From a virus (Duplodnaviria; Caudoviricetes), in the IMG/VR virus record IMGVR_UViG_3300035208_001807, positions 32,001 to 96,000 of that record: a DNA stretch of 64,000 bases. One strand, written 5' to 3'. Positions 1 through 64,000 of the stretch are shown here, one piece after another. How positions within the stretch are numbered: position 1 is the stretch's first letter; each line of letters begins with the position of its first letter. A program made the translations under genes and the position numbers. The notes beneath the pieces were generated by a model that made no database searches, was not told where the DNA came from, and saw only the letters and a list, made by a program, of their open reading frames with translations.

Positions 1-145
1 CACCCATGAAGATGGGAGGGTGCAGCTCTTTGAGCGTCGCCGGGATCTTCCGGCAGGGTTCAAGTTGTTAAGAACCTTTAGAAAGGAGTGGCTGCTTCAG
101 GAGGCTCTGGCGGATGGTAAGTTTCGCCATTACGTGTAGTTGATA

Positions 146-171
146 GAGGGGGCGCTGTGCCCCCTTTTTTT
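146..171 (+). terminator. Intrinsic terminator-like hairpin
   Basis: GGGGGC-GCTGT-GCCCCC followed by a T-run; similar hairpins near 1730 and 2053. Confidence 0.6.
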
Positions 172-273
172 GGAGGCTGTGTACCTCATGTTGCATTGGT
201 AGGTGTACCCGCCGCAAGGCAGGGGATACCCCACTACTAGAGATAGTAGTGAGCAACTAGAGGAGGTGCTCCG

Positions 274-1713
274 TTGATTAACATCGACGAAGTGCTCAAC
301 AGCAGTAAGTATGGTCGGTACAACTCCGATCCTACCACTATGGCCTTGGGGTTCATTCATGGTGGGCGTAAGCCCTTCACGGTGAACGTTGCCAAGGATG
401 GGACAGTGTCGAAGAAGGTTAACGACGCTGTGGTTTCCGGGAGGGCCTGCTGGGTCAAGAACGGGAATCAGGATCAGGTGGTGTACACGCATAAGAGTAC
501 GCACCCGGACAATGATCCGGATGTGTTGAAGGCTGATCCCTTCAACTATGCGTACTCGCGCTTGATGGATGGGGTTTCCAAGTTCAGGAAGTCCCATAGC
601 AAGCTGTCGGTCAAGTACCGGCAGTTATTGCGGGCTCTTTACAAGAGCTTTCAGCTCATCTGTCCGAAGTTGGACTTGGTGACGTTGAAACAGGCCATTG
701 AGGCTAATGCCGATCAGGTCTTGGAGTGGGGTGTGAATCCCACCCAGGCGGTGTTGGATGATATGGTCTCCATTGAGGAAACCATACTGGTGCACGAGAA
801 CATGGATCACGAGGGTGACTCGGATGATTATGATACCGAGCCCTTGATGAGACAGCTCTCGAATGGGCGTTCGTTCACGCCTTCCTCGCATCGTGAAGAG
901 CGAGACCTTCAGGAGTGCTATATCCTCTTGAGGGATCTGGTGCATTCGGCTACTCCAGTCGAACGCGATCAGCTGTTGGATGAACTCCAGCAGAAGCTCT
1001 GCGATCTGCTCTTTGAGCATTCTGTTGCTCAGAAGAGCCGCAAGGACTACAGGCGCTTCCCTGACTATGGGAGGCTCAAGAAATACGGGGATCGTGAGAT
1101 TCCCGCGAAGCCCAGCTTGTGGCCTACGCAGGAGGAGAAGGACGAGGCAGGTTTCGATGAGGAAGCCTGGCTCGCTAAGAACATTAGGGAGTGGCAGGTG
1201 TGGGTTTGTGACCTCGATGTGATGGACGAGATCCAGCACATCATTGGTGAGGGCACTGATCGCACTGTGGATACGCCTCAGTACCTGTTCACAAGGAAGC
1301 TGGTCGAAGAGATCAGACCTTGGGATGATGGGCCGAGGCCGCAGTGCTACTGGCCATCCGCTTCGGAGAACCAGTCCAACTGCAAGTGCTCGTGGTATCA
1401 GCGTTTCATGAACGAAACGCAGGAACTGCGTGAGCGGTTCAATGACCACTTGTTGGTCATGAGGTACAATGAGCCGCCCAAGACCAGCGGCGGCGTTCTG
1501 AAGGAGATCAAGTCGTTCTCCTTGAAGGCCGAACAGGTCATCTTGCAAGCGAATAATAAGCGCGAGCAGGAGGGCAAGTCGCCTTTGACAGCCGAGTGGC
1601 TGATGAGGGAGGCTGGATTCGCATCGTGGTATGTTGCCGAGTACAAGGCGTCCATGAAGCGTATCTGGGCGATGGCGAAAGCCAAGCCCTGGATCAACAT
1701 GACCGCAGGTTGA
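274..1713 (+). CDS. Hypothetical phage protein (479 aa)
   Basis: Long ORF with GGAGG RBS, followed by a terminator-like hairpin; no recognised motif. Confidence 0.75.
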   Translation: MINIDEVLNSSKYGRYNSDPTTMALGFIHGGRKPFTVNVAKDGTVSKKVNDAVVSGRACWVKNGNQDQVVYTHKSTHPDNDPDVLKADPFNYAYSRLMDGVSKFRKSHSKLSVKYRQLLRALYKSFQLICPKLDLVTLKQAIEANADQVLEWGVNPTQAVLDDMVSIEETILVHENMDHEGDSDDYDTEPLMRQLSNGRSFTPSSHREERDLQECYILLRDLVHSATPVERDQLLDELQQKLCDLLFEHSVAQKSRKDYRRFPDYGRLKKYGDREIPAKPSLWPTQEEKDEAGFDEEAWLAKNIREWQVWVCDLDVMDEIQHIIGEGTDRTVDTPQYLFTRKLVEEIRPWDDGPRPQCYWPSASENQSNCKCSWYQRFMNETQELRERFNDHLLVMRYNEPPKTSGGVLKEIKSFSLKAEQVILQANNKREQEGKSPLTAEWLMREAGFASWYVAEYKASMKRIWAMAKAKPWINMTAG

Positions 1714-1799
1714 TCCGAAAGAGAGGAGGGTGGGGGCACAGTGCCCCTGCCCTCTTTTTATGGGTGCTGTAGCACCTAATCTTAGTTTGAGGAGGCAGT

Positions 1800-2030
1800 A
1801 TGACAGCGAATCAAGTTGGACACGGGAATCTCGATACCTTCTACAAGGGCAAGGCCCAGAATAAGGCCAAGCTCAAGGAGAAGGTCGAGCGTAAGGCTGT
1901 GCAGGCTATGCACGTGGCCGCCAGCAATGGGATCACGATCATCGCTGATCTCAGGATCAAGAAGACGGGCAACTGGGCGTTGGATGCGCTCAGGGAGGAT
2001 ATCAGGAAGAACGGGACGGTCATCTCGTAA
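1800..2030 (+). CDS. Small hypothetical protein
   Basis: GAGGAGG RBS, ATG start, terminator follows. Confidence 0.7.
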   Translation: MTANQVGHGNLDTFYKGKAQNKAKLKEKVERKAVQAMHVAASNGITIIADLRIKKTGNWALDALREDIRKNGTVIS

Positions 2031-3021
2031 CAGAGAGATGGCTATGCGTAGTGAGGGGGGCAGTAATGCCCCCTTTTTATTCGAATGCTTGTCTGGGTGT
2101 ACCTGCCTAGACTAGGATCCGGGCGTATATGCCGAACATGTCCCTGTACCTATAATGCTTGCGTATATAGGGAATGACCCTTTTGAAGATACAGCCTTGT
2201 TGACGTGAAGGCCTTGCATTGACTTGTTCAAGGATGTGATTCTGTAGTAGAAAGGGATAACATGCCTCCGTTCTATGGTGGAGAGGTGCCTCTGGGAGGT
2301 ACCGCAGTGGGCTTCTTGGAATACAAGATAGCCTTGTTGAAATACGATCTCACCTTTTATATGGGCGTTTGGGAGACTCGCCCGAATGCTGGGGTTTGGT
2401 ACGATGACCCCGATGAGTGGTGGGAGAGCATGCTGGAAGTACGCATGTTGGAGGCGCGTATTCGTATTGCTCGGATGTGCATCAGGGCACTGGAGGCCTA
2501 GAGATGGAGAAGCATTTCGAGTTGGCTAACCATGATGTTATCCGTCTGGTATGGTTCAGCGGATACGTTTACAGTGCGGCAATGTATAGCACTGTCAATG
2601 AGATTGGCGGGGCGCCCACTACTGTACATGTGTACATATTCCATATCCCTAACAAGTGGGATAACAAGGAGCAGCAGGAGTGCATGCTGGGCATCCTTGA
2701 AGAAGCGGGTTGTGATTCGTTCCTATGCACGTGCTTGCTGAACTGGAGCATCAACATCAGCCAGCTAGGAGAGTAGGATGGCACGATATACTGAGCTGTA
2801 TTGGGATGCGGCTTGGAAGAAGATACTTGCCCAGACAGGACAAGAGAGCCAGGTTCCTCCGGGCGGAGTGAGCGTGGACTGTGGCATATTCCTTGTGGAG
2901 AAGCCAAAGCCATGCTTGATGTGCAATCACATGACTCCGTTTGTTGTGATGGTGCAGCCCTTCAAAGAAGGCTCTTACCTCTGTTCAGAGGAATGCTTGA
3001 AACTGTGTACGGAGCCGCAAA

Positions 3022-3477
3022 GTGATATCCATCTTTGAGGATGAGATACTTTGGCAGAGCCACCTGCAAAGGCTTCGCTATGCGTATATTCCAGGCTATT
3101 TGCCCTGGATGAGCAAGATGAGGTTCAAGCTCAGCAGTGTTGAGTCTCTGCTCTTAGTCTTGTTTGGAGAGCGGATTGATGTTCAGTGGGAAAGCCTCGA
3201 TGAGGGCTGGGCTCAAGTCGAGTGGAATGATGCTTTCGTACGGTCTAAGACACTGGGCGAGATAAACTATAAGTGCATACGCCTAAGAATAGACTGGACG
3301 GTGCAGAAGTTGGATCAACGTCGAGCGTGGGGTATAGTACTCCATGAATTAGGCCACTTATGGGCCTTGATATACAGTGGGGACTTGGGGGAGTGGGGAC
3401 ATAACTCCCAGTTTGTTGACTGTTGTGATGAGGTGTTTCAGAAGTTAGCTAGTTATCCATTCTTTGAGGAGGTTTGA
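3022..3477 (+). CDS. SprT-like zinc metalloprotease domain protein
   Basis: HELGH (HExxH) followed by GHNSQF, an SprT-like pattern. Confidence 0.55.
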   Translation: MISIFEDEILWQSHLQRLRYAYIPGYLPWMSKMRFKLSSVESLLLVLFGERIDVQWESLDEGWAQVEWNDAFVRSKTLGEINYKCIRLRIDWTVQKLDQRRAWGIVLHELGHLWALIYSGDLGEWGHNSQFVDCCDEVFQKLASYPFFEEV

Positions 3478-3914
3478 AGATGGGAATGAAAAAGATGTTG
3501 GGTGTGATGGCGGCTGCCGCCATGACGGGTATCCCCACCAATTTCATAGGCGGAGGATTGGGCGACAACAGTCGCTTGAATCCCACGCAGTGGAAGCGCA
3601 AGAAGATGAAGAAGAAACACCGCCATTCGCCCATGCACCGCAGGTCCAGGGGCGCGTAGCAAATCTGTCCTGGGCATGACTTGAAACTGCCCCGCAGATC
3701 GCCATCTCCAACCGCGTAAGTGAGGAGATGGACTTTGTTCATGGCCGCACTTGAGCCACTACCGAGAGGGAGGTGTGCCCCGATCATGAAATAACACGTT
3801 AATACCCATTATGAAAAGCAAACTAAAGTGTAGCCGTACAGGTAGTACAGGTCTTCGCCGGTTATACCTGCACCTTAAATAACCGGCTGTTTTAATCCCT
3901 AAGGAGGGAAGCAG

Positions 3915-4241
3915 ATGATCTACATCGGCAACAAGCGCAAGGGTAGTGTTATACCCGTTGGAATGCAGATGAGCATTGACCGCGCCACGTCCATTGGTAA
4001 TCCATTTGAGATGGGTACTGATGAGAGCAAGCGTAATCTGGTATGTGACCAGTACGAGCAGTGGTTCAAGGATGAGGTCCTTACCCAGAAGAATGCGAGT
4101 GCATGGAGTTACCTCTGTAGCCTGTTGAGTTTGGCTATGGATAGGGATATCGTACTCATGTGTTGGTGCGCGCCGAAGCGTTGCCATGGTGAGACGATCA
4201 AGCGTTGGTTGGATGAGAAGCTTGCGAACATGAAGAAGTAA
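3915..4241 (+). CDS. DUF4326-like protein
   Basis: IDR..IGNPF ... LMCWCAPKRCHG motifs; AAGGAGG RBS. Confidence 0.75.
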   Translation: MIYIGNKRKGSVIPVGMQMSIDRATSIGNPFEMGTDESKRNLVCDQYEQWFKDEVLTQKNASAWSYLCSLLSLAMDRDIVLMCWCAPKRCHGETIKRWLDEKLANMKK

Positions 4242-4433
4242 TCCTTTGCCTGAGGAGGCAACATGCCGAGCCCCGAATACAGAGTCCAATCGTTCTGGCT
4301 GACCTGCTGGAAGCTTAAACAGCGTCAGGAGGCGTGGCGTCAACGTCTCATCGCTTTGCGCGCAGCATGTAAGCCGGCTGCTGTGAAGGAGATTCTGGCG
4401 CACGCCAAACAGATCCTGTCCTGAGGAGGACAC

Positions 4434-4709
4434 ATGTCTCGCTCACGTCGTCGTACACCACGCGGCCCCATTGCTTCTGCTGATTCTGAGAAGCAGTTCA
4501 AGCGTGAGACTAATCAGGCTTTTCGTGCAGCTGAGCGTAAGATCCTGAAGAAGTTGCATGATGATCCTGAGGCTGATGTGGATGCGCATTTGCCTAAGAA
4601 GCCTCACGAAGTGGTTGAGGAGTGGTCTGGCCCCAAGGACGGCAAGTCGTATTTCGGTGACTTGAAGAGGAAGGACCCGAAGTACTTCAATAAACTCATG
4701 AGGAAGTGA
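4434..4709 (+). CDS. Basic hypothetical protein
   Basis: GAGGAGG RBS; MSRSRRRTP start. Confidence 0.65.
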   Translation: MSRSRRRTPRGPIASADSEKQFKRETNQAFRAAERKILKKLHDDPEADVDAHLPKKPHEVVEEWSGPKDGKSYFGDLKRKDPKYFNKLMRK

Positions 4710-5180
4710 CCCATGTTCAAAGAACTCTTGCAGTTCATCAAGGAGAAGTACGCCAAGGAGAAAGCCCAAGCGGATGAGGCGGAGGAAGCTCAAGCTCTCA
4801 CTTCCGCGGCTTACCACCGCGGATACGCCGCTGCCTTGATGCGCGTGCAGATCGAAGTCTTGAGGCACGAAACCTTGCGTTTGGTGGGCAAGTCCTAACC
4901 CCCGACTCCTGGTAGTACCGGGCTGGTTAGGACCTCCTCCCTGGCCAGCCCACCCCTTTTCTAAGGAGACATCGTGAACCTAAGCGAAAGACAACCTGTT
5001 GTTGGCGACTTCATCAAGATCAATACCCTTGAGACAGAGGATGCTGGAATGCTTGGTGAGATCGTACGTGTTGATACTGACACAGCCCAGGTGCTCTGGG
5101 AAGATGGTGAAGTGACAACTGTGTCACTGAAATCTGTGACATTCAACTACTTGGATTAAGGAGATAACATAGTCGACTGG

Positions 5181-5594
5181 ATGAAGAAGCTACTGGGTGT
5201 TGAGCAACTAACCCCAGCACAGAAGAAGTACCAAGAACTCTTGGAGCTCATGCGCTTCAGGAGCCTGATGAAAGCACACATGGATATGTTGTGCCAAGGG
5301 GATGCTCTTGAGCTTATCAAGATGGATCCTATTGCCTCAGCTCTTCTCATTGGTGAGGCGCGTCCACGCTTGGACAGTCTCATCGATCGTGTGATCGCAG
5401 AAGAGGCGCCCAAGTACCTGACAGAGGACATGGTGGATCATCTGTTGGCGTTCTACAGATCACCAGTTGGTCAGAAGATGTTGGATGTGCAGCCTGCAAT
5501 GTTGCAGGGCATCGATACTGTCGCTAAGGCAGCGATGGAGAAACTCTTTTCGGAGGTCGAGCGTGAGCAACGAGCAACCCAAGCGCGAGCGTAA
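5181..5594 (+). CDS. DUF2059-like protein
   Basis: LLAFYRSPVGQKM motif. Confidence 0.6.
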   Translation: MKKLLGVEQLTPAQKKYQELLELMRFRSLMKAHMDMLCQGDALELIKMDPIASALLIGEARPRLDSLIDRVIAEEAPKYLTEDMVDHLLAFYRSPVGQKMLDVQPAMLQGIDTVAKAAMEKLFSEVEREQRATQARA

Positions 5595-8513
5595 GAAGGA
5601 ATTCCTGGGCTTGAAGAAGCTCCGGAACAAGTATGCCACGAGACCTGAGGGTCCCGAGCTGGTGGCGCATTCGCGCGCCGTACAGCAGGCGAAGGACAAG
5701 GAAGCCTTGGACTCGTACAATGCGTGGAGAGCCGCTGGCTGTCCCGTGACGTACTCTGTCCCTGTGAGTATTCGCTGAACCGGGGTTGTGCTCATGCAAG
5801 TAGAGCCTTCAGGCTCTGTTGAGCACAGCTTTGAAGAAGGTGGCTTGCAGGATTGACCGCTTGCCTGCATAAGATGGACCGCAAAGCGTCTGTGGCTTGC
5901 ATTACAACCAATAACCGAAAGACCTAGCGGGGAGCCCTTTGGCGTTGAACCGGAAATGTCTAGTAGGTTTGCCAGTTGCATGCATCGCCCAAGAACATAA
6001 CAGGCCGGAGATAAGGCTGCTGTCCAAAGGCGAGCCGAAGCCGGTGTAATGAATGCGGTTAACCTTTCTTGAGGAGCAGAGCATGCCTACTTGTTGCACG
6101 AGATCTGTCCCCGACATGAGCAAACCAGTTCGATCTGGCCACCATGGAATAGCTTCCATGCTTAACGGCTCGCGTCCCGAAAAGGAAGTACCAGTTGAGA
6201 TGAGGCTTGTGATGTTGCTGCCTGGTAATCAGAAGCGGGCGCTGTTCCAGTGTCCAGAATGCATGAAGGTTGTAGTCAAGCCCGTGACTATCACGAGATA
6301 AGGAGCAATCATGTCCCGTTTCCAAATGCAACTACCCACAGGACGTGGCTTTGCTTTCGGCTTTGATACTGTGCCCTTGATGTATGGGTACTTTATCCAG
6401 ATCTTCAAGGCCATTCCTCCGGATCCTGATCCTGATGAGGATTTCGACTGTCCTGAGTTCGATGCTGATTCCCTTGGTAAGACCAAGTGGCTTCAGCTTT
6501 TCGAAGAGAAGCTTACTCCTGCGGAGCAGGTAGCTGTGCGGGCATTGTTCAAAGCAGAGATTGGCAATATCTGCTGTGATCTTGACCCCAATGGTCAGAG
6601 TCATGGTCAGCTTCGTGTGACTGCACTACCGGCAGATTTCTTCGGTTCTCGTACTGAGGATATCAACCGTACTTAACTGGCAAGGAGAGACCTATGCCAC
6701 CTACTGACCCATTAGGCCTCAAGCATCTGCTTGATGACTGTCATGACGCCTTGTCTTTCTGGGGAGTCCTCATTGCCAAGGAGCGCTTCAAGGATAAGGT
6801 AGTTATTACACGTACAACTACGCATTTCAGGTTGCATGTGGTCGGCTTCAAGGCCACTCACGAGACAGTTCGTGATGTGGAATTAGACGGTGGAGCCGGG
6901 GAGTTCGCTAAGCCCCGCTGCACTGAACTCACATTTAGCGATGTCGATTCGAAGTTCCGAATTGGTCGGTGAAGTTAAGCCGACCTGAATAATCCCACTT
7001 GGAGGGATAAGAATGAGCAATACATCAGCACCGACGGATGCCAATCGTGACACGCTGGACAAGAAGCACTACGTTGTGCAACCTGTCGATGATACGCGTG
7101 TGCAGGTTGTCTACAAGAACTGGTGTTCTTGGTATGTCTACAAGAACCTGGATAGCGCTGGTAAGGCGCATCCGAAGGCTGGGAAGTCCATGTGGAATCC
7201 CACTACGCACGAGCGCTTGACGCTCAGGCACCCCAACCGCATGTTGATGATGGGTTATAAGTTGACCCGTCGCTTCATGCCGAAGGTGCCCAAGGCTCAG
7301 CTCACACTTCCTGGTATGACAGCCTAAGAACTCGCTGTAATATCCCCAGGGTAATCCCGAGCTACTGCGGTTAGGCCCTCGACACATGGGGAGATGGCGG
7401 ATATGATGTCGTACTCCGCCTGCCTTTCAAAGGATCATCCATGTCAGCAGAAGACTACCTGAAGCTGCTCCGTCAGGTTGTGACCCATCCTGCAATTAAT
7501 GCTTTAGGAACTAATTGGCAGGATAAGGCGCAGCGCATCTGCGACTGGAATGATTCTAAGTCTGCTGAGGTTCTTGTGAACCAGCAGTTTGAAGTCATCC
7601 GTAATAATACTACGGGTGATAACTTGACCTATGCCATGTTGGATTGGTGCGATAAAGTCAGGCGCCTAAAGGGATTACCTAAGCCTTAGGAGTTTCCTAT
7701 GGAACTAGACCTCAAAGAGCGCATCATTAAGGCTCTGACAGAACTTAAAGATGATGCTCCTGGGAGCTGCCGTACCAAGGCTTGTCCTCATTTCATTGTG
7801 TCACGTCAAGGGCCAGATTGGTATGAGATACATACTGGTCGCTTTACGTACTTGGGCTCTTATTATCAGTGCTCAAGGGCTCTTGATGCCATGATTGAGC
7901 ATGAGGCCGAGATGGTTCATCAGCCTCGGACTTGGGAACAGTGGGTTGTGCCCAAGAGCGGTGTACCCTCAAACAGTTAGGAGATACCATGCCTGAACCT
8001 GCTGTCAATCAGATGGCTGTTGAACTCGTGAAGATGGGGTTACCTTATCCTATCTATCTTGAGATCAATGGTATGGCTGGGGATCCTGTGTCCAGAATGG
8101 CCAGGCTGCTTGGCTCTTCCTACTACAAGCATCATGAGAAGGCTTCGCAGTTGCCTTTCTGCCTTTTCGTTAATGCGCAGAAGGAATCTGATGGGTGCTG
8201 GGAAGTCTGGCGCCTCCAGGATGGTTGTGCACATCTCATCCGGCGCTCATATGTTCCTGGTCGTGTGGGCAATATCAAAGGGGGAAGCCTTGGGCCTCCC
8301 TTCTGAAGATAATATCCCTCTGTCAGATGAACAAGGGGATGTTGACTGCGAGATCCACGATCTCATCTTCGACGACCATTGTGGATGTAACGTCTGTGTC
8401 CATTGTGGCTATCATGAAGGCCTAGCCCGTTGTTTCTGTGGCTGGGCCATAGATGGTGGCAATGGTAGAACTCAGCTCGAAGAACTTGGCGAGCAGATAG
8501 ACGATGACTACTA

Positions 8514-8969
8514 ATGAAGATACTCTTTATAGACTTTGATGGCGTTATCGTCCATTCAAAGTATGAGCATGGGCGGGATGTGGATCCTGCCTGTCTTGCA
8601 CGGGTGCGTCGCATCTGCAAGGAATCTGGTGCTCAGGTTGTTATCCATTCAACATGGGTATATCTTCACACGCCTGAAGAACTGAAGGGTTATGTCTCTG
8701 GCTTGGCTGAACATCTGCATCCTGACTTTGTGGCAAAGTTGTCAGCTGGCCGTGGTCTCGATGCTGGCAAGATAGAAGCCATTCAAGAGTGGCTTGACGC
8801 ACATCCTAGAGTGGAGTATTATGCCATTCTAGAGGACGAGATGATCGGTGACATGAAGAAGTACCCCATAGTCTGGATACCAGGTGGTTTCTACAGACAA
8901 GGGATTCAGCATCATCATGCGACGATAGCTGTGAGGGTGTTGAACGGAGAGATGGTGGTGAATAGATGA
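8514..8969 (+). CDS. HAD-family phosphatase (Swiss-army-knife RNA-repair type)
   Basis: ILFIDFDGV, VIHSTW and YAILED motifs. Confidence 0.7.
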   Translation: MKILFIDFDGVIVHSKYEHGRDVDPACLARVRRICKESGAQVVIHSTWVYLHTPEELKGYVSGLAEHLHPDFVAKLSAGRGLDAGKIEAIQEWLDAHPRVEYYAILEDEMIGDMKKYPIVWIPGGFYRQGIQHHHATIAVRVLNGEMVVNR

Positions 8970-9177
8970 GTAAAATACCTTTATCATTAAAAGATTGCTC
9001 AGATGAGCAATTAGAGTATTTGATGCTTGATGATCCTATCCATTTCGGCCATACCTTGGATCCTTATCCTGGAGTACGGCTGTTATTGGCGCTTTATAAG
9101 AGGCTTCAGGGTGAACTGGAGAAGTGGAGCAAGGGAGAATAATATGCTGAGGGTGTTGAACGGAGAGCTGGTGGACT

Positions 9178-9543
9178 ATGAGAAGCCTGCTGATTGATGA
9201 TGTCCGGCAACCGCTAGACTACAAGACTAGCATTGCTCGGGATACCAAGGCTGGCTGTGCTCTTGTTGAGCATGGTGGCCCATGGGATATACTGCTCCTT
9301 GACCATGATCTTGGTCCTGGTGGCTGTGGCCAGACTATTGTCGATCTTCTTGAGAAGATGGATGCCACGGACAGACCTGACATGGTTGTCATTGTCAGCA
9401 TGAATCCTGTTGGTGTTGAGAATATGGCCCGTGTCCTCAAGAAGCTTTACTACTTCGAGGCGGGCAACCGCACGTTCTCTATCTCAGAGGAGAAGTTCAA
9501 GACCTATGAGGATGGAGAACATCTCATTGGTGTCAGGAGCTAA
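9178..9543 (+). CDS. Cyclic-phosphate-processing receiver-domain protein
   Basis: LLIDDVR, LDHDLG and SMNPVG motifs. Confidence 0.7.
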   Translation: MRSLLIDDVRQPLDYKTSIARDTKAGCALVEHGGPWDILLLDHDLGPGGCGQTIVDLLEKMDATDRPDMVVIVSMNPVGVENMARVLKKLYYFEAGNRTFSISEEKFKTYEDGEHLIGVRS

Positions 9544-10484
9544 CATGCCTCCACAATGCCGCAAATGCTTCTGCCACCATCTCTCTACTGATCCCTGCCG
9601 ACAATTCTGCCCTATGACGGATGAGCAGCTCATCCTTGTACTACAGAATGTTGTAGTTGGAGAGTATGTTGATTCGGCTGTTGCTGCTTGGGCTCTTGCT
9701 ACGGTCCAGCGCAGAAAGGATGTTAGCCATGCCAAAGTCTAAGACACTTTATGGTCGGCTAGTTCCTGGTGCGTCAGCACCTGGGGCTGAACGGCCGATT
9801 CCTGTTGGTATTCGTGCCAAACTGGATGCCCTATTGAAGCGGGCATTCATGTCAGAGACTAAGTTCAAGGCTAGCCTCATGAAGAGGCGCCCGGAACTAT
9901 TCAAGGAGACGAAATGAAGGGTATAACTGCGGCTTTGATGTGGTTCGTCTGTGTTCTGCTCTTCATGACCTTCAACATCTTTGTTGGAGGTTTCTGTGTC
10001 GAGTATGTCATCGAACATTGGGCATCCTATCTTAAGGGTGTCCCTGTGGATGTTGCCTTCTGGAAATGCTGTATCGCCGGCTTGTTCTTAGGCGAGATCG
10101 CAGTTCCGTTGGCAATCTTGACATGGATCGTAATGCTTATTCTGTGAGGGGTAGCATGAGATACTTGAAATTCATCTTCCTACTCTGTATAGTATGGCAT
10201 TGGCAGTACTGTAAGGATGCTAAGGAATTGGGAACTGCGCTGCGCTCAGTACAGGAACAAAGTCCCATTGAACTGAAGGTAGTTGTTGATCCACTACATT
10301 GTGACTTATGTACGAATAGTTACATTGTCTTGTGGTCAACGGAGTGTCCGCCTAAAGCGGCGCCGGCTCCAACACCACTTCCAAAGCCTACTCCCGATTG
10401 GCGTGTGATGCCGAAGAAGTATAGGACACCGAATCCGCATTGGCATCCAGGAGATCCTACTCCAGCTCCTAAGTAAGGTTTTAG

Positions 10485-11084
10485 ATGATCCGCTTCATAG
10501 GTGATGTCCATGGCAAAATCGCTGACTACCGCATGGTACGAAAAGCAGCTACGTGCTCAATTCAAGTTGGGGATATGGGAATTGGGTTCGTTAGGAATCC
10601 TGCACTTATTGCTGATGGTCACATGTTTATACGTGGGAATCACGATAATCCTGCGGAATGCAGGGCCCGAGCAGACCATCTTGGGGAGTATGGTATTACT
10701 ACTCTCGGTTCTATTTGGGTATTTTATGTGGCGGGCGGCTACTCTCGTGATCAGGATATGCGGACACTTGGCCGAGACTACTGGTCAGACGAAGAGATCT
10801 CATACCAAGAGCTCCAGAAAGCTATTGACCTCTACGCCGAAGAGAAGCCGAAGGTCGTTGTCTCACACGAAGCACCCATATCGACAGTCCACGCAATGGG
10901 TTTTAGGGCTGACTCAACACGGACAAATGAGGCACTAGAAGCGATGCTTAAGATCCACCAGCCTCAGTATTGGATCTATGGGCATTACCATTTAGACTTC
11001 CGTGAGCAGTTAGGCAAGACCATGTTTATTGGGCTTGCTGAGTTGTCACACTTCGACTTGAAGAAAACAGATGTGAAGGAGTAG
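10485..11084 (+). CDS. Calcineurin-like metallophosphoesterase
   Basis: GDVHG, GDMG, GNHD and GHYH motifs. Confidence 0.85.
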   Translation: MIRFIGDVHGKIADYRMVRKAATCSIQVGDMGIGFVRNPALIADGHMFIRGNHDNPAECRARADHLGEYGITTLGSIWVFYVAGGYSRDQDMRTLGRDYWSDEEISYQELQKAIDLYAEEKPKVVVSHEAPISTVHAMGFRADSTRTNEALEAMLKIHQPQYWIYGHYHLDFREQLGKTMFIGLAELSHFDLKKTDVKE

Positions 11085-11781
11085 TTATGAAGACGAAGAA
11101 GATCCTTGGTGTCTCAGTGTCTTTACCTGAGAACGCTAACGATACCCAGGAGCTGGGCGAGAAGGCTGGCGCAAAGGTTGTTGGCGCCGGAGTTGCTGCG
11201 GGCAGCTTTGTTTATGGCCTTGGTAAGGGCCTGTTCAATGCTGTGGCGGACAAGCTCAAGAAGGATTTGCCCCCGCCTACAACTCCCACTACCTAATGGA
11301 GAATCCGCTTAAGGGTTTCCATGTTGCGAGTGTTCAAATCGAATGCTCTATCATTCCTATTACTGGTAACGTACGAGCCGAGTTTATGGAGGATGGTAGT
11401 CTAGTCCTCCATAACTTGGATACTCAGGAGCGATCATGTATCCCTATGGACTTGCTGAAGGGGATAACTTTCGAGACTGGGGACGCTCTTGCTCTGCGCC
11501 TGAAGGCGGAGAGATCAGAGAAGGCAACTTCTATGATCAAGCATCAGACCAGTTAAGGTATCAGTTTCGTGTTGTTGTGATCTACGATTGGAATCCCCTC
11601 CGTACTATCAACAATTCCCAACTCCGCGTATATGCTCAGATGTTCTCTAACAAGACAGGTGAAGCTTGGTTCGTCTGGTCAGAAGACGAGATAGATCAAG
11701 CGTTTGCTTTCTGCGATCGGATCAACGATTCGTGGTGGCATATGCGTTGTCGTGAGAACATAAAGGTACGAGGGAGTTTAC

Positions 11782-12144
11782 ATGGACGCAACCGTCATAA
11801 GTCACAAGTTGATAATAGCGGGCAGCCGTGACATCTGGGATATGCAGCAGGTCATTCAGGCCATCAAGGACTCAGGCTTCATCGTGAGTGAAGTTGTGAG
11901 TGGCGGAGCCCGAGGCGTTGATAGGCTTGGCGAGGACTGGGCCAAGATCAACAAGGTTCCCGTTACAAGATTTCTTGCTGACTGGAATAAGTACGGCAAG
12001 CGTGCAGGATATGTCCGCAATGCTGTCATGGCATCATATGGAACGGCTCTTGTAGCTGTTTGGGACGGATGTTCCAAGGGTACGAAGCACATGATCGATT
12101 TGGCTGCCGCGAAAGGCTTGCCAGTTCATATTCGTATCGTGTAG
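11782..12144 (+). CDS. SLOG-family (YspA/DUF2493-like) protein
   Basis: IIAGSR, VSGGARGVD, AGYVRN and SKGTKHMI motifs. Confidence 0.75.
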   Translation: MDATVISHKLIIAGSRDIWDMQQVIQAIKDSGFIVSEVVSGGARGVDRLGEDWAKINKVPVTRFLADWNKYGKRAGYVRNAVMASYGTALVAVWDGCSKGTKHMIDLAAAKGLPVHIRIV

Positions 12145-12202
12145 TTGACTGCAGTTAACCTGAGCGATCGGGTAACTAATTCTCTTACGGAGGTAGTACA
12201 AC

Positions 12203-12631
12203 ATGCAGAAGATGCGTGGGTTTCAAATTCAGGCCGATGCCAGGTTGACCAAGGATCCTGAGCTGCGTTACACGAAGGGCGCCAAGCCCGTGTGCAACGT
12301 GCGCTTGTGCGCGACGTATGCGTACAAGGGCCAGGACCAGCAGTTCAAGGAGAAGCCTTCTTACTTGAACGGCGTCATCTGGGGCCCCAGGGCTGAGAAG
12401 CAGGCGGAGACCCTCAAGAAGGGTTGCCTGGTCTCGGTCGAAGGTCGTCTCCAGAGCCGCTCCTGGAAGAACAAGGACAACGCGACGCGTTCTACGGTGG
12501 ATTTCATCATCACCGGGATCACCTTGCGCAGCTTTGCGAAGGATACCCCGCTTCCTGAGGGTGACGTGCCCGAAGTGGATGCGGAAGAGCCGGTGGCTGA
12601 GCTGCCGGAAGGCGAAGAGAGCGCCACGTAG
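12203..12631 (+). CDS. ssb: Single-stranded DNA-binding protein
   Basis: RLTKDPELRYT, KG.LV.VEGRLQSRSW and acidic tail. Confidence 0.85.
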   Translation: MQKMRGFQIQADARLTKDPELRYTKGAKPVCNVRLCATYAYKGQDQQFKEKPSYLNGVIWGPRAEKQAETLKKGCLVSVEGRLQSRSWKNKDNATRSTVDFIITGITLRSFAKDTPLPEGDVPEVDAEEPVAELPEGEESAT

Positions 12632-12994
12632 TAACTCTTGTAGGGAAGCTTGCAGCCTGATTAACTGCTCGTAGGGCGGATGTCACTCCAAGGGCGTCCG
12701 CCCAATTCCCTTCTAGTAAAGGTGAGTATGGAAATCCATAAAGTTGCCATTCGACCTAACGGTATTGTTGAATTCATCTACTCAGATGGATTACGCAAGG
12801 TACTGTCAGAGGGTAGGAGTGAGATCTTTAGGGCTTCCCATGTTGAACCTGATGAGAAGTCGCTGTGGTGGGCTGATATGAGCCCAGTAAAAGGGCCTAA
12901 GTTAGGGCCTTATAACACGAGAACCGATGCCCTAGAGGCTGAGGTTAAGTGGCTGGAAGTTAATTATCTCTAGCCAGTCTAGAAGGGGTGCGAA

Positions 12995-13267
12995 ATGGCT
13001 GACGAGCTGAGCATTACGGGGCGGGGCCCAGACTATATCGAGTTTGGGTGGCGGTCGATCCGGTTCAGGATCAAGGGGACATGGGAAGGCGGGCGTTTTC
13101 GTATGAAGCCCGGCAAGATCTGGTCTGCCGAGACTCGCAATAGCCTTCGTTATACCGATATCCCAGGCGCCAATCTGTTGTTCCATGAAGCGTACAAGCG
13201 TACATACGATCTCATCGGTCCCAAGAAGAAAAAGAATGAGGACCAGCTGTCACTATTCGGGGGTTAG
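12995..13267 (+). CDS. Hypothetical protein with C-terminal QLSLF clamp-binding motif
   Basis: Ends EDQLSLFGG. Confidence 0.6.
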   Translation: MADELSITGRGPDYIEFGWRSIRFRIKGTWEGGRFRMKPGKIWSAETRNSLRYTDIPGANLLFHEAYKRTYDLIGPKKKKNEDQLSLFGG

Positions 13268-13423
13268 TCGTGGTCGAAGCTAGTGGACATCTTTCCAACA
13301 TTGATGCTGAGAAGTACCAGCAAGAGGCTCATGAAAGAGCCATTGCTGCACTGCTCGATTCACCTGTAGATTTCTTGGCTTTGATGTCAGAGAAGTCTAC
13401 ACAATTTACGGGGGAGGACGAGA

Positions 13424-14638
13424 ATGCGGACTAAGGACTTTAAGGCGTTGTGCAGTGTTTTTGAGGTTCCGGGCCAGTATCGTAACTACTGCCGGGAACA
13501 GAGGAGTAATCCTCTGGCTTTCTCCAAGTCATATGAGGATGTCATCGACTTGGTGAACTATAGTTCCAAGAAGGCGTTGATGCTCTGGCTCATGAATGCG
13601 GCCAGGGTCTTGGAACAGCATGGCCAAGATGCCCTGCGTCATTCCTTCACTGTCAAGGCTGCCAGGAAGTTGGGTCTTCCTGAGGATCACGAGACTGTGG
13701 GAGTCGAAGCGAAGCATAAGTTCCTGAGTTTCATGCGCCATTATGACTCAGTGGTCACACAGCGCAAGTTGCCTGTGACTTGCTTGGTCTACAGCATGCG
13801 TCCCTGGAACAAGCCCGTGACCGAAGCCATCATGGCTTTGCATGCAGGCAAACAGGAGCCCGCAGAGTTCTTCCTTCACACTCTTGTGGAGGAGAAGTTC
13901 TGGCTCGAAGACGATAAGGGCAAGGCCTCTTCGTTCCTATACGAGACCGATTCCATCGAGAGCCGCGATGCGGCTGTCAAGAACTTGTCCATGATCTCGG
14001 ATGTTACCGAGAAAGCAGCTCAGTTACTGGAGCTCGGACTCCCTAAGGAAGAGACTCTCGACTTCCTGGAGAACATGGAATTCCGTCAGATGCCCAAGTT
14101 GCCTGAGTTCATTGGGCTCTCGCCGTTCTTCTTGAAGGAACGGGTTCAGCCAGCACCTCTGGTGCCTTCCAAGGCGAAGTTCCCGAAGACAACCATTGCC
14201 GATCCTCTGGAGCGTGAGGCATTCGAACGCTCTCTGGGAAAGGTTGAGTGGGTTGGTGGGGAGCATTGCGAATTCGGAATGCTGCTCGATGTCGAAGGCC
14301 GTATGATCGCCCAGAAGTTCTGGGACGACGAGCTTCGTGATCCTTCCAAGGACGAGTTGGATGTGGTTAATGACCTCAGCCATTCGCCTCGGCAGGAGCG
14401 GGTTGAGGAACGCTCGATGGAGCGTGCTCACAACAAGCGTTCGAAGCAGACCGCAGACCAACAGGCTCGTAAGACTGAGCGTCTGGTTCTTTCCAAGACA
14501 GACCCGGCGGCCTATGCTGCCCTGTGCAAGACCATCTACGCTTCGCTGAAGGAAAAGGCGAAGGAGTTAGCTGTGAAGGGCATTTGCGTGGACGTGAACT
14601 TCCTTGCTCGCAAGGAAGGGATAGTCCCTCCGCATTAG
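13424..14638 (+). CDS. Hypothetical protein (404 aa)
   Basis: Long ORF with GGAGG RBS. Confidence 0.7.
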   Translation: MRTKDFKALCSVFEVPGQYRNYCREQRSNPLAFSKSYEDVIDLVNYSSKKALMLWLMNAARVLEQHGQDALRHSFTVKAARKLGLPEDHETVGVEAKHKFLSFMRHYDSVVTQRKLPVTCLVYSMRPWNKPVTEAIMALHAGKQEPAEFFLHTLVEEKFWLEDDKGKASSFLYETDSIESRDAAVKNLSMISDVTEKAAQLLELGLPKEETLDFLENMEFRQMPKLPEFIGLSPFFLKERVQPAPLVPSKAKFPKTTIADPLEREAFERSLGKVEWVGGEHCEFGMLLDVEGRMIAQKFWDDELRDPSKDELDVVNDLSHSPRQERVEERSMERAHNKRSKQTADQQARKTERLVLSKTDPAAYAALCKTIYASLKEKAKELAVKGICVDVNFLARKEGIVPPH

Positions 14639-14671
14639 TTGAGGCACCGACGGGTAACCCGTCGAAGAGAA

Positions 14672-14744
14672 CGCGCGTTAGAGTAGCGGTTACTCAGCAG
14701 GCTCATACCCTGCGCAGCCGGTTCAACTCCGGAACGCGCAACCA
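14672..14744 (+). tRNA. tRNA-fMet-like (CAT)
   Basis: Cloverleaf, C1:A72 mismatch, GCAGG-CT-CAT-AC-CCTGC, ends ACCA. Confidence 0.75.
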
Positions 14745-14752
14745 ACATTTGT

Positions 14753-14783
14753 GGAGGTGGTTCGAATCTACCCCCTGCAACCA
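14753..14783 (+). pseudogene. Orphan 3' half of a second fMet-type tRNA
   Basis: GGTGG-TTCGAAT-CTACC then CCCTGCA-ACCA; no matching 5' half seen. Confidence 0.55.
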
Positions 14784-14800
14784 ATTTTAGGAGCTAGAAC

Positions 14801-15598
14801 TTGGAATACCGTAATACAACTCCATATAATGTCGAAGACCCGAAGCAGTTCATCGATATGCTTCGGACTCAGCTTGAGAGTTATCTCACTGAGTATAAGT
14901 TGGAGTCTTGTGTTCTTGGTGTTAGTGGCGGGCTTGATTCTGCCCTTGTGGCTGCAATAGCAGCTCCTATCTGTAAGAAGTTGCATGTTCAGTTCATCTG
15001 CGCCTCTCTTCCTTCTGCTACTAACAAGCCTGATGAAGTTGATCGGGCGAGTCGCACCCTTGCCTTTGGTAGTTCTGCCATCATCCGTCTCATTGACGAA
15101 GACCTTGTTTCGATTCCCTACATCTCTGCTCATCCTGATAAGCAGGAGAAGATCCGCCTTGGTAATGTCAAGGCTCGTGTCCGCATGATCCTTCTTTATG
15201 ATCTAGCTGGTCATTATAAGGGGATTGTTCTTGGTACAGATAACTGGACCGAGAAGCAGCTTGGCTTCTGGACACTTCATGGCGATGTGGGTGACTTCAA
15301 TCTTATTCAGAATGTCACTAAGTCTGATGTCTATATCCTAGCTCAATGGCTTGCTGACCATGAGTTAACTGATGGTCTTAAGCAGGTCATGCTAGATACC
15401 ATCGCAGCTACTCCGACAGATGGACTAGGAATCACTAGTTCAGATCTTGAACAGATCGGTGCCTCTTCCTATCAGGAAGTGGATCGAATTCTATTGGGTT
15501 TCTTTCAGGGGCAGTGTGCAGACCCTGGTCACCCAGTGATTCAACGCCATGAGCGCACGCATTTCAAGCGGGCGAATCCTAAGAATGTGGGAGACTAA
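14801..15598 (+). CDS. nadE: NH3-dependent NAD+ synthetase
   Basis: GVSGGLDS, GNVKARVRM, GTDN..E, GFWTLHGD and PTDGL motifs; TTG start with AGGAG RBS. Confidence 0.92.
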   Translation: MEYRNTTPYNVEDPKQFIDMLRTQLESYLTEYKLESCVLGVSGGLDSALVAAIAAPICKKLHVQFICASLPSATNKPDEVDRASRTLAFGSSAIIRLIDEDLVSIPYISAHPDKQEKIRLGNVKARVRMILLYDLAGHYKGIVLGTDNWTEKQLGFWTLHGDVGDFNLIQNVTKSDVYILAQWLADHELTDGLKQVMLDTIAATPTDGLGITSSDLEQIGASSYQEVDRILLGFFQGQCADPGHPVIQRHERTHFKRANPKNVGD

Positions 15599-15599
15599 C

Positions 15600-16220
15600 A
15601 TGATCGTCAGTATGGATGTCGATGCTCAGCGTGGTTTTACTCCACTTTGTCCTAATGAGCTGCCCGTGGCAGATGGGGACAAGATTGTGGATGCCCTGAA
15701 CGCTCAGGCAAAGCTTGCCCAGGCACGAGTTGGTTCCAAGGATGCACATCCTCAGGATGCTCGTTGGACCAGAGAGACCCCCTTTACTCCTGTGAAGGAT
15801 TCGGCCAATGTTGATCTCTGCTGGCCTCGCCATTGCGTAGTGGGAACTGAGGGCAATAAGCTTCTGCCTGGCCTTCCCAATGTCATTGACTATGATTTCT
15901 TCGTCTTCAAGGGCTGCGAGCCTGACCTCCATCCCTATGGGGCTTGTTATCATGACCTGAAGGATACTCTCTCTACGGGTCTGATCGAGTACCTTAAAGG
16001 TATCGGGACCAAGACTGTCATTGTTGGTGGTCTAGCTACCGATTACTGCGTGAAGACAACTGCTCTTCAGCTTAAGCGAGCCAAGTTCGATGTTATCTTG
16101 AACTTGGAGGCTTGCCGCGGTGTTGCCCCTGAATCTTCTGATAAGGCTATCGAAGAGATGATAACAGCCGGGATCAAGGTTGTTGCCAAGACTAGTGATA
16201 TCAAGGAACTGCTCAAATGA
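15600..16220 (+). CDS. pncA: Nicotinamidase
   Basis: DVDAQRGF, DAHP, WPRHCV.GT and GLATDYCV motifs. Confidence 0.9.
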   Translation: MIVSMDVDAQRGFTPLCPNELPVADGDKIVDALNAQAKLAQARVGSKDAHPQDARWTRETPFTPVKDSANVDLCWPRHCVVGTEGNKLLPGLPNVIDYDFFVFKGCEPDLHPYGACYHDLKDTLSTGLIEYLKGIGTKTVIVGGLATDYCVKTTALQLKRAKFDVILNLEACRGVAPESSDKAIEEMITAGIKVVAKTSDIKELLK

Positions 16221-17380
16221 TCAAGTCTCTTCTCGATAACGACCTTTATAAACTCACCATGATGCAGGCTGTGTGGGCGAAGTTCCACAAGGCTCAGGCC
16301 GTGTATGAGTTTAAGTGCCGGACCAAGGGTGTGGTCTGGACTAAGGAGCAGTTCGAGAAGCTTGGCGAGAACTTTGCCTGCTTGCAGGGCCTTAAGGCTA
16401 CAACGGCAGAGCTGGACTACTTGTATGAAACCGGCCTTTTCAAGGACGAGTTCATCGTTTTCTTGCATGGCTTCGAGCTGGGTATCGAAAGCCTCGGGCT
16501 TGGATGGGATGAGAAGACAGGCGAGCTGGACTTGTCTATCTGTGGTTCTTGGCTGGACACCATCCTTCTTGAGGTTCCAGTCCTTGCCATCATCAACCAG
16601 ACCTATTTCCAGACTAAGAATAACACCGAGGGCATTTCTCGCATGAATGCCAAGATCGAAATGCTTGAGAAGTTGAGTGATCCTACCTTCAAGTTTGTGG
16701 ACTTTGGTACCCGGCGCCGCTACTCTCGTGAGTGGCAGGAGCGTATCGTCAAGGCCTTGAAACAATTCGCTCCCACCAACTTTGTTGGTACCTCGAATGT
16801 CAAGCTTGCCATGGATCACAATCTTCCTTGTGTGGGGACCATGGCTCATGAATGGATCATGGCCGGGCAAGGGATGTGCTGTGCACCCCGTCTAGCTCAG
16901 CGTGTCATGCTGGACAAGTGGGCTGAGGTTTATAAGGGCAAGCTGGGCATCGCCCTTAGCGATACTCTTGGAACCATCAACTTCCTTAAGGATTTTGATG
17001 GCCGGCTGGCCAGGATGTATGATGGAATGCGCCAGGATAGTGGGGACCCTTATAAGTGGCTTGAATGGGTCCTTTTCCACTATAATACTCTTGGCATTGA
17101 TGCCAAGACCAAGCGAGCTGTCTTCAGTGACAATCTGTCAATTGGTACCGCGCATAATATCCATCAGGCTGTTGCTGGACGTATCCAGGACTCCTATGGA
17201 ATCGGGACCAACCTCACTAATGACTGCGGGCCTGAACCGCTCAATATCGTCATCAAAATGACGGAGTGTAACAATCACCCAGTGGTTAAGTTTAGTGATG
17301 TTCCTACTAAGGCCATGGGGGATGACTTTCAGCAGCAGTTGATGCGCAAAGAGTACGAATATCAAACTACGCTTGTCTAA
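16217..17380 (+). CDS. pncB: Nicotinate phosphoribosyltransferase
   Basis: LLDNDLYKLTM, DFGTRRR, GTSNV, GTMAHE, RQDSGDP and GIGTNL motifs. Confidence 0.95.
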   Translation: MIKSLLDNDLYKLTMMQAVWAKFHKAQAVYEFKCRTKGVVWTKEQFEKLGENFACLQGLKATTAELDYLYETGLFKDEFIVFLHGFELGIESLGLGWDEKTGELDLSICGSWLDTILLEVPVLAIINQTYFQTKNNTEGISRMNAKIEMLEKLSDPTFKFVDFGTRRRYSREWQERIVKALKQFAPTNFVGTSNVKLAMDHNLPCVGTMAHEWIMAGQGMCCAPRLAQRVMLDKWAEVYKGKLGIALSDTLGTINFLKDFDGRLARMYDGMRQDSGDPYKWLEWVLFHYNTLGIDAKTKRAVFSDNLSIGTAHNIHQAVAGRIQDSYGIGTNLTNDCGPEPLNIVIKMTECNNHPVVKFSDVPTKAMGDDFQQQLMRKEYEYQTTLV

Positions 17381-17800
17381 TTCGAAGGCGTATTGTGGAT
17401 TTTTATCCTTTGAAGGCCGCCGCCCTTGGAATTACGGCATTTTAACCGCAGAAGAATGATGTTGAAGAGCAGTATCTTTATTAGCATGATTTCTCAGGAG
17501 TTGTAGATGGCTATCGCTCCAGATCTCCCTAGGAGTTGTAAGTGCTCGTGCGGGAAATGTCTCACTGGAGATCATTGTAATATACTTGACAATGATTGTC
17601 AGGGAGCAGATGAGCAGGAGTTGTGGGAAGACGAGATAAGGGCAGCTGCAGGGTTGTTTGACTCGAATAGTATGTTCCCAGAAACGTTGGGACCAGCAGT
17701 AGATGAAGAGCAGGGTGAAGATACCCAAGAGTAGTTGAGAGCGTAGAACCCACTCGCGAACCGGGTGAGGCCTACACATTTTTGTTCTGGAGGCTGTACA

Positions 17801-18151
17801 ATGAAGTTCAGCGGAAATCTGCGACTCGCATCAGTTGGCGAGCTGCGTCGTACGACGGTCAAGTCGACCCCTGTGGTCGAGTGCCGGTTCGCCGAGAATT
17901 CCTCTCGTTTGGTTGGAGATCAGAAGGTGGAGAAACATGAGTTCTTCACCGTCCAGGTCTACGGCAAGCGCGCGGAAAGCCTGGTGGCCAAGGGCCAGAA
18001 GGGTGCCATGTATGCCATCGAAGGCTACGTCCATCCCGAGTCCTGGGTCGAGAAGGGTACGGACAAGAAGCGCTCCACTGTGAAGTTGGTGGCGCAGTCC
18101 GTGCAGTTCTTGGCGCCGTCTAAGAAGTCCCTGACCGAGGCGAAAGCCTAG
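17801..18151 (+). CDS. Second SSB-like OB-fold protein lacking an acidic tail
   Basis: GNLR...ELR, FFTVQVYGKRAE and KG..YAIEG patterns. Confidence 0.7.
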   Translation: MKFSGNLRLASVGELRRTTVKSTPVVECRFAENSSRLVGDQKVEKHEFFTVQVYGKRAESLVAKGQKGAMYAIEGYVHPESWVEKGTDKKRSTVKLVAQSVQFLAPSKKSLTEAKA

Positions 18152-18212
18152 TTCAGTCGCCCTGTGGGCAAAAAGGGGCCTGGTGTGCGTAGCACGCTGG
18201 GTCCCTTTTTTT
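18149..18212 (+). repeat. Direct repeat copy 1, containing a terminator hairpin
   Basis: TAGTTC..GCCCT.TGGGCAAAA..GGGGCCTGG..TAGCACGCTGGGTCCCTTTTT, repeated at 20401. Confidence 0.8.
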
Positions 18213-18259
18213 GATGCCTGTCTTGGTAGTGGCTAGACCACATCTTTGAGGAGTCTCAA

Positions 18260-19309
18260 ATGAAGCAGACTGTCAAGATTTACATGCTGAACCCGCGGGC
18301 TATCTGCAGCCGGGTTATGAATAACCGCAATGAGGAAGATGCTTTTACCCGTGCATGCACAGGTGTCAAGCGGTCCACTCTCTTTGAGGCCATCAAGCGT
18401 GATGGCGAGATCAAGAAGCCTCTGACTGTTTTCAGACCTGCTGTGGCCTGCCCAAAAGGACCCTTCAAGGGGCAGTTGGCCGGCAAGATCGTCCTTATTG
18501 ATGGCCATAACCGCCTAGCTATTGCGCAGGAGCTAGGACTAGAGGAAGTCCCCGTACGGGATTACGGGAACTCGATCTCTTGGGACGATGCCCATGCGAA
18601 GGCTACTGTCCTTAACATGGTGGACGATCCCCTGCACAAGAAGTTGTCCGATACCGACTTTATCGAGGCTGTCCGTAAGTATGCCTCGATTCAGGTGGTT
18701 CCTAACCCCAGCCTTATTTCACAACGGCTAGCCGACGAGCAAGCTCAAGAAGAGGGGTTCGTTGGTGATAAGGTCAGGATCGCTGAGGTCAAGAACTCCT
18801 ACTTCACTAAGGTGAAGCAAGCGTGTGCTATCGCCGATAGCAAGGAGGCCGAGAGTCTCCTGCGTGGGCATAACATGAGCTTTAGCACAGCTGTGAAGGC
18901 AGCGATGTTTCTTCCCCGGATCGATGACCCGGCTGCTCGCGCTACTGTAGTTCGAGAGGTTCAGCGAGCCGCCAAGCGGGATGGCAAGCGGCAGATCGAG
19001 CGGAGCGTCTGGGAAAGTTTCGAGCAGCGCGTCTTGGATGCTAAAGGTGTGACTCCTAAGGCTATCTCCAGGATCGTCAAAGCCACGTTACTTGGTCCTC
19101 GTCGGCGCCTACATGGTCAGGAGTTGCGAGATATACGCAATTCTTCTCCGACTGGCAACAAGATCGTTCTGGAGCAGATTGTCTGGGTTGACAAGCCCTA
19201 CAACCAGCACGAGGAAGAGAAGTTCATTGGGCAGGTGCACTGGGCTTTTCGTTGCCAGCGTGCTGGTCGAATGCTTTCGAGATCAACGAGTTCTAAGATG
19301 GGCTCATAG
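18260..19309 (+). CDS. ParB/Srx N-terminal domain protein
   Basis: IKRDG.IKKPLTV and LIDGHNRLAIAQELGLEEVPV motifs. Confidence 0.75.
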   Translation: MKQTVKIYMLNPRAICSRVMNNRNEEDAFTRACTGVKRSTLFEAIKRDGEIKKPLTVFRPAVACPKGPFKGQLAGKIVLIDGHNRLAIAQELGLEEVPVRDYGNSISWDDAHAKATVLNMVDDPLHKKLSDTDFIEAVRKYASIQVVPNPSLISQRLADEQAQEEGFVGDKVRIAEVKNSYFTKVKQACAIADSKEAESLLRGHNMSFSTAVKAAMFLPRIDDPAARATVVREVQRAAKRDGKRQIERSVWESFEQRVLDAKGVTPKAISRIVKATLLGPRRRLHGQELRDIRNSSPTGNKIVLEQIVWVDKPYNQHEEEKFIGQVHWAFRCQRAGRMLSRSTSSKMGS

Positions 19310-19317
19310 GAGCACCT

Positions 19318-20244
19318 ATGCGTAGTCCTTCCTTTCCTATCCTTGAGCAATATCGCGCGTTCTCTTCCACGCAGCAGATCAAATTGGTTGACCGGATCGT
19401 TCAATATGACCTTCAGGGTATCCTCGGGAACCCACTGATTTATGATAGCTTGGGTACTACTAATAGGCCTATCGCGAGTTATGTCCAAGAGGTCATTAGT
19501 AGGTTGCCGCGCGAAGATCGCGCCCTCGCTTTGCAGATCGACCCTTTTGACCACTTGCCAAAGGATGCTTTTCCTGATCCTAGGGAAGTCGAGAACCACT
19601 CTAACCAGAAGAAGCAGGATCTCTATCGCTTGCCGGTGTGGGCCAAGGTTTCCAAGTACTTTGGTGGTCTCTCTGATGTGGCAATGATTTCATTGTCAGG
19701 CCCCAATATTTGTATCTGCGACAGCGATGAAGACATCCGTTTGCGACCCTTGGCAGAGTACCCCAGTTGGACTGCAGCGGGAGGTGGAGCCTACATTGGT
19801 ATCACCAATAACGCCTTAGAGCACAGCCTAAATCTTCTGGGTTTCGAGCACTCCTTACTCCCGCGTCCTATCTTTGGAGATTGGGAGACTGTGATCTCTG
19901 ATGCGTTCCTGGAGGTCATTGTTGCCGAACCTCGTGCCCTGTTTATCCACTTTGATGCTACATGTAGGATAGACAGCTTTCTTGACTCAGAGGTACTTTC
20001 TTCCACTGGGAAGTTCCTGCGCAGCGAAAGGCTGCCCTGGGTTATGGTTGTGAATACCAGCAACGCAGGCAACGAGAAGTCGACGGGGAGATACGTGCAC
20101 ACCGTCCTTTCTTCCGCAGAGGGTAAGCTTCGGTTGAAAAGGGCTGGTTTCAAGTTACTCGATCGTAGTCCAGAGCAGTTGATTACCAGCAAGACGAAGA
20201 AAATGCCTATGGCAGCAGCACTATTAGGATCTGTCGCTGCCTAG
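19318..20244 (+). CDS. Hypothetical protein
   Basis: AGGAG RBS; 308-aa ORF. Confidence 0.65.
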   Translation: MRSPSFPILEQYRAFSSTQQIKLVDRIVQYDLQGILGNPLIYDSLGTTNRPIASYVQEVISRLPREDRALALQIDPFDHLPKDAFPDPREVENHSNQKKQDLYRLPVWAKVSKYFGGLSDVAMISLSGPNICICDSDEDIRLRPLAEYPSWTAAGGGAYIGITNNALEHSLNLLGFEHSLLPRPIFGDWETVISDAFLEVIVAEPRALFIHFDATCRIDSFLDSEVLSSTGKFLRSERLPWVMVVNTSNAGNEKSTGRYVHTVLSSAEGKLRLKRAGFKLLDRSPEQLITSKTKKMPMAAALLGSVAA

Positions 20245-20259
20245 AGAAAGGGGTATATC

Positions 20260-20403
20260 ATGGCGATGACATCAAAGGAACGTTCGGCCGCCGCACGCAA
20301 AGCGATTGCGACGATGCGGCGCGAGCATGGCGCAAACTACTTCTCGCGCCTGAGTAAGAAAGCTGCTCAGACACGTGTGGCGAATGAGCGCAAGTCAAGG
20401 TAG
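20260..20403 (+). CDS. Small basic protein (47 aa)
   Basis: MAMTSKERSAAARKAIATMRREHGANYFSRLSKKAA...; AGGGG RBS; not in ORF track. Confidence 0.55.
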   Translation: MAMTSKERSAAARKAIATMRREHGANYFSRLSKKAAQTRVANERKSR

Positions 20404-20459
20404 TTCGAGCCCTATGGGCAAAAGGGGCCTGGCGTGGATAGCACGCTGGGTCCCTTTTT
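20401..20459 (+). repeat. Direct repeat copy 2, containing a terminator hairpin
   Basis: Near-identical to 18149-18212. Confidence 0.8.
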
Positions 20460-20483
20460 GACCTGATAAATAAGGAGTTAGTT

Positions 20484-21503
20484 ATGCCACTTGCTTCCAT
20501 TCAGAAGGTTCTTTCTCTTACCCCTATCCCTGGTGCCGATGCCATTGAGTGCGCTCATGTACTCGGCTGGGATTGTGTAGTTAAGAAGGGCGAGTTCAAA
20601 GTTGGGGACCTTGGTGTCTATATCGAGATCGATTCTATCGTTCCTGATGTCCCCCAGTTTGAGTTCCTTCGGAGCAAGCATTTCCGTGTGAAGACGATCC
20701 GTCTTCGTGGCCAGCTTTCGCAGGGCCTTTTCATGCCTCGGGCAGAAACGGCCCAGAGCCTTCCTGAGGGTTTCGACGTTACCGATCTTCTCATGGTTAA
20801 GAAGTATGAGAAGGAAATCCCTGCTGAACTGCGTGGCACTGTCAAGGGTACTCGCCCCAGCTTCATCCCTAAGACGGATGAGGAGCGCATCCAGTCTTGT
20901 AAGCATGTTCTGGATGAGATTCGCGACTTGCCTGTTTACATCACCACCAAGTGCGACGGTTCTTCCATGACCGCCTACTACAAACTGGGCGAGCCCATGT
21001 CTGAGGGCGAGTTTGGTGTTTGCTCTCGGAATATGGAGCTGAAGGAAGATGAGAACAACGCCTTCTGGAAGGTAGCCAAGGCTCTGAATCTTCCTGAGAA
21101 GATGAAGGCTTTTGGCAAGAGTATCGCCATTCAGGGCGAACTCTGTGGCCCCGGCATCCAGAAGAACCCTATGGGTTTGAGCGAACCTACTCTTTATGGG
21201 TTCAATGTGGTCTATCTGGATGGTAGTGGCTATGCTGACTTCAGTCAGATGGCTCAGATCTTTGATGAGTTGGGTGTGACTCCGGCGCCCCTGCTGACTT
21301 CGAATGTCAAGCTGAGTGACTACCTCCATAGTGAGCCAACTACTGAGAATGTAGTTGCTGCTGCTGATGGCAAGTATGCCAATGGCTCTCCACGAGAGGG
21401 TATTGTGATCCGGCCAATGAACGAGACTTACAGTCCTACGCTTAAGGGGCGTATGTCCTTCAAGGCTGTCAGCAATGTCTACCTAGAAAAGGTTGAGAAG
21501 TAA
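20484..21503 (+). CDS. ATP-dependent RNA ligase, DRB0094-like
   Basis: PIPGADAIE N-domain, KTDEER, KCDGSS (KxDG), QGELCGPGIQKN, REGIV and FKAVSN motifs. Confidence 0.9.
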   Translation: MPLASIQKVLSLTPIPGADAIECAHVLGWDCVVKKGEFKVGDLGVYIEIDSIVPDVPQFEFLRSKHFRVKTIRLRGQLSQGLFMPRAETAQSLPEGFDVTDLLMVKKYEKEIPAELRGTVKGTRPSFIPKTDEERIQSCKHVLDEIRDLPVYITTKCDGSSMTAYYKLGEPMSEGEFGVCSRNMELKEDENNAFWKVAKALNLPEKMKAFGKSIAIQGELCGPGIQKNPMGLSEPTLYGFNVVYLDGSGYADFSQMAQIFDELGVTPAPLLTSNVKLSDYLHSEPTTENVVAAADGKYANGSPREGIVIRPMNETYSPTLKGRMSFKAVSNVYLEKVEK

Positions 21504-21513
21504 GGACTAGGCA

Positions 21514-21930
21514 ATGTCATTTACTGAACTTGATCCTAAGCTTATACCCAAAGACATCAATGGGCGCCTTATTGAGCCTGGGTATAAGGTAGTAAATAGG
21601 CGCTCAAGCTATTGCTCAGGCTACATAGGTGGCTATCTTCTGAAGAGAGGGAGAAGCAGAGAAACCTATGGCTGGTGGTATGTATCTCTTGATGATGTCG
21701 AAGCTGGTGTTCAACATCGTTTTCCTGGTTGGGACGATTATAGTGAGCTCTTCTATCTGGACACTAGTGTTCAGATTGTGGTTCCTGTACTCTCAAGTGC
21801 AGAAGTTGCACGGGTTGAGGATCTTAACGAAGGATTCAATATTTATGTGGGTCCTCAAGTTTGGTTGCCGAAACCAGTTCCGCCGCCTATTCGTCGCCCA
21901 AGAGCAACCCTGAATGAACTAGTTGATTAG
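21514..21930 (+). CDS. Hypothetical protein with LxxLVD C-terminus
   Basis: Ends RPRATLNELVD. Confidence 0.65.
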   Translation: MSFTELDPKLIPKDINGRLIEPGYKVVNRRSSYCSGYIGGYLLKRGRSRETYGWWYVSLDDVEAGVQHRFPGWDDYSELFYLDTSVQIVVPVLSSAEVARVEDLNEGFNIYVGPQVWLPKPVPPPIRRPRATLNELVD

Positions 21931-21937
21931 GAGTAGT

Positions 21938-22522
21938 ATGGAAACGTTCTTCACTGCGGATACTCATTTCTTCCATGAGATGTTGATCACTGGACGCGGT
22001 GGCGAGGGTTCGCCGCGGCCTATGTTCAAGACAGTTGAGGAGATGAACGAGACCATCGTTGCTGGTTGGAACTCTGTTGTTACCAAGCAGGATAGAATCT
22101 TCCACCTTGGAGACTTTGCTCTTGGTATGGCTTCCATTGCTGAGATGCAGGGCATATTCGATCGTCTGAATGGCCAGAAAATACTTATCCCTGGCAATCA
22201 TGACATGAAGAACAACAAGGTGATCAAGCATCTTCGTTGGTCTGAGATCTATGAGTGTCGTCTTCTGAAAGTTGGCGGCCGCCACATTTGGCTCTCTCAT
22301 TATCCCCATCTCTCCTGGCCAGGTTCTTGTCACGGCTCTTGGCATCTTCATGGTCATTCGCATGGGAACATCACAGGTCGTGGACATATCTTGGATGTTG
22401 GTGTAGACTGTAACAAGTTCACACCTATAGCTTTTCCCGAGGTTGCTGTTGCGATGGCTACCCGAGGTGAGAATCCCGATCAGGTTCCTGGTCGTACATT
22501 ATCTGCGGAGGATGAGCTTTGA
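21938..22522 (+). CDS. Metallophosphoesterase
   Basis: ADTHFFH, HLGDF, GNHD, HYP and HGHSHG motifs. Confidence 0.88.
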   Translation: METFFTADTHFFHEMLITGRGGEGSPRPMFKTVEEMNETIVAGWNSVVTKQDRIFHLGDFALGMASIAEMQGIFDRLNGQKILIPGNHDMKNNKVIKHLRWSEIYECRLLKVGGRHIWLSHYPHLSWPGSCHGSWHLHGHSHGNITGRGHILDVGVDCNKFTPIAFPEVAVAMATRGENPDQVPGRTLSAEDEL

Positions 22523-22959
22523 AGACGTTCCTACTTACAACATTCTTATATGTTAGCTATCTTTATATCATTGTTGCAGGCCTTTATGGCTGTGTGCATC
22601 GCCCTAATGCTGCGACTGAGCATTGGAAAGTCCAAGCTGCTCGTTATCAGCAACTGTCTTCATGTAGAGAGGCTTATTACAAGTACCTCTTCTATAAGCA
22701 CTATGTACAAGATGATGAGCGTCGGCTCGATATATTGAAGACACTGTACGGTATGAAGATCACTCTAGGCCGTACTCCAGAGGAAATGGCCAAGGAGAAT
22801 CTTACCATGCAGAATGTTCGTAGGGAGATCATTGATGACAAGGCTGCCATGCAGGAGTGGAAGAATCGTGCATGTGTCCGCTGTTATGGGATATCTGATC
22901 TTCTAAAGGCTGAGGAAGAGATTCCGAAGTGTCCCGAACTTGAGCAATAAGGAGACAGC

Positions 22960-23556
22960 ATGACGGAGTGGGTTAAGAATTGGTTTTCCAACTTCGAACC
23001 TCTTGAGGATCCTATCATAGTTGATGGGGTTAAATGCTGGACCGTCGAAAGCTACTTCCAATCCCAGAAAGCTACTGACATCGAGACCCGTAGGCAGCTG
23101 GCAGCGTTGCCACCTGCCCTAGCTAAGAAAAGGGCTCGCTCCATTGAGCTTCGGAGTGATTGGAAGGATGTACGCGTTAGCGTAATGGAAGTTGGCCTTA
23201 GGCATAAGTTCAAACCCGGTACGCAATGGCACCAGAAGTTGTTGGCAACTGTGGGCCCCATAGTTGAGTGGAATAATTGGGGCGATGTCTTCTGGGGTGT
23301 TGATCTTAAGACAAAGCAGGGAGAGAATAATCTCGGCAAGCTTCTAATGAAGATCCGCGATGAATATGTCTCCCGTGATACTGCAAGTGCCGACATGTGT
23401 CGGCGATGTGGAGAACCAGCTAAGGACTATTACGGGCCTTATAAGCTGTGTTCTGCCTGCTTACCGGATGCTGCAAAGCTTATGCAGTTGTATGTCGAGC
23501 ACTCTTTAAGTGCCGACGATATGATTGCTGGGCGCTTTACAATTCCAGACTATTGA
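22960..23556 (+). CDS. NADAR-family protein with C-terminal Cys-rich extension
   Basis: FSNF, TVESYFQSQK, WGDVFWG and GENNLGKLLMKIR motifs. Confidence 0.88.
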   Translation: MTEWVKNWFSNFEPLEDPIIVDGVKCWTVESYFQSQKATDIETRRQLAALPPALAKKRARSIELRSDWKDVRVSVMEVGLRHKFKPGTQWHQKLLATVGPIVEWNNWGDVFWGVDLKTKQGENNLGKLLMKIRDEYVSRDTASADMCRRCGEPAKDYYGPYKLCSACLPDAAKLMQLYVEHSLSADDMIAGRFTIPDY

Positions 23557-23775
23557 GGTAATATCATGTTCAATTGTACAGGTTGCGGGAAGACTTCGAA
23601 GCCCACCGAGAAGATGAATCTTAGGCCGGGAGCTATGCGGCCGCAGGTTCCTCTGCACCCGACGAATTCGAAGCGGAGACGTACTCCTAACTCGTTCAAG
23701 GATATCGTCTACGAAGATAGGCTTTGCACAGCGTGTGAAATCAAAGCCCAGAAGACAGAAGCTTCTCTAGCCTAG

Positions 23776-23807
23776 GGAGAGATGGCCGAGTGGTTTAAGG
23801 CGGCGGT
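23776..23807 (+). pseudogene. 5' half of disrupted tRNA-Ser
   Basis: GGAGAGATGGCCGAGTGGTTTAAGGCGGCGGT; acceptor pairs with TCTCTCC-GCCA at 24455-24465. Confidence 0.85.
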
Positions 23808-23812
23808 AGGGC

Positions 23813-23841
23813 TTTACTTTTACTATAAACCATGCTATGAT
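23813..23841 (+). promoter_or_regulatory. Sigma70-like promoter
   Basis: TTTACT-N17-TATGAT. Confidence 0.65.
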
Positions 23842-23858
23842 ATCTATAGAGGTATCAT

Positions 23859-24320
23859 ATGCGAATACCAAATACTACTTGTTTAGGCTGTAGTAAATCA
23901 CTCTATCAGAGACCAAGCCAGAAAGCCTTAGGAAGGAATGTCTATTGTGATTTATGCTTTCCTACTATAGGAATGTCTCTACGCGGTGAGAGAGCTGCAG
24001 TTGCTCGTAACAGAATCTACGCAACTGCTTATATAGATAGATGGAAAGCTGGTAAAGAATCTGGGATGCGAGGTCAGACCGCAATTTCAGCGTATATTCG
24101 TAAGTATCTATTTGCTAAGTATGATAATAAGTGTTGTCGATGTAGCTGGAAAGAGAAGAATAAGACAACTGGTAAAATTCCTTTAGAGGTCAATCATAAA
24201 GATGGCAACCATAGGAATAACAAAGAAGGCAACCTTGAACTCTTGTGTCCTAATTGCCATAGTTTAACTAGTAGTTTTAGATCTCTTAATAAGGGATCTG
24301 GAAGGCCAAGAAAGTTCTAA
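23859..24320 (+). CDS. HNH endonuclease
   Basis: CCRC ... EVNHKDGNHRNN ... NLELLCPNCH. Confidence 0.9.
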   Translation: MRIPNTTCLGCSKSLYQRPSQKALGRNVYCDLCFPTIGMSLRGERAAVARNRIYATAYIDRWKAGKESGMRGQTAISAYIRKYLFAKYDNKCCRCSWKEKNKTTGKIPLEVNHKDGNHRNNKEGNLELLCPNCHSLTSSFRSLNKGSGRPRKF

Positions 24321-24323
24321 CTC

Positions 24324-24413
24324 GGAAGGGTGGCAGAGTGGCCTAATGCACCTGACTTGAAATCAGGAGGGCCCGTAAGGGCTCCGTGGGTTCAAATCCC
24401 ACTCCTTCCTCCA
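24324..24413 (+). tRNA. tRNA-Ser (TGA), replacement copy
   Basis: CCTGA-CT-TGA-AA-TCAGG, long variable arm, CCA. Confidence 0.9.
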
Positions 24414-24465
<52 letters not shown>

Positions 24466-24501
24466 TGCAGGTCGTGTACTATTCGCGCTGGAGGCTGTTC
24501 C

Positions 24502-25143
24502 GTGATACTCAAAGACCTTTTGGTTAAGGCTCATGTTCTCAAGGCTAGTGCCGAGGGGACTCCCGCTGAAGAAGTGGAGACCAATGATGCCACTCCTAGG
24601 CCTACTCCTAAGGCCAAAGGTCGTACCGTTACCAAGACGACTGTTGTCGAGACAGCTGCTCCCGACTCCTCATCAGCTGAGATCAGGAAGTTGCTTTATA
24701 CTGCCCTGAAGAAGGCTGCTGCTGGTAGCAATGAGTTCGACTACTTCAAGTTCAAAGAAGTCCTTTCCAAGCTCTCCTCGCATATCAAGGACGAAGCTGC
24801 TCTTTATGCTGCAGCCGGCGCTACCGCTTCTTCGATGAAGGTTAGTGCTGAGGACTTGATTGCTAGTGCGAAGGAGTATCAGAGCATTCTGACCGATGAG
24901 CGTAAAGCTTTTGAGGCCAGTATCGAAGATACTCGTTCTGAGACCACGCAGAAGCAGGCAGAGCTTAAGGCAATAACTAGCCAGATAGCCAAGCTGGAGT
25001 CTCAGAAGGCTTCTCTGGAATCTGCAGTGGACGAGAACACTCAGCAATTAGATGCTGGTGTTAAGGCTTTTGAAGTTGCCCATGAAGAGCTTAATGGCGA
25101 GATCAAAGATGCTATTGCCAAGATCAAGAAGTACATCAGTTAA
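24502..25143 (+). CDS. Coiled-coil hypothetical protein, first gene of the transporter operon
   Basis: GGAGG RBS; heptad-rich C-terminal half. Confidence 0.7.
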   Translation: MILKDLLVKAHVLKASAEGTPAEEVETNDATPRPTPKAKGRTVTKTTVVETAAPDSSSAEIRKLLYTALKKAAAGSNEFDYFKFKEVLSKLSSHIKDEAALYAAAGATASSMKVSAEDLIASAKEYQSILTDERKAFEASIEDTRSETTQKQAELKAITSQIAKLESQKASLESAVDENTQQLDAGVKAFEVAHEELNGEIKDAIAKIKKYIS

Positions 25144-25163
25144 GAAAGGTAGGTAGTTCTACA

Positions 25164-26186
25164 ATGGAGACACCCTCCAATCCTTTGGGGAAGGCTCGTT
25201 CGTTCTGGGCGAAGCCAGAAGGCACAACCGGGATGCTCGTGGCTTTGGGCCTGGGCGCCGCTGGCCTTCTAAGTCTTAACAAGATCCTCCCACTCCTTAT
25301 CTCAGCTCTTGAGAATACCCTGCATGCCACTATCCTTGGTGTTGGCTTAGCAGCGGTTCTCTGGGTGCTGTTTGATAAGCGGTTCCGGACGCTGGCTTGG
25401 TATGGTTACCAAAGCCTTATGCGCTGGATTACCAGCTGGTTCGTGACGGTTGACCCAATCGGGATCGTCAAGAACTACATTCTTGAGATGAAGAGAAATC
25501 TTGAGAAGATGCAGAACCAGATCGGGAACCTTCGTGGTCAGATTACGAGTCTTGCTCGTACTATCACTACGAATGAGGCGAAGATCGACCAGTGTATGAA
25601 GCTGGCGAAGGAAGCCGAGAAACAGAATAAGGTCCCCGAGCAGATGTTAAATACTCGTCAGGCGGGTCGTCTGGATGAGTCTAACAAGCGTATCGAGACC
25701 CTTCGTGTGAAGCTGGAGGTCCTGTATCGCGTTCTCCGTAAGATGTCGGAGACTGCGGATGTGGTTATCCAAGACACCGAAGCGGAGGTCGAGTGCAAGG
25801 AAGACGAGTGGAAAGCTATCACTGCTGGTAACGCTGCTATGCGTTCGGCGATGGCCATCATGCGTGGCGATGTGGACAAGAAGGCTCTCTTCGAACAGTC
25901 AATGGAGTTCCTCGTTACCGACATTTGCAATAAGGTCGGCGAGATGGACAACTTCATGGACATGAGCCAGAAGATCACCAGTCAGATCGACCTGGAGAAC
26001 GGCGTGTTCGAGCAAGAAGGCTTGAAGATGTTGGAGCAGTGGGAGCAGAAGGCTGATTCGGGGGCGTTGCTGAAGCCCTCCGATAAGAAGCGCATTCTGC
26101 GAGAAGCAGCTGACCCGAGCGCGGACATCGAGTCCTTGCCGGAAGTGAAGGTAAGTTCTTACAAGAACGTCCTTCGCAGGAAGTAA
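25164..26186 (+). CDS. Membrane-anchored coiled-coil protein (PspA-like)
   Basis: Two N-terminal hydrophobic helices, then a long coiled coil after DPIGIVKNYI. Confidence 0.65.
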   Translation: METPSNPLGKARSFWAKPEGTTGMLVALGLGAAGLLSLNKILPLLISALENTLHATILGVGLAAVLWVLFDKRFRTLAWYGYQSLMRWITSWFVTVDPIGIVKNYILEMKRNLEKMQNQIGNLRGQITSLARTITTNEAKIDQCMKLAKEAEKQNKVPEQMLNTRQAGRLDESNKRIETLRVKLEVLYRVLRKMSETADVVIQDTEAEVECKEDEWKAITAGNAAMRSAMAIMRGDVDKKALFEQSMEFLVTDICNKVGEMDNFMDMSQKITSQIDLENGVFEQEGLKMLEQWEQKADSGALLKPSDKKRILREAADPSADIESLPEVKVSSYKNVLRRK

Positions 26187-26213
26187 CAGCAAACTCAGTT
26201 AAGGAGCTGTCAG

Positions 26214-27773
26214 ATGACGGAAGGTTTCAAGAAGTTGCTGAAGATCTTGTTGGTCTTCGCGGTCTTGGGTGGTGGCTATTACTACCTCAAGTCCACGGGC
26301 ACCATCAAGAAGATGAATGCGGTCGGTTCCAAACCGATCCCGAAGGACGCTTTTGGTGGCGGCAGCTCTGATGCCCCTGGGAAACTGACTCGGCCAATGA
26401 CGGTCGGGCTCTGTACCTTCCCTGGTTATTCGGGCGGCCCCTATTACAACAACGGCTTCAAGGCCAGCGAGAATAGCGGATTCTTCCGCGACTCAGGCCT
26501 GAAGGTGCAGTTCATCCAGAACGACAATGCTGAAGGTGGTAAGGCGGCTTGGCGTAAGGGTGCGTACGATGCCTGGTGGTGCACGATCGACTCCTTCCCG
26601 GTGGACGCAGGTGGATTGGCTGAAAACGAGCCAGTCATGATCTTGCAGTCCGACTGGTCACGAGGTGCCGATGCTATCGTGGTCTCCAACGACATCAAGA
26701 CGGTTGCTGACTTGAAGGGCAAGGAAATTGCTTGCGCTATCGGCTCTCCGTCACACACGCTCCTACTTTGGATGCTGTCATCCAACAACATGTCGATGTC
26801 TGACATCGAGTTGGTTACGGTCCAGAATGCGATCGATGCGGCCAGTATGTTCAAGGCTCGCAAGGTCAAGGCTGCTGTGGTTTGGGCGCCGGACGATTCC
26901 GACTGTGTCGCTAACGTCCCCGGTGCTCATGTCTTGGTTAGCTCCAAGACTGCCTCGAAGATCATCGCTGACTGCTTCTATGTCAAGAGGTCGTTCTTGG
27001 ATGCTCATCCAGACGATGTCAAGGCATTGGTCCGCGGGTGGTTGAAGGGTGCAGCTGACATCAACTCTTCGGATACGGCACGCCGGAAGGCTGCTCAGAT
27101 CCTTGCGGTTGGTTTCAACGTTGACGAGGCCTTCTGTTATGAGGGCATCGGAAACGTTCGCCTGTGTACCTATGGCGATAACCTCAACTTCTTTGGTCTG
27201 AACCGAGCCTATGTCGGCCAGACAGGCCAGAAGCTCTACGAGAAGATGGGCCCTCTCTGGCAGACCTTGAAGTTGGCCAGTGATACTATGCCTGCTTGGC
27301 GTGCTCTCACGGATCAAGAAGTTCTGCGTGGGATCACGGACCTGAAGCGTACAGCTGACCTTGCCGAGGGCGAGAAGCAGTTCGCAAAGCTGGATGTGGT
27401 TACTGAAGAGAAACTGCAGTCCATCTCTACCAATCGGGTGACGATCAACTTCGCCTCTGGTTCAGCTACACTGGACGAGACGGCCAAGTACATCATCCAG
27501 GACAAGTTCGGTCCTATGGTGCAAGGCTTCGAAGCTGCTCGTGTTCGTGTCGAGGGCAATACCGATAATATCGGTGACTCGGCTATGAACGTACGCCTCT
27601 CGAAGGCTCGTGCACAGGCGGTTGTTAACTTCCTTGTCGAGAAGTATCGACTGGACTCTGACCGCTTCGTGGTTCGTGGCAACGGGATGGATAATCCGGT
27701 GGCTGGCAATGATACCGACGAAGGTCGGGCTGCCAACCGTCGTACGGACTTCGAACTTCTGCAGGAGAAGTAA
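26214..27773 (+). CDS. ABC substrate-binding protein (NMT1/SsuA-like) fused to an OmpA-like peptidoglycan-binding domain
   Basis: DWSRGADAIV..IKTVADLKGK; C-terminal INFASGS, EGNTD.IG, LSKARA and NRRT motifs. Confidence 0.88.
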   Translation: MTEGFKKLLKILLVFAVLGGGYYYLKSTGTIKKMNAVGSKPIPKDAFGGGSSDAPGKLTRPMTVGLCTFPGYSGGPYYNNGFKASENSGFFRDSGLKVQFIQNDNAEGGKAAWRKGAYDAWWCTIDSFPVDAGGLAENEPVMILQSDWSRGADAIVVSNDIKTVADLKGKEIACAIGSPSHTLLLWMLSSNNMSMSDIELVTVQNAIDAASMFKARKVKAAVVWAPDDSDCVANVPGAHVLVSSKTASKIIADCFYVKRSFLDAHPDDVKALVRGWLKGAADINSSDTARRKAAQILAVGFNVDEAFCYEGIGNVRLCTYGDNLNFFGLNRAYVGQTGQKLYEKMGPLWQTLKLASDTMPAWRALTDQEVLRGITDLKRTADLAEGEKQFAKLDVVTEEKLQSISTNRVTINFASGSATLDETAKYIIQDKFGPMVQGFEAARVRVEGNTDNIGDSAMNVRLSKARAQAVVNFLVEKYRLDSDRFVVRGNGMDNPVAGNDTDEGRAANRRTDFELLQEK

Positions 27774-28579
27774 TGTTCTCTGGTCTCTTTACACTGAGGG
27801 GGTCTACTTCCAAACAGGCCTCCTCAGTTATGACCTTTACGGGGATTGCAGCCCTTCTACTGATTTGGGAGCTCGCCGTCTGGTGCGGCTTCATCAGTGA
27901 GGGGTTGTTGCCCTCTCCTGTGTCAGTGTTTAAGGCCTATGGGCCTTTACTGCATAGGGATGATCTGATCCCCAATGTCATCTACTCATTCCGGCTTAAC
28001 CTTTGGTCTTACCTAGAAGCAATTGCGATCGCTGTTCCTCTAGGTTTTATCATTGGTCTTTTCCCTGTGTTCAGGGAGTCCCTGCGAACACCACTCGATG
28101 CATTACGGTTCTTACCTATGACCGCTTTAGTTGGTCCCTTCATTGGTTGGTTCGGCATTGCCGACAATATGAAGATCCAGTTCCTTGCAGCTTGTATCGC
28201 TGTCTATCTGCTTCCAGTAGTTGTGCAGCGAGTGCAGGAAACGAACGAGATCTACGTTCAAGCAGTTCTTACGCTTAGTGCTAAGCAGTGGCATAGGATT
28301 ACGAAGGTCTTCATACCAGACGTAATGTCTAAGGTATTTGATGACATTCGTGTCATGGTTGCTATCTCTTGGACTTATTTGATCGTGGCAGAAGGCGTTA
28401 ACAACACGGGTGGCGTTGGTGCCATGTGTTATATCGCCGGCCGGCAGAGCAGATTCGATAAGGTATTTGCCATCTTAGTGGTAATTATCCTTATCGGGTA
28501 TGTGCAGGACAAGATCTTCATGTGGCTGGACAGAATTCTGTTCCCCCACAAATTCCAAGGAGCTTCTCATGCGAAGTAA
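27773..28579 (+). CDS. ABC permease (SsuC/TauC-like)
   Basis: LPSP, multiple TM helices, SWTYLIVAE. Confidence 0.88.
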   Translation: MFSGLFTLRGSTSKQASSVMTFTGIAALLLIWELAVWCGFISEGLLPSPVSVFKAYGPLLHRDDLIPNVIYSFRLNLWSYLEAIAIAVPLGFIIGLFPVFRESLRTPLDALRFLPMTALVGPFIGWFGIADNMKIQFLAACIAVYLLPVVVQRVQETNEIYVQAVLTLSAKQWHRITKVFIPDVMSKVFDDIRVMVAISWTYLIVAEGVNNTGGVGAMCYIAGRQSRFDKVFAILVVIILIGYVQDKIFMWLDRILFPHKFQGASHAK

Positions 28580-29222
28580 GTCATTACTGGTTGCGCTTCT
28601 GATGCTGATGGCAAACGTTTCTTTTGGACTGGGTCTCTCAGCCCGCGTGGATACCTCCACAAAGTACATGTACCGCGGTATCCAGATCGAGAACAACGCG
28701 GTTCTGCAGCCCAGCCTTTCTGTCTTGGCTGGACCTGTGGTCGTGGGTGGCTTTGCCAACTACAACTTGGACCTGAACCAGTACGACGAAGTTGATGCCT
28801 TTGGCTCACTTTCGTTCGGGCTGGGTCGCTTTGCTGCTACGGTCGGCGCCCAGGGTTACTTCCTTGATGGCATCGATGACATGGCTGACGTTAACATGTC
28901 ACTCATTCATACTGATGTTAAGGGCTTTACCCTTACCGGTGCCTATAACTTCCTTAATTGGAAGGGTCTTTACGCTGAGCTGAACTATGGGTACCTCGTG
29001 CCTATGCATTCATTCTCTCTGGCTCCTACCATGGGAGTTGGCTACAACAAGGACTACATGCGTGTGGGCAGTGGCTTGTCCCACGTCTATCTGTCTATTC
29101 CCCTGACTTACCAATGGGGTAAGAAAGCCCGCCTTATCTTGACAGGATTCCACCAAGAACACTTGTCAGATGACTTCAAATCGGTTACGATGGGCCAGTT
29201 CAGCTTCGTCCGGGACATCTAA
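28569..29222 (+). CDS. Putative outer-membrane beta-barrel protein
   Basis: Signal peptide, KYMYRG...LQP, alternating aromatic strands. Confidence 0.65.
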   Translation: MRSKSLLVALLMLMANVSFGLGLSARVDTSTKYMYRGIQIENNAVLQPSLSVLAGPVVVGGFANYNLDLNQYDEVDAFGSLSFGLGRFAATVGAQGYFLDGIDDMADVNMSLIHTDVKGFTLTGAYNFLNWKGLYAELNYGYLVPMHSFSLAPTMGVGYNKDYMRVGSGLSHVYLSIPLTYQWGKKARLILTGFHQEHLSDDFKSVTMGQFSFVRDI

Positions 29223-29223
29223 C

Positions 29224-30021
29224 ATGGCCAAGCAGGAAACTGACAACTATCTTATCGAGTTCAAGGATGTGTGTCAGAGCTATCCCGATAAGAAGGACGT
29301 AATCAAGGGCTTTGACCTGATCGTAGACCAGGAGCCTGGTACCGATAAGGTTATTGGTATCCTTGGTCCTTCTGGTTGTGGGAAGTCGACCATCCTGCGC
29401 TATCTCTCTGCCCTACAAAAGCCCACCTCTGGTGGTGTTTTCATCAAGGGCGAGCCGATTACGGACAACACTGTTGTAGGGATGGTGTTTCAACAGTATT
29501 CATCTTTACCATGGTATACTGTGTTGGAAAATGTTGCGCTTGGTCTTGAGCTTCGCGGAGTTCCTCTCAAGGAACGTACCGAGAAGGCCATGGAAATGAT
29601 CAAGCTGGTGGGCCTTGAAGGACATGAGAAGAAGCGCGCACTGTCACCTGCGCTCTCAGGTGGGCAGTTGCAGCGCGTTGCGATTGGCCGGAGTCTTCTA
29701 GCCAACTCACAAATTCTCTTGATGGATGAGCCTTTTGGTGCTCTTGATGTGAGTACCAGGCTTAGTATGCAGGAACTGCTGCGTAGCGTTCTTAGCATGC
29801 CAGATGACATGACAGTAATGTTTGTTACTCATGACATTCCGGAAGCTGTCTATCTCTCGGATGAGATCCAGATTATGGGAGCTAATCCTGGGCGTATAGT
29901 TGATACTATCGAACTCAACTGGCCTAAGGATAGAGAGCCCTCAATCAAGCGAGAGCCGAAGTTCGTAAAGATGGTCTACGATATCGAAGATCGTATGGCC
30001 AAGTTGAAGAAGCAGAAGTAG
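29224..30021 (+). CDS. ABC ATPase (SsuB/TauB-like)
   Basis: GPSGCGKST, LSGGQ, LLMDEPFGALD and VTHD motifs. Confidence 0.93.
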   Translation: MAKQETDNYLIEFKDVCQSYPDKKDVIKGFDLIVDQEPGTDKVIGILGPSGCGKSTILRYLSALQKPTSGGVFIKGEPITDNTVVGMVFQQYSSLPWYTVLENVALGLELRGVPLKERTEKAMEMIKLVGLEGHEKKRALSPALSGGQLQRVAIGRSLLANSQILLMDEPFGALDVSTRLSMQELLRSVLSMPDDMTVMFVTHDIPEAVYLSDEIQIMGANPGRIVDTIELNWPKDREPSIKREPKFVKMVYDIEDRMAKLKKQK

Positions 30022-30104
30022 AGATACTCAAGTAGCAACGAGGACGGGCTGTAAACCCGTTGCCCGCGAGGGCTTCGTAGGTGCAAGTCCTACTCTCTAC
30101 ACCA
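30018..30104 (+). tRNA. tRNA-Tyr (GTA)
   Basis: ACGGG-CT-GTA-AA-CCCGT, long variable arm, ACCA; overlaps the ATPase stop codon. Confidence 0.88.
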
Positions 30105-30115
30105 TTGAGGGACTT

Positions 30116-30451
30116 ATGCCTCCATCCAAACGTGTTCCTAACCAGGTTCCTGAAGGTACAAAGATTGTACCGTCAGAGCAGTGGTATAAGGACAGACACC
30201 TATACTTTACGACTATGCCTCGTGAGATGTGCATTGGGGTCGTGAAGGCTTGTGATTATGGCAAGCTCCTAGTAGTATGGCCCGAAGGTTGCTCTGGTGG
30301 CAATCCAGGCGGAGAGGCAGCTAATAAACTGCCTCGTAGTGAGTATGCAAGGGCTTGGTGGGTGAATGCCCCCGATATGCTTTTAGAAGGCTATGCCTTC
30401 GAGCCTGCTCCTGAACGTGCTCGTCCTAAGCTGGACCAACTAGTAGATTAG
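30116..30451 (+). CDS. Hypothetical protein (MPP start, LxxLVD end)
   Basis: Ends RARPKLDQLVD. Confidence 0.65.
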   Translation: MPPSKRVPNQVPEGTKIVPSEQWYKDRHLYFTTMPREMCIGVVKACDYGKLLVVWPEGCSGGNPGGEAANKLPRSEYARAWWVNAPDMLLEGYAFEPAPERARPKLDQLVD

Positions 30452-30524
30452 TCATGGTGGCCGAGTGGTTAGGTTGCGGCCTGCAAAGCCGCCTACGAGA
30501 GTCCGATTCTCTCCCATGACTCCA
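30451..30524 (+). tRNA. tRNA-Cys (GCA)
   Basis: GCGGC-CT-GCA-AA-GCCGC, U73, CCA. Confidence 0.9.
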
Positions 30525-30783
30525 TTTGAGGTCTTCATGAACCCCATTATCCAGAACTGGACTATCTCTCCCCATAAGTCAAAAGATGGACGTTGGTACT
30601 TCAGACTTCATGGTAACATCCATGGGCATCCTGACTACCCCCGGATCACTGATGGTGAGTACTGCCATACCTCCGAGATTCTCTCTATTGATTTTAGGGA
30701 TAATCTTGTAGTTACTAGGAGTCGCACCTATCAGCTTGGGAAGCCAGAACCCGAGAGCACTCTTAATAAGGCTATGGTTCTCA

Positions 30784-31566
30784 ATGAACTTACTAAGGCT
30801 TAAGAAGTTTGCCAATGGACGGGTCTATGCCCTCCAGACTCAAGATGGCTATCCTCTTGAGACGACGGACACATTCCTTCCCTCTTATACTAAAGAGGCA
30901 ACTGGGCGCCGGCAAAATACCCTATCTAATACTGATTTAGGTAGCAGGCATAACCGGTGGATGGTTGGTGTGTCAGTAATGTCAGGCTGTCCTGTGGGAT
31001 GTAAGTTCTGTGCGACTGGTCAGTTGTCTAGATGGCGTAAGCTGACCGCTGATGAGATCGTGGACCAGGTCAAGTTCATCGTTGGATCTAATCCCGACTA
31101 TAACCCAAATGAGGCCTATGAGTTCAAGATCAACTATACCCGCATGGGTGAGCCTTTTCTGAACTTAGAGGCCGTAAAAGAGGCCATAGGACGCATTTCT
31201 GAGCTATTCCCGAAGGCCCATCACTACGTCTCAACTATCGGAGTCAAAGGCTCGACTTTTGACTGGATTCATGATAGGATAACCCTACAGTTGAGTTTGC
31301 ACAGTTTAGATGAAACTCGACGCCATGCCTTGATCCCATATCCTACAATGTCTATTGAGGAGTTGGGGCAAGTTCGTACGAAGAGTGCCCTGAAGACGAC
31401 GGTGAATTTGACCTTAGTTGACAAGGCCGATTTTGACATACAGGCTCTTAAGAAGTACTTCGATCCTATGTACTTCTTCATCAAGCTGAGCCCTATCAAT
31501 CCTAATGCAACGTCTGAGAAGAATGGACTAGGCAAAGGGATTGTGCAGCAGATCAATCTGGTATAA
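30784..31566 (+). CDS. RlmN/Cfr-like radical SAM protein lacking the C-terminal catalytic-Cys segment
   Basis: SGCPVGCKFCATG (CxxxCxxC), LTADEIVDQV, RMGEPFLN, VSTIG and LSLH motifs. Confidence 0.85.
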   Translation: MNLLRLKKFANGRVYALQTQDGYPLETTDTFLPSYTKEATGRRQNTLSNTDLGSRHNRWMVGVSVMSGCPVGCKFCATGQLSRWRKLTADEIVDQVKFIVGSNPDYNPNEAYEFKINYTRMGEPFLNLEAVKEAIGRISELFPKAHHYVSTIGVKGSTFDWIHDRITLQLSLHSLDETRRHALIPYPTMSIEELGQVRTKSALKTTVNLTLVDKADFDIQALKKYFDPMYFFIKLSPINPNATSEKNGLGKGIVQQINLV

Positions 31567-31576
31567 GGAGTCTCCC

Positions 31577-31699
31577 ATGGAAGATATCAAGAATCAACTC
31601 GAAGCGGCCGGCTATGACTTTGCCGTCGCGATCGCGACCCAAGCGGAGATTAATAACCAGGCAGCCTGCGGCCAGCTTGCCATCGTAACCTCCGAATAA
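31577..31699 (+). CDS. 40-aa peptide equivalent to the RlmN C-terminus (AACGQL)
   Basis: MEDIKNQLEAAGYDFAVAIATQAEINNQAACGQLAIVTSE; own AAGGAG RBS; not in ORF track. Confidence 0.8.
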   Translation: MEDIKNQLEAAGYDFAVAIATQAEINNQAACGQLAIVTSE

Positions 31700-31718
31700 C
31701 AAACCCTTTTACCCTTGC

Positions 31719-31794
31719 GGGGACATAGCTTAGCGGCCAAAGCGTCCGGCTGTCTACCGGAAGACCTGGGGTTCAAATCCCCATGTCCTCGCCA
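31719..31794 (+). tRNA. tRNA-Asp (GTC)
   Basis: TCCGG-CT-GTC-TA-CCGGA, G73, CCA. Confidence 0.9.
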
Positions 31795-31807
31795 TATTTT
31801 CTCATAC

Positions 31808-31844
31808 ACGGCAGTGGTCCAACGGTTGGGCAGCGGCCTCCAAA
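31808..31844 (+). pseudogene. 5' half of disrupted tRNA-Trp (retains CT-CCA-AA)
   Basis: ACGGCAG pairs with CTGCCGT-GCCA at 32341-32351. Confidence 0.85.
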
Positions 31845-31895
31845 AGAATTAGTATCCAAACTCTAATTGGTGTTATAATACTCATGGAGGGTATT

Positions 31896-32243
31896 ATGGC
31901 AACCAAAGAATGGATTCAAACTCATCAGAAAGAGATGCGTGCTTATCGTAGAAAGCACTATCGAGCTAATAGAGAACAATATTATGCTCGTAATAGAAAA
32001 TCTTGGGCAGCTAAGCAAGCTTTCTTAGATAAATTAAGAGATGTTCCATGCCCTATATGCAAAGGAAGATTTGCTCCTTGCAGTATGGAGTTTGATCATC
32101 TAAGAGACAAAAAGACTTGTGTTAGCACACTTGCCAAGAATTCTTGGTCTAAGTTAAAGGCTGAGATAGCTAAATGTGAAGTTATCTGTGCTAATTGTCA
32201 TCGAGTTAGAACTCTTAATAGGAAGAAAGACAAAACACGTTAA
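31896..32243 (+). CDS. HNH endonuclease
   Basis: CPIC...EFDH...CEVICANCH; GGAGG RBS; stop codon lies within the 5' end of the replacement tRNA. Confidence 0.88.
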   Translation: MATKEWIQTHQKEMRAYRRKHYRANREQYYARNRKSWAAKQAFLDKLRDVPCPICKGRFAPCSMEFDHLRDKKTCVSTLAKNSWSKLKAEIAKCEVICANCHRVRTLNRKKDKTR

Positions 32244-32310
32244 TGGTGTAGTGGTAGCATTGGTGACTCCAAATCTCCAGGTGGGAGTTCGATTCTCTCT
32301 TAACGTGCCA
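32237..32310 (+). tRNA. tRNA-Trp (CCA), replacement copy
   Basis: ACGTTAA/TTAACGT acceptor, GGTGA-CT-CCA-AA-TCTCC, GCCA. Confidence 0.85.
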
Positions 32311-32320
32311 AATTAAGTAG

Positions 32321-32351
32321 ACAGTGGGTTCGACTCCTACCTGCCGTGCCA
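32321..32351 (+). pseudogene. 3' half of disrupted tRNA-Trp
   Basis: GTGGG-TTCGACT-CCTAC then CTGCCGT-GCCA. Confidence 0.85.
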
Positions 32352-32370
32352 TCTACTTTAAGGAACTAGC

Positions 32371-32871
32371 ATGAAGAAGATTGCCCAGTTTGTTGATGAA
32401 GCCTCAGGGCTTATCTTTAAGACTGCGAAAGCAGCTCTTAAGTCTGAGAATAAGCACCGCTCTATCAAGAAGATCTTTTCTTGGATAGGTAACCGCGAGA
32501 AGCGGACTCGGCGCAAGGGTGAAGACGACTGTAAATTCGCCAATGGTGGATGGTCTATCCAATGGTCGGAGGCTGATTACGAACGCCTCATCAATTGCAT
32601 TTGGCAGGCTGTTCATGATCATGAGAGGTGGATCTATAACCAGTATAAGGGAGGCCTTACTCTAGGCCAGATAAGGGGCCAAAGTGCACTAGGTCACTAC
32701 CTCAGTGATAACGATAGCTCTATTTATCACTGGTATACCTTGCAGATGGAAATCTGTCCTAAGTGTTTCCGGCAGTATGGACAGCCCTACTATGCAATCA
32801 ATTGTCATTGTGATGGCACTTCGGGCGGAAGTGGCCGCGCCCATACAATTCCCACTCGGGAATTAGACTAG
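32371..32871 (+). CDS. Hypothetical protein
   Basis: AAGGA RBS; 166-aa ORF. Confidence 0.65.
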   Translation: MKKIAQFVDEASGLIFKTAKAALKSENKHRSIKKIFSWIGNREKRTRRKGEDDCKFANGGWSIQWSEADYERLINCIWQAVHDHERWIYNQYKGGLTLGQIRGQSALGHYLSDNDSSIYHWYTLQMEICPKCFRQYGQPYYAINCHCDGTSGGSGRAHTIPTRELD

Positions 32872-32918
32872 TAATACTAGACAGTGTGTAAGAAATACTA
32901 TATAGTTTTACTTACAAT

Positions 32919-32992
32919 GCTTCTATAGCTCAACGGCAGAGCGCCTGGTTGAAGCCCAGGAGATGGTGGTTCGAAACCATCTGGGAGCACCA
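32919..32992 (+). tRNA. tRNA-Phe (GAA)
   Basis: CCTGG-TT-GAA-GC-CCAGG, ACCA. Confidence 0.9.
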
Positions 32993-32994
32993 AT

Positions 32995-33072
32995 GGGGGA
33001 TGGGACTGCACAGGGTGGTCGCCTGCTTTGCAAGCAGGATTCAGGTGGGAGCGTTACCCACATCCTCCACCA
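32995..33072 (+). tRNA. tRNA-Ala (TGC) with atypical T-loop
   Basis: G3:U70, CCTGC-TT-TGC-AA-GCAGG, T-loop AGCGTTA. Confidence 0.8.
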
Positions 33073-33160
33073 TATGAAAGCGGACCTAGCTAGGATGCCG
33101 GCCCCATTTAGGGGGTGCGGGCTCCCCTAGATAACCACCCGCTCACTTGAGGATGTGTAC

Positions 33161-33185
33161 TCCGAGGTAGCTTGAAGGTCAAGCA
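33161..33185 (+). pseudogene. 5' part of disrupted tRNA-Asn
   Basis: TCCGAGG-TA-GCTT-GAAGGTC-AAGC-A; pairs with TCTCGGA-GCCA at 33720-33730. Confidence 0.8.
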
Positions 33186-33565
33186 ATCTTGTCATGGATT
33201 TCAGCATGGCAGTTAGAGCAGACAAGGATACACTTGTCCAACTCTTTTACTGTCCTTTTCCATGAGACATTAGTTGATCCGATACCAAAGTCTTTTTGGC
33301 TAGGATCCTTGTGGTGGAATTGTAAAGCTCTGGGTGACTTCTTGTAGTTACAAATACTACAAGCTCCTCCGAGATATTCAATAGCTCTCAGCTTTCTGCG
33401 CTGACGCCACTCGATAACAGAGTCGACTGGAGATTTATTAGTAGAAAGTCTACTAATACGTAGTTTTTCTCGGTACTCAGATTTACAGCTAGATGAGCAG
33501 TATGGACTTGACTTAGTGATAAGTCTTCCGCAACTCTTGCAGTGGTTAGTTAGCTTGTGTGTCAT
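33179..33565 (-). CDS. HNH endonuclease, antisense to the tRNAs
   Basis: CSIC...LQFHHKDP...CILVCSNCH. Confidence 0.88.
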   Translation of the reverse strand: MTHKLTNHCKSCGRLITKSSPYCSSSCKSEYREKLRISRLSTNKSPVDSVIEWRQRRKLRAIEYLGGACSICNYKKSPRALQFHHKDPSQKDFGIGSTNVSWKRTVKELDKCILVCSNCHAEIHDKIA

Positions 33566-33687
33566 GTATGTTCCTGGGTAGGAAAATTGGTAACCCCAAC
33601 CGGCTGTTAACCGGTAGAGCGTAAGCTCACTGTTGGTTCGAGTCCAACCTCAGGAGCCATATTCATTGTAACATGCTTAACCGAGAA
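33186..33687. mobile_element. Cassette of antisense HNH and replacement tRNA-Asn inserted in tRNA-Asn
   Basis: Lies between the two tRNA-Asn parts. Confidence 0.78.
33572..33659 (+). tRNA. tRNA-Asn (GTT), replacement copy with long variable arm
   Basis: TCCTGGG/CTCAGGA, ACCGG-CT-GTT-AA-CCGGT, GCCA. Confidence 0.85.
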
Positions 33688-33693
33688 TGTTAA
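33665..33693 (-). promoter_or_regulatory. Sigma70-like promoter for the antisense HNH
   Basis: Minus strand TTAACA-N17-TACAAT; the -35 is the old anticodon loop TGTTAA. Confidence 0.65.
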
Positions 33694-33730
33694 GGAGAAG
33701 TTTCTGGTTCGATTCCAGATCTCGGAGCCA
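33688..33730 (+). pseudogene. 3' part of disrupted tRNA-Asn (retains T-GTT-AA)
   Basis: TGTTAA-GGAG..TCTGG-TTCGATT-CCAGA-TCTCGGA-GCCA. Confidence 0.8.
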
Positions 33731-33895
33731 TTGAGAATATGATGCATAACCGTTTCCGTAAGAACTTTGATCGTTGTGAGGATTTCATTCCTAAGAAGGG
33801 GACGAATCCTAACAAGTTACTTACTGCTTGTAAGCGATACTGGAACCGGTGGCGGAGACGCCAACAGAAGAAGGCTAAGAACGAGGAGTTCTAGT

Positions 33896-33929
33896 TCCGG
33901 GATCGTCTAGCGGTAGGACATCGGCCTTT
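33896..33929 (+). pseudogene. 5' half of disrupted tRNA-Gln
   Basis: TCCGGGA-TC-GTCTAGCGGTAGGAC-A-TCGGC-CT-TT; pairs with TCCCGGA-TCCA at 34602-34612. Confidence 0.85.
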
Positions 33930-34574
33930 TCGGTTGACGTGCGTCACTTACATTGCTAAGATATTAGCAGGTGGTCCAAAGGTAAGACAGTAGGTTTTGA
34001 TCCTACCAATGCAGGTTCGAGTCCTGCCCTGCTAACCACCTTAGGTGGCTTAGTATGACAACTAATTGGAGAAACAGACCAAGGGCCAAGAGAAGTGTTG
34101 TTTGGACAATTCCACGTGCTGAGTTTGCTGAGCTTTGTCGCACCTCAACTTCTATAGGCCAGATTCTAAAGAAGTTTGGTCTTGTTAATAAAGGTGGTAA
34201 TAAAACCACGGTAGAGCGCCGAGCTAAAGAAGATGGAGTTAGTCTTTCGCATATTGCGCGCGGCTTGGCTTCAAACTTTGGAAGGAAGTTTGGTCCTGCA
34301 TATAATAGATTACCTCTAAGTGAGGTCTTTTGTGTAGGGAGTAGGGCTAGCCGAAAAGCTGTTAAGAGTAGAGTTCTAGGTCTTGGACTCATTCCGAATA
34401 GGTGTGTCCTTTGTGGCTGTCCTCCACTCTGGCATGATAAGTTACTCATTCTTGTCTTAGACCATATTAATGGTATCCCAAATGATAACCGTATAGAGAA
34501 TCTGAGATTAGTTTGTCCAAACTGTAACAGTCAGACTTCCACATTTACGGGACGTAATAACAGGAAGAGAGTTT
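33930..34574 (+). mobile_element. Cassette of promoter, replacement tRNA-Gln and HNH inserted in tRNA-Gln
   Basis: TTGACG-N17-TAAGAT at 33934-33962; tRNA; HNH. Confidence 0.8.
33965..34038 (+). tRNA. tRNA-Gln (TTG), replacement copy
   Basis: U1:A72, GTAGG-TT-TTG-AT-CCTAC, ACCA. Confidence 0.9.
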
Positions 34575-34576
34575 AG
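34055..34576 (+). CDS. HNH endonuclease
   Basis: CVLC...LDHINGIPNDNRIENLRLVCPNCNS. Confidence 0.9.
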   Translation: MTTNWRNRPRAKRSVVWTIPRAEFAELCRTSTSIGQILKKFGLVNKGGNKTTVERRAKEDGVSLSHIARGLASNFGRKFGPAYNRLPLSEVFCVGSRASRKAVKSRVLGLGLIPNRCVLCGCPPLWHDKLLILVLDHINGIPNDNRIENLRLVCPNCNSQTSTFTGRNNRKRV

Positions 34577-34612
34577 CCGCGAAGCGGGGTTCGAGTCCCT
34601 GTCCCGGATCCA
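34575..34612 (+). pseudogene. 3' half of disrupted tRNA-Gln
   Basis: AGCCGC-GAAG-CGGGG-TTCGAGT-CCCTG-TCCCGGA-TCCA. Confidence 0.85.
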
Positions 34613-35021
34613 ACGAGGATAGAATGTTCAACCCAGGCGACATCGTGATGTCTAAAGATGGAGAGGATGGTCCGTTTGTTGTCCTTAAGGACGATGGGGT
34701 CAACTTCTCTACTTGTCACATCGGTAAGCCAAGTGTTGGAGTTGTATCCAAACAATCCCTATTTGTCCCGATTAAGCGACAAGGACAATATGGAGGACAC
34801 TGGAAAACGAACGCCTTTGACAGAATTGGGGCTATCTATCGCTGGGCAGAGCCTACTGCTTATACTCGCTTTAAGCAGAACCATAAACTTGTACTATCCG
34901 ATGTTGAGCCAGGGGGCCCAACACGAGAAGAGATTCTTAAGCGTATTCAGTCCGGGCATCGTGTCCGGAAGAAGAAGATAGCTAAGAGGAAATCCCGACT
35001 GGCGTACATTACGGAGTAGTT

Positions 35022-35387
35022 ATGGCCTTACGTAGATTCGAATGTGTTGAGGGTACCTCAAACAAGTTCTGGGAGATCGATGATGAGCCCCGGCCGGGAC
35101 GTGGGTATCCAATCTCTTATGGACGCATAGGGGTCACTGCTAATCCCTATTATAAGATAATGAGTGGTTCAGAGTTCCGGAAGATGGTTGCTTCCAAGCT
35201 TGCGAAGGGGTATCGCGAGGTGGTTCCTTTACCCCATGGCGGCACTGGACATGAGCCGCGGCCTTTGCTAAGACGCCTCTCTGGCCCTCAACAGAGGAAC
35301 TTAAAGCGTAAAGCAGTAAGGATTGAGAAAGCTGTTCGTAAGAGAGCAATGCGTACAACGCCTCATCTCTCTTCGTTGGTAGATTGA
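35022..35387 (+). CDS. WGR-domain protein with LxxLVD C-terminus
   Basis: SNKFWEI, YGRIG and KLAKGYRE motifs; ends HLSSLVD. Confidence 0.75.
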   Translation: MALRRFECVEGTSNKFWEIDDEPRPGRGYPISYGRIGVTANPYYKIMSGSEFRKMVASKLAKGYREVVPLPHGGTGHEPRPLLRRLSGPQQRNLKRKAVRIEKAVRKRAMRTTPHLSSLVD

Positions 35388-35388
35388 C

Positions 35389-35464
35389 GCGCTTCTAGCT
35401 CAACTGGTAGAGCATCACCTTGATAAGGTGGGGGTTTCCGGTTCAAATCCGGGGAAGCGCACCA
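35389..35464 (+). tRNA. tRNA-Ile (GAT)
   Basis: TCACC-TT-GAT-AA-GGTGG, ACCA. Confidence 0.9.
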
Positions 35465-35469
35465 TAAAC

Positions 35470-35543
35470 TCAGGGATCGTCTAATGGTAGGACGGCACCC
35501 TCTGAAGGTGCGTATAGTGGTTCGAATCCATTTCCCTGAACCA
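35470..35543 (+). tRNA. tRNA-Gln (CTG)
   Basis: GCACC-CT-CTG-AA-GGTGC, U1:A72. Confidence 0.9.
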
Positions 35544-35549
35544 TTTAAG

Positions 35550-35712
35550 TTAGTACTGATAAATCCGTAGGGAGCCTCTTCGGGGTTTAAAACCTTATGA
35601 GACCGAATAGAAACGGAGTATTCTAAGTCGGCCATGTTAGGCCCACGTTAAAAGCATGCAGCGTACTGTCCGACAATGCATGTGTAGAGCCCTACGGTGT
35701 TATGAGTACTAA
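35550..35712 (+). ncRNA. Candidate structured ncRNA with a long closing stem
   Basis: TTAGTACT...CCGTAGGG pairs with CCCTACGG...AGTACTAA; no plus-strand ORF. Confidence 0.4.
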
Positions 35713-35815
35713 AAGAGTTTTGATGGGGCCTGGAGCTTAGTGGCTCCCATTGCATTAGAGGTCATAATCAGATGCAAGAAAATGACCTGGGCCTATGAGG
35801 ACTTAAGGAGAATAT

Positions 35816-36346
35816 ATGTCAGCGGATCATAAGACATGTTGGATCGAATGTGAGTGCGGGGATTATGATTGTGCCTCTCGTATTGAGGTATGGCACGATG
35901 AGGCTGATAACACTCATGAGTTTTACTTCTCCTATCAACCAGAACAGTATCCTAAGTATGAGACAGATAGAAATTATCTTAGCTATATTAATGGGCGCGA
36001 TAATTGGCACTGGTTTCAATTTAAGTGTTGGTTGAGGGGAGTCAAGTTATATTTCCGCAATATATGGTATGCAATTACTGGTAAGCCCCAGTGGTGGTAT
36101 GCTAACATGTCTTGGGGTCCAGAGCAAGCTAAGAAGTTATCTGATTTTATTCGTGAGAATTTACCTGATGAACCTAAGGTTCTTGATCGTAGATTAGATG
36201 GTACTGCATTTGATCCTAGAGTAAAAGGTACTATAGGAGATGTGCAATTAGCATGTCCTAAATGCGGGAATAATAAGTGGACCTATTCAGATGGTCCAAT
36301 CATCTGTTCTAGGTGTTATACTGAAAGACCGGAAGAGAAGAAGTAA
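35816..36346 (+). CDS. Hypothetical protein with C-terminal Zn ribbon
   Basis: AAGGAG RBS; CPKC...CSRC. Confidence 0.65.
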   Translation: MSADHKTCWIECECGDYDCASRIEVWHDEADNTHEFYFSYQPEQYPKYETDRNYLSYINGRDNWHWFQFKCWLRGVKLYFRNIWYAITGKPQWWYANMSWGPEQAKKLSDFIRENLPDEPKVLDRRLDGTAFDPRVKGTIGDVQLACPKCGNNKWTYSDGPIICSRCYTERPEEKK

Positions 36347-36486
36347 TGGATAACTATCCTTTTACTTATGAAAAGTGTGTTTCCTGGTATCAGGTAAAGC
36401 GTAAGCCTACCTCGAAGTGTTCTGTTTGCCTGAAGATTTGGCGAGCAACAGAAGCTGCCCGAAAATGGCTCAAGTCTATGTGACTT

Positions 36487-36562
36487 GGGTCTGTAGCTTA
36501 GCAGCTAAAGCAACCGCCCTTTAAGCGGTATATCGTGGGTGCGAGTCCCATCAGGCCCACCA
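36487..36562 (+). tRNA. tRNA-Lys (TTT)
   Basis: ACCGC-CC-TTT-AA-GCGGT (C33), ACCA. Confidence 0.85.
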
Positions 36563-36580
36563 ATTTGAGGTAGCTAACGT

Positions 36581-36657
36581 GCCCTGGTAGCTCAGCCTGG
36601 TAGAGCTTCCGCCTTGTAAGCGGAGGGTCGTCGGTTCGAATCCGACCTGGGGCTCCA
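36581..36657 (+). tRNA. tRNA-Thr (TGT)
   Basis: TCCGC-CT-TGT-AA-GCGGA. Confidence 0.92.
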
Positions 36658-36659
36658 AT

Positions 36660-36734
36660 GCTACGATGGTCCAATGGTCACGACATCGGAATTTCAATCC
36701 GATAATCCGGGTTCAATTCCCGGTCGCAGTGCCA
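36660..36734 (+). tRNA. tRNA-Glu (TTC)
   Basis: TCGGA-AT-TTC-AA-TCCGA, GCCA. Confidence 0.85.
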
Positions 36735-36909
36735 TTGATGTAGACGCGGCCCGACGGTGCAAGCGGAAGCTATTCGGGCTTGACGGATAAGCTAGAGATT
36801 CATGCAAAGTATGGTTATTATGTCATACAGCGGCACTGACGTGGTGCTAAAGGGCATAGCTCACGTACTCTAAGTGATATCTGGTTATCATGTGACTTGG
36901 AAGGCTTGA

Positions 36910-36984
36910 GCTCGCTTAGGCCAGCGGTAGACCGCCTGTTTTACATACAGGATGTCGGGGGTTCGATTCCCTCAGCGAGCACCA
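36910..36984 (+). tRNA. tRNA-Val (TAC)
   Basis: CCTGT-TT-TAC-AT-ACAGG, ACCA. Confidence 0.9.
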
Positions 36985-37008
36985 TTTGCGAACGATCCTG
37001 GAGGATCT

Positions 37009-37389
37009 ATGTTTCTTAAGATACTAGTCGCGATACTTACTATAGCTGTTATAGTTATAGTAATCGGCGCAGCCCTGCTCTTCAATGCTTACATTGCTTC
37101 TAGCATCTACCAGATGCTTTTGCAGCCCATTATCAAGGTTGCTCTACCCCTCTACTTCTTCATGGGTTTATGCCTGGTGTGGGGTGTCATGATTGACTCA
37201 GGACTTAGGACTAATCTCCTGACTGATATTCACAAACGTCTTTGCAATCGTGACGACCTTGGTATAGCAACCAACGGGAATGAAGTCCATAAGACTTTCA
37301 TGAATAAGGCTTTCTTCAAGGATATATTCATCATTCCGCTCACAGCTTGGGGAGTAGCTTTTATCATTCATTGGGTTGTGGGGTGCTAG
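37009..37389 (+). CDS. Membrane protein
   Basis: GGAGG RBS before ATG 37009; hydrophobic helices. Confidence 0.65.
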   Translation: MFLKILVAILTIAVIVIVIGAALLFNAYIASSIYQMLLQPIIKVALPLYFFMGLCLVWGVMIDSGLRTNLLTDIHKRLCNRDDLGIATNGNEVHKTFMNKAFFKDIFIIPLTAWGVAFIIHWVVGC

Positions 37390-37822
37390 GATGACTAAGC
37401 TTCATGATGCAATCTCTGAGTATCAGTGTCCCGGTTGTGTCTGCGGCGGTGCCCCATCGCAGAATTGTGAAGCTCTCAAATTGGACAAGGATGGTTGTTC
37501 TAAGCACGTTGTTGGAACATTCATTATGGGATTAGGCCACATTGTCCTCGGCTTACCAAAGGGTTTTGCTAGGGTTAGCGAAACGCAGGGTAAGATTCGT
37601 ATCTTCCCTACTAAGGAAGATTACGCTTCACATGAGTACGATCACTTCAATGTGCCTGTATGGAAGTATAAGAATGAAAAGGGGCATGTTCTAGTTCGGG
37701 TATATATGCCGCGAATCGATACGAGTAGCATCCATATCCACATGGATGGCAGCTACTTTCATGAGATCCGAGCTACTTATACAGTTACAGACGAGATGCT
37801 GAAGGGAATGACTTCCTAGAAT

Positions 37823-37896
37823 GGGTTCCTAGTTCAGTGGTAGAACAGCAGACTCTTAATCTGCCTATCTGGGTCCGATTCCCAGGGAGCCCACCA
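37823..37896 (+). tRNA. tRNA-Lys (CTT)
   Basis: GCAGA-CT-CTT-AA-TCTGC. Confidence 0.9.
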
Positions 37897-37899
37897 ATT

Positions 37900-37973
37900 G
37901 CGGGATTGGTGTAATGGTAGCAAGTCACGTTGCCAACGTGAAGGCGCGGGTCCGATTCCCGCATCCCGCTCCA
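37900..37973 (+). tRNA. tRNA-Gly (GCC)
   Basis: TCACG-TT-GCC-AA-CGTGA, U73. Confidence 0.92.
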
Positions 37974-37974
37974 T

Positions 37975-38046
37975 GGCTCGGGGTCCGGTGACCAACTTGG
38001 TTTCATAAGCCGGGTTTGCGTGGATCATCACCACGACGAGCTACCA
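37975..38046 (+). tRNA. Atypical tRNA (CAT)
   Basis: TT-CAT-AA loop, short D-arm, non-canonical T-loop ATCATCA, ACCA. Confidence 0.55.
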
Positions 38047-38060
38047 TTTAAGGAGCTAAA

Positions 38061-38327
38061 ATGAAGAAGGTTCTGTTCATGTTCATGCTATTCTTTGTTA
38101 TCCATCTTTCGGGTGGCAAAGATGTTGAGAGATACTACTTCCCTAACGCTGAATACAAGTGGCGCATTTGGGGAGGCGACGGCTCTGCCTATGTCGATGT
38201 AACAAGGAAGAAGAGTGGTTGTTGTGGCGACTCTGTATTTGTTGGATCTCTTCTGGCCGGATGGTACATCGTCGACTTTGGCGATGGGACTAAGCTCCCT
38301 AGTTCCTATGCGCCTATGACACCATAA
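38061..38327 (+). CDS. 88-aa protein with hydrophobic N-terminus
   Basis: AAGGAG RBS; resembles 48148-48414. Confidence 0.65.
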   Translation: MKKVLFMFMLFFVIHLSGGKDVERYYFPNAEYKWRIWGGDGSAYVDVTRKKSGCCGDSVFVGSLLAGWYIVDFGDGTKLPSSYAPMTP

Positions 38328-38433
38328 AGATCTTGACAAATCCATATAGGTAAAAAGTACATATGTGGATTATGGCCGATTCTAGATTGCCATGATTTTC
38401 CTGGAATCTGTGCAGCTGCAGTTAGTTTTAGAC

Positions 38434-38508
38434 GCGCCGATGGTCTAATGGAAGGGCCCTGGGTTACGGTCCCAGTGTATGTGGGTTCGAGTCCTACTCG
38501 GCGTACCA
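38434..38508 (+). tRNA. tRNA-Arg (ACG)
   Basis: CTGGG-TT-ACG-GT-CCCAG, ACCA. Confidence 0.88.
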
Positions 38509-38859
38509 TTTAGGGAGTTTGCAATGCCGCTATTCGATTTCATCAAGAAGAAGTTAGTGGAGAGGGAAATGCGTCTGTCTGATCCTAATCTGCTTCCTAA
38601 GGCTAAGCCTTCGAAGCCGAAGAAGGCTAAAGAGCCTAAGAAGTCTGCTCCTCGTCGTGAAGAGACTAATTGGCTTGAGCGGCGCCATCTCCATGTGGAA
38701 ACTACTGAAACCTCTTGGGCCTTCAATCCTAATACTCAGTTTGAGATTGAGACTAATGAGCGTTGTGCAGATTATGTATTTACTACGCCAGCTGGTAAGT
38801 TCGAAGCACGTATTCCCTATCGTACGGTTATCGAAATACATATAGAGGACTAATTTTTG

Positions 38860-38898
38860 GCCCTCTTAGCTCAGTGGTTAGAGCAGGAAACTCATAAT
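38860..38898 (+). pseudogene. 5' half of disrupted tRNA(CAT) (Met or Ile2)
   Basis: GCCCTCT-TA-GCTCAGTGGTTAGAGC..CT-CAT-AA; pairs with AGAGGGC-ACCA at 39461-39471. Confidence 0.85.
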
Positions 38899-38945
38899 GT
38901 TTACTTAGTAGTATGAGTGTGTTATAATAGCTTTAGGAGGCTATT

Positions 38946-39392
38946 ATGAACACACACTTATGTCCACGATGTAACAAGAGGGAAGAGTTTGGTATTAATA
39001 GACTAAAGAAAGATGGGATGCAGACTTCTTGTAAGAAGTGTCGCCAGCGATACCAGCGGGACTGGTATCAGAAGCATAAAAGGTTGCACAAAGCTAGAGC
39101 ATGGAAGTCAAATGAGTTAGTAAGAGTGCGCAATAGGAAGTTACGTGACTCTTACTTGCGATCTCATCCCTGTATTGATTGTGGTGAGAAAGATATAGAG
39201 GTTTTAACTTTCGATCATGTAAGAGGAGTAAAGCGCCTAGATATATGCAGTATGATAAGGCGTGCATTTACATGGAATACTATACTTAAAGAGATAGGAT
39301 TATGTGAAGTCAGGTGTGCTAACTGTCATACAAAAGTAACTAGGAAGAGACGTGAGGACATCAAGCTTAACGGTCGAGCAGCGTCCTCATAA
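38946..39392 (+). CDS. HNH endonuclease
   Basis: CIDC...LTFDH...CEVRCANCH; AGGAGG RBS; stop codon lies in the replacement tRNA anticodon loop. Confidence 0.88.
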   Translation: MNTHLCPRCNKREEFGINRLKKDGMQTSCKKCRQRYQRDWYQKHKRLHKARAWKSNELVRVRNRKLRDSYLRSHPCIDCGEKDIEVLTFDHVRGVKRLDICSMIRRAFTWNTILKEIGLCEVRCANCHTKVTRKRREDIKLNGRAASS

Positions 39393-39430
39393 GACGTTGG
39401 AACTGGGTTCAACTCCCAGGATGTCCACCA
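39356..39430 (+). tRNA. tRNA(CAT) (Met or Ile2), replacement copy
   Basis: GGACATC/GATGTCC, GCGTC-CT-CAT-AA-GACGT, ACCA. Confidence 0.88.
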
Positions 39431-39435
39431 TTAAT

Positions 39436-39471
39436 GCCTTGTCGAAGGTTCGAATCCTTCAGAGGGCACCA
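39436..39471 (+). pseudogene. 3' half of disrupted tRNA(CAT)
   Basis: GAAGG-TTCGAAT-CCTTC-AGAGGGC-ACCA. Confidence 0.85.
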
Positions 39472-39475
39472 TTAT

Positions 39476-39569
39476 CCTACTGGGTGGGTCGGTATCCTCG
39501 GGAGATTTATAACCTCCAGTTGCCCTAGATTGGGGCCGTAACCTGGGTCAGCACCAGGCAGTAGGACCA
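39476..39569 (+). tRNA. Atypical tRNA-Ile (TAT) with long variable arm
   Basis: CCTACTG/CAGTAGG acceptor, GGAGA-TT-TAT-AA-CCTCC, T-loop GTCAGCA. Confidence 0.65.
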
Positions 39570-39582
39570 TTAAGGAACTATC

Positions 39583-40125
39583 ATGAAGAAGACATTGTAC
39601 AAGACAAAGTTCTTATCTCTTATCTCCGAGAAGGGATGGGTTTGGGCGGAGCGTACTGGGCGAGATTATATTGACCACAGGCTAGATGTCTCAGCTATCT
39701 TGGCCTATACAGAAGATGACAAAGTTCTTCTTGTTGAGCAGTATCGCATACCTGTTGGCGCGAATGTCATCGAACTACCCGCTGGTTTGATTGATCCCGG
39801 TGAGCGTGCTTCCCAAGCAGCCATGCGTGAGTTGCTCGAAGAGACTGGCTATACCGCAGAGTGGAACTCTCGATTCCCTCAGCTTCTAGCTAAGGTTCCT
39901 TCTTCGGCTGGCTTGACTTCTGAGTGTACCTATGTGTATATTATGCCTAAGGTATCTAAGAAGCGTGGGTGGAAGCCTAATCCGAAGGAGCCGTTGAAGG
40001 TCCATAAGGTTGATATTTATGGGCTAGCTAAGTGGATTGCCAAGAAGAAGAATGAGGGGTGCTACATCGATCCTCGTGTTTATGTGGCCGTGGCAACAGG
40101 TTGGAACGGTTTTACGCCCAGGTAG
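39583..40125 (+). CDS. NUDIX hydrolase (ADP-ribose pyrophosphatase-like)
   Basis: LVEQYR.P..ELPAGLIDPGE...AAMRELLEETGY Nudix box. Confidence 0.9.
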   Translation: MKKTLYKTKFLSLISEKGWVWAERTGRDYIDHRLDVSAILAYTEDDKVLLVEQYRIPVGANVIELPAGLIDPGERASQAAMRELLEETGYTAEWNSRFPQLLAKVPSSAGLTSECTYVYIMPKVSKKRGWKPNPKEPLKVHKVDIYGLAKWIAKKKNEGCYIDPRVYVAVATGWNGFTPR

Positions 40126-40133
40126 ACCAATTT

Positions 40134-40209
40134 GTACCGGTAGCCCAACGGCAGAGGCATCTGGTTTAAGCCCAGACAAGTGTGGGTTCGAATCCCTCTC
40201 GGTACGCCA
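40134..40209 (+). tRNA. tRNA-Leu (TAA) with short variable loop
   Basis: TCTGG-TT-TAA-GC-CCAGA; G73. Confidence 0.8.
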
Positions 40210-40214
40210 TATAT

Positions 40215-40303
40215 GGGCCGTAGTTCTAAGGGCAGAACAACCAGCGATGGCAGCATGCCTAGACCTAGGGAGATGGGAGGTTCAAGTCCTCCCCGGTCCA
40301 CCA
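40215..40303 (+). tRNA. tRNA-like gene with aberrant anticodon arm
   Basis: Normal D-arm, T-arm and CCA; no 5-bp stem with 7-nt loop. Confidence 0.5.
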
Positions 40304-40315
40304 AGTTGAGGAATT

Positions 40316-40606
40316 ATGAGTCGACAGAAACATTGGCAGCGTGAAACGTTCTATCGAGAGGTCTTTGTAAGAGACCAGTGCTGCCGTTTCTGTGGCGATA
40401 AGAAGGGTCCTTTCAATGCCCACCATATTACTAGCCGAGACTTGATGCCTAATGGTGGATATGTAAAGGAGAATGGTATCACTCTTTGTGAGCCGTGTCA
40501 TTTGATTGTTGAGAAGGCGGGGCCGGAGCAGCCTAACATCTTGTATGGCTTGATAGGCTCTAGTTACAAGAAAGCCTTAGCAGAATCAGAGAAGTTAAGT
40601 AAATAG
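40316..40606 (+). CDS. Small HNH endonuclease
   Basis: RDQCCRFC...AHHI...NGITLCEPCH. Confidence 0.85.
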   Translation: MSRQKHWQRETFYREVFVRDQCCRFCGDKKGPFNAHHITSRDLMPNGGYVKENGITLCEPCHLIVEKAGPEQPNILYGLIGSSYKKALAESEKLSK

Positions 40607-40695
40607 CCCGAGTCGACTAATCGGCAGGTCAACTAGCGTTAGACAGTTGGTCCATCGTATAGTGGATGGGGGTTCGAATCCCTCCTTGGGCACCA
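40606..40695 (+). tRNA. Leu-like tRNA with aberrant anticodon arm
   Basis: GCCCGAG/CTTGGGC, long variable arm, canonical T-arm; expanded anticodon loop. Confidence 0.5.
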
Positions 40696-40899
40696 GTTGA
40701 GGTAGGACCTAATGGCACCTAAAGTTAAGAGATCTGCTTACATCCGAATAGTATTTACCAAGAAGCTTCTTAAGGAATGTGGCCTTAAGAGTTTCGCCGA
40801 GTTCAAGCGTGCTGTTCGAAGGCGGGGCTATACTAGTATCACTGCTTTTCTTGATGATGCTATAGACGCACTAATCAAGAAGCTTGAGGCTAAGAAGCG

Positions 40900-40982
40900 C
40901 CGCCTGTAGCCGAGGGAGTTTCCTAAACTCCTATCCGTAAGTGGAGCTGAGAATAAAGGTTCGAGTCCTTTCAGGCGGACCA
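40900..40982 (+). tRNA. tRNA-Arg (CCT) with truncated D-arm and extended variable region
   Basis: CCGCCTG/CAGGCGG, GGAGT-TT-CCT-AA-ACTCC. Confidence 0.7.
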
Positions 40983-41277
40983 TTTGAGGAGCTAAGATGT
41001 ATCCGATGTTCATTCCGATCTTTCTACCAGCACCTGCTGCACCAGTAACTGCAGCATCTTCAGCTGCTGCTGTAGCTGAGGCAGCCTCTGTTAAGGCAGC
41101 CGCTGTTACTGCTGGACTGGCTGCTCTTGGTATTCTAGTAGCTGTTGGTGGTATAGTTCTCGTTGATGAAGCTATGAAGCGTCATACCCCAGAGAAGCGT
41201 GGTCTCTTTCAAGAGATTAGCGCTATCTGGAATGTAATTGGTACTGTCAGAGCTGAAGCGAAGGCTAAGAAGTAATT

Positions 41278-41364
41278 GCGAGTATGGCGAAATGGCAGAC
41301 GCAACTGGCTTAGGACCAGTCGTCCGTAAGGGCATGATGGGTTCGACTCCCTCTACTCGCACCA
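41278..41364 (+). tRNA. tRNA-Leu (TAG)
   Basis: ACTGG-CT-TAG-GA-CCAGT, long variable arm. Confidence 0.92.
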
Positions 41365-41528
41365 ATAAGGAAGTACTAAATGGATATTGTACTGATAGCT
41401 TTGCCATGGGTCATTGGTGGCATATGGGGTGTGTATTGTGCCCATAAGCGCTATGGACTTCTAGTTCTACTTGTGGGCTGTGTTGCTGGTGGTGTAGCAG
41501 TAGGACTACTTAAGATATTTATCCGTTC

Positions 41529-41602
41529 GCTCCTATAGTGTAGTGGTAGCCCGCCTCCATGGTAAGGAGGAAGCTCCAGTTCAATTCTGGGTGGGAGCTC
41601 CA
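41529..41602 (+). tRNA. tRNA-Thr (GGT)
   Basis: CCTCC-AT-GGT-AA-GGAGG. Confidence 0.88.
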
Positions 41603-41617
41603 GTCGAGGAGAAGTAG

Positions 41618-41890
41618 ATGCCGTATATCAAGCCGGACGAACGCAAGAAGTTTCAGGTGATCGAGTTCGCTGTCGCGGACCTGATTACTGAACGAACTCC
41701 TCTGACTGCAGGTGATCTTAACTATCTGCTCACCCGAATTCTACATGCTCACCTTTATGCTAAGGGTGTTAGCTATACTACAATGAATGAGATCCTTGGG
41801 GTCTTGGAGGCTGCAAAGCTGGAGTTTAATCGTAGGATTGTAGCCCCCTACGAAGATGAGAAGATCAAGCAGAATGGTGATGTTGATTAA
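41618..41890 (+). CDS. Conserved phage hypothetical protein
   Basis: MPYIK...GDLNY...KLEFNRR...PYEDEKI..NGDV. Confidence 0.7.
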   Translation: MPYIKPDERKKFQVIEFAVADLITERTPLTAGDLNYLLTRILHAHLYAKGVSYTTMNEILGVLEAAKLEFNRRIVAPYEDEKIKQNGDVD

Positions 41891-42588
41891 TCCCTTGAGG
41901 TAATAAGTAATGCCCCGCCTTCATTCCCCTCGATGGAATTCTAGTATCTCTGAAGAGTACGTTCTTCATGTTGCCTCTATTGGTGAAGAGGTTAGTGTTG
42001 TAGTTGAGATTGACTATGATACTGTGGTCGATCGAAACTATGGTGCTGACCGCGATGGCCGACGTGGTGAGCGTACGCCCTTTCTTAATGATATGGCAAT
42101 CACCAATAAGGATGAAGTAGTAGCAGAGGTAGAGACTCAGTTAGACTTTGCTCTTACTGAAGAGCAGAAGACTGATCTCTTCAATGCTATTGAGAAGCAG
42201 TTTGAAGAACACGGTGACTGGGCTTCGGAGCCTGAACCTCCAAGTGGACCAGACCGATCTGATGAAGTAGATTAAGGAGCTGTAATGATGAATGGTCTTC
42301 TGGGTTTCAACTTGCTGATCATGATGTCAACTGCTAGCCGTCAGCATGGTGGCTTTGAGTTTGCTCTCTTCCCTGAATGGAAGGGTGTGAACCAGCGTGG
42401 GCGTACAATGGATTCCCTGCGTCGGTATCCTATCTGGCATTGGCTGATCTTTGACTTCATCTTTATCTATCCCTGGGCTCCTATGTCTAACCCTCAGAAC
42501 CACATGGATGGGCTTGAGGGAATGGACGAGCAAGGCGGAGGGCTTCCTCCTATGCTGAAGGAGATGTTGCTTCGTAAGATGGCCGAGC

Positions 42589-43164
42589 GTGGCACAGATA
42601 GTCCTGCTCCTGAAAAGAAGGAGGAACCTAAAGATGCCGTCAGTGACAAGAAGCCGGAAGCTGTCAAGGAAAAGCGTACCCGCAGACCTGACTAAGTTTC
42701 CAGACAAGGTCTATGTCTATCTGTCGGGGCCCCTTACTGCCGGGGATCTAATGGTCAACACATCTAAGGCCATCGAGATAGCTGATATCTTGATGAGCTT
42801 TGGGTTTATTGTATTCAACCCACACCTTAGTGTCTTAGGGAACATTGCCAAGCCTCGTAGCTATGAGAGCTGGATGACCCAAGACCTGGCCTGGGTTGAG
42901 CGTTGTGACTTCATCTTCCGTATGGACGGGAAGTCTCCTGGTGGAGATCGGGAAGTAGAGCATGGCAAGAAGCGCGGCATTCCCACCTTCTTTGATAAGC
43001 TTACCCCTGAAGCTGTATGCTGGAACCCTTCTACCTATAAGTGGGAACTAGCTAAGCAGCTACACTACTTTGTGAAGAGGCACTTGTGCTCAAAGTCATC
43101 AAGCAGGATATCCTCAAGATCAAAGAGGGTATTATCTGTCATCAGGTCAACTGCCAGGGCGTAA
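42589..43164 (+). CDS. Nucleoside 2-deoxyribosyltransferase-like (DUF4406-type) protein
   Basis: VYLSGP, FNPH, DL.WV.RCD and SPGG..E motifs; start uncertain. Confidence 0.65.
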   Translation: MAQIVLLLKRRRNLKMPSVTRSRKLSRKSVPADLTKFPDKVYVYLSGPLTAGDLMVNTSKAIEIADILMSFGFIVFNPHLSVLGNIAKPRSYESWMTQDLAWVERCDFIFRMDGKSPGGDREVEHGKKRGIPTFFDKLTPEAVCWNPSTYKWELAKQLHYFVKRHLCSKSSSRISSRSKRVLSVIRSTARA

Positions 43165-43544
43165 TGGGCTCGGGTATTGCTAAGGCTATCCGAGACAAGT
43201 GGCCTCATGTTTACTCTGAGTATCAGAGATACTGTAGTGCCATGACTCCTCAGACCTTACTAGGAACTGCTCAGCTTACGCATGGAGCAGCAGGCATAAT
43301 GGTAGCCAATGTATTTGGTCAGCTACACTATGGTAGGCGCCGCGAGATATATACAGACTATGAGGCTGTAGATAAGGCCTTCGCTCGTGTGGCCCATTCG
43401 GCCAAGGATCTGATGGTACCTGTGCCATATCAGATCTACGTGCCTTATAATATGGGATGTGGCCTAGGCGGTGGTGACTGGACTAAGTACTCTGCCATCA
43501 TTCGGAAGCATGTTCCTAATGCTATCGTGTGTCAGTTAGAGTAG
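43086..43544 (+). CDS. Macro-domain protein
   Basis: ICHQVNC.GVMGSGIA and MGCGLGGGDW motifs. Confidence 0.88.
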   Translation: MLKVIKQDILKIKEGIICHQVNCQGVMGSGIAKAIRDKWPHVYSEYQRYCSAMTPQTLLGTAQLTHGAAGIMVANVFGQLHYGRRREIYTDYEAVDKAFARVAHSAKDLMVPVPYQIYVPYNMGCGLGGGDWTKYSAIIRKHVPNAIVCQLE

Positions 43545-44834
43545 GAGAGAATCATGGATCTGAAGAAGTTAAGTGACAACACTAATCGGTTCAACAGTTT
43601 TGTTGACCGCTTTACAGATAGTGAGAACCTTGCCTACTCTGCTATGATGGTAGCAGCTAGTAAGGCTTTTGATAGGACTATGTCCGCTAGCCTTATAGTC
43701 CTTGCTCTTACTGTTGTCTATCTGTATATGACTGGTGCTCATAATCTTATGGTAGCCGGTGGTCTTGTAGGTGGGTGCCTTACGCTCCTAGCTTCTAATG
43801 TGCTATCCTATTTCAACTATAAGGAAGCGCATAAGGAGTTTAGGTTCCACCTTTATGATGATGTAACTCGTCATCTCCGTGCAGTTCATCAGGAGCTGGA
43901 GCGGGTAAAGGCAGAGAAAACAGCAGAGCTGATTGCAGAGACACTTTCAGATGAGTCTTTGAAGAAGCTCATAAGCCTTGTAGATGGGTCTTGTGCCGGC
44001 CAGTGCGGGCATAAACACGAGAGAGGTTAGTAATGAAATTCATAGCTAAGAAGGTTGTTCAGCAGATCAAGCTCTATGAGATTGAAGCTACAGATCTCAA
44101 GGCAGCTCAGGCTGCAATTGATAACAATGACTTTAAGAAGAACCCTGAATTCATCGGCAGCATCTCTATGGAGACTGTCCGGGATAAATGGCTCAGTGTT
44201 GAGCCTGTTACTACGGAGCCACAAGGTGAAGAAAGACCTAAAGTCTAAGCAGAAGTTCACGATCAAACCTCAGGATAGAAAGAGGCGCGTGTGGCAGATC
44301 AACCCGATAACACGGGTGGTAGTCCACGGTCGCAGGAGCAAGTTGGACAAGATCAGGGAGCAAGAGAGCAGGCAGGTAGACGAGTAGGTGTATCAGATGA
44401 TTACCTACATAAGTTTATCTGGCCCTTGGCCCCCTGGAAGAACACAAGACTAGTTGTAGTACCGCTCAATTACTTAAGGAAGTTCACTTCCAAACCTCCT
44501 GGCCCGTGGCACAATCATCTGTATAGTGTAGCGAAAGCAGAGATGAAGCGCCGAGCGTTCATAACCTCGTCGGACTTCATCCACTTTACTGAGCATGCCT
44601 ATGAGCGATTCACCCAGTTCTTCCCCGGACTTGTGAAGCGTGTTCAGATAGTATCTCATCAGGTCTTTGGTGTTGGTGTCACTACTGTCATGAAGGCTCT
44701 GTTTAGGAAGGCTCTCGATACAGGGAGGACTACTCAAGCTCAGGGGAATGACGGACGCAACTATCATGTTGTGTATAGAAACTTTAGGTGGACGTATGGC
44801 CTCTACAAGTCGGGTAAAGAACAGGAGTTCAAAG

Positions 44835-45296
44835 TTATCTCGGTCTTCCCGACGGCGAAGAGGTATCGTCGTAAGCAGAAAGGGAAGCCAGCTGGTCAAG
44901 GCGGGAATGAGTCCGTTTCACCCTCTGGTTCTCCCAACCGCGGCTAACCTTGCTTCTGAATTCAGACTGAGTCCAAAGGGCTTTCATTTTCTGGCCAAGA
45001 CTAGTCCGATCACGCAGGGCGTTGCAAAGAAGCATCCTTTGCTTGCTATCCATCTTCTCCAGCTCTCTCTTAAGGAGGCGAAGGAGATTACGAGTAGGAC
45101 CACGGCCCAGGAGATCGACCTCAGGTATAAGGCCTTTAGATACCAGGCTATCTATCCACAGACCTAGCTTCTTATTCCTCAACTGTTTCCGGTCCCATAC
45201 AAGGCGCCGGGAATATTTGATTGGATGCTTTGAGAAGCCAATGTACATGGCTTCGTGGGTGGTAGGATCCCTTAAAATATAAGGTCTTTTGGTCAC
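44835..45296 (-). CDS. GIY-YIG-like nuclease domain protein
   Basis: YILRDP...MYIGFS N-terminus; start uncertain. Confidence 0.55.
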   Translation of the reverse strand: MTKRPYILRDPTTHEAMYIGFSKHPIKYSRRLVWDRKQLRNKKLGLWIDSLVSKGLIPEVDLLGRGPTRNLLRLLKRELEKMDSKQRMLLCNALRDRTSLGQKMKALWTQSEFRSKVSRGWENQRVKRTHSRLDQLASLSAYDDTSSPSGRPR

Positions 45297-45352
45297 TTTT
45301 GGGGCCTCTAGGTAGAGATAGTACCACTACCTAAGAAATAGTTCAAGAGTCC

Positions 45353-45381
45353 TTGACATAGATGTTCTAGGATGGTAACAT
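45353..45381 (+). promoter_or_regulatory. Sigma70-like promoter of the Y-RNA array and Ro60 operon
   Basis: TTGACA-N17-TAACAT. Confidence 0.7.
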
Positions 45382-45388
45382 CCTGATG

Positions 45389-45551
45389 CTAGGTAGTGAG
45401 AAGAGAGTTACTTCTACATGACAAACTCGTTGGCGGTAGGTAGCCCTCTTAGAGGGTAGGGAATCCGCTGGGCGATGAGCCCAAAGACCTAAGTAGCAAT
45501 ACTTAGGGAGCCTTGGTAACACTTGGCAAATCTCTCTTCAGTTTCTCCTAG
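45389..45551 (+). ncRNA. Y-RNA-like unit 1
   Basis: CTAGG-TAGTGA-GAAGAGAG-TTACTTC...CTCTTC-AGTTTCT-CCTAG. Confidence 0.7.
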
Positions 45552-45561
45552 TATATATGAT

Positions 45562-45644
45562 CCGGGTAGTGAGGAGTGAGCTACTTCCTGTTAAGAAGAG
45601 GGTCCGGCTCTGCCGGCCCTTTGCTCTCTCTAGTTTTCTCCCGG
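45562..45644 (+). ncRNA. Y-RNA-like unit 2
   Basis: CCGGG-TAGTGA...CTACTTC...TTTTCT-CCCGG. Confidence 0.7.
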
Positions 45645-45657
45645 TATTAAGGTAGTT

Positions 45658-45717
45658 CAGGGTAGTGAGATTGGGAATCCTTCATAAGCGAATAAGGCCC
45701 GGTCAATTTACTCCCTG
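45658..45717 (+). ncRNA. Y-RNA-like unit 3 (minimal)
   Basis: CAGGG-TAGTGA-GATTGGG..CCTTC...CCCGGTC-AATTTACT-CCCTG. Confidence 0.65.
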
Positions 45718-45730
45718 TTTTTAGGTAGTA

Positions 45731-45928
45731 CTGAGTAGTGAGGAAGCGGTTACTTCTATTATAGAAGATCGTGGGGTAGCGACCACGACGCCTCTCAGAG
45801 GCAAAGCATAGTCGGGCAACCGACGGATGTGTGGAGCAGTTGGAACAAACGGCATCAATCCAAAGATTGAGATTGCCGTCTAAGATTCCAGCAAGTAGCC
45901 ACAAGAACCGACTCCGATTTTCTCTCAG
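45731..45928 (+). ncRNA. Y-RNA-like unit 4
   Basis: CTGAG-TAGTGA...TTACTTC...GATTTTCT-CTCAG. Confidence 0.7.
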
Positions 45929-45939
45929 GTAGTTTTTAC

Positions 45940-46136
45940 GCCGAGCAGTGAGAGCGGACATACTTCCTATCCTTGAATAGGGGTACCTTCCCGAGTGGGC
46001 GGGGCCTATTCGCAGGGTGGTTCTCCAGCATAAGACTCGTAACAGAGACGAGTGAAGGTGCTGGGCTAAAGAGCCTCCCGATTCCTGGGATTCGGATCAG
46101 ACTCAGGACTCTAAAGTCCTCTTAGTTTCTCTCGGC
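45940..46136 (+). ncRNA. Y-RNA-like unit 5
   Basis: GCCGAG-CAGTGA...ATACTTC...AGTTTCT-CTCGGC. Confidence 0.7.
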
Positions 46137-46139
46137 ATT

Positions 46140-46280
46140 TGGGGTAGTGAATTCGGAGTTACTTCATGCTAGAGGTCGTGGGTTCGAATCCCACTTATCG
46201 GACGCGCTCCGGTAATAGCTTAGTTGGTAGAGCACAAGCCTTCACCGCAAGGTGAGCAACTCTGGGTGACTTTCTCCCCA
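46140..46280 (+). ncRNA. Y-RNA-like unit 6, a YrlA-type permuted tRNA mimic
   Basis: Same closing stem; T-arm GTGGGTTCGAATCCCAC, then closed acceptor-like hairpin, then D-arm TAGCTTAGTTGGTAGAGCA. Confidence 0.85.
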
Positions 46281-46294
46281 TTTATTAGGGTAGT

Positions 46295-46417
46295 TACCAG
46301 GTAGTGAGAGTGGTATTCCTTCTGGTTTAATTGCTGGCCTTCGGGCTAGCAAGAGTGGGTTCTAATCCCACACCTCTATGCAAGTAGAGTTTAGGACCGC
46401 TCGATTTTCTCCTGGTA
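46295..46417 (+). ncRNA. Y-RNA-like unit 7
   Basis: TACCAGG-TAGTGA...CCTTC...GATTTTCT-CCTGGTA; internal T-arm-like GTGGGTTCTAATCCCAC. Confidence 0.7.
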
Positions 46418-46429
46418 TTTGAGGTAGCT

Positions 46430-46504
46430 GGGTCCGCGGTCAGCCGGGAACTGACACACTGCTAAATCGGTGAGAGGTGAGTTCGAGTCTCATAGGATCC
46501 ACCA
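46430..46504 (+). tRNA. tRNA-like gene with non-canonical anticodon loop
   Basis: GGGTCC/GGATCC-ACCA, T-arm GTGAG-TTCGAGT-CTCAT, 6-nt loop CTAAAT. Confidence 0.5.
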
Positions 46505-46548
46505 GTAAATGATATGGAATTCTAATCTTTGTTCCTGGAGGGACAACA

Positions 46549-48081
46549 GTGTCTAAGTTCAATTCGACTAAGAAGCCTGCAGTCCAGCGCACTATCGTGA
46601 ACCTCGCTGGAGGTTCAGCCTACTCAGAAACGGATAAGCTTCACCTTGCCTCTATCCTTCTGACCTCGTTTATGGGCGACCAGTACTACAGCTCAGCGGA
46701 CGAGACTCGCAATCGTCTCATCGGTCTAATCCCTAAGGCTGGTCCTGAATTCGCAGCTAAGGCTGCTGTGTTTGCACGCCGCGAGTTCGGCCTTCGCTCT
46801 GTAACACACGTCGTCGCCGCTGAGATTGCCCGGCTTGTTAAGGGTGAGTCCTGGACTCGGGACTTCCTCCGCGCTGTAATCAGGCGTCCCGACGACATCC
46901 TTGAGATCCTCTCCTACTACATCGCCATCCACAAGAAACCCATCCCTAACTGCATGAAGAAGGGACTAGGTTCAGCTCTGTCCTCACTTAACGAGTACAG
47001 CCTCGCTAAGTACAAGTCAGGTGCCAAGGAGTTATCAATGGTGGATGCAGTGAATCTGCTCCATCCGAAGCACACTCCGGGTATCGAGAAGCTTATCAAG
47101 GGCACCCTGCCTGCTGCTGAGACTTGGGAAACCAAGTTGACTCAGGCTGGTCAGGCTGCTGAGACCGAGGATGATCTGGTTGGTCTAAAGGCTGATGCTT
47201 GGACCAAGCTGGTAACCGAAGGCAAGCTCAAGTACTTTGCCCTGCTACGCAACCTGCGTAACCTACGTGACAATGTCTCTCCGGAGACTTTGGACGTGGC
47301 CTTAGCCCAGCTACGTGTTGCGGAGAACATCAAGAAGTCTTTGGTGTTACCGTTCCGTTACATGACAGCACTGGCTCAGTTCTCCAAGGAGGACGAGCCC
47401 GAGAAGACTTCTGTGAACCAGAAGATCTCGAATGCCATCATGGATGCAGCTGAAATCGCCATGGATAACGTGCCCAAGTTCAAGGGACACACTGCTGTTG
47501 TGGTGGATGTCTCTGGCTCCATGGGTTGTAGTGGACGCGGTTGGGGTTCCACTCGTACCGAGTGGGGTGCCCCTATTGACAAGGCTGCTGTAATGGCAGC
47601 TGCTCTAGCCAAGGCTAGCGAAGAGGTTACAGTGATCCTCTTTGCCGACAATGCTCGGGTGCTTCCAATCACTCAGCGTGATTCACTGTTGTCGATCACG
47701 AAGAAGCTTCGTGATAACGGCGACGGCGGTGGCACTAATATGCCAGCAGTGTTCAATGTGTTGCCTGCTTGCGACAGGGTTGTAATCCTGTCAGATATGC
47801 AGACCTGGATGGATAATTCATTCAGTATATATAACCAGGCTACACGTACTGCAGCACAGGTCTTCAAGGAGTGGAAGAAGGCACATCCCGGTTCCAACCC
47901 GAAGTTCTTTACGTGGGATGTTCAGGGTTATGGTACTCTCCAGTTCCCTGAGAAGGATATCTACTGTCTCGCTGGCTTCAGCGACAGGCTGTTTGATATC
48001 TTCAAGATGCTGGAAGAGGATAAGGACGCCTTGATCCATCGGATCGAAGCAGTCTCTTTTACGGAGCCCATCAGCAAATAG
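46549..48081 (+). CDS. rsr: Ro60/Rsr TROVE-domain RNA-binding protein with vWA domain
   Basis: NLAGGSAY, TWET, ALLRNLRN, LPFRY, DVSGSM MIDAS, GGTN and LSDMQ motifs. Confidence 0.92.
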   Translation: MSKFNSTKKPAVQRTIVNLAGGSAYSETDKLHLASILLTSFMGDQYYSSADETRNRLIGLIPKAGPEFAAKAAVFARREFGLRSVTHVVAAEIARLVKGESWTRDFLRAVIRRPDDILEILSYYIAIHKKPIPNCMKKGLGSALSSLNEYSLAKYKSGAKELSMVDAVNLLHPKHTPGIEKLIKGTLPAAETWETKLTQAGQAAETEDDLVGLKADAWTKLVTEGKLKYFALLRNLRNLRDNVSPETLDVALAQLRVAENIKKSLVLPFRYMTALAQFSKEDEPEKTSVNQKISNAIMDAAEIAMDNVPKFKGHTAVVVDVSGSMGCSGRGWGSTRTEWGAPIDKAAVMAAALAKASEEVTVILFADNARVLPITQRDSLLSITKKLRDNGDGGGTNMPAVFNVLPACDRVVILSDMQTWMDNSFSIYNQATRTAAQVFKEWKKAHPGSNPKFFTWDVQGYGTLQFPEKDIYCLAGFSDRLFDIFKMLEEDKDALIHRIEAVSFTEPISK

Positions 48082-48096
48082 TAGGCTGATAGGACC

Positions 48097-48130
48097 AAGG
48101 GGTGGCCCCGCGTTAGGGGCTGCCCCTTTA
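48097..48130 (+). terminator. Intrinsic terminator
   Basis: AAGGGGTGGCCCC-loop-GGGGCTGCCCCTT. Confidence 0.6.
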
Positions 48131-48147
48131 ATGTTTAAGGAGCTATC

Positions 48148-48414
48148 ATGCGTAAGTACCTGTTCATGTTAATCTTCTTCTTCCTATGGCATCCCGCTGG
48201 TCATATACTACTAAGCTTTGACTCTACAAAGTTTAGCTGGGACACTGATGGCACTCGGCAAGGAAGCAGTATTATTTATGTAACTCGTAATAACAAGACG
48301 AATATAGGACAAGAAGATCTGTACGCCCAGTTCGATACTGCTGGCGGATGGGTTCTCTTCTGCGAAGACAAGATGACCATCCCCTATCTTAATTCCCCTC
48401 TCGTTGTACGATAA
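48148..48414 (+). CDS. 88-aa protein with hydrophobic N-terminus
   Basis: AAGGAG RBS; resembles 38061-38327. Confidence 0.65.
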   Translation: MRKYLFMLIFFFLWHPAGHILLSFDSTKFSWDTDGTRQGSSIIYVTRNNKTNIGQEDLYAQFDTAGGWVLFCEDKMTIPYLNSPLVVR

Positions 48415-48508
48415 AGATCTTGACAACCATATAGGGAATTTCCATACATAGGCATTTTTGGGGTTATCCCACTTGCCATATGCGTGGGTTTTTCTGTACA
48501 CTGAGGGC

Positions 48509-49825
48509 ATGATGCACACTCCTGGTTGTCTAGTATATATAAAAGACAAAGACATGCTGGTCTACCTGTGCCCGGCCTGTAAGCGTAAGGCTGCGTGGGG
48601 TGGAATTGCTGGCGATGAGAATGCTTTTATCCTGAGGCCGCAGCGATCCTCTATTATGTTTGGTAGACGGACGCGTAACATAGAGGCCCCTATTCCTTTG
48701 AGTCAACTAACTGCAGGCTTTGCTCCCCCATGTTCATGTGGTAAGCGTGATGATTCTACTCTTCCTGATGTCTACTATACTTCTGTTGAGAAAGTTACTG
48801 CCCATGTTCTAGTGACTCCTGGCATGCGTAGTGCTATGCCTGTCAGCGAGCATGCAGTATCTTCCCTTAGTATCACGGATGTTATTGAGATAAATCTGGA
48901 GAAGATGCAAGTTGATGCTAAGAGTAAGTCCTCTGGCATAACCTTTAAGGCTCTTCCGGATAGGCGCCCTGCTGTATACTTCTGGGCCAAGGGCAGTGAG
49001 AAGGACTTTGTTAGAGACATTACCTATAAGTTTAATGCTCATAGGACTACTGACTATGAGGGGTTATGCGCTGCGGTCTCTGGTAACTTAGTTCACAAAC
49101 ACATACATCTTGGTCCTATGCTTACTCCCTCGGGTATGGTGTATAAGTTTCATTACAGCGCTCTCTTTTATGCGCTATGTTTCCCATCTATGAAACTTCC
49201 TGATTTGATTGTTGCAATGCTAAGAGCTGAGTCGGCTCAAGACTTGCCTACTAAAGAGATGGCTGACAAGATCTTCACTGCGCGTGATCAGTTTGCTAGT
49301 TGTGCTGAGCTACCGGACGAAGAGCAGGCGGCTCATTTCCTTAGCATTCTTACTGGTTATAAGCTAGAAGGTTGTAAGGAGTTAGCTCTCGCACTCAAAG
49401 ACGCGAGGACGCTATCTCTATCCCATCTGGGTTCTCTATGTAAGTTCGTCCCCAATGCACCTAGTCTTACCAAGCTTGTTAAGAACCGTCTAACATCGGG
49501 TGACATCTTTAACAGTACACTTAACATCCTCTTTAACTCTAGACCCACTGCCAGGGAAGAGGCAGAGGCAACGATGCGCTTCTTTGCTAGCAAGTTTACT
49601 AGCGAAGAGTTCTCTCACTTCCTAATGGTGATGTTTGATAGTGCTAATATCTATAGCCTTATCCAACTAATCACAGCGGCTAGGAAGTCTAGTACCACTT
49701 GGGCAGCCCTAGAGGAGACAAAGCTAACTCCTCCTGATGTAAATAGAGGCCCCGTGAAGAACGATCCCTACATACGTAGCTTATGTAGTGAGATAGCTGG
49801 TATTGTAAAAGGCATTCAGATCTGA
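48509..49825 (+). CDS. Hypothetical protein
   Basis: Long ORF; start uncertain. Confidence 0.65.
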   Translation: MMHTPGCLVYIKDKDMLVYLCPACKRKAAWGGIAGDENAFILRPQRSSIMFGRRTRNIEAPIPLSQLTAGFAPPCSCGKRDDSTLPDVYYTSVEKVTAHVLVTPGMRSAMPVSEHAVSSLSITDVIEINLEKMQVDAKSKSSGITFKALPDRRPAVYFWAKGSEKDFVRDITYKFNAHRTTDYEGLCAAVSGNLVHKHIHLGPMLTPSGMVYKFHYSALFYALCFPSMKLPDLIVAMLRAESAQDLPTKEMADKIFTARDQFASCAELPDEEQAAHFLSILTGYKLEGCKELALALKDARTLSLSHLGSLCKFVPNAPSLTKLVKNRLTSGDIFNSTLNILFNSRPTAREEAEATMRFFASKFTSEEFSHFLMVMFDSANIYSLIQLITAARKSSTTWAALEETKLTPPDVNRGPVKNDPYIRSLCSEIAGIVKGIQI

Positions 49826-49845
49826 TATCTAGATAAGGAGTTGTC

Positions 49846-50178
49846 ATGGTAATGTTTGGATTAGACATGTCGAGCTGGGCTCTTATCATCTGTGCCATCA
49901 TAGCTGTGCTAGCGATCGCTGGGGCTGGCGCAAGCGGTGCCGCTTGGAGGCGGGCCGACCAAGAGGGTTTAGCTAAGCCTGGTGTTTCGCAGTATGCCAA
50001 GTCAGCTGCTACCATGGGAGTTGGAGTCATGGCAATCCTAGGTGGCATCTTTGTCATCTTGCTCGTTGCCTCAGCAGTTTGGTCAATGATGTATGGGGTT
50101 GGTGTATTCCTCAGCATCATTGGTCTAGTCAGCTTCTTGTTCATTGTCTCAAGGATCTTCCTTGCAGGGAGAAAGTAA
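49846..50178 (+). CDS. Membrane protein
   Basis: Three hydrophobic helices; AAGGAG RBS. Confidence 0.65.
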   Translation: MVMFGLDMSSWALIICAIIAVLAIAGAGASGAAWRRADQEGLAKPGVSQYAKSAATMGVGVMAILGGIFVILLVASAVWSMMYGVGVFLSIIGLVSFLFIVSRIFLAGRK

Positions 50179-50788
50179 CATGGCAAAGACCATTCAGCCT
50201 ATCGAAGTTAAGCTTCCGATAACAGCAGGAGCTATCCCGACTGATGATGTTCGTAAGTTGATGAAGACTATCATCACGAACGAGATAGGCTCGGTCCTTG
50301 TTAAGTACGGTATCAAGGACTACAATATCCAACTTGCTTGGCCAGATACAGATGATGCTACACACATTGAAGTATGGTCCTCAACCATGGGTTATCTCAA
50401 ACGATTCCTTGGTTCTATCCTAGCCCGTGTAGGTCAGGCTAAGACAGTAGCCAAGGTGAATTTCGTGCGGGAAATCGTTGAGGTAATCGATAACCTAGGG
50501 TACTTTCAGACGTTGGTTACTGTTACCCAAACGCACATGGCAAAGCGTTCAATGAGTGCTGACGAGCGCAAGTTCCGTGATGAAGATGAGGATGAAGAGG
50601 GAGAGGGAGAATGAAGCTCTTCGAGAAGTGTAAGGAATCTGTAGATAGGATCACGAACAAGTTTAGTTCGTGGTTGGTGGGCCGTGTCATTAAGGACCTT
50701 GACCTTGATGATGCTTTACTCCTGGTGCATATCAAAGCACTGACAGCTAAGTACTTCCTGACATGGATCTTCTTGATTCCATGCATCC

Positions 50789-51163
50789 TTGTGTATCATC
50801 TGGAGTCTTACGTTCATGGCCTCATCCAGCGTTCCCAAAAGAAAGCCAAGTAAGTCCAAGTCAGAGTTTAGTTCTGGCAAACTTATTGGCCACCAGCTAC
50901 ACCTCTTTGGTAAGGAAGAGTCTGTTGTTCATGAAGTGCCAAGCGTAGCTCACTTATTTCATAACCGCCGGCTGGCTTGCAACGTCCCTGTTGAAACTCT
51001 TGCTAGTCATCTAGGGATAACAGCTACTGAGCTTAACAGCCTAGAGTCAGGTGCTCTAGTAGCTAACAAAACCTGGTGGGCTTCAGCTTTAGCTGCGCTT
51101 ATTAGCCTTGACAATGCATTAAGAGGTCAGAGTAATGGACATTCGGATACAGGAAACCACTAA
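50789..51163 (+). CDS. XRE-type HTH protein
   Basis: LASHLGITATELNSLESG. Confidence 0.55.
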   Translation: MCIIWSLTFMASSSVPKRKPSKSKSEFSSGKLIGHQLHLFGKEESVVHEVPSVAHLFHNRRLACNVPVETLASHLGITATELNSLESGALVANKTWWASALAALISLDNALRGQSNGHSDTGNH

Positions 51164-51374
51164 GCTTGTTGCTGAGATGCGTAAGCTATCCGGCTTAACT
51201 ACTATGCAGCTTGCTGCTAAGATGAAGTCCCATGTCAAGAAGGTTCATCGTCTTGAGCAGGGGCCCGTCCTGCCATCCCTTCGTCTACTAGATGAAGTTG
51301 CTGATGCATGTGGCTTCGAGATTCATCTGGTAGCTGTACATAAGGAAGACAAACGTGTCACACCTGTCAGCTAG
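51135..51374 (+). CDS. XRE-type HTH protein
   Basis: RKLSGLT..QLA....VHRLEQG..PSL..L. Confidence 0.7.
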   Translation: MDIRIQETTKLVAEMRKLSGLTTMQLAAKMKSHVKKVHRLEQGPVLPSLRLLDEVADACGFEIHLVAVHKEDKRVTPVS

Positions 51375-51708
51375 TGTCGATGAACTGATTCCGCTTCTCC
51401 ATGATCGTAATACCTCTATTATTCCAGTGAATGTTCTTTGGGAATATGATGAGGATGCATATTGGGAAGCAGAGGGTACAGTCTGGATCTTTATCTTTAG
51501 CGATGAGGGTGTCCCTTACCGAGTTCTTATCAATAAGAACATTGAGAAGCTTGTAGTTGGTTCTAGGGTAGCGGCCGAGGCAATAGCTAAGGCTATTCTC
51601 CGTAGCAATGCCGAGTGCGCTCACAAGACACGTGAGAAGTACACTGGTCCGGAGGGCGAGCATCGCCTATCCCGAGACATCTTAACTCTGGAACACCCGA
51701 GCTAACTA

Positions 51709-52827
51709 ATGAATCTTATCGGTCAGATCTATGGGAATATGGGTATTCCTAACCATACAAGGGACTTATTCTCTGAACTCTTAGTCCAAATCCCAGGATC
51801 AAAAGTTTATCCTACCCACTCAGGTGGCAACTTTGTCACCTCTGCTCCCTTAGCTGGTGCTATAACCGGTTGGCCAACAGATGGTACTAAACTTACAGGT
51901 GACACCTTCATATTCTGGACGCCTGATATCTATGCTCAGGTAATACAGAGACTAGATAGGTCTAAGTCCTTCGTAATTGGTTACCCTATCTTCGAATGGA
52001 CTAACCTTTCTCCAGAATGGATAGCTGGTCTTAAGCTTGTTGATTTGATTGCTGTCTCATCCAAGTGGGCACGCGCCGTTATCATTGCCCATGGCTTCTC
52101 GGAAGACAAGGTTGTGGTTTTACCAGCTGGTGTTAGTAATGGTTATCTTGGTATTCCTGCTGGCAAGGATGCCACCAAGAAGTTTCTCTTCGTTGCAAAG
52201 AATGAGGTGCGCAAGTCAGTCAAAGAAGTTTTGACTATCTGCGCAGAGGAGTTACCTAAGTATGGACAGCGTCTTACAGCTCTCATCTCCGATCCTCATG
52301 ACCCCAGCTTCAATGCTCGTGCTTTGCTTTCTAGCTATGGCATTAGCCAAGATGCGCCGATAGATCTAATCAGTCCGCCGATAGGTGTGGGCGGAATGGT
52401 TAATCTCTATGATGATCACGAGTTCCTGCTTATGCCGTCTAAGGCTGGTGGCACAGAGCTCCCTATTCTAGAGGCCATCGCTCGCGGTTGTACTCCTATC
52501 TATACAGAGTATAGTGGGATGACAGAGATACAGCTTCTTCCTGATGTTCTTAAGCAGTGGGCGCCGCACTGGTCCATCCCAGTGAAGAAGTTAGTACCTA
52601 TGCAAGATAACCGTTGGTTCAAACCCTACAGAGAATGGGGTGTGTGGGCTGAGCCAGATTGGGATGCCTTTAGAGCTAGGTTAAAAGAGGCTAGCGAAGA
52701 GGACATGAGAGAGCAGCAGTGTCAGGACCGTGCTTTCATACGCTTCCATGCTAAACAATTCGCCTATCCTAGAATTGTTGGGAAGTTTATTGAGGTACTG
52801 AATGACTCCCGAACTTCCAAAGGATAG
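51709..52827 (+). CDS. Glycosyltransferase (GT-B/GT4-like)
   Basis: FEWT, VSSKW, RKS and LMPSKAGGTELPILEAIARG motifs. Confidence 0.78.
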   Translation: MNLIGQIYGNMGIPNHTRDLFSELLVQIPGSKVYPTHSGGNFVTSAPLAGAITGWPTDGTKLTGDTFIFWTPDIYAQVIQRLDRSKSFVIGYPIFEWTNLSPEWIAGLKLVDLIAVSSKWARAVIIAHGFSEDKVVVLPAGVSNGYLGIPAGKDATKKFLFVAKNEVRKSVKEVLTICAEELPKYGQRLTALISDPHDPSFNARALLSSYGISQDAPIDLISPPIGVGGMVNLYDDHEFLLMPSKAGGTELPILEAIARGCTPIYTEYSGMTEIQLLPDVLKQWAPHWSIPVKKLVPMQDNRWFKPYREWGVWAEPDWDAFRARLKEASEEDMREQQCQDRAFIRFHAKQFAYPRIVGKFIEVLNDSRTSKG

Positions 52828-53280
52828 AAGTATTAAGCCACCCTATCTTCTTGGTGGATCCAAGGAGTTTATAGGTCTTTACTTTGCCATTTGGGCATTG
52901 AAGCGTAAGATGGATAATCTAATTAAGAATGCATTGGATGATAGCTCCGATGCTAGGGCATTAAAGTTGATCTTGTTGTACCATCAGGCTCGGAGGGTTG
53001 CCGATGTATCCCATCGTTTTGTTGAACGTTACTCCACGACCTATGAGATTGGAGATCTCGCCAAGGCTTACGACTGTGGAGAAGAAGGAACTGGAAACCT
53101 CTCAGCTAGAGGACACATTGCAGAAGCACAACGACCAACAGATCCAACAGTACCTAAGGTACAAGAGGAACTGGGCGACGATGGTAAGGGATAGCGACTT
53201 CATTGGTCAAGTAGTTGACCTAAAGGTATAGACATGAAGATTAATAAACAACTACAGTCCTCGATCCAAAGGAGTTTGTA

Positions 53281-54108
53281 ATGCCGCCTGCAAATGTTCC
53301 AGTAGGGATGCCCGACTTCTCTGCTACGATTGATCCTGTTATTCGCTGTCTACAGACGAATGCCAAGATCTTGCGTCGTGGAGATCCAACTCAGGCTGGT
53401 ATTAGCCCCAGGGTTCAGGCTGTAACCGCTGCTCTCTCAGCATTGTTTACTGCCGGTGCTTTAGCTAGCCAGGACCGCTCGAACTGGACTGCTTTGTTCT
53501 CAGCAGTTATCGGCGAAGATATCCCACGTATTACCACAGCCCTTGTACGCGTCGGGCAGATAGTAGTTCCCACTAGTAACCCTAATGGTCATAACTATGC
53601 GACGAACACTCCTTGTCTTATTGCGACAGTGAATTCAGATGGGCATGCTTATGCGATTAAGACTGATGGTTCGACCGGGAACCAGTTGCCAATGGGCCGA
53701 GGGTATAACACAGCGAACTGGGTAACTAGTGTTACAGATACAGCCATCGACATGTACTTTGCATCTTTGAGAGCTACTCTTCTAGCTAACCCGCTACTAG
53801 TATCTGGGCTGGCTACGATACTCTCATCTATTCCCCCTAATGTTCTTGAGCAGATCAATGCCGTTAACTCTGGCAGGACCACCATTGATGCTCTGAATGT
53901 TATCGCGGTGCCTGGATCAGTGGCAGCAGGTGGAACTACTTACCGTAGGGTTCAGTCTAGGCGCCGCCGGACTGCATATAACCCTCAGACTTACCCTCCG
54001 CTTCCTATGCCTCCTCCAATAGTGCTGCCTATAACTCCTCCTGAGCCTAGTGGAACACCCGCTCCGCCTCCGCCTGGGAGCAGTAGTCTTTCGAGACTGG
54101 TGGATTAA
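53281..54108 (+). CDS. Hypothetical protein (MPP start, Pro-rich linker, LxxLVD end)
   Basis: Ends SSLSRLVD; shares a motif with the next gene. Confidence 0.7.
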   Translation: MPPANVPVGMPDFSATIDPVIRCLQTNAKILRRGDPTQAGISPRVQAVTAALSALFTAGALASQDRSNWTALFSAVIGEDIPRITTALVRVGQIVVPTSNPNGHNYATNTPCLIATVNSDGHAYAIKTDGSTGNQLPMGRGYNTANWVTSVTDTAIDMYFASLRATLLANPLLVSGLATILSSIPPNVLEQINAVNSGRTTIDALNVIAVPGSVAAGGTTYRRVQSRRRRTAYNPQTYPPLPMPPPIVLPITPPEPSGTPAPPPPGSSSLSRLVD

Positions 54109-54109
54109 A

Positions 54110-54895
54110 ATGCCTCCTACTAATAGCTTTTTAGGTAGTCTTCTCCCTCAGATTTATACTTACTCAAGGTATATCTCTGCCAAGTATGGCTTCCATGGGG
54201 CGGGCCCCACTAATATGGATCCATTAGATCCTCTTATTAGTCGACTTGTATCTTTCGAGCAAGATATCGATACCGATGAGGTCGAGGATCTGATACGAGA
54301 GATTAGTCGGGCTATGCCGCGAGACACTGGCAGTGGGTTGCTAGCTCGCTTTAGGAGTGCCTCTCGCTCATCTAATAGTCCTATTTATTCTTCAGCTGTA
54401 GTTGCTATCTACAAGTTAGGATCAGTTGTTGTTCCTGTGAATGGTAATTCTAATGACCATCACTATGCGATGGGAACTCCAGTACTAGTTTGTAGTTGTG
54501 ATGAAAGAGATGAAGAGGAGGGTGGCGAGTTTCAGGCTATGCGTCCTAATTTATCTATAGGGGATGACTTACCAGATTCTGATGATGCACGTGGTACTAT
54601 AAGGCTAGCAACATCAAGTGAGATTGCTCAGTTCTATACGTCAATGGTGCGTCAGGCCCTACCGCTTTTAGGGGCAAAGCGGGTTCGCTTTATGTGTAGT
54701 CTATCTGACATTATGGCTCAGTATACTATGCATGCCCACCAAATTGATATGGATGTATGGGAGACTGTGCAAGCAGAGGTAGCTCGTGAGATCCCTGTTA
54801 TTATGAGCGGGCTGTTAGAGATAAAGACTACTGTTGCTAAGGTGGTTAAGTCTACTGTTAAGAAGCCGCGGTCAAGGCTAGGAGAAATCGTTTGA
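54110..54895 (+). CDS. Hypothetical protein, partial paralog of 53281-54108
   Basis: MPPTNS start; GSVVVP..N.N.HHYAMGTP; ends SRLGEIV. Confidence 0.7.
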   Translation: MPPTNSFLGSLLPQIYTYSRYISAKYGFHGAGPTNMDPLDPLISRLVSFEQDIDTDEVEDLIREISRAMPRDTGSGLLARFRSASRSSNSPIYSSAVVAIYKLGSVVVPVNGNSNDHHYAMGTPVLVCSCDERDEEEGGEFQAMRPNLSIGDDLPDSDDARGTIRLATSSEIAQFYTSMVRQALPLLGAKRVRFMCSLSDIMAQYTMHAHQIDMDVWETVQAEVAREIPVIMSGLLEIKTTVAKVVKSTVKKPRSRLGEIV

Positions 54896-55548
54896 GCAGG
54901 CTATCTGATGTTAAGGAGTCCTGGATTGGATGCCAGAAGTGTGGGCTTCATGTAAGCCGCACACGGGTGGTGTTCTCTGATGGTCCCGAGACTGCTGACA
55001 TTATGATAGTAGGCGAGGGGCCAGGTGCTACAGAGGATGCTAAGGGCATTCCCTTCTGTGGAGTATCAGGCGAGTTGTTCAATGAGATTCTTAGGTGTGC
55101 TGGTATCAGCCGCCAAGAATGCTATTGGACTAATGCTATTCGCTGTCATCCATATGGTAACCGGGCGCCTCTACAACCGGAGCTAGATGCCTGCCGTCCT
55201 CTTTTGCTTGCTGAGATTGAGATCATCAAACCTAAGGTAATTATTATGGCTGGGCAGACAGCTGCTCGCACCCTTATGGGCACTACATCTTCGATGGGTA
55301 GTATCGCTGGGAAGTTTACCAACATTAATGGCATTCCTGCCATTGCAATCTACCATCCAGCTGCTATACTACGTAATAAGGACCTGAATCCTGATAGATA
55401 TATGGAGTATAAGAAGTCTGTGTGGGCTAGCATCAAGGCCGTAAAGAAGTATATTGATGAAGTAAGAGCCGGCAAGCAGCCGGAAGTTAAGGCAGAAGTA
55501 GTAGGCAAGCAGAAGCCAGCAGTAGACTCTCAGATGTCTCTGCTATAG
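54892..55548 (+). CDS. Uracil-DNA glycosylase, family 4
   Basis: CQKC.L, VGEGPG..ED..G.PF.G and YHPAA motifs. Confidence 0.92.
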   Translation: MSRLSDVKESWIGCQKCGLHVSRTRVVFSDGPETADIMIVGEGPGATEDAKGIPFCGVSGELFNEILRCAGISRQECYWTNAIRCHPYGNRAPLQPELDACRPLLLAEIEIIKPKVIIMAGQTAARTLMGTTSSMGSIAGKFTNINGIPAIAIYHPAAILRNKDLNPDRYMEYKKSVWASIKAVKKYIDEVRAGKQPEVKAEVVGKQKPAVDSQMSLL

Positions 55549-55615
55549 GCAAGACGAGATGTCCGTGGTATTCCCATGGATGCTCTAGCTAGCTAGTAAA
55601 TCTGGAGGTAGGATC

Positions 55616-55801
55616 ATGGACGGCTTACGCACAGTGATCGTCGATGGCGAGAACTACAACCTTCCCGACGGTATGTCGGAGACGGAAGTAGTCAGCGCTC
55701 TGTCGGTCAATCGTCCTGAGTACGCAAATGGATCCATTCGAGTGGATGAAACCACTCAGGCATGGCATCTTGAGCGTGGCTCAGGTCACAAGGGCGAATA
55801 A
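55616..55801 (+). CDS. Putative ubiquitin-like protein (PRTRC protein C-like)
   Basis: 61 aa; PEYAN; ends GHKG-E; first gene upstream of E2/JAB/ThiF. Confidence 0.6.
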   Translation: MDGLRTVIVDGENYNLPDGMSETEVVSALSVNRPEYANGSIRVDETTQAWHLERGSGHKGE

Positions 55802-55827
55802 CTTTCGCCTATATGTTTGTGTCTTTC

Positions 55828-55868
55828 GGGGATCCTGTAAGTATACTACGGGGTCCCCTTTCTATTTT
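55828..55868 (+). terminator. Terminator or attenuator after the Ubl gene
   Basis: GGGGATCCTGTA...TACGGGGTCCCC followed by T-run. Confidence 0.6.
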
Positions 55869-55879
55869 AGGAGATACCT

Positions 55880-57658
55880 GTGAATAGTCTTGAGCGTGTC
55901 ACATCTAGTGTTGATCGCTTATCAGTAGAGGCTATGCGCATGTCGGTGGCTAAGGCTGCAAAGCTTAATGAGATACTTAGCTTTCAGACTAAGGTCAAGC
56001 TCTCTCCTCTTCCAACTGAGGAGAATAAGATCCGTGGGTTCTTCGCAGACAAGCTCTATTATTTGTATGCAGAACGTTATGCCAATGTACTAAGCTCAAT
56101 CACGGGCCAAGCTAAGGAAAGAGTATATACTCTCTCCTCTGATCTTGGTGGCCTTTATAAAGCGCACTATGCAACTGCCCCCATCACAAGACAGTTAGCT
56201 AGCATTTATGCCAGAGTTATTGTACTTATAGCTAGCATGTTATCTTCTCGCCTACAGGGTAGAGTAGATAGATTCTATGATAGGGACCATAGTCTCTTTA
56301 AGCAGCGTGGTCCTTTTGCCAAGCAGTACCGTGGCTGGCGCCGCCGCCAGATGTACAAGCTTAATCATAATCTAGAGTCTCATTGTGCTACCTACTTTGA
56401 GGCTTTTGTTCCGCGTGAAGGACATGCCTTTAGTTGCCGGATGGCTTATCGCCAAGTCAATAGTCCTGGATATTCTGGTTCCAAGGTCCCTTATGGTGAA
56501 TGGTGTTCGAACTTCGCGGGTCTACTTCTTCGTAATATAGTAGCTGCAGATGTTCCGGGCGGCCACCGCTCTACTTCTGGTACTAGTAATATGCCAGGGT
56601 GTATTAACAATGCTATCCTTTCAGACTTAGCTATGGTTCCTATCTTTCAGGGGTTGGGACTAGCTTCTGGCTATGGATCGCCAGAGTTCCTATCAGTACG
56701 TAGCTCTCATCGATCTGACTCCACTCTAAGTACCCTTACAGCAGCTCTCTATTCTCCTAGTCCCGCCTATGTGGACTACATTAATCGTAACTGTAAGGAC
56801 ATACAGCCTGAGGAAGCCGTAGCCGAATTTGCTAGGGTATTTTCCTTGCGCTCTGCTGAGGGTCAGCGTATCCAAGAGACCTACCATCGTAAGCATGCCC
56901 TTCAAAGGCATCCTGCTTTTGTTAGGAGCTTCGGTAAGAAGCAACCGGCTATCCTCCCAACTCTAGATCGAGGTATGCTGGGTGCTCTTTGGGTTTCCTC
57001 AAGCAACTTATTTAATAAGGACTATGCAGCTACTGGTTTTTCACACCTAACTAACAACAATCTTAAGGCTGTTTATGACGGCGCTGATACTCTGAATGGA
57101 GCTGGTGCTGGGCACTGCCTCTTCTATGTTGCTGGTCCTAATATGAAGACCGAGATAAGGGATATGTCAGAGCTTAAGAGGCGTTCTGTCGATGACCATC
57201 TAGGGCAGATCTTAATGCCTGGCAACCTCTTTCGAGACCTACTCTTCGGAGATAGAGCCATCGCTGAGGTTGTCGATGTGTCCAGTGGCACCGTTGGTGT
57301 TGCTGACATTCCTGCCATTGAGGAATGGTTAATGCATAACTGCAGCATGGTTATAAGCTGGTCTCAGCCGGCTATCGATCACGCTGGTCTTCTTAAGGAC
57401 CCAGCTAGTAGTAGCATTGAGAGACATAGGTTTACGTCACTTATGGGTAGTGTAGCTACATCAATGCTAATGTTCGACAACCACAAGTCAGATGGTTACT
57501 TCCTCAATGCTCTTCTACAGATGGCTCCGTATCTTTCTAATGAGCATGTGGTTAAGGTAATCAATTCCCTTCTTGATCTGAAGATAGATGCTGTTAACTC
57601 TGGGATAACATCCATGGTGGCTCCCGATGCCGCAACTGTTACAACAGCTAGATCCTAA
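55880..57658 (+). CDS. Hypothetical protein (592 aa) within the Ubl cassette
   Basis: AGGAG RBS; GTG start. Confidence 0.7.
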   Translation: MNSLERVTSSVDRLSVEAMRMSVAKAAKLNEILSFQTKVKLSPLPTEENKIRGFFADKLYYLYAERYANVLSSITGQAKERVYTLSSDLGGLYKAHYATAPITRQLASIYARVIVLIASMLSSRLQGRVDRFYDRDHSLFKQRGPFAKQYRGWRRRQMYKLNHNLESHCATYFEAFVPREGHAFSCRMAYRQVNSPGYSGSKVPYGEWCSNFAGLLLRNIVAADVPGGHRSTSGTSNMPGCINNAILSDLAMVPIFQGLGLASGYGSPEFLSVRSSHRSDSTLSTLTAALYSPSPAYVDYINRNCKDIQPEEAVAEFARVFSLRSAEGQRIQETYHRKHALQRHPAFVRSFGKKQPAILPTLDRGMLGALWVSSSNLFNKDYAATGFSHLTNNNLKAVYDGADTLNGAGAGHCLFYVAGPNMKTEIRDMSELKRRSVDDHLGQILMPGNLFRDLLFGDRAIAEVVDVSSGTVGVADIPAIEEWLMHNCSMVISWSQPAIDHAGLLKDPASSSIERHRFTSLMGSVATSMLMFDNHKSDGYFLNALLQMAPYLSNEHVVKVINSLLDLKIDAVNSGITSMVAPDAATVTTARS

Positions 57659-57966
57659 TATCTCTAGTAGGCTTCTAGAGAACCTGCTCACTAACATCTT
57701 TGGTGATGTGAAGCTTACAGCCGAGGATTCTATACGAGCACTGACTCTTGAGCAGCTACTTGAGCCAGCACATAGAGCTCGGCTTTATTCCCTGTTGGCC
57801 ACTAAGGCCAAGGAGTTAGTTGATCTTCTTGACGCGGACAGCAGGCTAGCACCCAATGCGCAGGGCACTGGCGAGCTTAAGTTCTTGGAAGATATTGCCG
57901 AGAAGGACAAGTCGAGCGAGGGCGTGGCCCTCATCATAAATGCTTTGTCGCTTATGAGATCTTTAG

Positions 57967-58881
57967 ATGCTGATGACTACATATAATGCTAGTGCATTGA
58001 GGGTAAAGATGGCTGAAGATACTGCACCTGTCGTTCAGATCGAACTCACTACAACCTCAGCGACTATCACTACCAAGCATCAGGCCTCGGGGTCTTCTCG
58101 TGTAGAGATTGTATCCCCTAAGCAGCTATTTGAGACTATCTCTGAAGCTTATAAGCCATTCAGAGTCGACTCAACTCCTATCCTGCCTGTTACAGGTAAG
58201 GATTATACAGCTGTGCGCTTCTGGTCTTCCTCACAGATCACCCATAAGACGACGGTAATCTCAGAGGGGTCGGCAGGACCGCGGACCTTAACCACTAAGT
58301 TGCATCGTGGCAATATTGAAGGGACTATGCTGGCCTCACTAAAGGCCTTGGCCATCAAGTTTCCTAGCAAGGTTACTCTTGATCCAGGTCCTGCTACTGG
58401 CTATGTTGAACTTAAGTTCACTCTGAATCTACCTTATATGCTATTGGTTACTGAGCTTGTACATGCTGCTCAGCCTGGAGTCTCAACTCTAGGTAAGTGT
58501 ACCATCTGCTTCTCTGACCTACCCTTCGCTTCCTTTGACCAGCGAGTTTATGTAGGCTCTCTTCCCAATCTCCATACTCCTCATGGTGGGCCGGGATCTA
58601 ACATCTGTTGGGGCACAGTCTTTGGAGAGGACCACAATATGACGCTGGCCAATGTGGGAACATTAGCTCCTATGTTTTACAACTCTGCCTTTAACTCAGA
58701 CCTATGTGGTCTTGAGTGGTATAGAGAGTTCCTACCTCTACTCCTTGAGCGGGACAAAGTGGATGAAGCGGCCTTTAGAGAGATTAAAGAGGCCCTTAGT
58801 ACCGAGTCTGGGCGTCGTGGAAGTTATTTCTATGCAGCCGGATCGTTATCCAAGCTGCTGGAGGGCGTATCAAATGAGTGA
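57967..58881 (+). CDS. Prokaryotic E2-like protein (family D, PRTRC protein B-like)
   Basis: LPNLH...ICWG...FYNSAFNSDL. Confidence 0.7.
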   Translation: MLMTTYNASALRVKMAEDTAPVVQIELTTTSATITTKHQASGSSRVEIVSPKQLFETISEAYKPFRVDSTPILPVTGKDYTAVRFWSSSQITHKTTVISEGSAGPRTLTTKLHRGNIEGTMLASLKALAIKFPSKVTLDPGPATGYVELKFTLNLPYMLLVTELVHAAQPGVSTLGKCTICFSDLPFASFDQRVYVGSLPNLHTPHGGPGSNICWGTVFGEDHNMTLANVGTLAPMFYNSAFNSDLCGLEWYREFLPLLLERDKVDEAAFREIKEALSTESGRRGSYFYAAGSLSKLLEGVSNE

Positions 58882-59998
58882 CATTAACCAGATGGAGTTG
58901 GGCCTTAAGAAGCGTGAGCCTCAAGTAGTTACTCCTATTAGCCCAGCTGTCCTGGCTGTCCAGCGTGGGATGATTGACTATGTAGTTGACTTCGAAGGAG
59001 ACCCCTATACGGTTGAGGTGAAGAAGCCCAAGACCTTTGTTCTTCGTGGCGATGGACTATGGTGTATCTTTGATAGACCCTTTGCAAGGTTCGTCGCGAA
59101 GCTCTCTGATGTTTCCTATCCCGCTTTGCCAGCTAACTTTAAGGCAGGCTTCAGGCTTAAGATCCCTAAGTTCTCTGGCAAGGACTACGCTAAGATCGTT
59201 GAACTCTTTCGTAGTTATGTTGCCGAGGGCTATTCGGGAGCCTCAGAAGCTCTGACCCAAATCTTTTGGGACTCTAACAAGCAGGAGTACTTTGTTAACA
59301 TACCTATCCAGGTTGTTAATGGGGCCGCTGTTCACTATGACTTCTCGAAGCAGGATGTACGCACTAAGGAACTAGGCGTCTTCCATGTCTTTGATATTCA
59401 TAGCCATAATACTATGTCGGCTTTCTTCAGTGGCACAGATGACACGGATGAGCAAGGCTCATATTTCTTTGGTGTCGTAGGCCATCTTAACGACGACAGA
59501 AGTGAGCACTCATTCCGCTTTGGTATCGATGGTGTCTTTACTGATATTGAACCGGAAGAAGTGATTGACTTAGCTTCCTATGAGGTGAGTGCTGAAGCCT
59601 ATCCTAAAGAGTGGCGTGATAATATCTCCATGGATATGGATAAGTACTCACCCAAGGAAGATCGCTGGGGCATGCAGATGGCCCAGTGGGATCGTAAGGG
59701 ATATGGCAAGCTCTGGGGCGAGGATGATTTCTCTGGAGTACATCGGTATGATCCCGAACGTATCGCTGAACGGGCCGGCCTAAGCGGACTGGGCGAGGAC
59801 GACAAAGAAGATTTCATTGACGTTCTTGATACTTTGTACGTCATGAACCTCAGGCCAGCGATGCTTCGCCGACTGATGAAGGATCTGTTTAACCATGAAG
59901 CATATGGCGCAGAGGCTAAGATGGTTGCCTCTCAGATGCTAGCTGCTGCTCGGGACGCTAAAGCGTCCAAGAAGTTTAAGAAGGGACCCAAGTCATGA
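58874..59998 (+). CDS. JAB/MPN metallopeptidase (PRTRC protein A-like)
   Basis: SEA..., DIHSHNTMSAFFSGTDDTDE JAMM motif. Confidence 0.85.
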   Translation: MSDINQMELGLKKREPQVVTPISPAVLAVQRGMIDYVVDFEGDPYTVEVKKPKTFVLRGDGLWCIFDRPFARFVAKLSDVSYPALPANFKAGFRLKIPKFSGKDYAKIVELFRSYVAEGYSGASEALTQIFWDSNKQEYFVNIPIQVVNGAAVHYDFSKQDVRTKELGVFHVFDIHSHNTMSAFFSGTDDTDEQGSYFFGVVGHLNDDRSEHSFRFGIDGVFTDIEPEEVIDLASYEVSAEAYPKEWRDNISMDMDKYSPKEDRWGMQMAQWDRKGYGKLWGEDDFSGVHRYDPERIAERAGLSGLGEDDKEDFIDVLDTLYVMNLRPAMLRRLMKDLFNHEAYGAEAKMVASQMLAAARDAKASKKFKKGPKS

Positions 59999-61623
59999 GG
60001 GCTTACATAGGAAGTTCTCCTGTAGTCTCGGCGCCTACTGTCGCTCCTGTTGTAGCACCTGCTACTGTTGTGACTAAGGTTACTCCCGCTCTTACTATTG
60101 AGACTGTTCATTCTATTCCTACTGCTCCCTATTACTTATCCTTTGCAGTTGGAAGTACAAACGACGATGAGCTATGGGCTCCGGCTATTAACATTGTCTA
60201 TGTTATTGGCTGCGGTGGCACGGGTGGGTTCGTTATCCGAGAACTTACCAGATACATTTCTACTCTCCCCTATGCTGATAGGACTATGATTGTCCTTATC
60301 GATGGAGATACAGTAGAGAAGAAGAACCTAACAAGACAGAACTTTGTTGAGAGGGATCTTGGTAAGAATAAGGCTGCCGTCCTTGCTCAGAGGTATGGTC
60401 AGGCCTTTGGTGTTACTGCTGTTAGCATTCCTGAACACCTAACGAAGGACAACATTGGTACACTGCTATCTCTTCGTGGGTTCCAGATGCTTGTTGAAGC
60501 CCATAAGCCAGCTTTGATCACTAAGGAAGAAGTAGTTTCATATCATGGCTACTCGGAGACTCCGGGCAACGTAGTGATCATCTCATGTGTAGATAATCAT
60601 AAGACCCGTTCCTTGATTAGTACACATCTGGGTTTAGCTAAGCAGGTTCCCTCTATCTGGAAGCAGAATCTAAAGTCTGTTCAGAGTGGCGCCTTCTATC
60701 GTTGTGATCCTTCTCATACATTTGATGCTAACATTACTTCACCTAAGCGGGTTACCTCACTTGCGTGGATTGACTCAGGCAATGAGGCTCGCTCTGGGCA
60801 AGTCTTTGTTCACTATGACTCCTTCTTCCATGAGCCTAGCCCTCATTTCTTACAGGATAGTAATGACGACTATAAGAATCTTGGGACTGGTGATAGCAGT
60901 TCGCCACTTGGGCTTATAGGCTCGTCTACTGCGGGTATGAACTATACTGCCCCGGCTAGCTTCTTTGCAGCGCTACTTGAGACTAACTACTTCCCTGGGC
61001 TAATAGCTCCTGGTCAGAGGAGAAACGAGGGTCCGGGTAGTATGAATCCTAAGGATCAACTTGAAGGTAGTATCCTAGCTTACACAAAAGTCTTGACTCA
61101 TGACTCTGATTACCTTAGACCTGGTGGTGTACAAGGAGTTATCAGTAGTGCTATTACTGGAGTTGTAGAGGATGCCCGAAAAGAGAAGCTCTTAAGGGAT
61201 ACCATCAAGCTCTATGATCCGCTTAAGGATCCTGGTCATCGGATGGCAGAGATGATCCGCGGGCTTGTTATCAGTAATAGCTACAAGTTCCTACGTGGAC
61301 ACATGACTCCACCAGTAACCTATATGTATCCCGATGTCTTTGCTGGCGAGAATGACAAGCTGAATACTGAGCTGAGTTGCGCCGAGCAGGCACTTGCAGA
61401 TCCTCAGACTCTGATGGTTAATGTCCAAGCAGCAGCCTATGTTATGGACTATGTCTCTAGGGTGCTAGCTTCTAATCCAAAGACCGCTTTCTTAGATAGC
61501 TTTGGGTGTGCGTGGAACGGGCCTAACTGTAAAGAGTTCCACATGACTAGAACAAATATAGAGAAGGTGTTAGAATCAGTTTCTAAGTGCCTAACCGTCC
61601 GGGAGGATGAGAGCAATGGGTAA
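59995..61623 (+). CDS. ThiF/E1-like adenylyltransferase
   Basis: IGCGGTGG, DGDTVEKKNLTRQ, NKA, CVDN..R, DSGN..GQV and SCAE motifs. Confidence 0.9.
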   Translation: MRAYIGSSPVVSAPTVAPVVAPATVVTKVTPALTIETVHSIPTAPYYLSFAVGSTNDDELWAPAINIVYVIGCGGTGGFVIRELTRYISTLPYADRTMIVLIDGDTVEKKNLTRQNFVERDLGKNKAAVLAQRYGQAFGVTAVSIPEHLTKDNIGTLLSLRGFQMLVEAHKPALITKEEVVSYHGYSETPGNVVIISCVDNHKTRSLISTHLGLAKQVPSIWKQNLKSVQSGAFYRCDPSHTFDANITSPKRVTSLAWIDSGNEARSGQVFVHYDSFFHEPSPHFLQDSNDDYKNLGTGDSSSPLGLIGSSTAGMNYTAPASFFAALLETNYFPGLIAPGQRRNEGPGSMNPKDQLEGSILAYTKVLTHDSDYLRPGGVQGVISSAITGVVEDARKEKLLRDTIKLYDPLKDPGHRMAEMIRGLVISNSYKFLRGHMTPPVTYMYPDVFAGENDKLNTELSCAEQALADPQTLMVNVQAAAYVMDYVSRVLASNPKTAFLDSFGCAWNGPNCKEFHMTRTNIEKVLESVSKCLTVREDESNG

Positions 61624-62491
61624 GCTAACGATCTTGAAGGGGCTGCCGGCCAGTGGCAAGAGCACTATGGCTCAGGAGCTATGTCTCAAGAACAAAAAGA
61701 CTGCGCGCTTGAACAAGGATCTCCTTCGTGAGATGCTTCACTTTGGTGGCTACCATGGTGATAATGAGCGCTGGGTCGTCCAGTTTGAGTACGACATGGC
61801 TCACCAGTTACTAGCACATGGCTACAATGTAGTAGTTGATGACACTAATCTCAACCCTGCACATGAGCGAAAGTACCGCGAGATTGCTGAGCCCGAGCAC
61901 ACTGTTGAAGTAGTCAGGATGAGCACCTCTGTTGATGAGTGCATCCTGCGCGATGGGGTGCGCAAGTCAATGGGCCAACGGTTCGTGGGTAAGGATAACA
62001 TCCTTAACATGGCGTTCCAGTTTGGCCTAGTCCAGCAGCATAACACTTGTGTTGTGTTTGACATGGATGGTACCCTCGCTGAGGTAACCCATAGGCGCCA
62101 CTTCGTACGTGATCTTCCTGCGGGCCAGAAGCCCGATTGGGATGCCTTCTTTAAGGCTTGCCCCGATGACACTCCTCGGCAGGCTGTTGTCGAGAAGCTT
62201 TTAGCAGCCAAGGCTGCAGGACATGATGTTATAGTCTGCTCTGCACGCCCTGAGCCCTATCGGGACATGACTGCTGCATGGCTAGGCAAGTATGGTATTC
62301 CGTATGACCGATTGATCATGCGTAGGAACCGAGACTACAGGCCCGATGAGATTGTCAAGAAAGAGTTCCTTGACAAATATCTAGATAGGACTAAGATAGT
62401 CAAAGTTTATGATGACCGCCCAAAGATAGTTCGCATGTGGAGGGCGGAAGGTTTAGATTGTGAAGATGTTGGTGATGGTGTAGAATTCTAG
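61616..62491 (+). CDS. pseT: Polynucleotide 5'-kinase/3'-phosphatase (T4 PseT-like)
   Basis: GLPASGKST, DDTNL, DMDGTL and DDR motifs. Confidence 0.9.
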   Translation: MGKLTILKGLPASGKSTMAQELCLKNKKTARLNKDLLREMLHFGGYHGDNERWVVQFEYDMAHQLLAHGYNVVVDDTNLNPAHERKYREIAEPEHTVEVVRMSTSVDECILRDGVRKSMGQRFVGKDNILNMAFQFGLVQQHNTCVVFDMDGTLAEVTHRRHFVRDLPAGQKPDWDAFFKACPDDTPRQAVVEKLLAAKAAGHDVIVCSARPEPYRDMTAAWLGKYGIPYDRLIMRRNRDYRPDEIVKKEFLDKYLDRTKIVKVYDDRPKIVRMWRAEGLDCEDVGDGVEF

Positions 62492-62513
62492 TACTAAGTC
62501 CAGGAGGACTTCG

Positions 62514-62825
62514 ATGAAGGTCACAGTTGGCAGTTCCGAGTATACGGTTAAGTTTGCTTACGAGGGAACTCGTGGCAACAAGACCACGATTTGCTGGGTG
62601 TCTGGGCCCGATCGCAATTCAATGGGAATGGCGAAGGTTCACCCGAACGACATCGGCAAGTTCAACAAAGCCGTAGGGCGTAAGCTTGCCCTCTCCAAGG
62701 CTCTCGGGACTCATCCCGGACGCCTGATTCCTGAGGAGAGGCGCCCCTATAAGGCTGAAGTTCGTACTGCAATTTGGAAGTCTTACTTCCAATACTGCAA
62801 GAGCGAGGGAGTAACCCCCGCTTAA
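62514..62825 (+). CDS. Hypothetical phage protein
   Basis: AGGAGG RBS; D..FNK..GRKLAL motif. Confidence 0.65.
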   Translation: MKVTVGSSEYTVKFAYEGTRGNKTTICWVSGPDRNSMGMAKVHPNDIGKFNKAVGRKLALSKALGTHPGRLIPEERRPYKAEVRTAIWKSYFQYCKSEGVTPA

Positions 62826-62834
62826 GGAGGGGTT

Positions 62835-63581
62835 ATGGATCCCAAGAGTGTAGTTATACTTAGAACACTGGTAGGCTCACAGGCCCATGGTCTGGCGACA
62901 CCCACTAGTGACATAGACTACAGGGCAGTATTCCTACTGCCTACCTCCGAGCATCTCAAGCTTGGCGGCACTGTGAGTGCTGTTGATTGGAAGGAGGGCG
63001 AGCAGGATAACACGGCCTACGAGATAGGTCATTTCCTTCACCTCGCCCTTCAGTCCAATCCTTCTATACTTGAAGTCTTAGGTGGTCCTGTAGAAGAGTC
63101 TAACAAGTGGGGTGAAGAACTCCGTACTCTCCTACCTGATCTCTGGACATCCAGACGTGTTCTCGATTCCTTTACTGGCTACTCTCGTAACCAGCAGAAG
63201 AAGTTCTTCGAGGACAAGGATGGCAAGACGTGGAAGTATGCTGTAGCTTATGCCAGAGTTCTTCTACTTGGCATAGAGCTACTGCGACACGGCACGTTAA
63301 CAGTCAGCCTAGAAAAGATGAGTAAGAACCCTGAGATGCTAAAGCTATCTCCTAAGGGTTGGTTAAACCCTGAATGGATAGGCGGCGGCGAACATCCTCT
63401 TGAACTCGATGAGGTTCTTAGGATGGTTAAGGCTGGCTTTGTCAGCAAGGGCATGGTCGTTGATTGGTGCGAGTCTCTGCGTCGTGAGATGCAGAAGGCT
63501 TACGATGCTAATCCCAATCATATAGCTAACCAGGATAAGGTCAACGAGTTCTTACTAAGGCTTAGGCGGGAGAACTGGTAA
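62835..63581 (+). CDS. Pol-beta superfamily nucleotidyltransferase (YcgL/RlaP-like)
   Basis: GSQAHGL.TP.SD.DYR and NPSILE motifs. Confidence 0.85.
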   Translation: MDPKSVVILRTLVGSQAHGLATPTSDIDYRAVFLLPTSEHLKLGGTVSAVDWKEGEQDNTAYEIGHFLHLALQSNPSILEVLGGPVEESNKWGEELRTLLPDLWTSRRVLDSFTGYSRNQQKKFFEDKDGKTWKYAVAYARVLLLGIELLRHGTLTVSLEKMSKNPEMLKLSPKGWLNPEWIGGGEHPLELDEVLRMVKAGFVSKGMVVDWCESLRREMQKAYDANPNHIANQDKVNEFLLRLRRENW

Positions 63582-64000
63582 TGCCTAATGCTGGATTCGA
63601 ACAAGAGCGGCGCCGTCGCAACCCGAAGGTGCCGCTATTTGTTTATCAGCGGGAGCGCAAGGGAAGCCGCATGTGCTTCCACTGTGCTAAGTGGAAGAAG
63701 CTCACTGAGTATGGGTGGGATGGGCACGGCAATAGGCGTGGCATCTGCCTACTCTGTATGAGAGCTTACAGACATAAGCATGAGATTCACAAGAGATCGT
63801 TGCCTGGGAAGATGCCCAAGACTCAGGTCTGTAACAAATGCAAGAAGCTTTTACCCGCCTGTTGTTTCCCACGTCGTGAAGAGTTCGATAAGAAGATAGA
63901 TGGTCTTTGTATGTGGTGCGGTTCTCGCCCACGCTACCGTCGATATGCTCGCCTGCATACAGAGAGGTATGCCGAGGCTAGACAGTCTCGGATTATTAAC

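Follow-up and report, generated by a model that had tools for sequence, protein, structure and literature searches.

A phage radical SAM protein of RlmN/Cfr fold and a separate peptide homologous to its missing methyl-carrier tail

How can a radical SAM enzyme of the RlmN/Cfr type operate when the loop with its methyl-carrier cysteine lies on another, very small protein and its second catalytic cysteine is absent? This question is raised by two neighbouring genes, here called core and peptide, in a stretch of phage DNA of 64,000 nucleotides (the window), which carries 23 tRNA genes and belongs to an IMG/VR record (IMGVR_UViG_3300035208_001807) of 149,407 bases, estimated to be 68% complete. 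Among class A radical SAM methylases, RlmN and Cfr are the textbook examples, and their two catalytic cysteines are both considered essential. RlmN is the E. coli C2-methyltransferase of 23S rRNA A2503 and tRNA A37 (PDB 3RF9, 3RFA, 4PL1 and 5HR6/5HR7; TIGR00048; the S. thermophilus RlmN is PDB 6FZ6), and Cfr is the C8-methyltransferase of 23S rRNA A2503 (PDB 9P0P; TIGR04432). According to a 2022 review, the methyl group is borne in RlmN by Cys355, and addition of the methylene radical to C2 or C8 gives a protein-RNA cross-link (PMC9692996). Cys118 (Cys105 in Cfr) is indispensable for resolving this cross-link, and E. coli RlmN mutated at Cys118 remains cross-linked (PMC9692996; compare the titles of PDB 5HR6/5HR7). 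Cys118 is now seen as a general base whose loss of a proton sets off radical fragmentation, and not as an obligatory disulfide partner (PMC9692996). A preliminary description of the locus, made from the DNA letters, had proposed that the peptide may be consumed as a co-substrate and stay attached to an RNA.

Core, tail peptide and their predicted complex

The features of the locus are listed in Table 1. The RlmN hallmarks reported in the preliminary description (CxxxCxxC, MGEP and SLH) are all present in the core, with the cluster cysteines at C69, C73 and C76, MGEP at residues 121-124 and SLH at residues 171-173, and all align with those of E. coli RlmN. The chain stops at ...GIVQQINLV, before any AACGQL. 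That motif is encoded, as read directly from the sequence, by the separate 40-residue ORF with its own AAGGAG, which is offset from the core ORF by one base in reading frame and occurs once in the virus record. The Gly said to replace Cys118 was likewise recovered: the HMMER alignment to wild-type E. coli RlmN (3rf9_A) sets core residue 58 opposite RlmN residue 114 and C69 on C125, with 'wmvGvsvmsgC' over 'ATLC118VSSQVGC125', which brings Gly62 opposite Cys118. The three cluster cysteines are the only ones in the core.

Table 1. Positions of the core and peptide genes and of other features in the window
Feature	Position	Strand	Remarks
PncA-like gene	15618-16184		same window as the pair, 13-15 kb away
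NAPRTase-like gene	16217-17380		same window as the pair, 13-15 kb away
tRNA-Cys	30451-30524		upstream flank of the core/peptide pair
88-aa ORF	30537-30803		overlaps the start of the core; weak PHROG match only
Core gene	30784..31566	+	ATG 30784, TAA 31564-31566; 260 aa; RlmN/Cfr-fold radical SAM
AAGGAG Shine-Dalgarno of peptide gene	31565..31570	+	overlaps the TAA of the core; 6 nt before the peptide ATG
Tail-peptide gene	31577..31699	+	ATG 31577, TAA 31697-31699; 40 aa
tRNA-Asp	31719-31794		downstream flank of the core/peptide pair

Family models and predicted structure place the core in the same group of proteins. Pfam Radical_SAM is matched at 30.2 bits (cut-off 29.5), the only other Pfam match being a weak, sub-threshold Fer4_12, and the Pfam search returned no peptide-recognition domain. 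The best family models are those of RlmN (TIGR00048; 61.9 bits, E 4.8e-17, far under the 290-bit cut-off) and Cfr (TIGR04432; 46.2 bits, cut-off 550); all such scores lie far below the respective cut-offs of 290-633 and cover mainly residues 55-186. In a Foldseek search with the AlphaFold2 model of the core (mean pLDDT 92), ranks 1-11 were all RlmN or Cfr (E 4e-12 to 3e-6), followed by TYW1 (4e-4). VIA-align superposed the model on E. coli RlmN with a Z of 22.9 and an rmsd of 2.6 Å over 229 residues, compared with a Z of 16.2 for Cfr and 12.2 for the next family. As model residues 1-260 superpose on RlmN residues 80-350, the core lacks both RlmN residues 1-79 and the Cys355 loop. The predicted pI of the core is 9.1, in a family that is mildly basic (median 8.2), while the peptide is acidic (4.05).

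The peptide consists of a helix, a last barrel strand (YDFAV) and the AACGQL loop at residues 29-34, in which C31 is its sole cysteine. When a profile of 32 peptide homologues was compared by hhalign with the C-terminal tails of 13 relatives that consist of a single chain and have Cys118, the two matched (95.4%, E 1.9e-8) with their cysteines in register. By this profile comparison the peptide is homologous to the C-terminal segment of RlmN that bears the methyl-carrier Cys355, and corresponds to its helix, last strand and methyl-carrier loop. Used alone against PDB sequences the peptide, which is too short for such a search, found no match even at E 10. The peptide family comprises at least 201 clusters of 38-57 residues in which A30, C31, G32, Q33 and L34 are invariant, and conservation extends over the whole length with no variable core region. 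Its dN/dS of 0.057 (median dN 0.066 and dS 1.29 over 608 sequence pairs) indicates that it is under strong purifying selection.

The preliminary description had proposed modelling the complex, and the prediction obtained does bring the two chains together. Given alignments, a 4Fe-4S cluster and SAM, and run beside three controls, the core-peptide model had a median-run ipSAE of 0.84, while the best control scored 0.00; the same mark is reached by 58 of 80 solved complexes and by 2 of 110 mismatched pairs. Contacts agreed between runs to at least 85%, and the pLDDT of the partner was at least 78. The peptide is predicted to dock as the missing last barrel strand of the core: its residues 13-17 pair with core strand 231-235, and residues 11-38, including the Cys31 loop, contact core residues 75-78 beside cluster Cys76 as well as T119 and M121 at MGEP. 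The score may mirror a resemblance to the known single-chain fold, since the structure of RlmN itself has already been solved. The model thus supports binding of the peptide, with which it is consistent, rather than proving it.

The split and the loss of Cys118 in related phages

A survey of 83 related loci (80 from IMG/VR and three from cultured phages) found a separate AACGQ peptide ORF in 81, mostly 19-20 nt behind the core, and Gly at the Cys118 position in all 81 cores detected, which answers the earlier proposal to look for the split and the loss of Cys118 together in homologues. The peptide occurs in all three reading frames relative to the core (60/10/7), and at four loci it lies 1.1-1.7 kb downstream with other genes between. 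Across 25 lineages it is the only conserved neighbour of the core. In Kehishuvirus 'tikkala' (62% identity) and Moorella phage MTATph1 (43% identity) the core is followed by a gene for a 40-43-residue AACGQL peptide, in Pectobacterium phage Wc4 the peptide gene lies one gene further downstream, and Vibrio phage D479 combines the split with two nearly identical tandem peptide modules in one small ORF. Cultured carriers include 'tikkala', which grows on Bacteroides cellulosilyticus, Pectobacterium phages Wc4 and Arno, and Moorella phage MTATph1; the core gene was also detected in Yersinia phage P778. Of 54 distinct homologous contexts, 16 have a 6-mer Shine-Dalgarno motif before the peptide gene and one has it before the core, and in the window, too, the peptide gene has its AAGGAG while the core has no such motif. 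In a search of 5.8 billion protein clusters, which gave 2427 relatives of the wider family at 90% clustering, the best 120 are all 258-284 residues long, and in distant homologues the core terminates at the same residue.

On these comparisons the split is native and old, and its recurrence goes far past anything that chance would give. A frameshift or sequencing artefact with single-chain homologues, named in the preliminary description as the finding that would speak against it, is contradicted by the 81 split loci and the dN/dS of the peptide. Two adjacent ORFs one base out of frame might still be taken for a frameshifted or pseudogenised single-chain RlmN-like gene, but such an artefact or decay is almost inconceivable and was rejected, given the lengths of the best homologues, the constant end of the core, a recurrent stop, new start and often Shine-Dalgarno motif in all three relative frames, and the selection acting on the peptide.

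In order to place the split forms within the wider family, 2720 representatives from an exhaustive HMMER search (E up to 0.001) were classified by tail type and by the residue that they carry in place of Cys118, which yielded three groups. The first has Cys at this position and mostly an xxCGQ tail in cis. It includes Salmonella phage Arash gp133c and Vibrio phage 166E36-1 VPH166E361_0171, which resemble the present pair in being phage-borne but are single chains of about 309 residues that retain the Cys and a GGGCGQL tail in cis. The second is the Gly-type, in which a tail in cis is never present. The third, with the pattern 'EKWVxIxSTQxGCPxxCxFCDA ... GSNCGQ' and exemplified by a radical SAM protein of Bacteroides phage Versailles, also lacks Cys118, but differs from the pair in carrying I, M, N, V or T instead of an invariant Gly and in having its GSNCGQ-type tail in cis. 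Conserved cysteines in this group are limited to the three of the cluster and that of the tail, and some of its members occur in bacterial, non-phage contexts, including fusions to an isochorismatase-like hydrolase. A quick maximum-likelihood tree of 88 cores, with an arbitrary root, separates a Cys118-bearing clade (23 rows, with the Arash and 166E36-1 enzymes) from the Cys118-less cores (65 rows) by a branch with an SH-aLRT of 98, and on the Cys118-less side the split Gly-type is joined by single-chain enzymes whose tail Cys is in cis, among them the GSNCGQ group.

Judged by sequence and tree, the loss of Cys118 is clearly not confined to split forms. All 81 cores detected in the survey have Gly, but the loss is not tied to the split, as single-chain relatives have lost this cysteine too. 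A second, sister subclade of the Gly-type keeps the last strand but stops before the Cys loop; on the one contig of this kind examined (L088), no AACGQL peptide was found near the core on the coding strand. The absence of a resolving cysteine, also claimed at first reading, holds for the window, where neither core nor peptide has a cysteine able to substitute for Cys118. Relatives have extra cysteines at core -53 (60/78), core -4 (4/78) and peptide +7 (13/41), and a replacement for Cys118 among them was rejected, as they are not conserved and all are absent in the window.

Genomic neighbourhood and candidate targets

The preliminary description had stressed that the pair lies within a tRNA cluster. 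This is real in the window, where tRNA genes flank the pair on both sides, but is not a conserved trait: at 27 of 29 related loci the 4 kb around the pair are free of tRNA genes, and tRNA linkage was rejected as general functional evidence. Neither is there a conserved third gene, no neighbour cluster except the peptide being common to more than three of 25 lineages. Such a pattern is typical of variable accessory regions, and since the pair resides in these, its role is probably auxiliary or in counter-defence rather than in core replication.

Several neighbours are related to NAD salvage. At one locus (L092) the pair closes a co-oriented run of genes for a PncA-like isochorismatase, an NAPRTase, an NMNAT-like cytidylyltransferase and a 241-residue protein. 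At three others (L130, L132 and L133) an NMNAT-NUDIX gene and a NAMPT-like gene stand directly before the pair, as do NUDIX-like and NAMPT-like matches at a further one (L052). The single-chain enzyme gene of Vibrio phage 166E36-1 follows a gene for NAMPT (nicotinamide phosphoribosyltransferase), the gene immediately upstream of an intein-bearing homologue is PARG-like, and the fusions of bacterial relatives to isochorismatase-like hydrolases have been noted above. A gene of the NAPRTase family is found in the same record in 10 split-type lineages, less than 3 kb from the core in four, at 13-15 kb in three (including the window) and far away in three; it is absent from seven complete or near-complete genomes. 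In IMG/VR, no closer relative of L092 or of P0136 exceeded 44% identity. Because accessory genes tend to lie together and the lineages are not independent of one another, this association is a lead towards a nucleotide target, not a result. In one lineage an RtcB gene two genes downstream of the pair points towards RNA. At about 42 loci two genes are inserted between core and peptide, one for a MoaA/viperin-like radical SAM protein and a small, Methyltransf_23-like one, and P0399, P0402 and P0403 combine such a methyltransferase-like domain with the peptide in one chain. Most lineages, the window included, lack the extra genes. An RNA target is uncertain in view of the acidic peptide, the absence of RlmN residues 1-79 from the core and the NAD-salvage genes that recur near the pair. 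As the target, an adenine in RNA (tRNA A37 or rRNA) is about as likely as a small adenine nucleotide of the NAD/ADP-ribose type.

Relation to known enzymes and possible chemistry of the pair

Compared with RlmN, the core has the catalytic-domain fold and the cluster and SAM-binding motifs, and the tail elements are alike but reside on a separate peptide. The methyl-carrier Cys (Cys355, or Cys338 in Cfr) is thus present only in trans, an equivalent of Cys118/Cys105 is lacking (Gly in its place), there is no N-terminal accessory domain, and the equivalog cut-offs are not reached (62 bits against 290 for RlmN). The enzyme further differs from RlmN in being phage-encoded from two genes, and the acidic peptide has no basic C-terminal extension after the Cys loop. 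The same differences separate it from Cfr, with which it shares fold and motifs (Z 16.2; E 1.1e-7), and nothing found points to an action on A2503 or a role in antibiotic resistance. As four defining features of the RlmN/Cfr family are thus lacking, the pair, which descends from RlmN/Cfr and probably works like them, is best taken as a variant and not as an RlmN. Literature searches found no description of a split or phage-borne RlmN-like system.

The reading put forward here, to which an even chance is given, is that the pair is a conserved, phage-borne, two-subunit class A (RlmN/Cfr-type) radical SAM methyl synthase, with the Cys loop supplied in trans by the peptide and a finishing step independent of Cys118. 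It is favoured by the RlmN fold, the homology of the tail, the native split, the dN/dS of the peptide, the complex model and the Cys118-less single-chain relatives. By analogy with RlmN, Cys31 of the bound peptide would take the methyl group of SAM, and a 5'-deoxyadenosyl radical would convert methyl-Cys31 into a methylene radical, which would attack an sp2 carbon in a substrate of the adenine type. Resolution of the adduct would proceed without Cys118, with the help of another base or of a group of the solvent or substrate, so that the peptide would be a reusable, exchangeable subunit and the product a C-methylated base. The Cys118-independent finish is suggested by the single-chain relatives that lack this cysteine, in which a permanent cross-link would cost a whole enzyme per event, and, if Cys118 acts as a general base, as is now held, another base could complete the reaction. 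The initial claim that Cys118 is needed to resolve the cross-link holds for RlmN, where it is indispensable (PMC9692996), while in principle a base of this kind may be replaced. Several observations count against the two-subunit methyl synthase: the RlmN mutants stay cross-linked (PMC9692996) and a replacement base is only assumed; Gly is invariant (81/81) at the Cys118 position; the inserted radical SAM and methyltransferase-like genes and the peptide fusions hint at a more elaborate handling of the peptide; and the sister Gly-type subclade keeps the strand with no Cys loop.

The conjugation originally proposed holds that the peptide is consumed as a co-substrate, its Cys31-S-CH2 link to the adenine of an RNA (tRNA A37 or 23S A2503) or of another molecule never being resolved. 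The reasoning is sound up to a point, as neither the core beyond its cluster nor the peptide beyond C31 offers a further cysteine, Cys118 is lacking, and exactly such a cross-link is trapped in the RlmN Cys118 mutants (PMC9692996; PDB 5HR6/5HR7 titles), but the proposal is unlikely. The single-chain relatives without Cys118 would by the same logic be suicide enzymes, which is improbable for a broad family, and the role of Cys118 as a base could pass to another group. In addition, the record has one peptide gene copy, the peptide is conserved over its full length like a part of an enzyme, with residues 11-38 buried on the core in the model, and the tRNA linkage is not conserved. A free carrier is mildly favoured by several features of gene organization, namely the free-standing peptide gene with a stronger Shine-Dalgarno motif than that of the core, the tandem modules of Vibrio phage D479, the location of the peptide gene in some loci 1-2 kb from the core with other enzymes between, and the roughly 42 loci with inserted genes together with the peptide fusions. 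Stated in this form, as a diffusible one-carbon or cross-linking carrier that would stay Cys31-S-CH2-linked to an adenine of host or phage RNA or to a nucleotide of the NAD/ADP-ribose type, the proposal is equally tentative and again unlikely.

Distinctly unlikely is a different radical chemistry with no methyl transfer, in which the tail Cys would, for example, donate a hydrogen atom or form a thiyl radical. The distance of the family from the RlmN and Cfr equivalog cut-offs would fit such a change, as would the loss of Cys118 across the whole group, the Gly-type subclade without any Cys loop and the non-RNA contexts of the bacterial isochorismatase-like fusions. Against this, the SAM and cluster motifs match those of RlmN, and the invariant AACGQL loop aligns with the methyl-carrier loop of the Cys118-bearing relatives. 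It is more improbable still that the peptide is a RiPP-like substrate or product of the radical SAM enzyme, modified in some lineages with the extra radical SAM and methyltransferase-like genes. The pair resembles RiPP precursor/maturase pairs in coupling a small peptide gene to a radical SAM gene, and the insertions between core and peptide and the methyltransferase-like fusions would suit such a pathway, but they are missing from most lineages including the window. Unlike a RiPP precursor, moreover, the peptide is homologous to the detached tail of the enzyme itself and is uniformly conserved with no variable core region, and the core, with three cysteines in all and only Radical_SAM and the weak Fer4_12 match in Pfam, has no SPASM/twitch or other auxiliary cluster and no peptide-recognition domain.

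A widespread phage lineage has thus moved one catalytic cysteine of a class A radical SAM enzyme to a separate peptide and dropped the other. Either the chemistry finishes in a way not previously described, or what the pair naturally makes is a covalent adduct of the peptide, and both outcomes would broaden the known scope of the class A radical SAM methylases. As cultured phages carry the pair, the system is directly testable. The recurrent NAD-salvage, PARG-like and RtcB neighbours suggest a role in the conflict between phage and host over nucleotides or RNA and, if the carrier reading is true, a radical SAM enzyme would enable phages to label or inactivate an adenine-bearing target by means of a gene-encoded peptide.

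Variant peptide genes and insertions in related loci

In Vibrio phage D479 (OZ195776.1), the gene for the tail peptide, which carries the Cys loop, is a single 93-aa ORF, in which the helix-strand-AACGQM module occurs twice in tandem, the copies being nearly identical. Three further proteins (P0399, P0402 and P0403) are in-frame fusions to the peptide of the methyltransferase-like domain that locus L120 encodes between core and peptide. Extra genes separate the peptide from the RlmN/Cfr-fold radical SAM core in locus L120, in about 41 similar IMG/VR loci and in locus L170. In one crAss-like lineage (locus L082), the core-peptide pair is followed, two genes further on, by an RtcB RNA ligase gene.

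Variant cores

The core homologue P0130 (601 aa), from a contig of SRR12687606, contains an intein (Intein_splicing, LAGLIDADG), positioned inside the cluster motif or just after it, and a microbial PARG-like gene upstream ends 7 nt ahead of the P0130 start. A sister subclade of cores with Gly at the Cys118 position, the P0182-type proteins, is marked by the motif KIGVSLxSGCxVGCxYCFT. These cores retain the last strand (LxxxGFxYAxR) in cis, while the chain stops ahead of the Cys loop, and no AACGQL peptide was seen near the core in the one contig read (L088). The bacterial Cys118-less RlmN-like cores P0181, P0190 and P0194 carry the tail Cys in cis and a C-terminal fusion to an isochorismatase-like hydrolase. 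In locus L173, such an isochorismatase-like-fused core gene has GDT1, tocopherol-cyclase-like, GMC oxidoreductase and PAP2 genes as neighbours.

Transporter, tRNA and NAD-salvage genes in the phage window

The window also holds an ABC-transporter-like operon, in whose binding protein an NMT1/THI5-like binding domain and an OmpA-like domain are fused. Within the tRNA array, ARAGORN assigned a four-base anticodon (taga) to one tRNA-like gene, and the 510-aa ORF matching phrog_850 lies a few kb past the array.

Coordinates of features in the phage window and in related loci
Feature	Sequence	Position	Length (aa)	Match or remark
PncA-like ORF	window	15618-16184		isochorismatase
NAPRTase/NAMPT-like ORF	window	16217-17380		phrog_448; 35% identity to NAPRTase of related locus L092
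ABC-transporter-like operon	window	26214-30021
 binding protein	window		519
 permease	window		268	BPD_transp_1
 further ORF	window		240
 ABC ATPase	window		283
tRNA array	window	30018-41602
HNH endonuclease ORFs	window	31884-32243, 34055-34576		scattered between tRNA genes
tRNA-like gene	window	40606-40695
phrog_850-matching ORF	window	46549-48081	510	'RNA-binding protein', E 3e-41
Tandem peptide gene	L084 (phage D479)	3800-4081
Genes between core and peptide	L120	6774-8068		between them: MoaA/viperin-like radical SAM (255 aa), Methyltransf_23-like protein (148 aa)
Genes between core and peptide	L170	6778-8639		between them: another small radical SAM (295 aa), 270-aa ORF
RtcB neighbour	L082	5231-6442
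P0182-type core	L088	3039-3878
Isochorismatase-like-fused core	L173	59-1693

The PncA-like and NAPRTase/NAMPT-like ORFs adjoin each other and together constitute a phage NAD-salvage module, which precedes the radical SAM pair by 13 kb.

Follow-up and report, generated by a model that had tools for sequence, protein, structure and literature searches.

Layout of the Asn unit

The DNA analysed here (the window) is a 64-kb stretch, bases 32001-96000 of a 149-kb contig from an uncultured virus that is estimated to be 68% complete. The same phage is present in a landfill study and in a groundwater study (contigs of four DNA runs). The 23 tRNA genes of the window share the plus-strand orientation and are interspersed with small ORFs. 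A profile built from the window's own tRNAs additionally revealed many isolated tRNA pieces, and five pairs of such pieces each flank an HNH gene together with an intact tRNA. Table 1 lists these five cassettes and the features of the Asn cassette, which is the only one of the five with its HNH gene on the minus strand.

Table 1. Positions of the five cassettes in the window and of the features within the Asn cassette
Feature	Positions	Strand	Description
Ser cassette	23776-24465		tRNA piece pair around HNH gene and intact tRNA
Trp cassette	31808-32351		tRNA piece pair around HNH gene and intact tRNA
Asn cassette	33161-33730		tRNA piece pair around HNH gene and intact tRNA
Gln cassette	33896-34612		tRNA piece pair around HNH gene and intact tRNA
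CAT cassette	38860-39471		tRNA piece pair around HNH gene and intact tRNA
Old tRNA-Asn, 5' half	33161-33186	plus	TCCGAGG, TA, D-arm GCTT-GAAGGTC-AAGC, A; last base ambiguous
HNH stop codon TGA	33181-33179	minus	complement of 33179-33181, old D-loop and D-stem
HNH homing endonuclease gene	33179-33565	minus	128 aa; ORF and phrog_2255 match
Shine-Dalgarno AGGA	33572-33575	minus	6 nt upstream of ATG at 33565; complement of spare-tRNA nt 1-4
Spare tRNA-Asn(GTT)	33572-33659	plus	88 nt; ARAGORN; Rfam tRNA 47.1 bits, cut-off 29
Spare tRNA anticodon	33606-33608	plus
Spare tRNA variable arm	33616-33631	plus	A-GAGC-GTAA-GCTC-ACT, 16 nt, 4-bp stem
Predicted extended -10, TGT-TACAAT	33673-33665	minus	cassette-borne; hexamer TACAAT at 33670-33665
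Inverted repeat CTTAAC-N7-GTTAAG	33676-33694		spans right junction, overlaps -35
Predicted -35, TTAACA	33693-33688	minus	positions 33-38 of old tRNA-Asn, anticodon loop
Old tRNA-Asn, 3' half	33688-33730	plus	TGTTAA, GGAGA, AGTT, T-arm TCTGG-TTCGATT-CCAGA, TCTCGGA (33718-33724), G, CCA

The Asn unit is a single tRNA-Asn gene, interrupted after its D-arm by a cassette that holds a minus-strand HNH gene, an intact tRNA-Asn with a long variable arm (the spare tRNA) and a minus-strand promoter-like site. What the initial annotation had stated about the sequence of this unit holds throughout, base for base. The region is spanned by contigs of two studies (landfill and groundwater) with at most one difference, which excludes an assembly artefact.

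The two halves belong to one gene. Their acceptor strands form seven of seven pairs with one G-U, out of 800 trial joins of the halves 474 gave an ARAGORN tRNA call with its start at 33161, and nhmmer aligned 33686-33730 to positions 30-74 of the tRNA profile (E 6e-4). Two adjacent tRNA-Asn copies with a deletion between them were considered and rejected, since the pairing between the halves and their covariation between the window and a second phage (L018, see below) mark them as parts of one gene. A 20-nt D-arm probe retrieved six tRNA-rich metagenome loci (L022-L026 and L028) with intact 74-nt tRNA-Asn(GTT) genes of the same D-arm, GCTTGAAGGTCAAGC, in which the variable region (AGTT, 4 nt) and the T-loop (TTCGATT) also agree with the halves. 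Compared to these intact alleles the window retains positions 1-26 and 33-76 of the old gene; about 6 nt are absent, which made up position 32 and the anticodon stem's 5' strand, and the insertion point is the 5' edge of the old anticodon loop. Without these bases, joining the halves again cannot yield a functional tRNA.

The gene inside the cassette had been described as an HNH gene on the minus strand, and this was confirmed. Its product matches phrog_2255, 'HNH endonuclease' (E 1.3e-26; PHROGs), and eight additional HNH-annotated PHROG families. Pfam HNH did not match the protein itself; its homologs carry PF01844. A zinc ribbon at the N-terminus is followed by an HNH domain at the C-terminus, with the catalytic His-Asn-His motif, two CxxC zinc pairs and a beta-beta-alpha fold. 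In an alignment of 28 sequences C69, C72, H85, C116, N118, C119 and H120 are invariant, falling in CxxC, HH and CxNCH motifs, and H84 and H124 are almost invariant. An AlphaFold2 model (pLDDT 91.6) places strands at 81-85 and 112-116 and a helix at 117-125. A sequence search of the PDB gave no match; a Foldseek search of the PDB with the model returned top matches that are nearly all HNH domains, including those of Cas9, Gme HNH, T4 endonuclease VII and Cap5, all of them weak (E 0.04 and above).

The same unit in a second lineage

The protein closest to the window HNH, P0002 (82% identity), is encoded on three JGI contigs from three samples, L018-L020. These show the same order of elements: old 5' half, antisense HNH, a 91-nt long-armed tRNA-Asn, promoter and spacer, old 3' half. 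The neighbouring genes (DNA ligase, WGR-domain protein, sigma factor) differ from those of the window. The homology between the window and L018 starts at position 1 of the old tRNA and ends at its CCA, with unrelated flanks on both sides; the same element thus occurs in unrelated contexts and is bounded by its target, as is typical of a mobile homing endonuclease gene. Since the layout is shared with L018, the antisense arrangement is inherited and stable and does not reflect a local rearrangement. A terminator-like hairpin on the plus strand (33221-33238) is not retained in L018. Given the intact target alleles and the recurrence in L018-L020, the cassette layout can be taken to exceed chance.

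The old halves of window and L018 are identical at 61 of 69 bases (5' half 23/26, 3' half 38/43). Seven of the eight differences are at stem positions and all of these keep pairing, while the eighth is the ambiguous junction base. They comprise double compensatory changes at 4:69 (G-C vs. U-A), 5:68 (A-U vs. C-G) and 49:65 (U-A vs. C-G) and a C-G vs. U-G difference at 50:64; the loop bases of the halves do not differ at all. The HNH coding DNA, at 75% identity, is more diverged than these flanks. Its silent sites are saturated (pS 0.79), pN amounts to 0.11, and the resulting pN/pS of 0.14 indicates that the gene is under purifying selection. Dead flanks as old as the saturated silent sites imply should be unrecognisable; instead the halves are about 90% identical. 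Furthermore, as their differences keep pairing, the halves appear to have diverged as working tRNAs, so that the cassette would have entered two different alleles. The simplest reading is that the two tRNA-Asn alleles it entered were functional and already distinct, or that repeated homing renewed the flanks of the cassette. Taken together, the saturated silent sites and the well-preserved halves with their pairing-preserving stem changes argue for repeated invasion of working tRNA-Asn genes, and judged by these comparisons the halves are too well preserved for old relics.

The complete L018 unit is itself enclosed by the halves of another, even older tRNA-Asn. The elements are, in this order, a 5' half (TCCGGGA...CCTG), a promoter (TGTTATAAT), a sense-strand HNH gene of the same PHROG family, the unit itself, and a 3' half with a 17-nt variable region, starting from G-CTGTTAA. 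According to this nesting, the 'old' allele of L018 would itself be the spare of an earlier cassette, which points to successive invasions. The three nested alleles alternate between long, short and long variable arms. A tRNA-profile search of the window revealed no older Asn remnant enclosing the window unit, as it is present in L018. Among the viral loci fetched for homologs of the HNH protein, 15 of 16 carry tRNA genes, and the homologs of L008, L010 and L013 adjoin tRNA-Asn with 3' Asn fragments starting within the anticodon loop.

Uninterrupted target alleles exist in the six loci mentioned above, none of them in an otherwise identical phage. A cassette-free version of the window phage was not found by exact searches of IMG/VR with each old half (no match), by searches with two neighbouring proteins for near relatives, by a search with the right-junction motif, or in contigs of the four DNA runs, where no listed joint skips the Asn cassette and many joints stem from tRNA genes of other organisms. 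These joints do not bear on the existence of cassette-free variants. A blastn search against 50,697 phage records yielded just a short tRNA-Phe match. The lack of an empty site in a near-identical phage, as well as the stronger divergence of the cassette DNA relative to its flanks, would also suit an immobile relic, i.e. one old insertion that was inherited vertically, with an HNH gene that is domesticated or decaying and halves that are junk. Nevertheless, a pN/pS of this size speaks for selection on the HNH gene, junk flanks should be scrambled and not preserved with paired stems, homology between the two phages does not reach beyond the ends of the tRNA, and the nested older cassette in L018 points to more than one invasion. 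We therefore regard a relic as unlikely.

Spare tRNA, likely promoter and leader

The long variable arm of the spare tRNA, GAGC-GTAA-GCTC, which the initial annotation had pointed out, is indeed present. The tRNA folds into a cloverleaf scoring above the model cut-off, with anticodon GUU, a U1-A72 pair, G73 and an encoded CCA, all in keeping with a tRNA-Asn; its D-stem is weak (2 bp), and in place of the short variable region of 4-5 nt found in class I tRNAs it has the 16-nt arm. To our knowledge, long variable arms are otherwise restricted to Leu, Ser, Tyr and Sec tRNAs. The feature is not confined to the window: the spare tRNA-Asn of L018 also has a long arm, with a 3-bp stem of other sequence and the same GTAA loop, and a long arm recurs in the older allele of L018 and in a 91-nt tRNA-Asn of L009. 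Between window and L018, the spare tRNAs agree at only 60 of 88 bases and differ in their acceptor stems. This strong divergence implies that the tRNA part was exchanged or rebuilt and that the composition of the cassette is not fixed.

The unusual arm raises the question of whether this tRNA(GTT) is an Asn tRNA in function, or whether another synthetase charges it via the long arm, or it serves as a decoy. Besides the occurrence of such arms in the four other tRNA families, the D-arm of the L018 spare tRNA (CCCGAG...GGG) resembles that of bacterial tRNA-Tyr, and GTT differs from GTA by one base. Against this, the spare tRNA lacks A73, which is used by bacterial TyrRS and LeuRS. It is also the sole tRNA-Asn on the 149-kb contig and hence its only Asn decoder, and it possesses all known elements of the Asn identity set, GUU, G73 and U1-A72 (PMC9976931). 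A function other than that of a tRNA-Asn seems improbable to us. Nevertheless the spare tRNA could function poorly, considering its 2-bp D-stem and a variable arm unknown in tRNA-Asn.

Given that selection acts on the HNH gene and that every gene around it is encoded on the opposite strand, a promoter for the minus strand must be located close by. The promoter-like site to the right of the spare tRNA has two hexamers with a 17-bp spacer that match 10 of 12 consensus positions, together with an extended -10 (TGn). A promoter scan listed no other candidate between 33566 and 33900. It had been proposed that the -35 derives from the old anticodon loop, and this is borne out, as TGTTAA of the 3' half reads TTAACA on the minus strand. 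The L018 counterpart is TTAACA-17-TATAAT with TGT before the -10, hence an identical -35 and unchanged spacing, although 5 of 17 spacer bases differ. Both arms of the inverted repeat at the right junction are retained in L018 as well, with differences at two of the seven loop bases. Two hexamers at 17 bp that precede a gene and are kept in relatives have the properties of a predicted sigma-70-type promoter. A sigma-70-family protein, encoded on the contig outside the window, may or may not be the factor that reads these sites.

The -10 motif recurs at related cassettes. TGTTAYAAT occurs three times in the 64-kb window vs. 0.66 expected, and all three sites are located at the Trp, Asn and CAT cassettes, each pointing at the HNH gene; these are the three cassettes of the window with phrog_2255 HNH genes. 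The more relaxed TGnTAnnAT is found upstream of HNH in all seven cassettes examined. Three further TGTTAYAAT sites are present in the 149-kb contig, at least one of which (genome position 22760, minus strand) directly precedes an ORF. Promoter-like sites in general are only modestly above chance in a 14-kb region (27 found vs. 17.5 expected). The -35 corresponds to target DNA in Asn cassettes only, and to cassette DNA in the other cassettes. The sequence around this hexamer would be conserved in any case, so conservation by itself does not prove its use in a promoter, and with an extended -10 present its contribution may be small. On the whole, the minus-strand site is likely the promoter of the HNH gene.

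Two further overlaps between the HNH gene and tRNA sequence had been noted. The ribosome binding site does lie in the acceptor strand of the spare tRNA as claimed, but this overlap is not conserved: L018 has AGGAAG at equal distance to the ATG within a 20-nt spacer, and its tRNA starts 13 nt farther away. Likewise, the HNH stop codon is found in the old D-arm of the window, but the L018 gene ends at a TAA just outside the D-arm, with GCT-GCT-TGA next in frame; the window gene lacks this TAA and reading continues to the TGA in the D-arm. The old D-stem is palindromic, so that GCT-TGA is readable on both strands, and the outer sense-strand HNH gene of L018 terminates at the sense copy. As both overlaps differ in L018, they are specific to the window lineage and look like incidental by-products of compaction there.

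Transcription from the predicted promoter would produce a leader (33658-33566) that is the exact complement of the tRNA. This had led to the suggestion that the mature spare tRNA-Asn pairs with the HNH leader and represses it, which would tie nuclease output to the tRNA level, and the order of promoter, anti-tRNA and HNH is indeed kept in L018 in spite of the strong tRNA divergence. Mature tRNAs are, however, tightly folded, modified and protein-bound and make poor antisense partners. Moreover, the ribosome binding site of L018 is outside the complementary stretch, and in L033, an antisense homolog of 48% identity, a promoter-like site directly precedes the gene without an intervening tRNA. 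Folding of the leaders is not unusual (z -1.5 and -0.8), and the hairpin that covers the ribosome binding site is weak with unremarkable fold energy. A simpler effect would arise from the plus-strand operon transcript, which is complementary to the whole HNH mRNA. Repression by the tRNA hence appears quite unlikely; if the antisense layout limits HNH output at all, the operon transcript would be the likelier cause, through transcriptional interference or through decay of double-stranded RNA.

It is highly improbable that the old tRNA-Asn is restored at the RNA level, with a group I ribozyme or another kind of splicing taking out the insert. An Rfam search of 29000-43000 returned no group I intron with E up to 1. 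Only 122 nt lie outside the ORF; 88 of these form the spare tRNA, and the remaining 34 nt leave no room for a ribozyme core (P3-P9). Moreover, window and L018 both lack about 6 nt of the old anticodon stem and loop. A group I intron was excluded on these grounds.

A probable cut-and-replace homing cassette and its relation to known systems

[quoted passage not shown] A free-standing HNH endonuclease gene would travel together with a differently built tRNA-Asn gene that is presumably immune to the enzyme. The enzyme would cut intact tRNA-Asn genes of the family represented by L022-L028, and repair would copy the cassette into the cut gene. By inserting between D-arm and anticodon loop, the pair would destroy the resident tRNA-Asn and supply a substitute, which would be charged with Asn. 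In the window the nuclease gene is oriented opposite to the tRNA operon and would most likely be transcribed from a hybrid sigma-70-type promoter that combines the cassette's own -10, TGTTACAAT, with TTAACA of the target remnant as -35. If this promoter fires, the mRNA should start at about 33658 with a 93-nt leader that is antisense to the spare tRNA.

Phages are known to harbour related systems. T4 SegB is a free-standing GIY-YIG homing endonuclease encoded in a tRNA gene cluster (PMC2330249; also PMC13096335). Its preferred cut site lies inside the tRNA-Asn gene of the relatives T2L, RB1 and RB3, which lack SegB; the recognition site uses conserved tRNA-gene sequence, and homing carries neighbouring tRNA genes along (PMC2330249). 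Both systems thus comprise a selfish nuclease gene among phage tRNA genes and a tRNA-Asn target. SegB is, however, a GIY-YIG enzyme encoded between genes on the sense strand, whereas the window enzyme is of the HNH type and its gene lies antisense inside the target; moreover, T4 has no retained target halves, no spare tRNA of the same specificity and no hybrid promoter. The HNH type is represented by F-TflI, F-TflII and F-TflIV, which are reportedly encoded in the tRNA region of phage T5 (Akulenko et al. 2004) and, like the window enzyme, between phage tRNA genes. We know of no split target with a built-in substitute described for the T5 enzymes.

Other parallels concern the compensation of the damage and the origin of the promoter. 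The Aeh1 nrdA gene is said to be split by mobE. Genes split by homing endonuclease genes have also been described as 'fractured genes' with split inteins (PMC2677866). What they have in common with the window is a useful gene that harbours a nuclease gene and whose function is preserved by some compensating device; there, however, the halves work, by trans-splicing or subunit assembly, whereas the halves in the window are dead and a spare copy would take over. Hybrid promoters are known from insertion sequences, where one hexamer is provided by the element and the other by adjacent DNA. They face outward and activate neighbouring genes. The predicted promoter of the window, in contrast, faces inward to the cassette's own nuclease gene and, unlike insertion-sequence promoters, uses a hexamer supplied by every tRNA-Asn gene.

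In the literature searched, we did not find a tRNA gene split by a nuclease gene that carries a substitute. The locus belongs with the free-standing homing endonucleases of phage tRNA clusters, as a variant. It extends this group in four respects: the nuclease gene runs backwards, an arrangement that is stable in two lineages; the target provides one half of the predicted promoter; the sequences speak for repeated invasion and not for one old accident; and in L018 there is a nested older cassette.

We tentatively put forward a further, rather doubtful idea, namely that serial replacement of tRNA-Asn cassettes yields new tRNA shapes and that the nuclease is on only inside tRNA-Asn. If this were true, the old long-armed allele of L018 would have been broken by a cassette bringing in a short-armed tRNA and then by the present one, which brought in a long-armed tRNA. 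A change in variable-arm length would be a possible route for the spare tRNA to escape from the nuclease, and this would account for a tRNA-Asn bearing the kind of arm known otherwise only from Leu, Ser, Tyr and Sec tRNAs. The HNH gene would be on only in a tRNA-Asn gene, as the target supplies the -35 of its promoter. The idea of immunity by arm length was prompted by the long-short-long alternation in L018; in the Asn cassettes of L008 and L010 arm length is unchanged, and therefore it is not general.

Selfish nuclease genes invade useful genes by means of self-splicing introns or inteins, or settle beside a resistant allele. Bringing in a substitute gene and leaving the broken target behind would be a further solution, and such a cassette would amount to a naturally occurring gene drive equipped with its own rescue copy. 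The long-armed tRNA-Asn also offers a simple test case for the tolerance of AsnRS or AspRS towards an extra arm. Turnover of cassettes of this kind may help to explain the fast-changing tRNA arrays of phages, their odd tRNA shapes and their tRNA fragments.

HNH stop codons and nested cassettes

The HNH gene of the Gln cassette, in which HNH gene and intact spare tRNA lie within a broken older tRNA gene, ends in a TAG at the junction with the old anticodon-loop remnant. Likewise, the HNH stop TAG of the Asn cassette in the homologous locus L010 is found at the corresponding junction. Termination of HNH genes in target DNA is common among these cassettes.

In L018, a metagenome contig of a second, unrelated phage, cassettes are nested one inside another. 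A promoter and a sense-strand HNH interrupt an older tRNA-Asn, and the tRNA brought by this cassette is itself split by an antisense cassette homologous to that of the window. The variable regions of the three nested tRNA-Asn alleles comprise 17 nt, 4 nt and about 18 nt.

Coordinates of features in the window, fetched loci and virus contig
Sequence	Position	Feature
Window	14755-14782	tRNA 3′ fragment
Window	23802-24440	broken tRNA-Ser halves
Window	32996-33073	GC-rich segment
Window	34574-34576	HNH stop, Gln cassette
Window	40276-40303	tRNA 3′ fragment
Window	40606-40695	four-base-anticodon tRNA
Window	40900-40979	second tRNA-like gene
L010	3298-3300	HNH stop, Asn cassette
L018	4757-5838 (minus)	nested cassettes
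L018	5762-5394	sense-strand HNH
L033	1440-2075	HNH homolog
G000:C1	117942-118145	sigma-70-family gene
G000:C1	121181-121254	tRNA (CTA)

tRNA relatives, tRNA-like genes and fragments

Both halves of the broken tRNA-Ser are matched by contigs of other organisms from the same metagenomes. Since these carry 28-35 different bases between the halves, intact relatives of the target co-occur in the samples.

The GC-rich segment directly after tRNA-Phe has a tRNA-like fold: GGGGGAT and ATCCTCC form an acceptor stem of 7 bp, ACCA comes next, and TTTGCAA is found in a stem-loop resembling an anticodon arm. No tRNA was called here by either ARAGORN or Rfam, and the fold energy is ordinary (z -0.25). ARAGORN identified a tRNA with the anticodon taga (Rfam, 40.6 bits). 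The second tRNA-like gene was detected by Rfam only (33.9 bits). Isolated tRNA 3′ fragments closely follow intact genes for tRNA-Met and tRNA-Leu, respectively, and could be remnants of additional cassettes or of gene conversions. Outside the window, the 149-kb virus contig (G000:C1) encodes a sigma-70-family protein and an amber-reading tRNA.

Antisense HNH genes linked to tRNA-Asn

A marine HNH homolog (L033, 48% identity) is likewise antisense to its own tRNA array, with an intact tRNA-Asn overlapping the 3′ end of the homolog. Immediately upstream of the gene is TTGGCT-17-TACAAT with TGn. The HNH subfamily of the window Asn cassette and L033 is repeatedly antisense and linked to tRNA-Asn.
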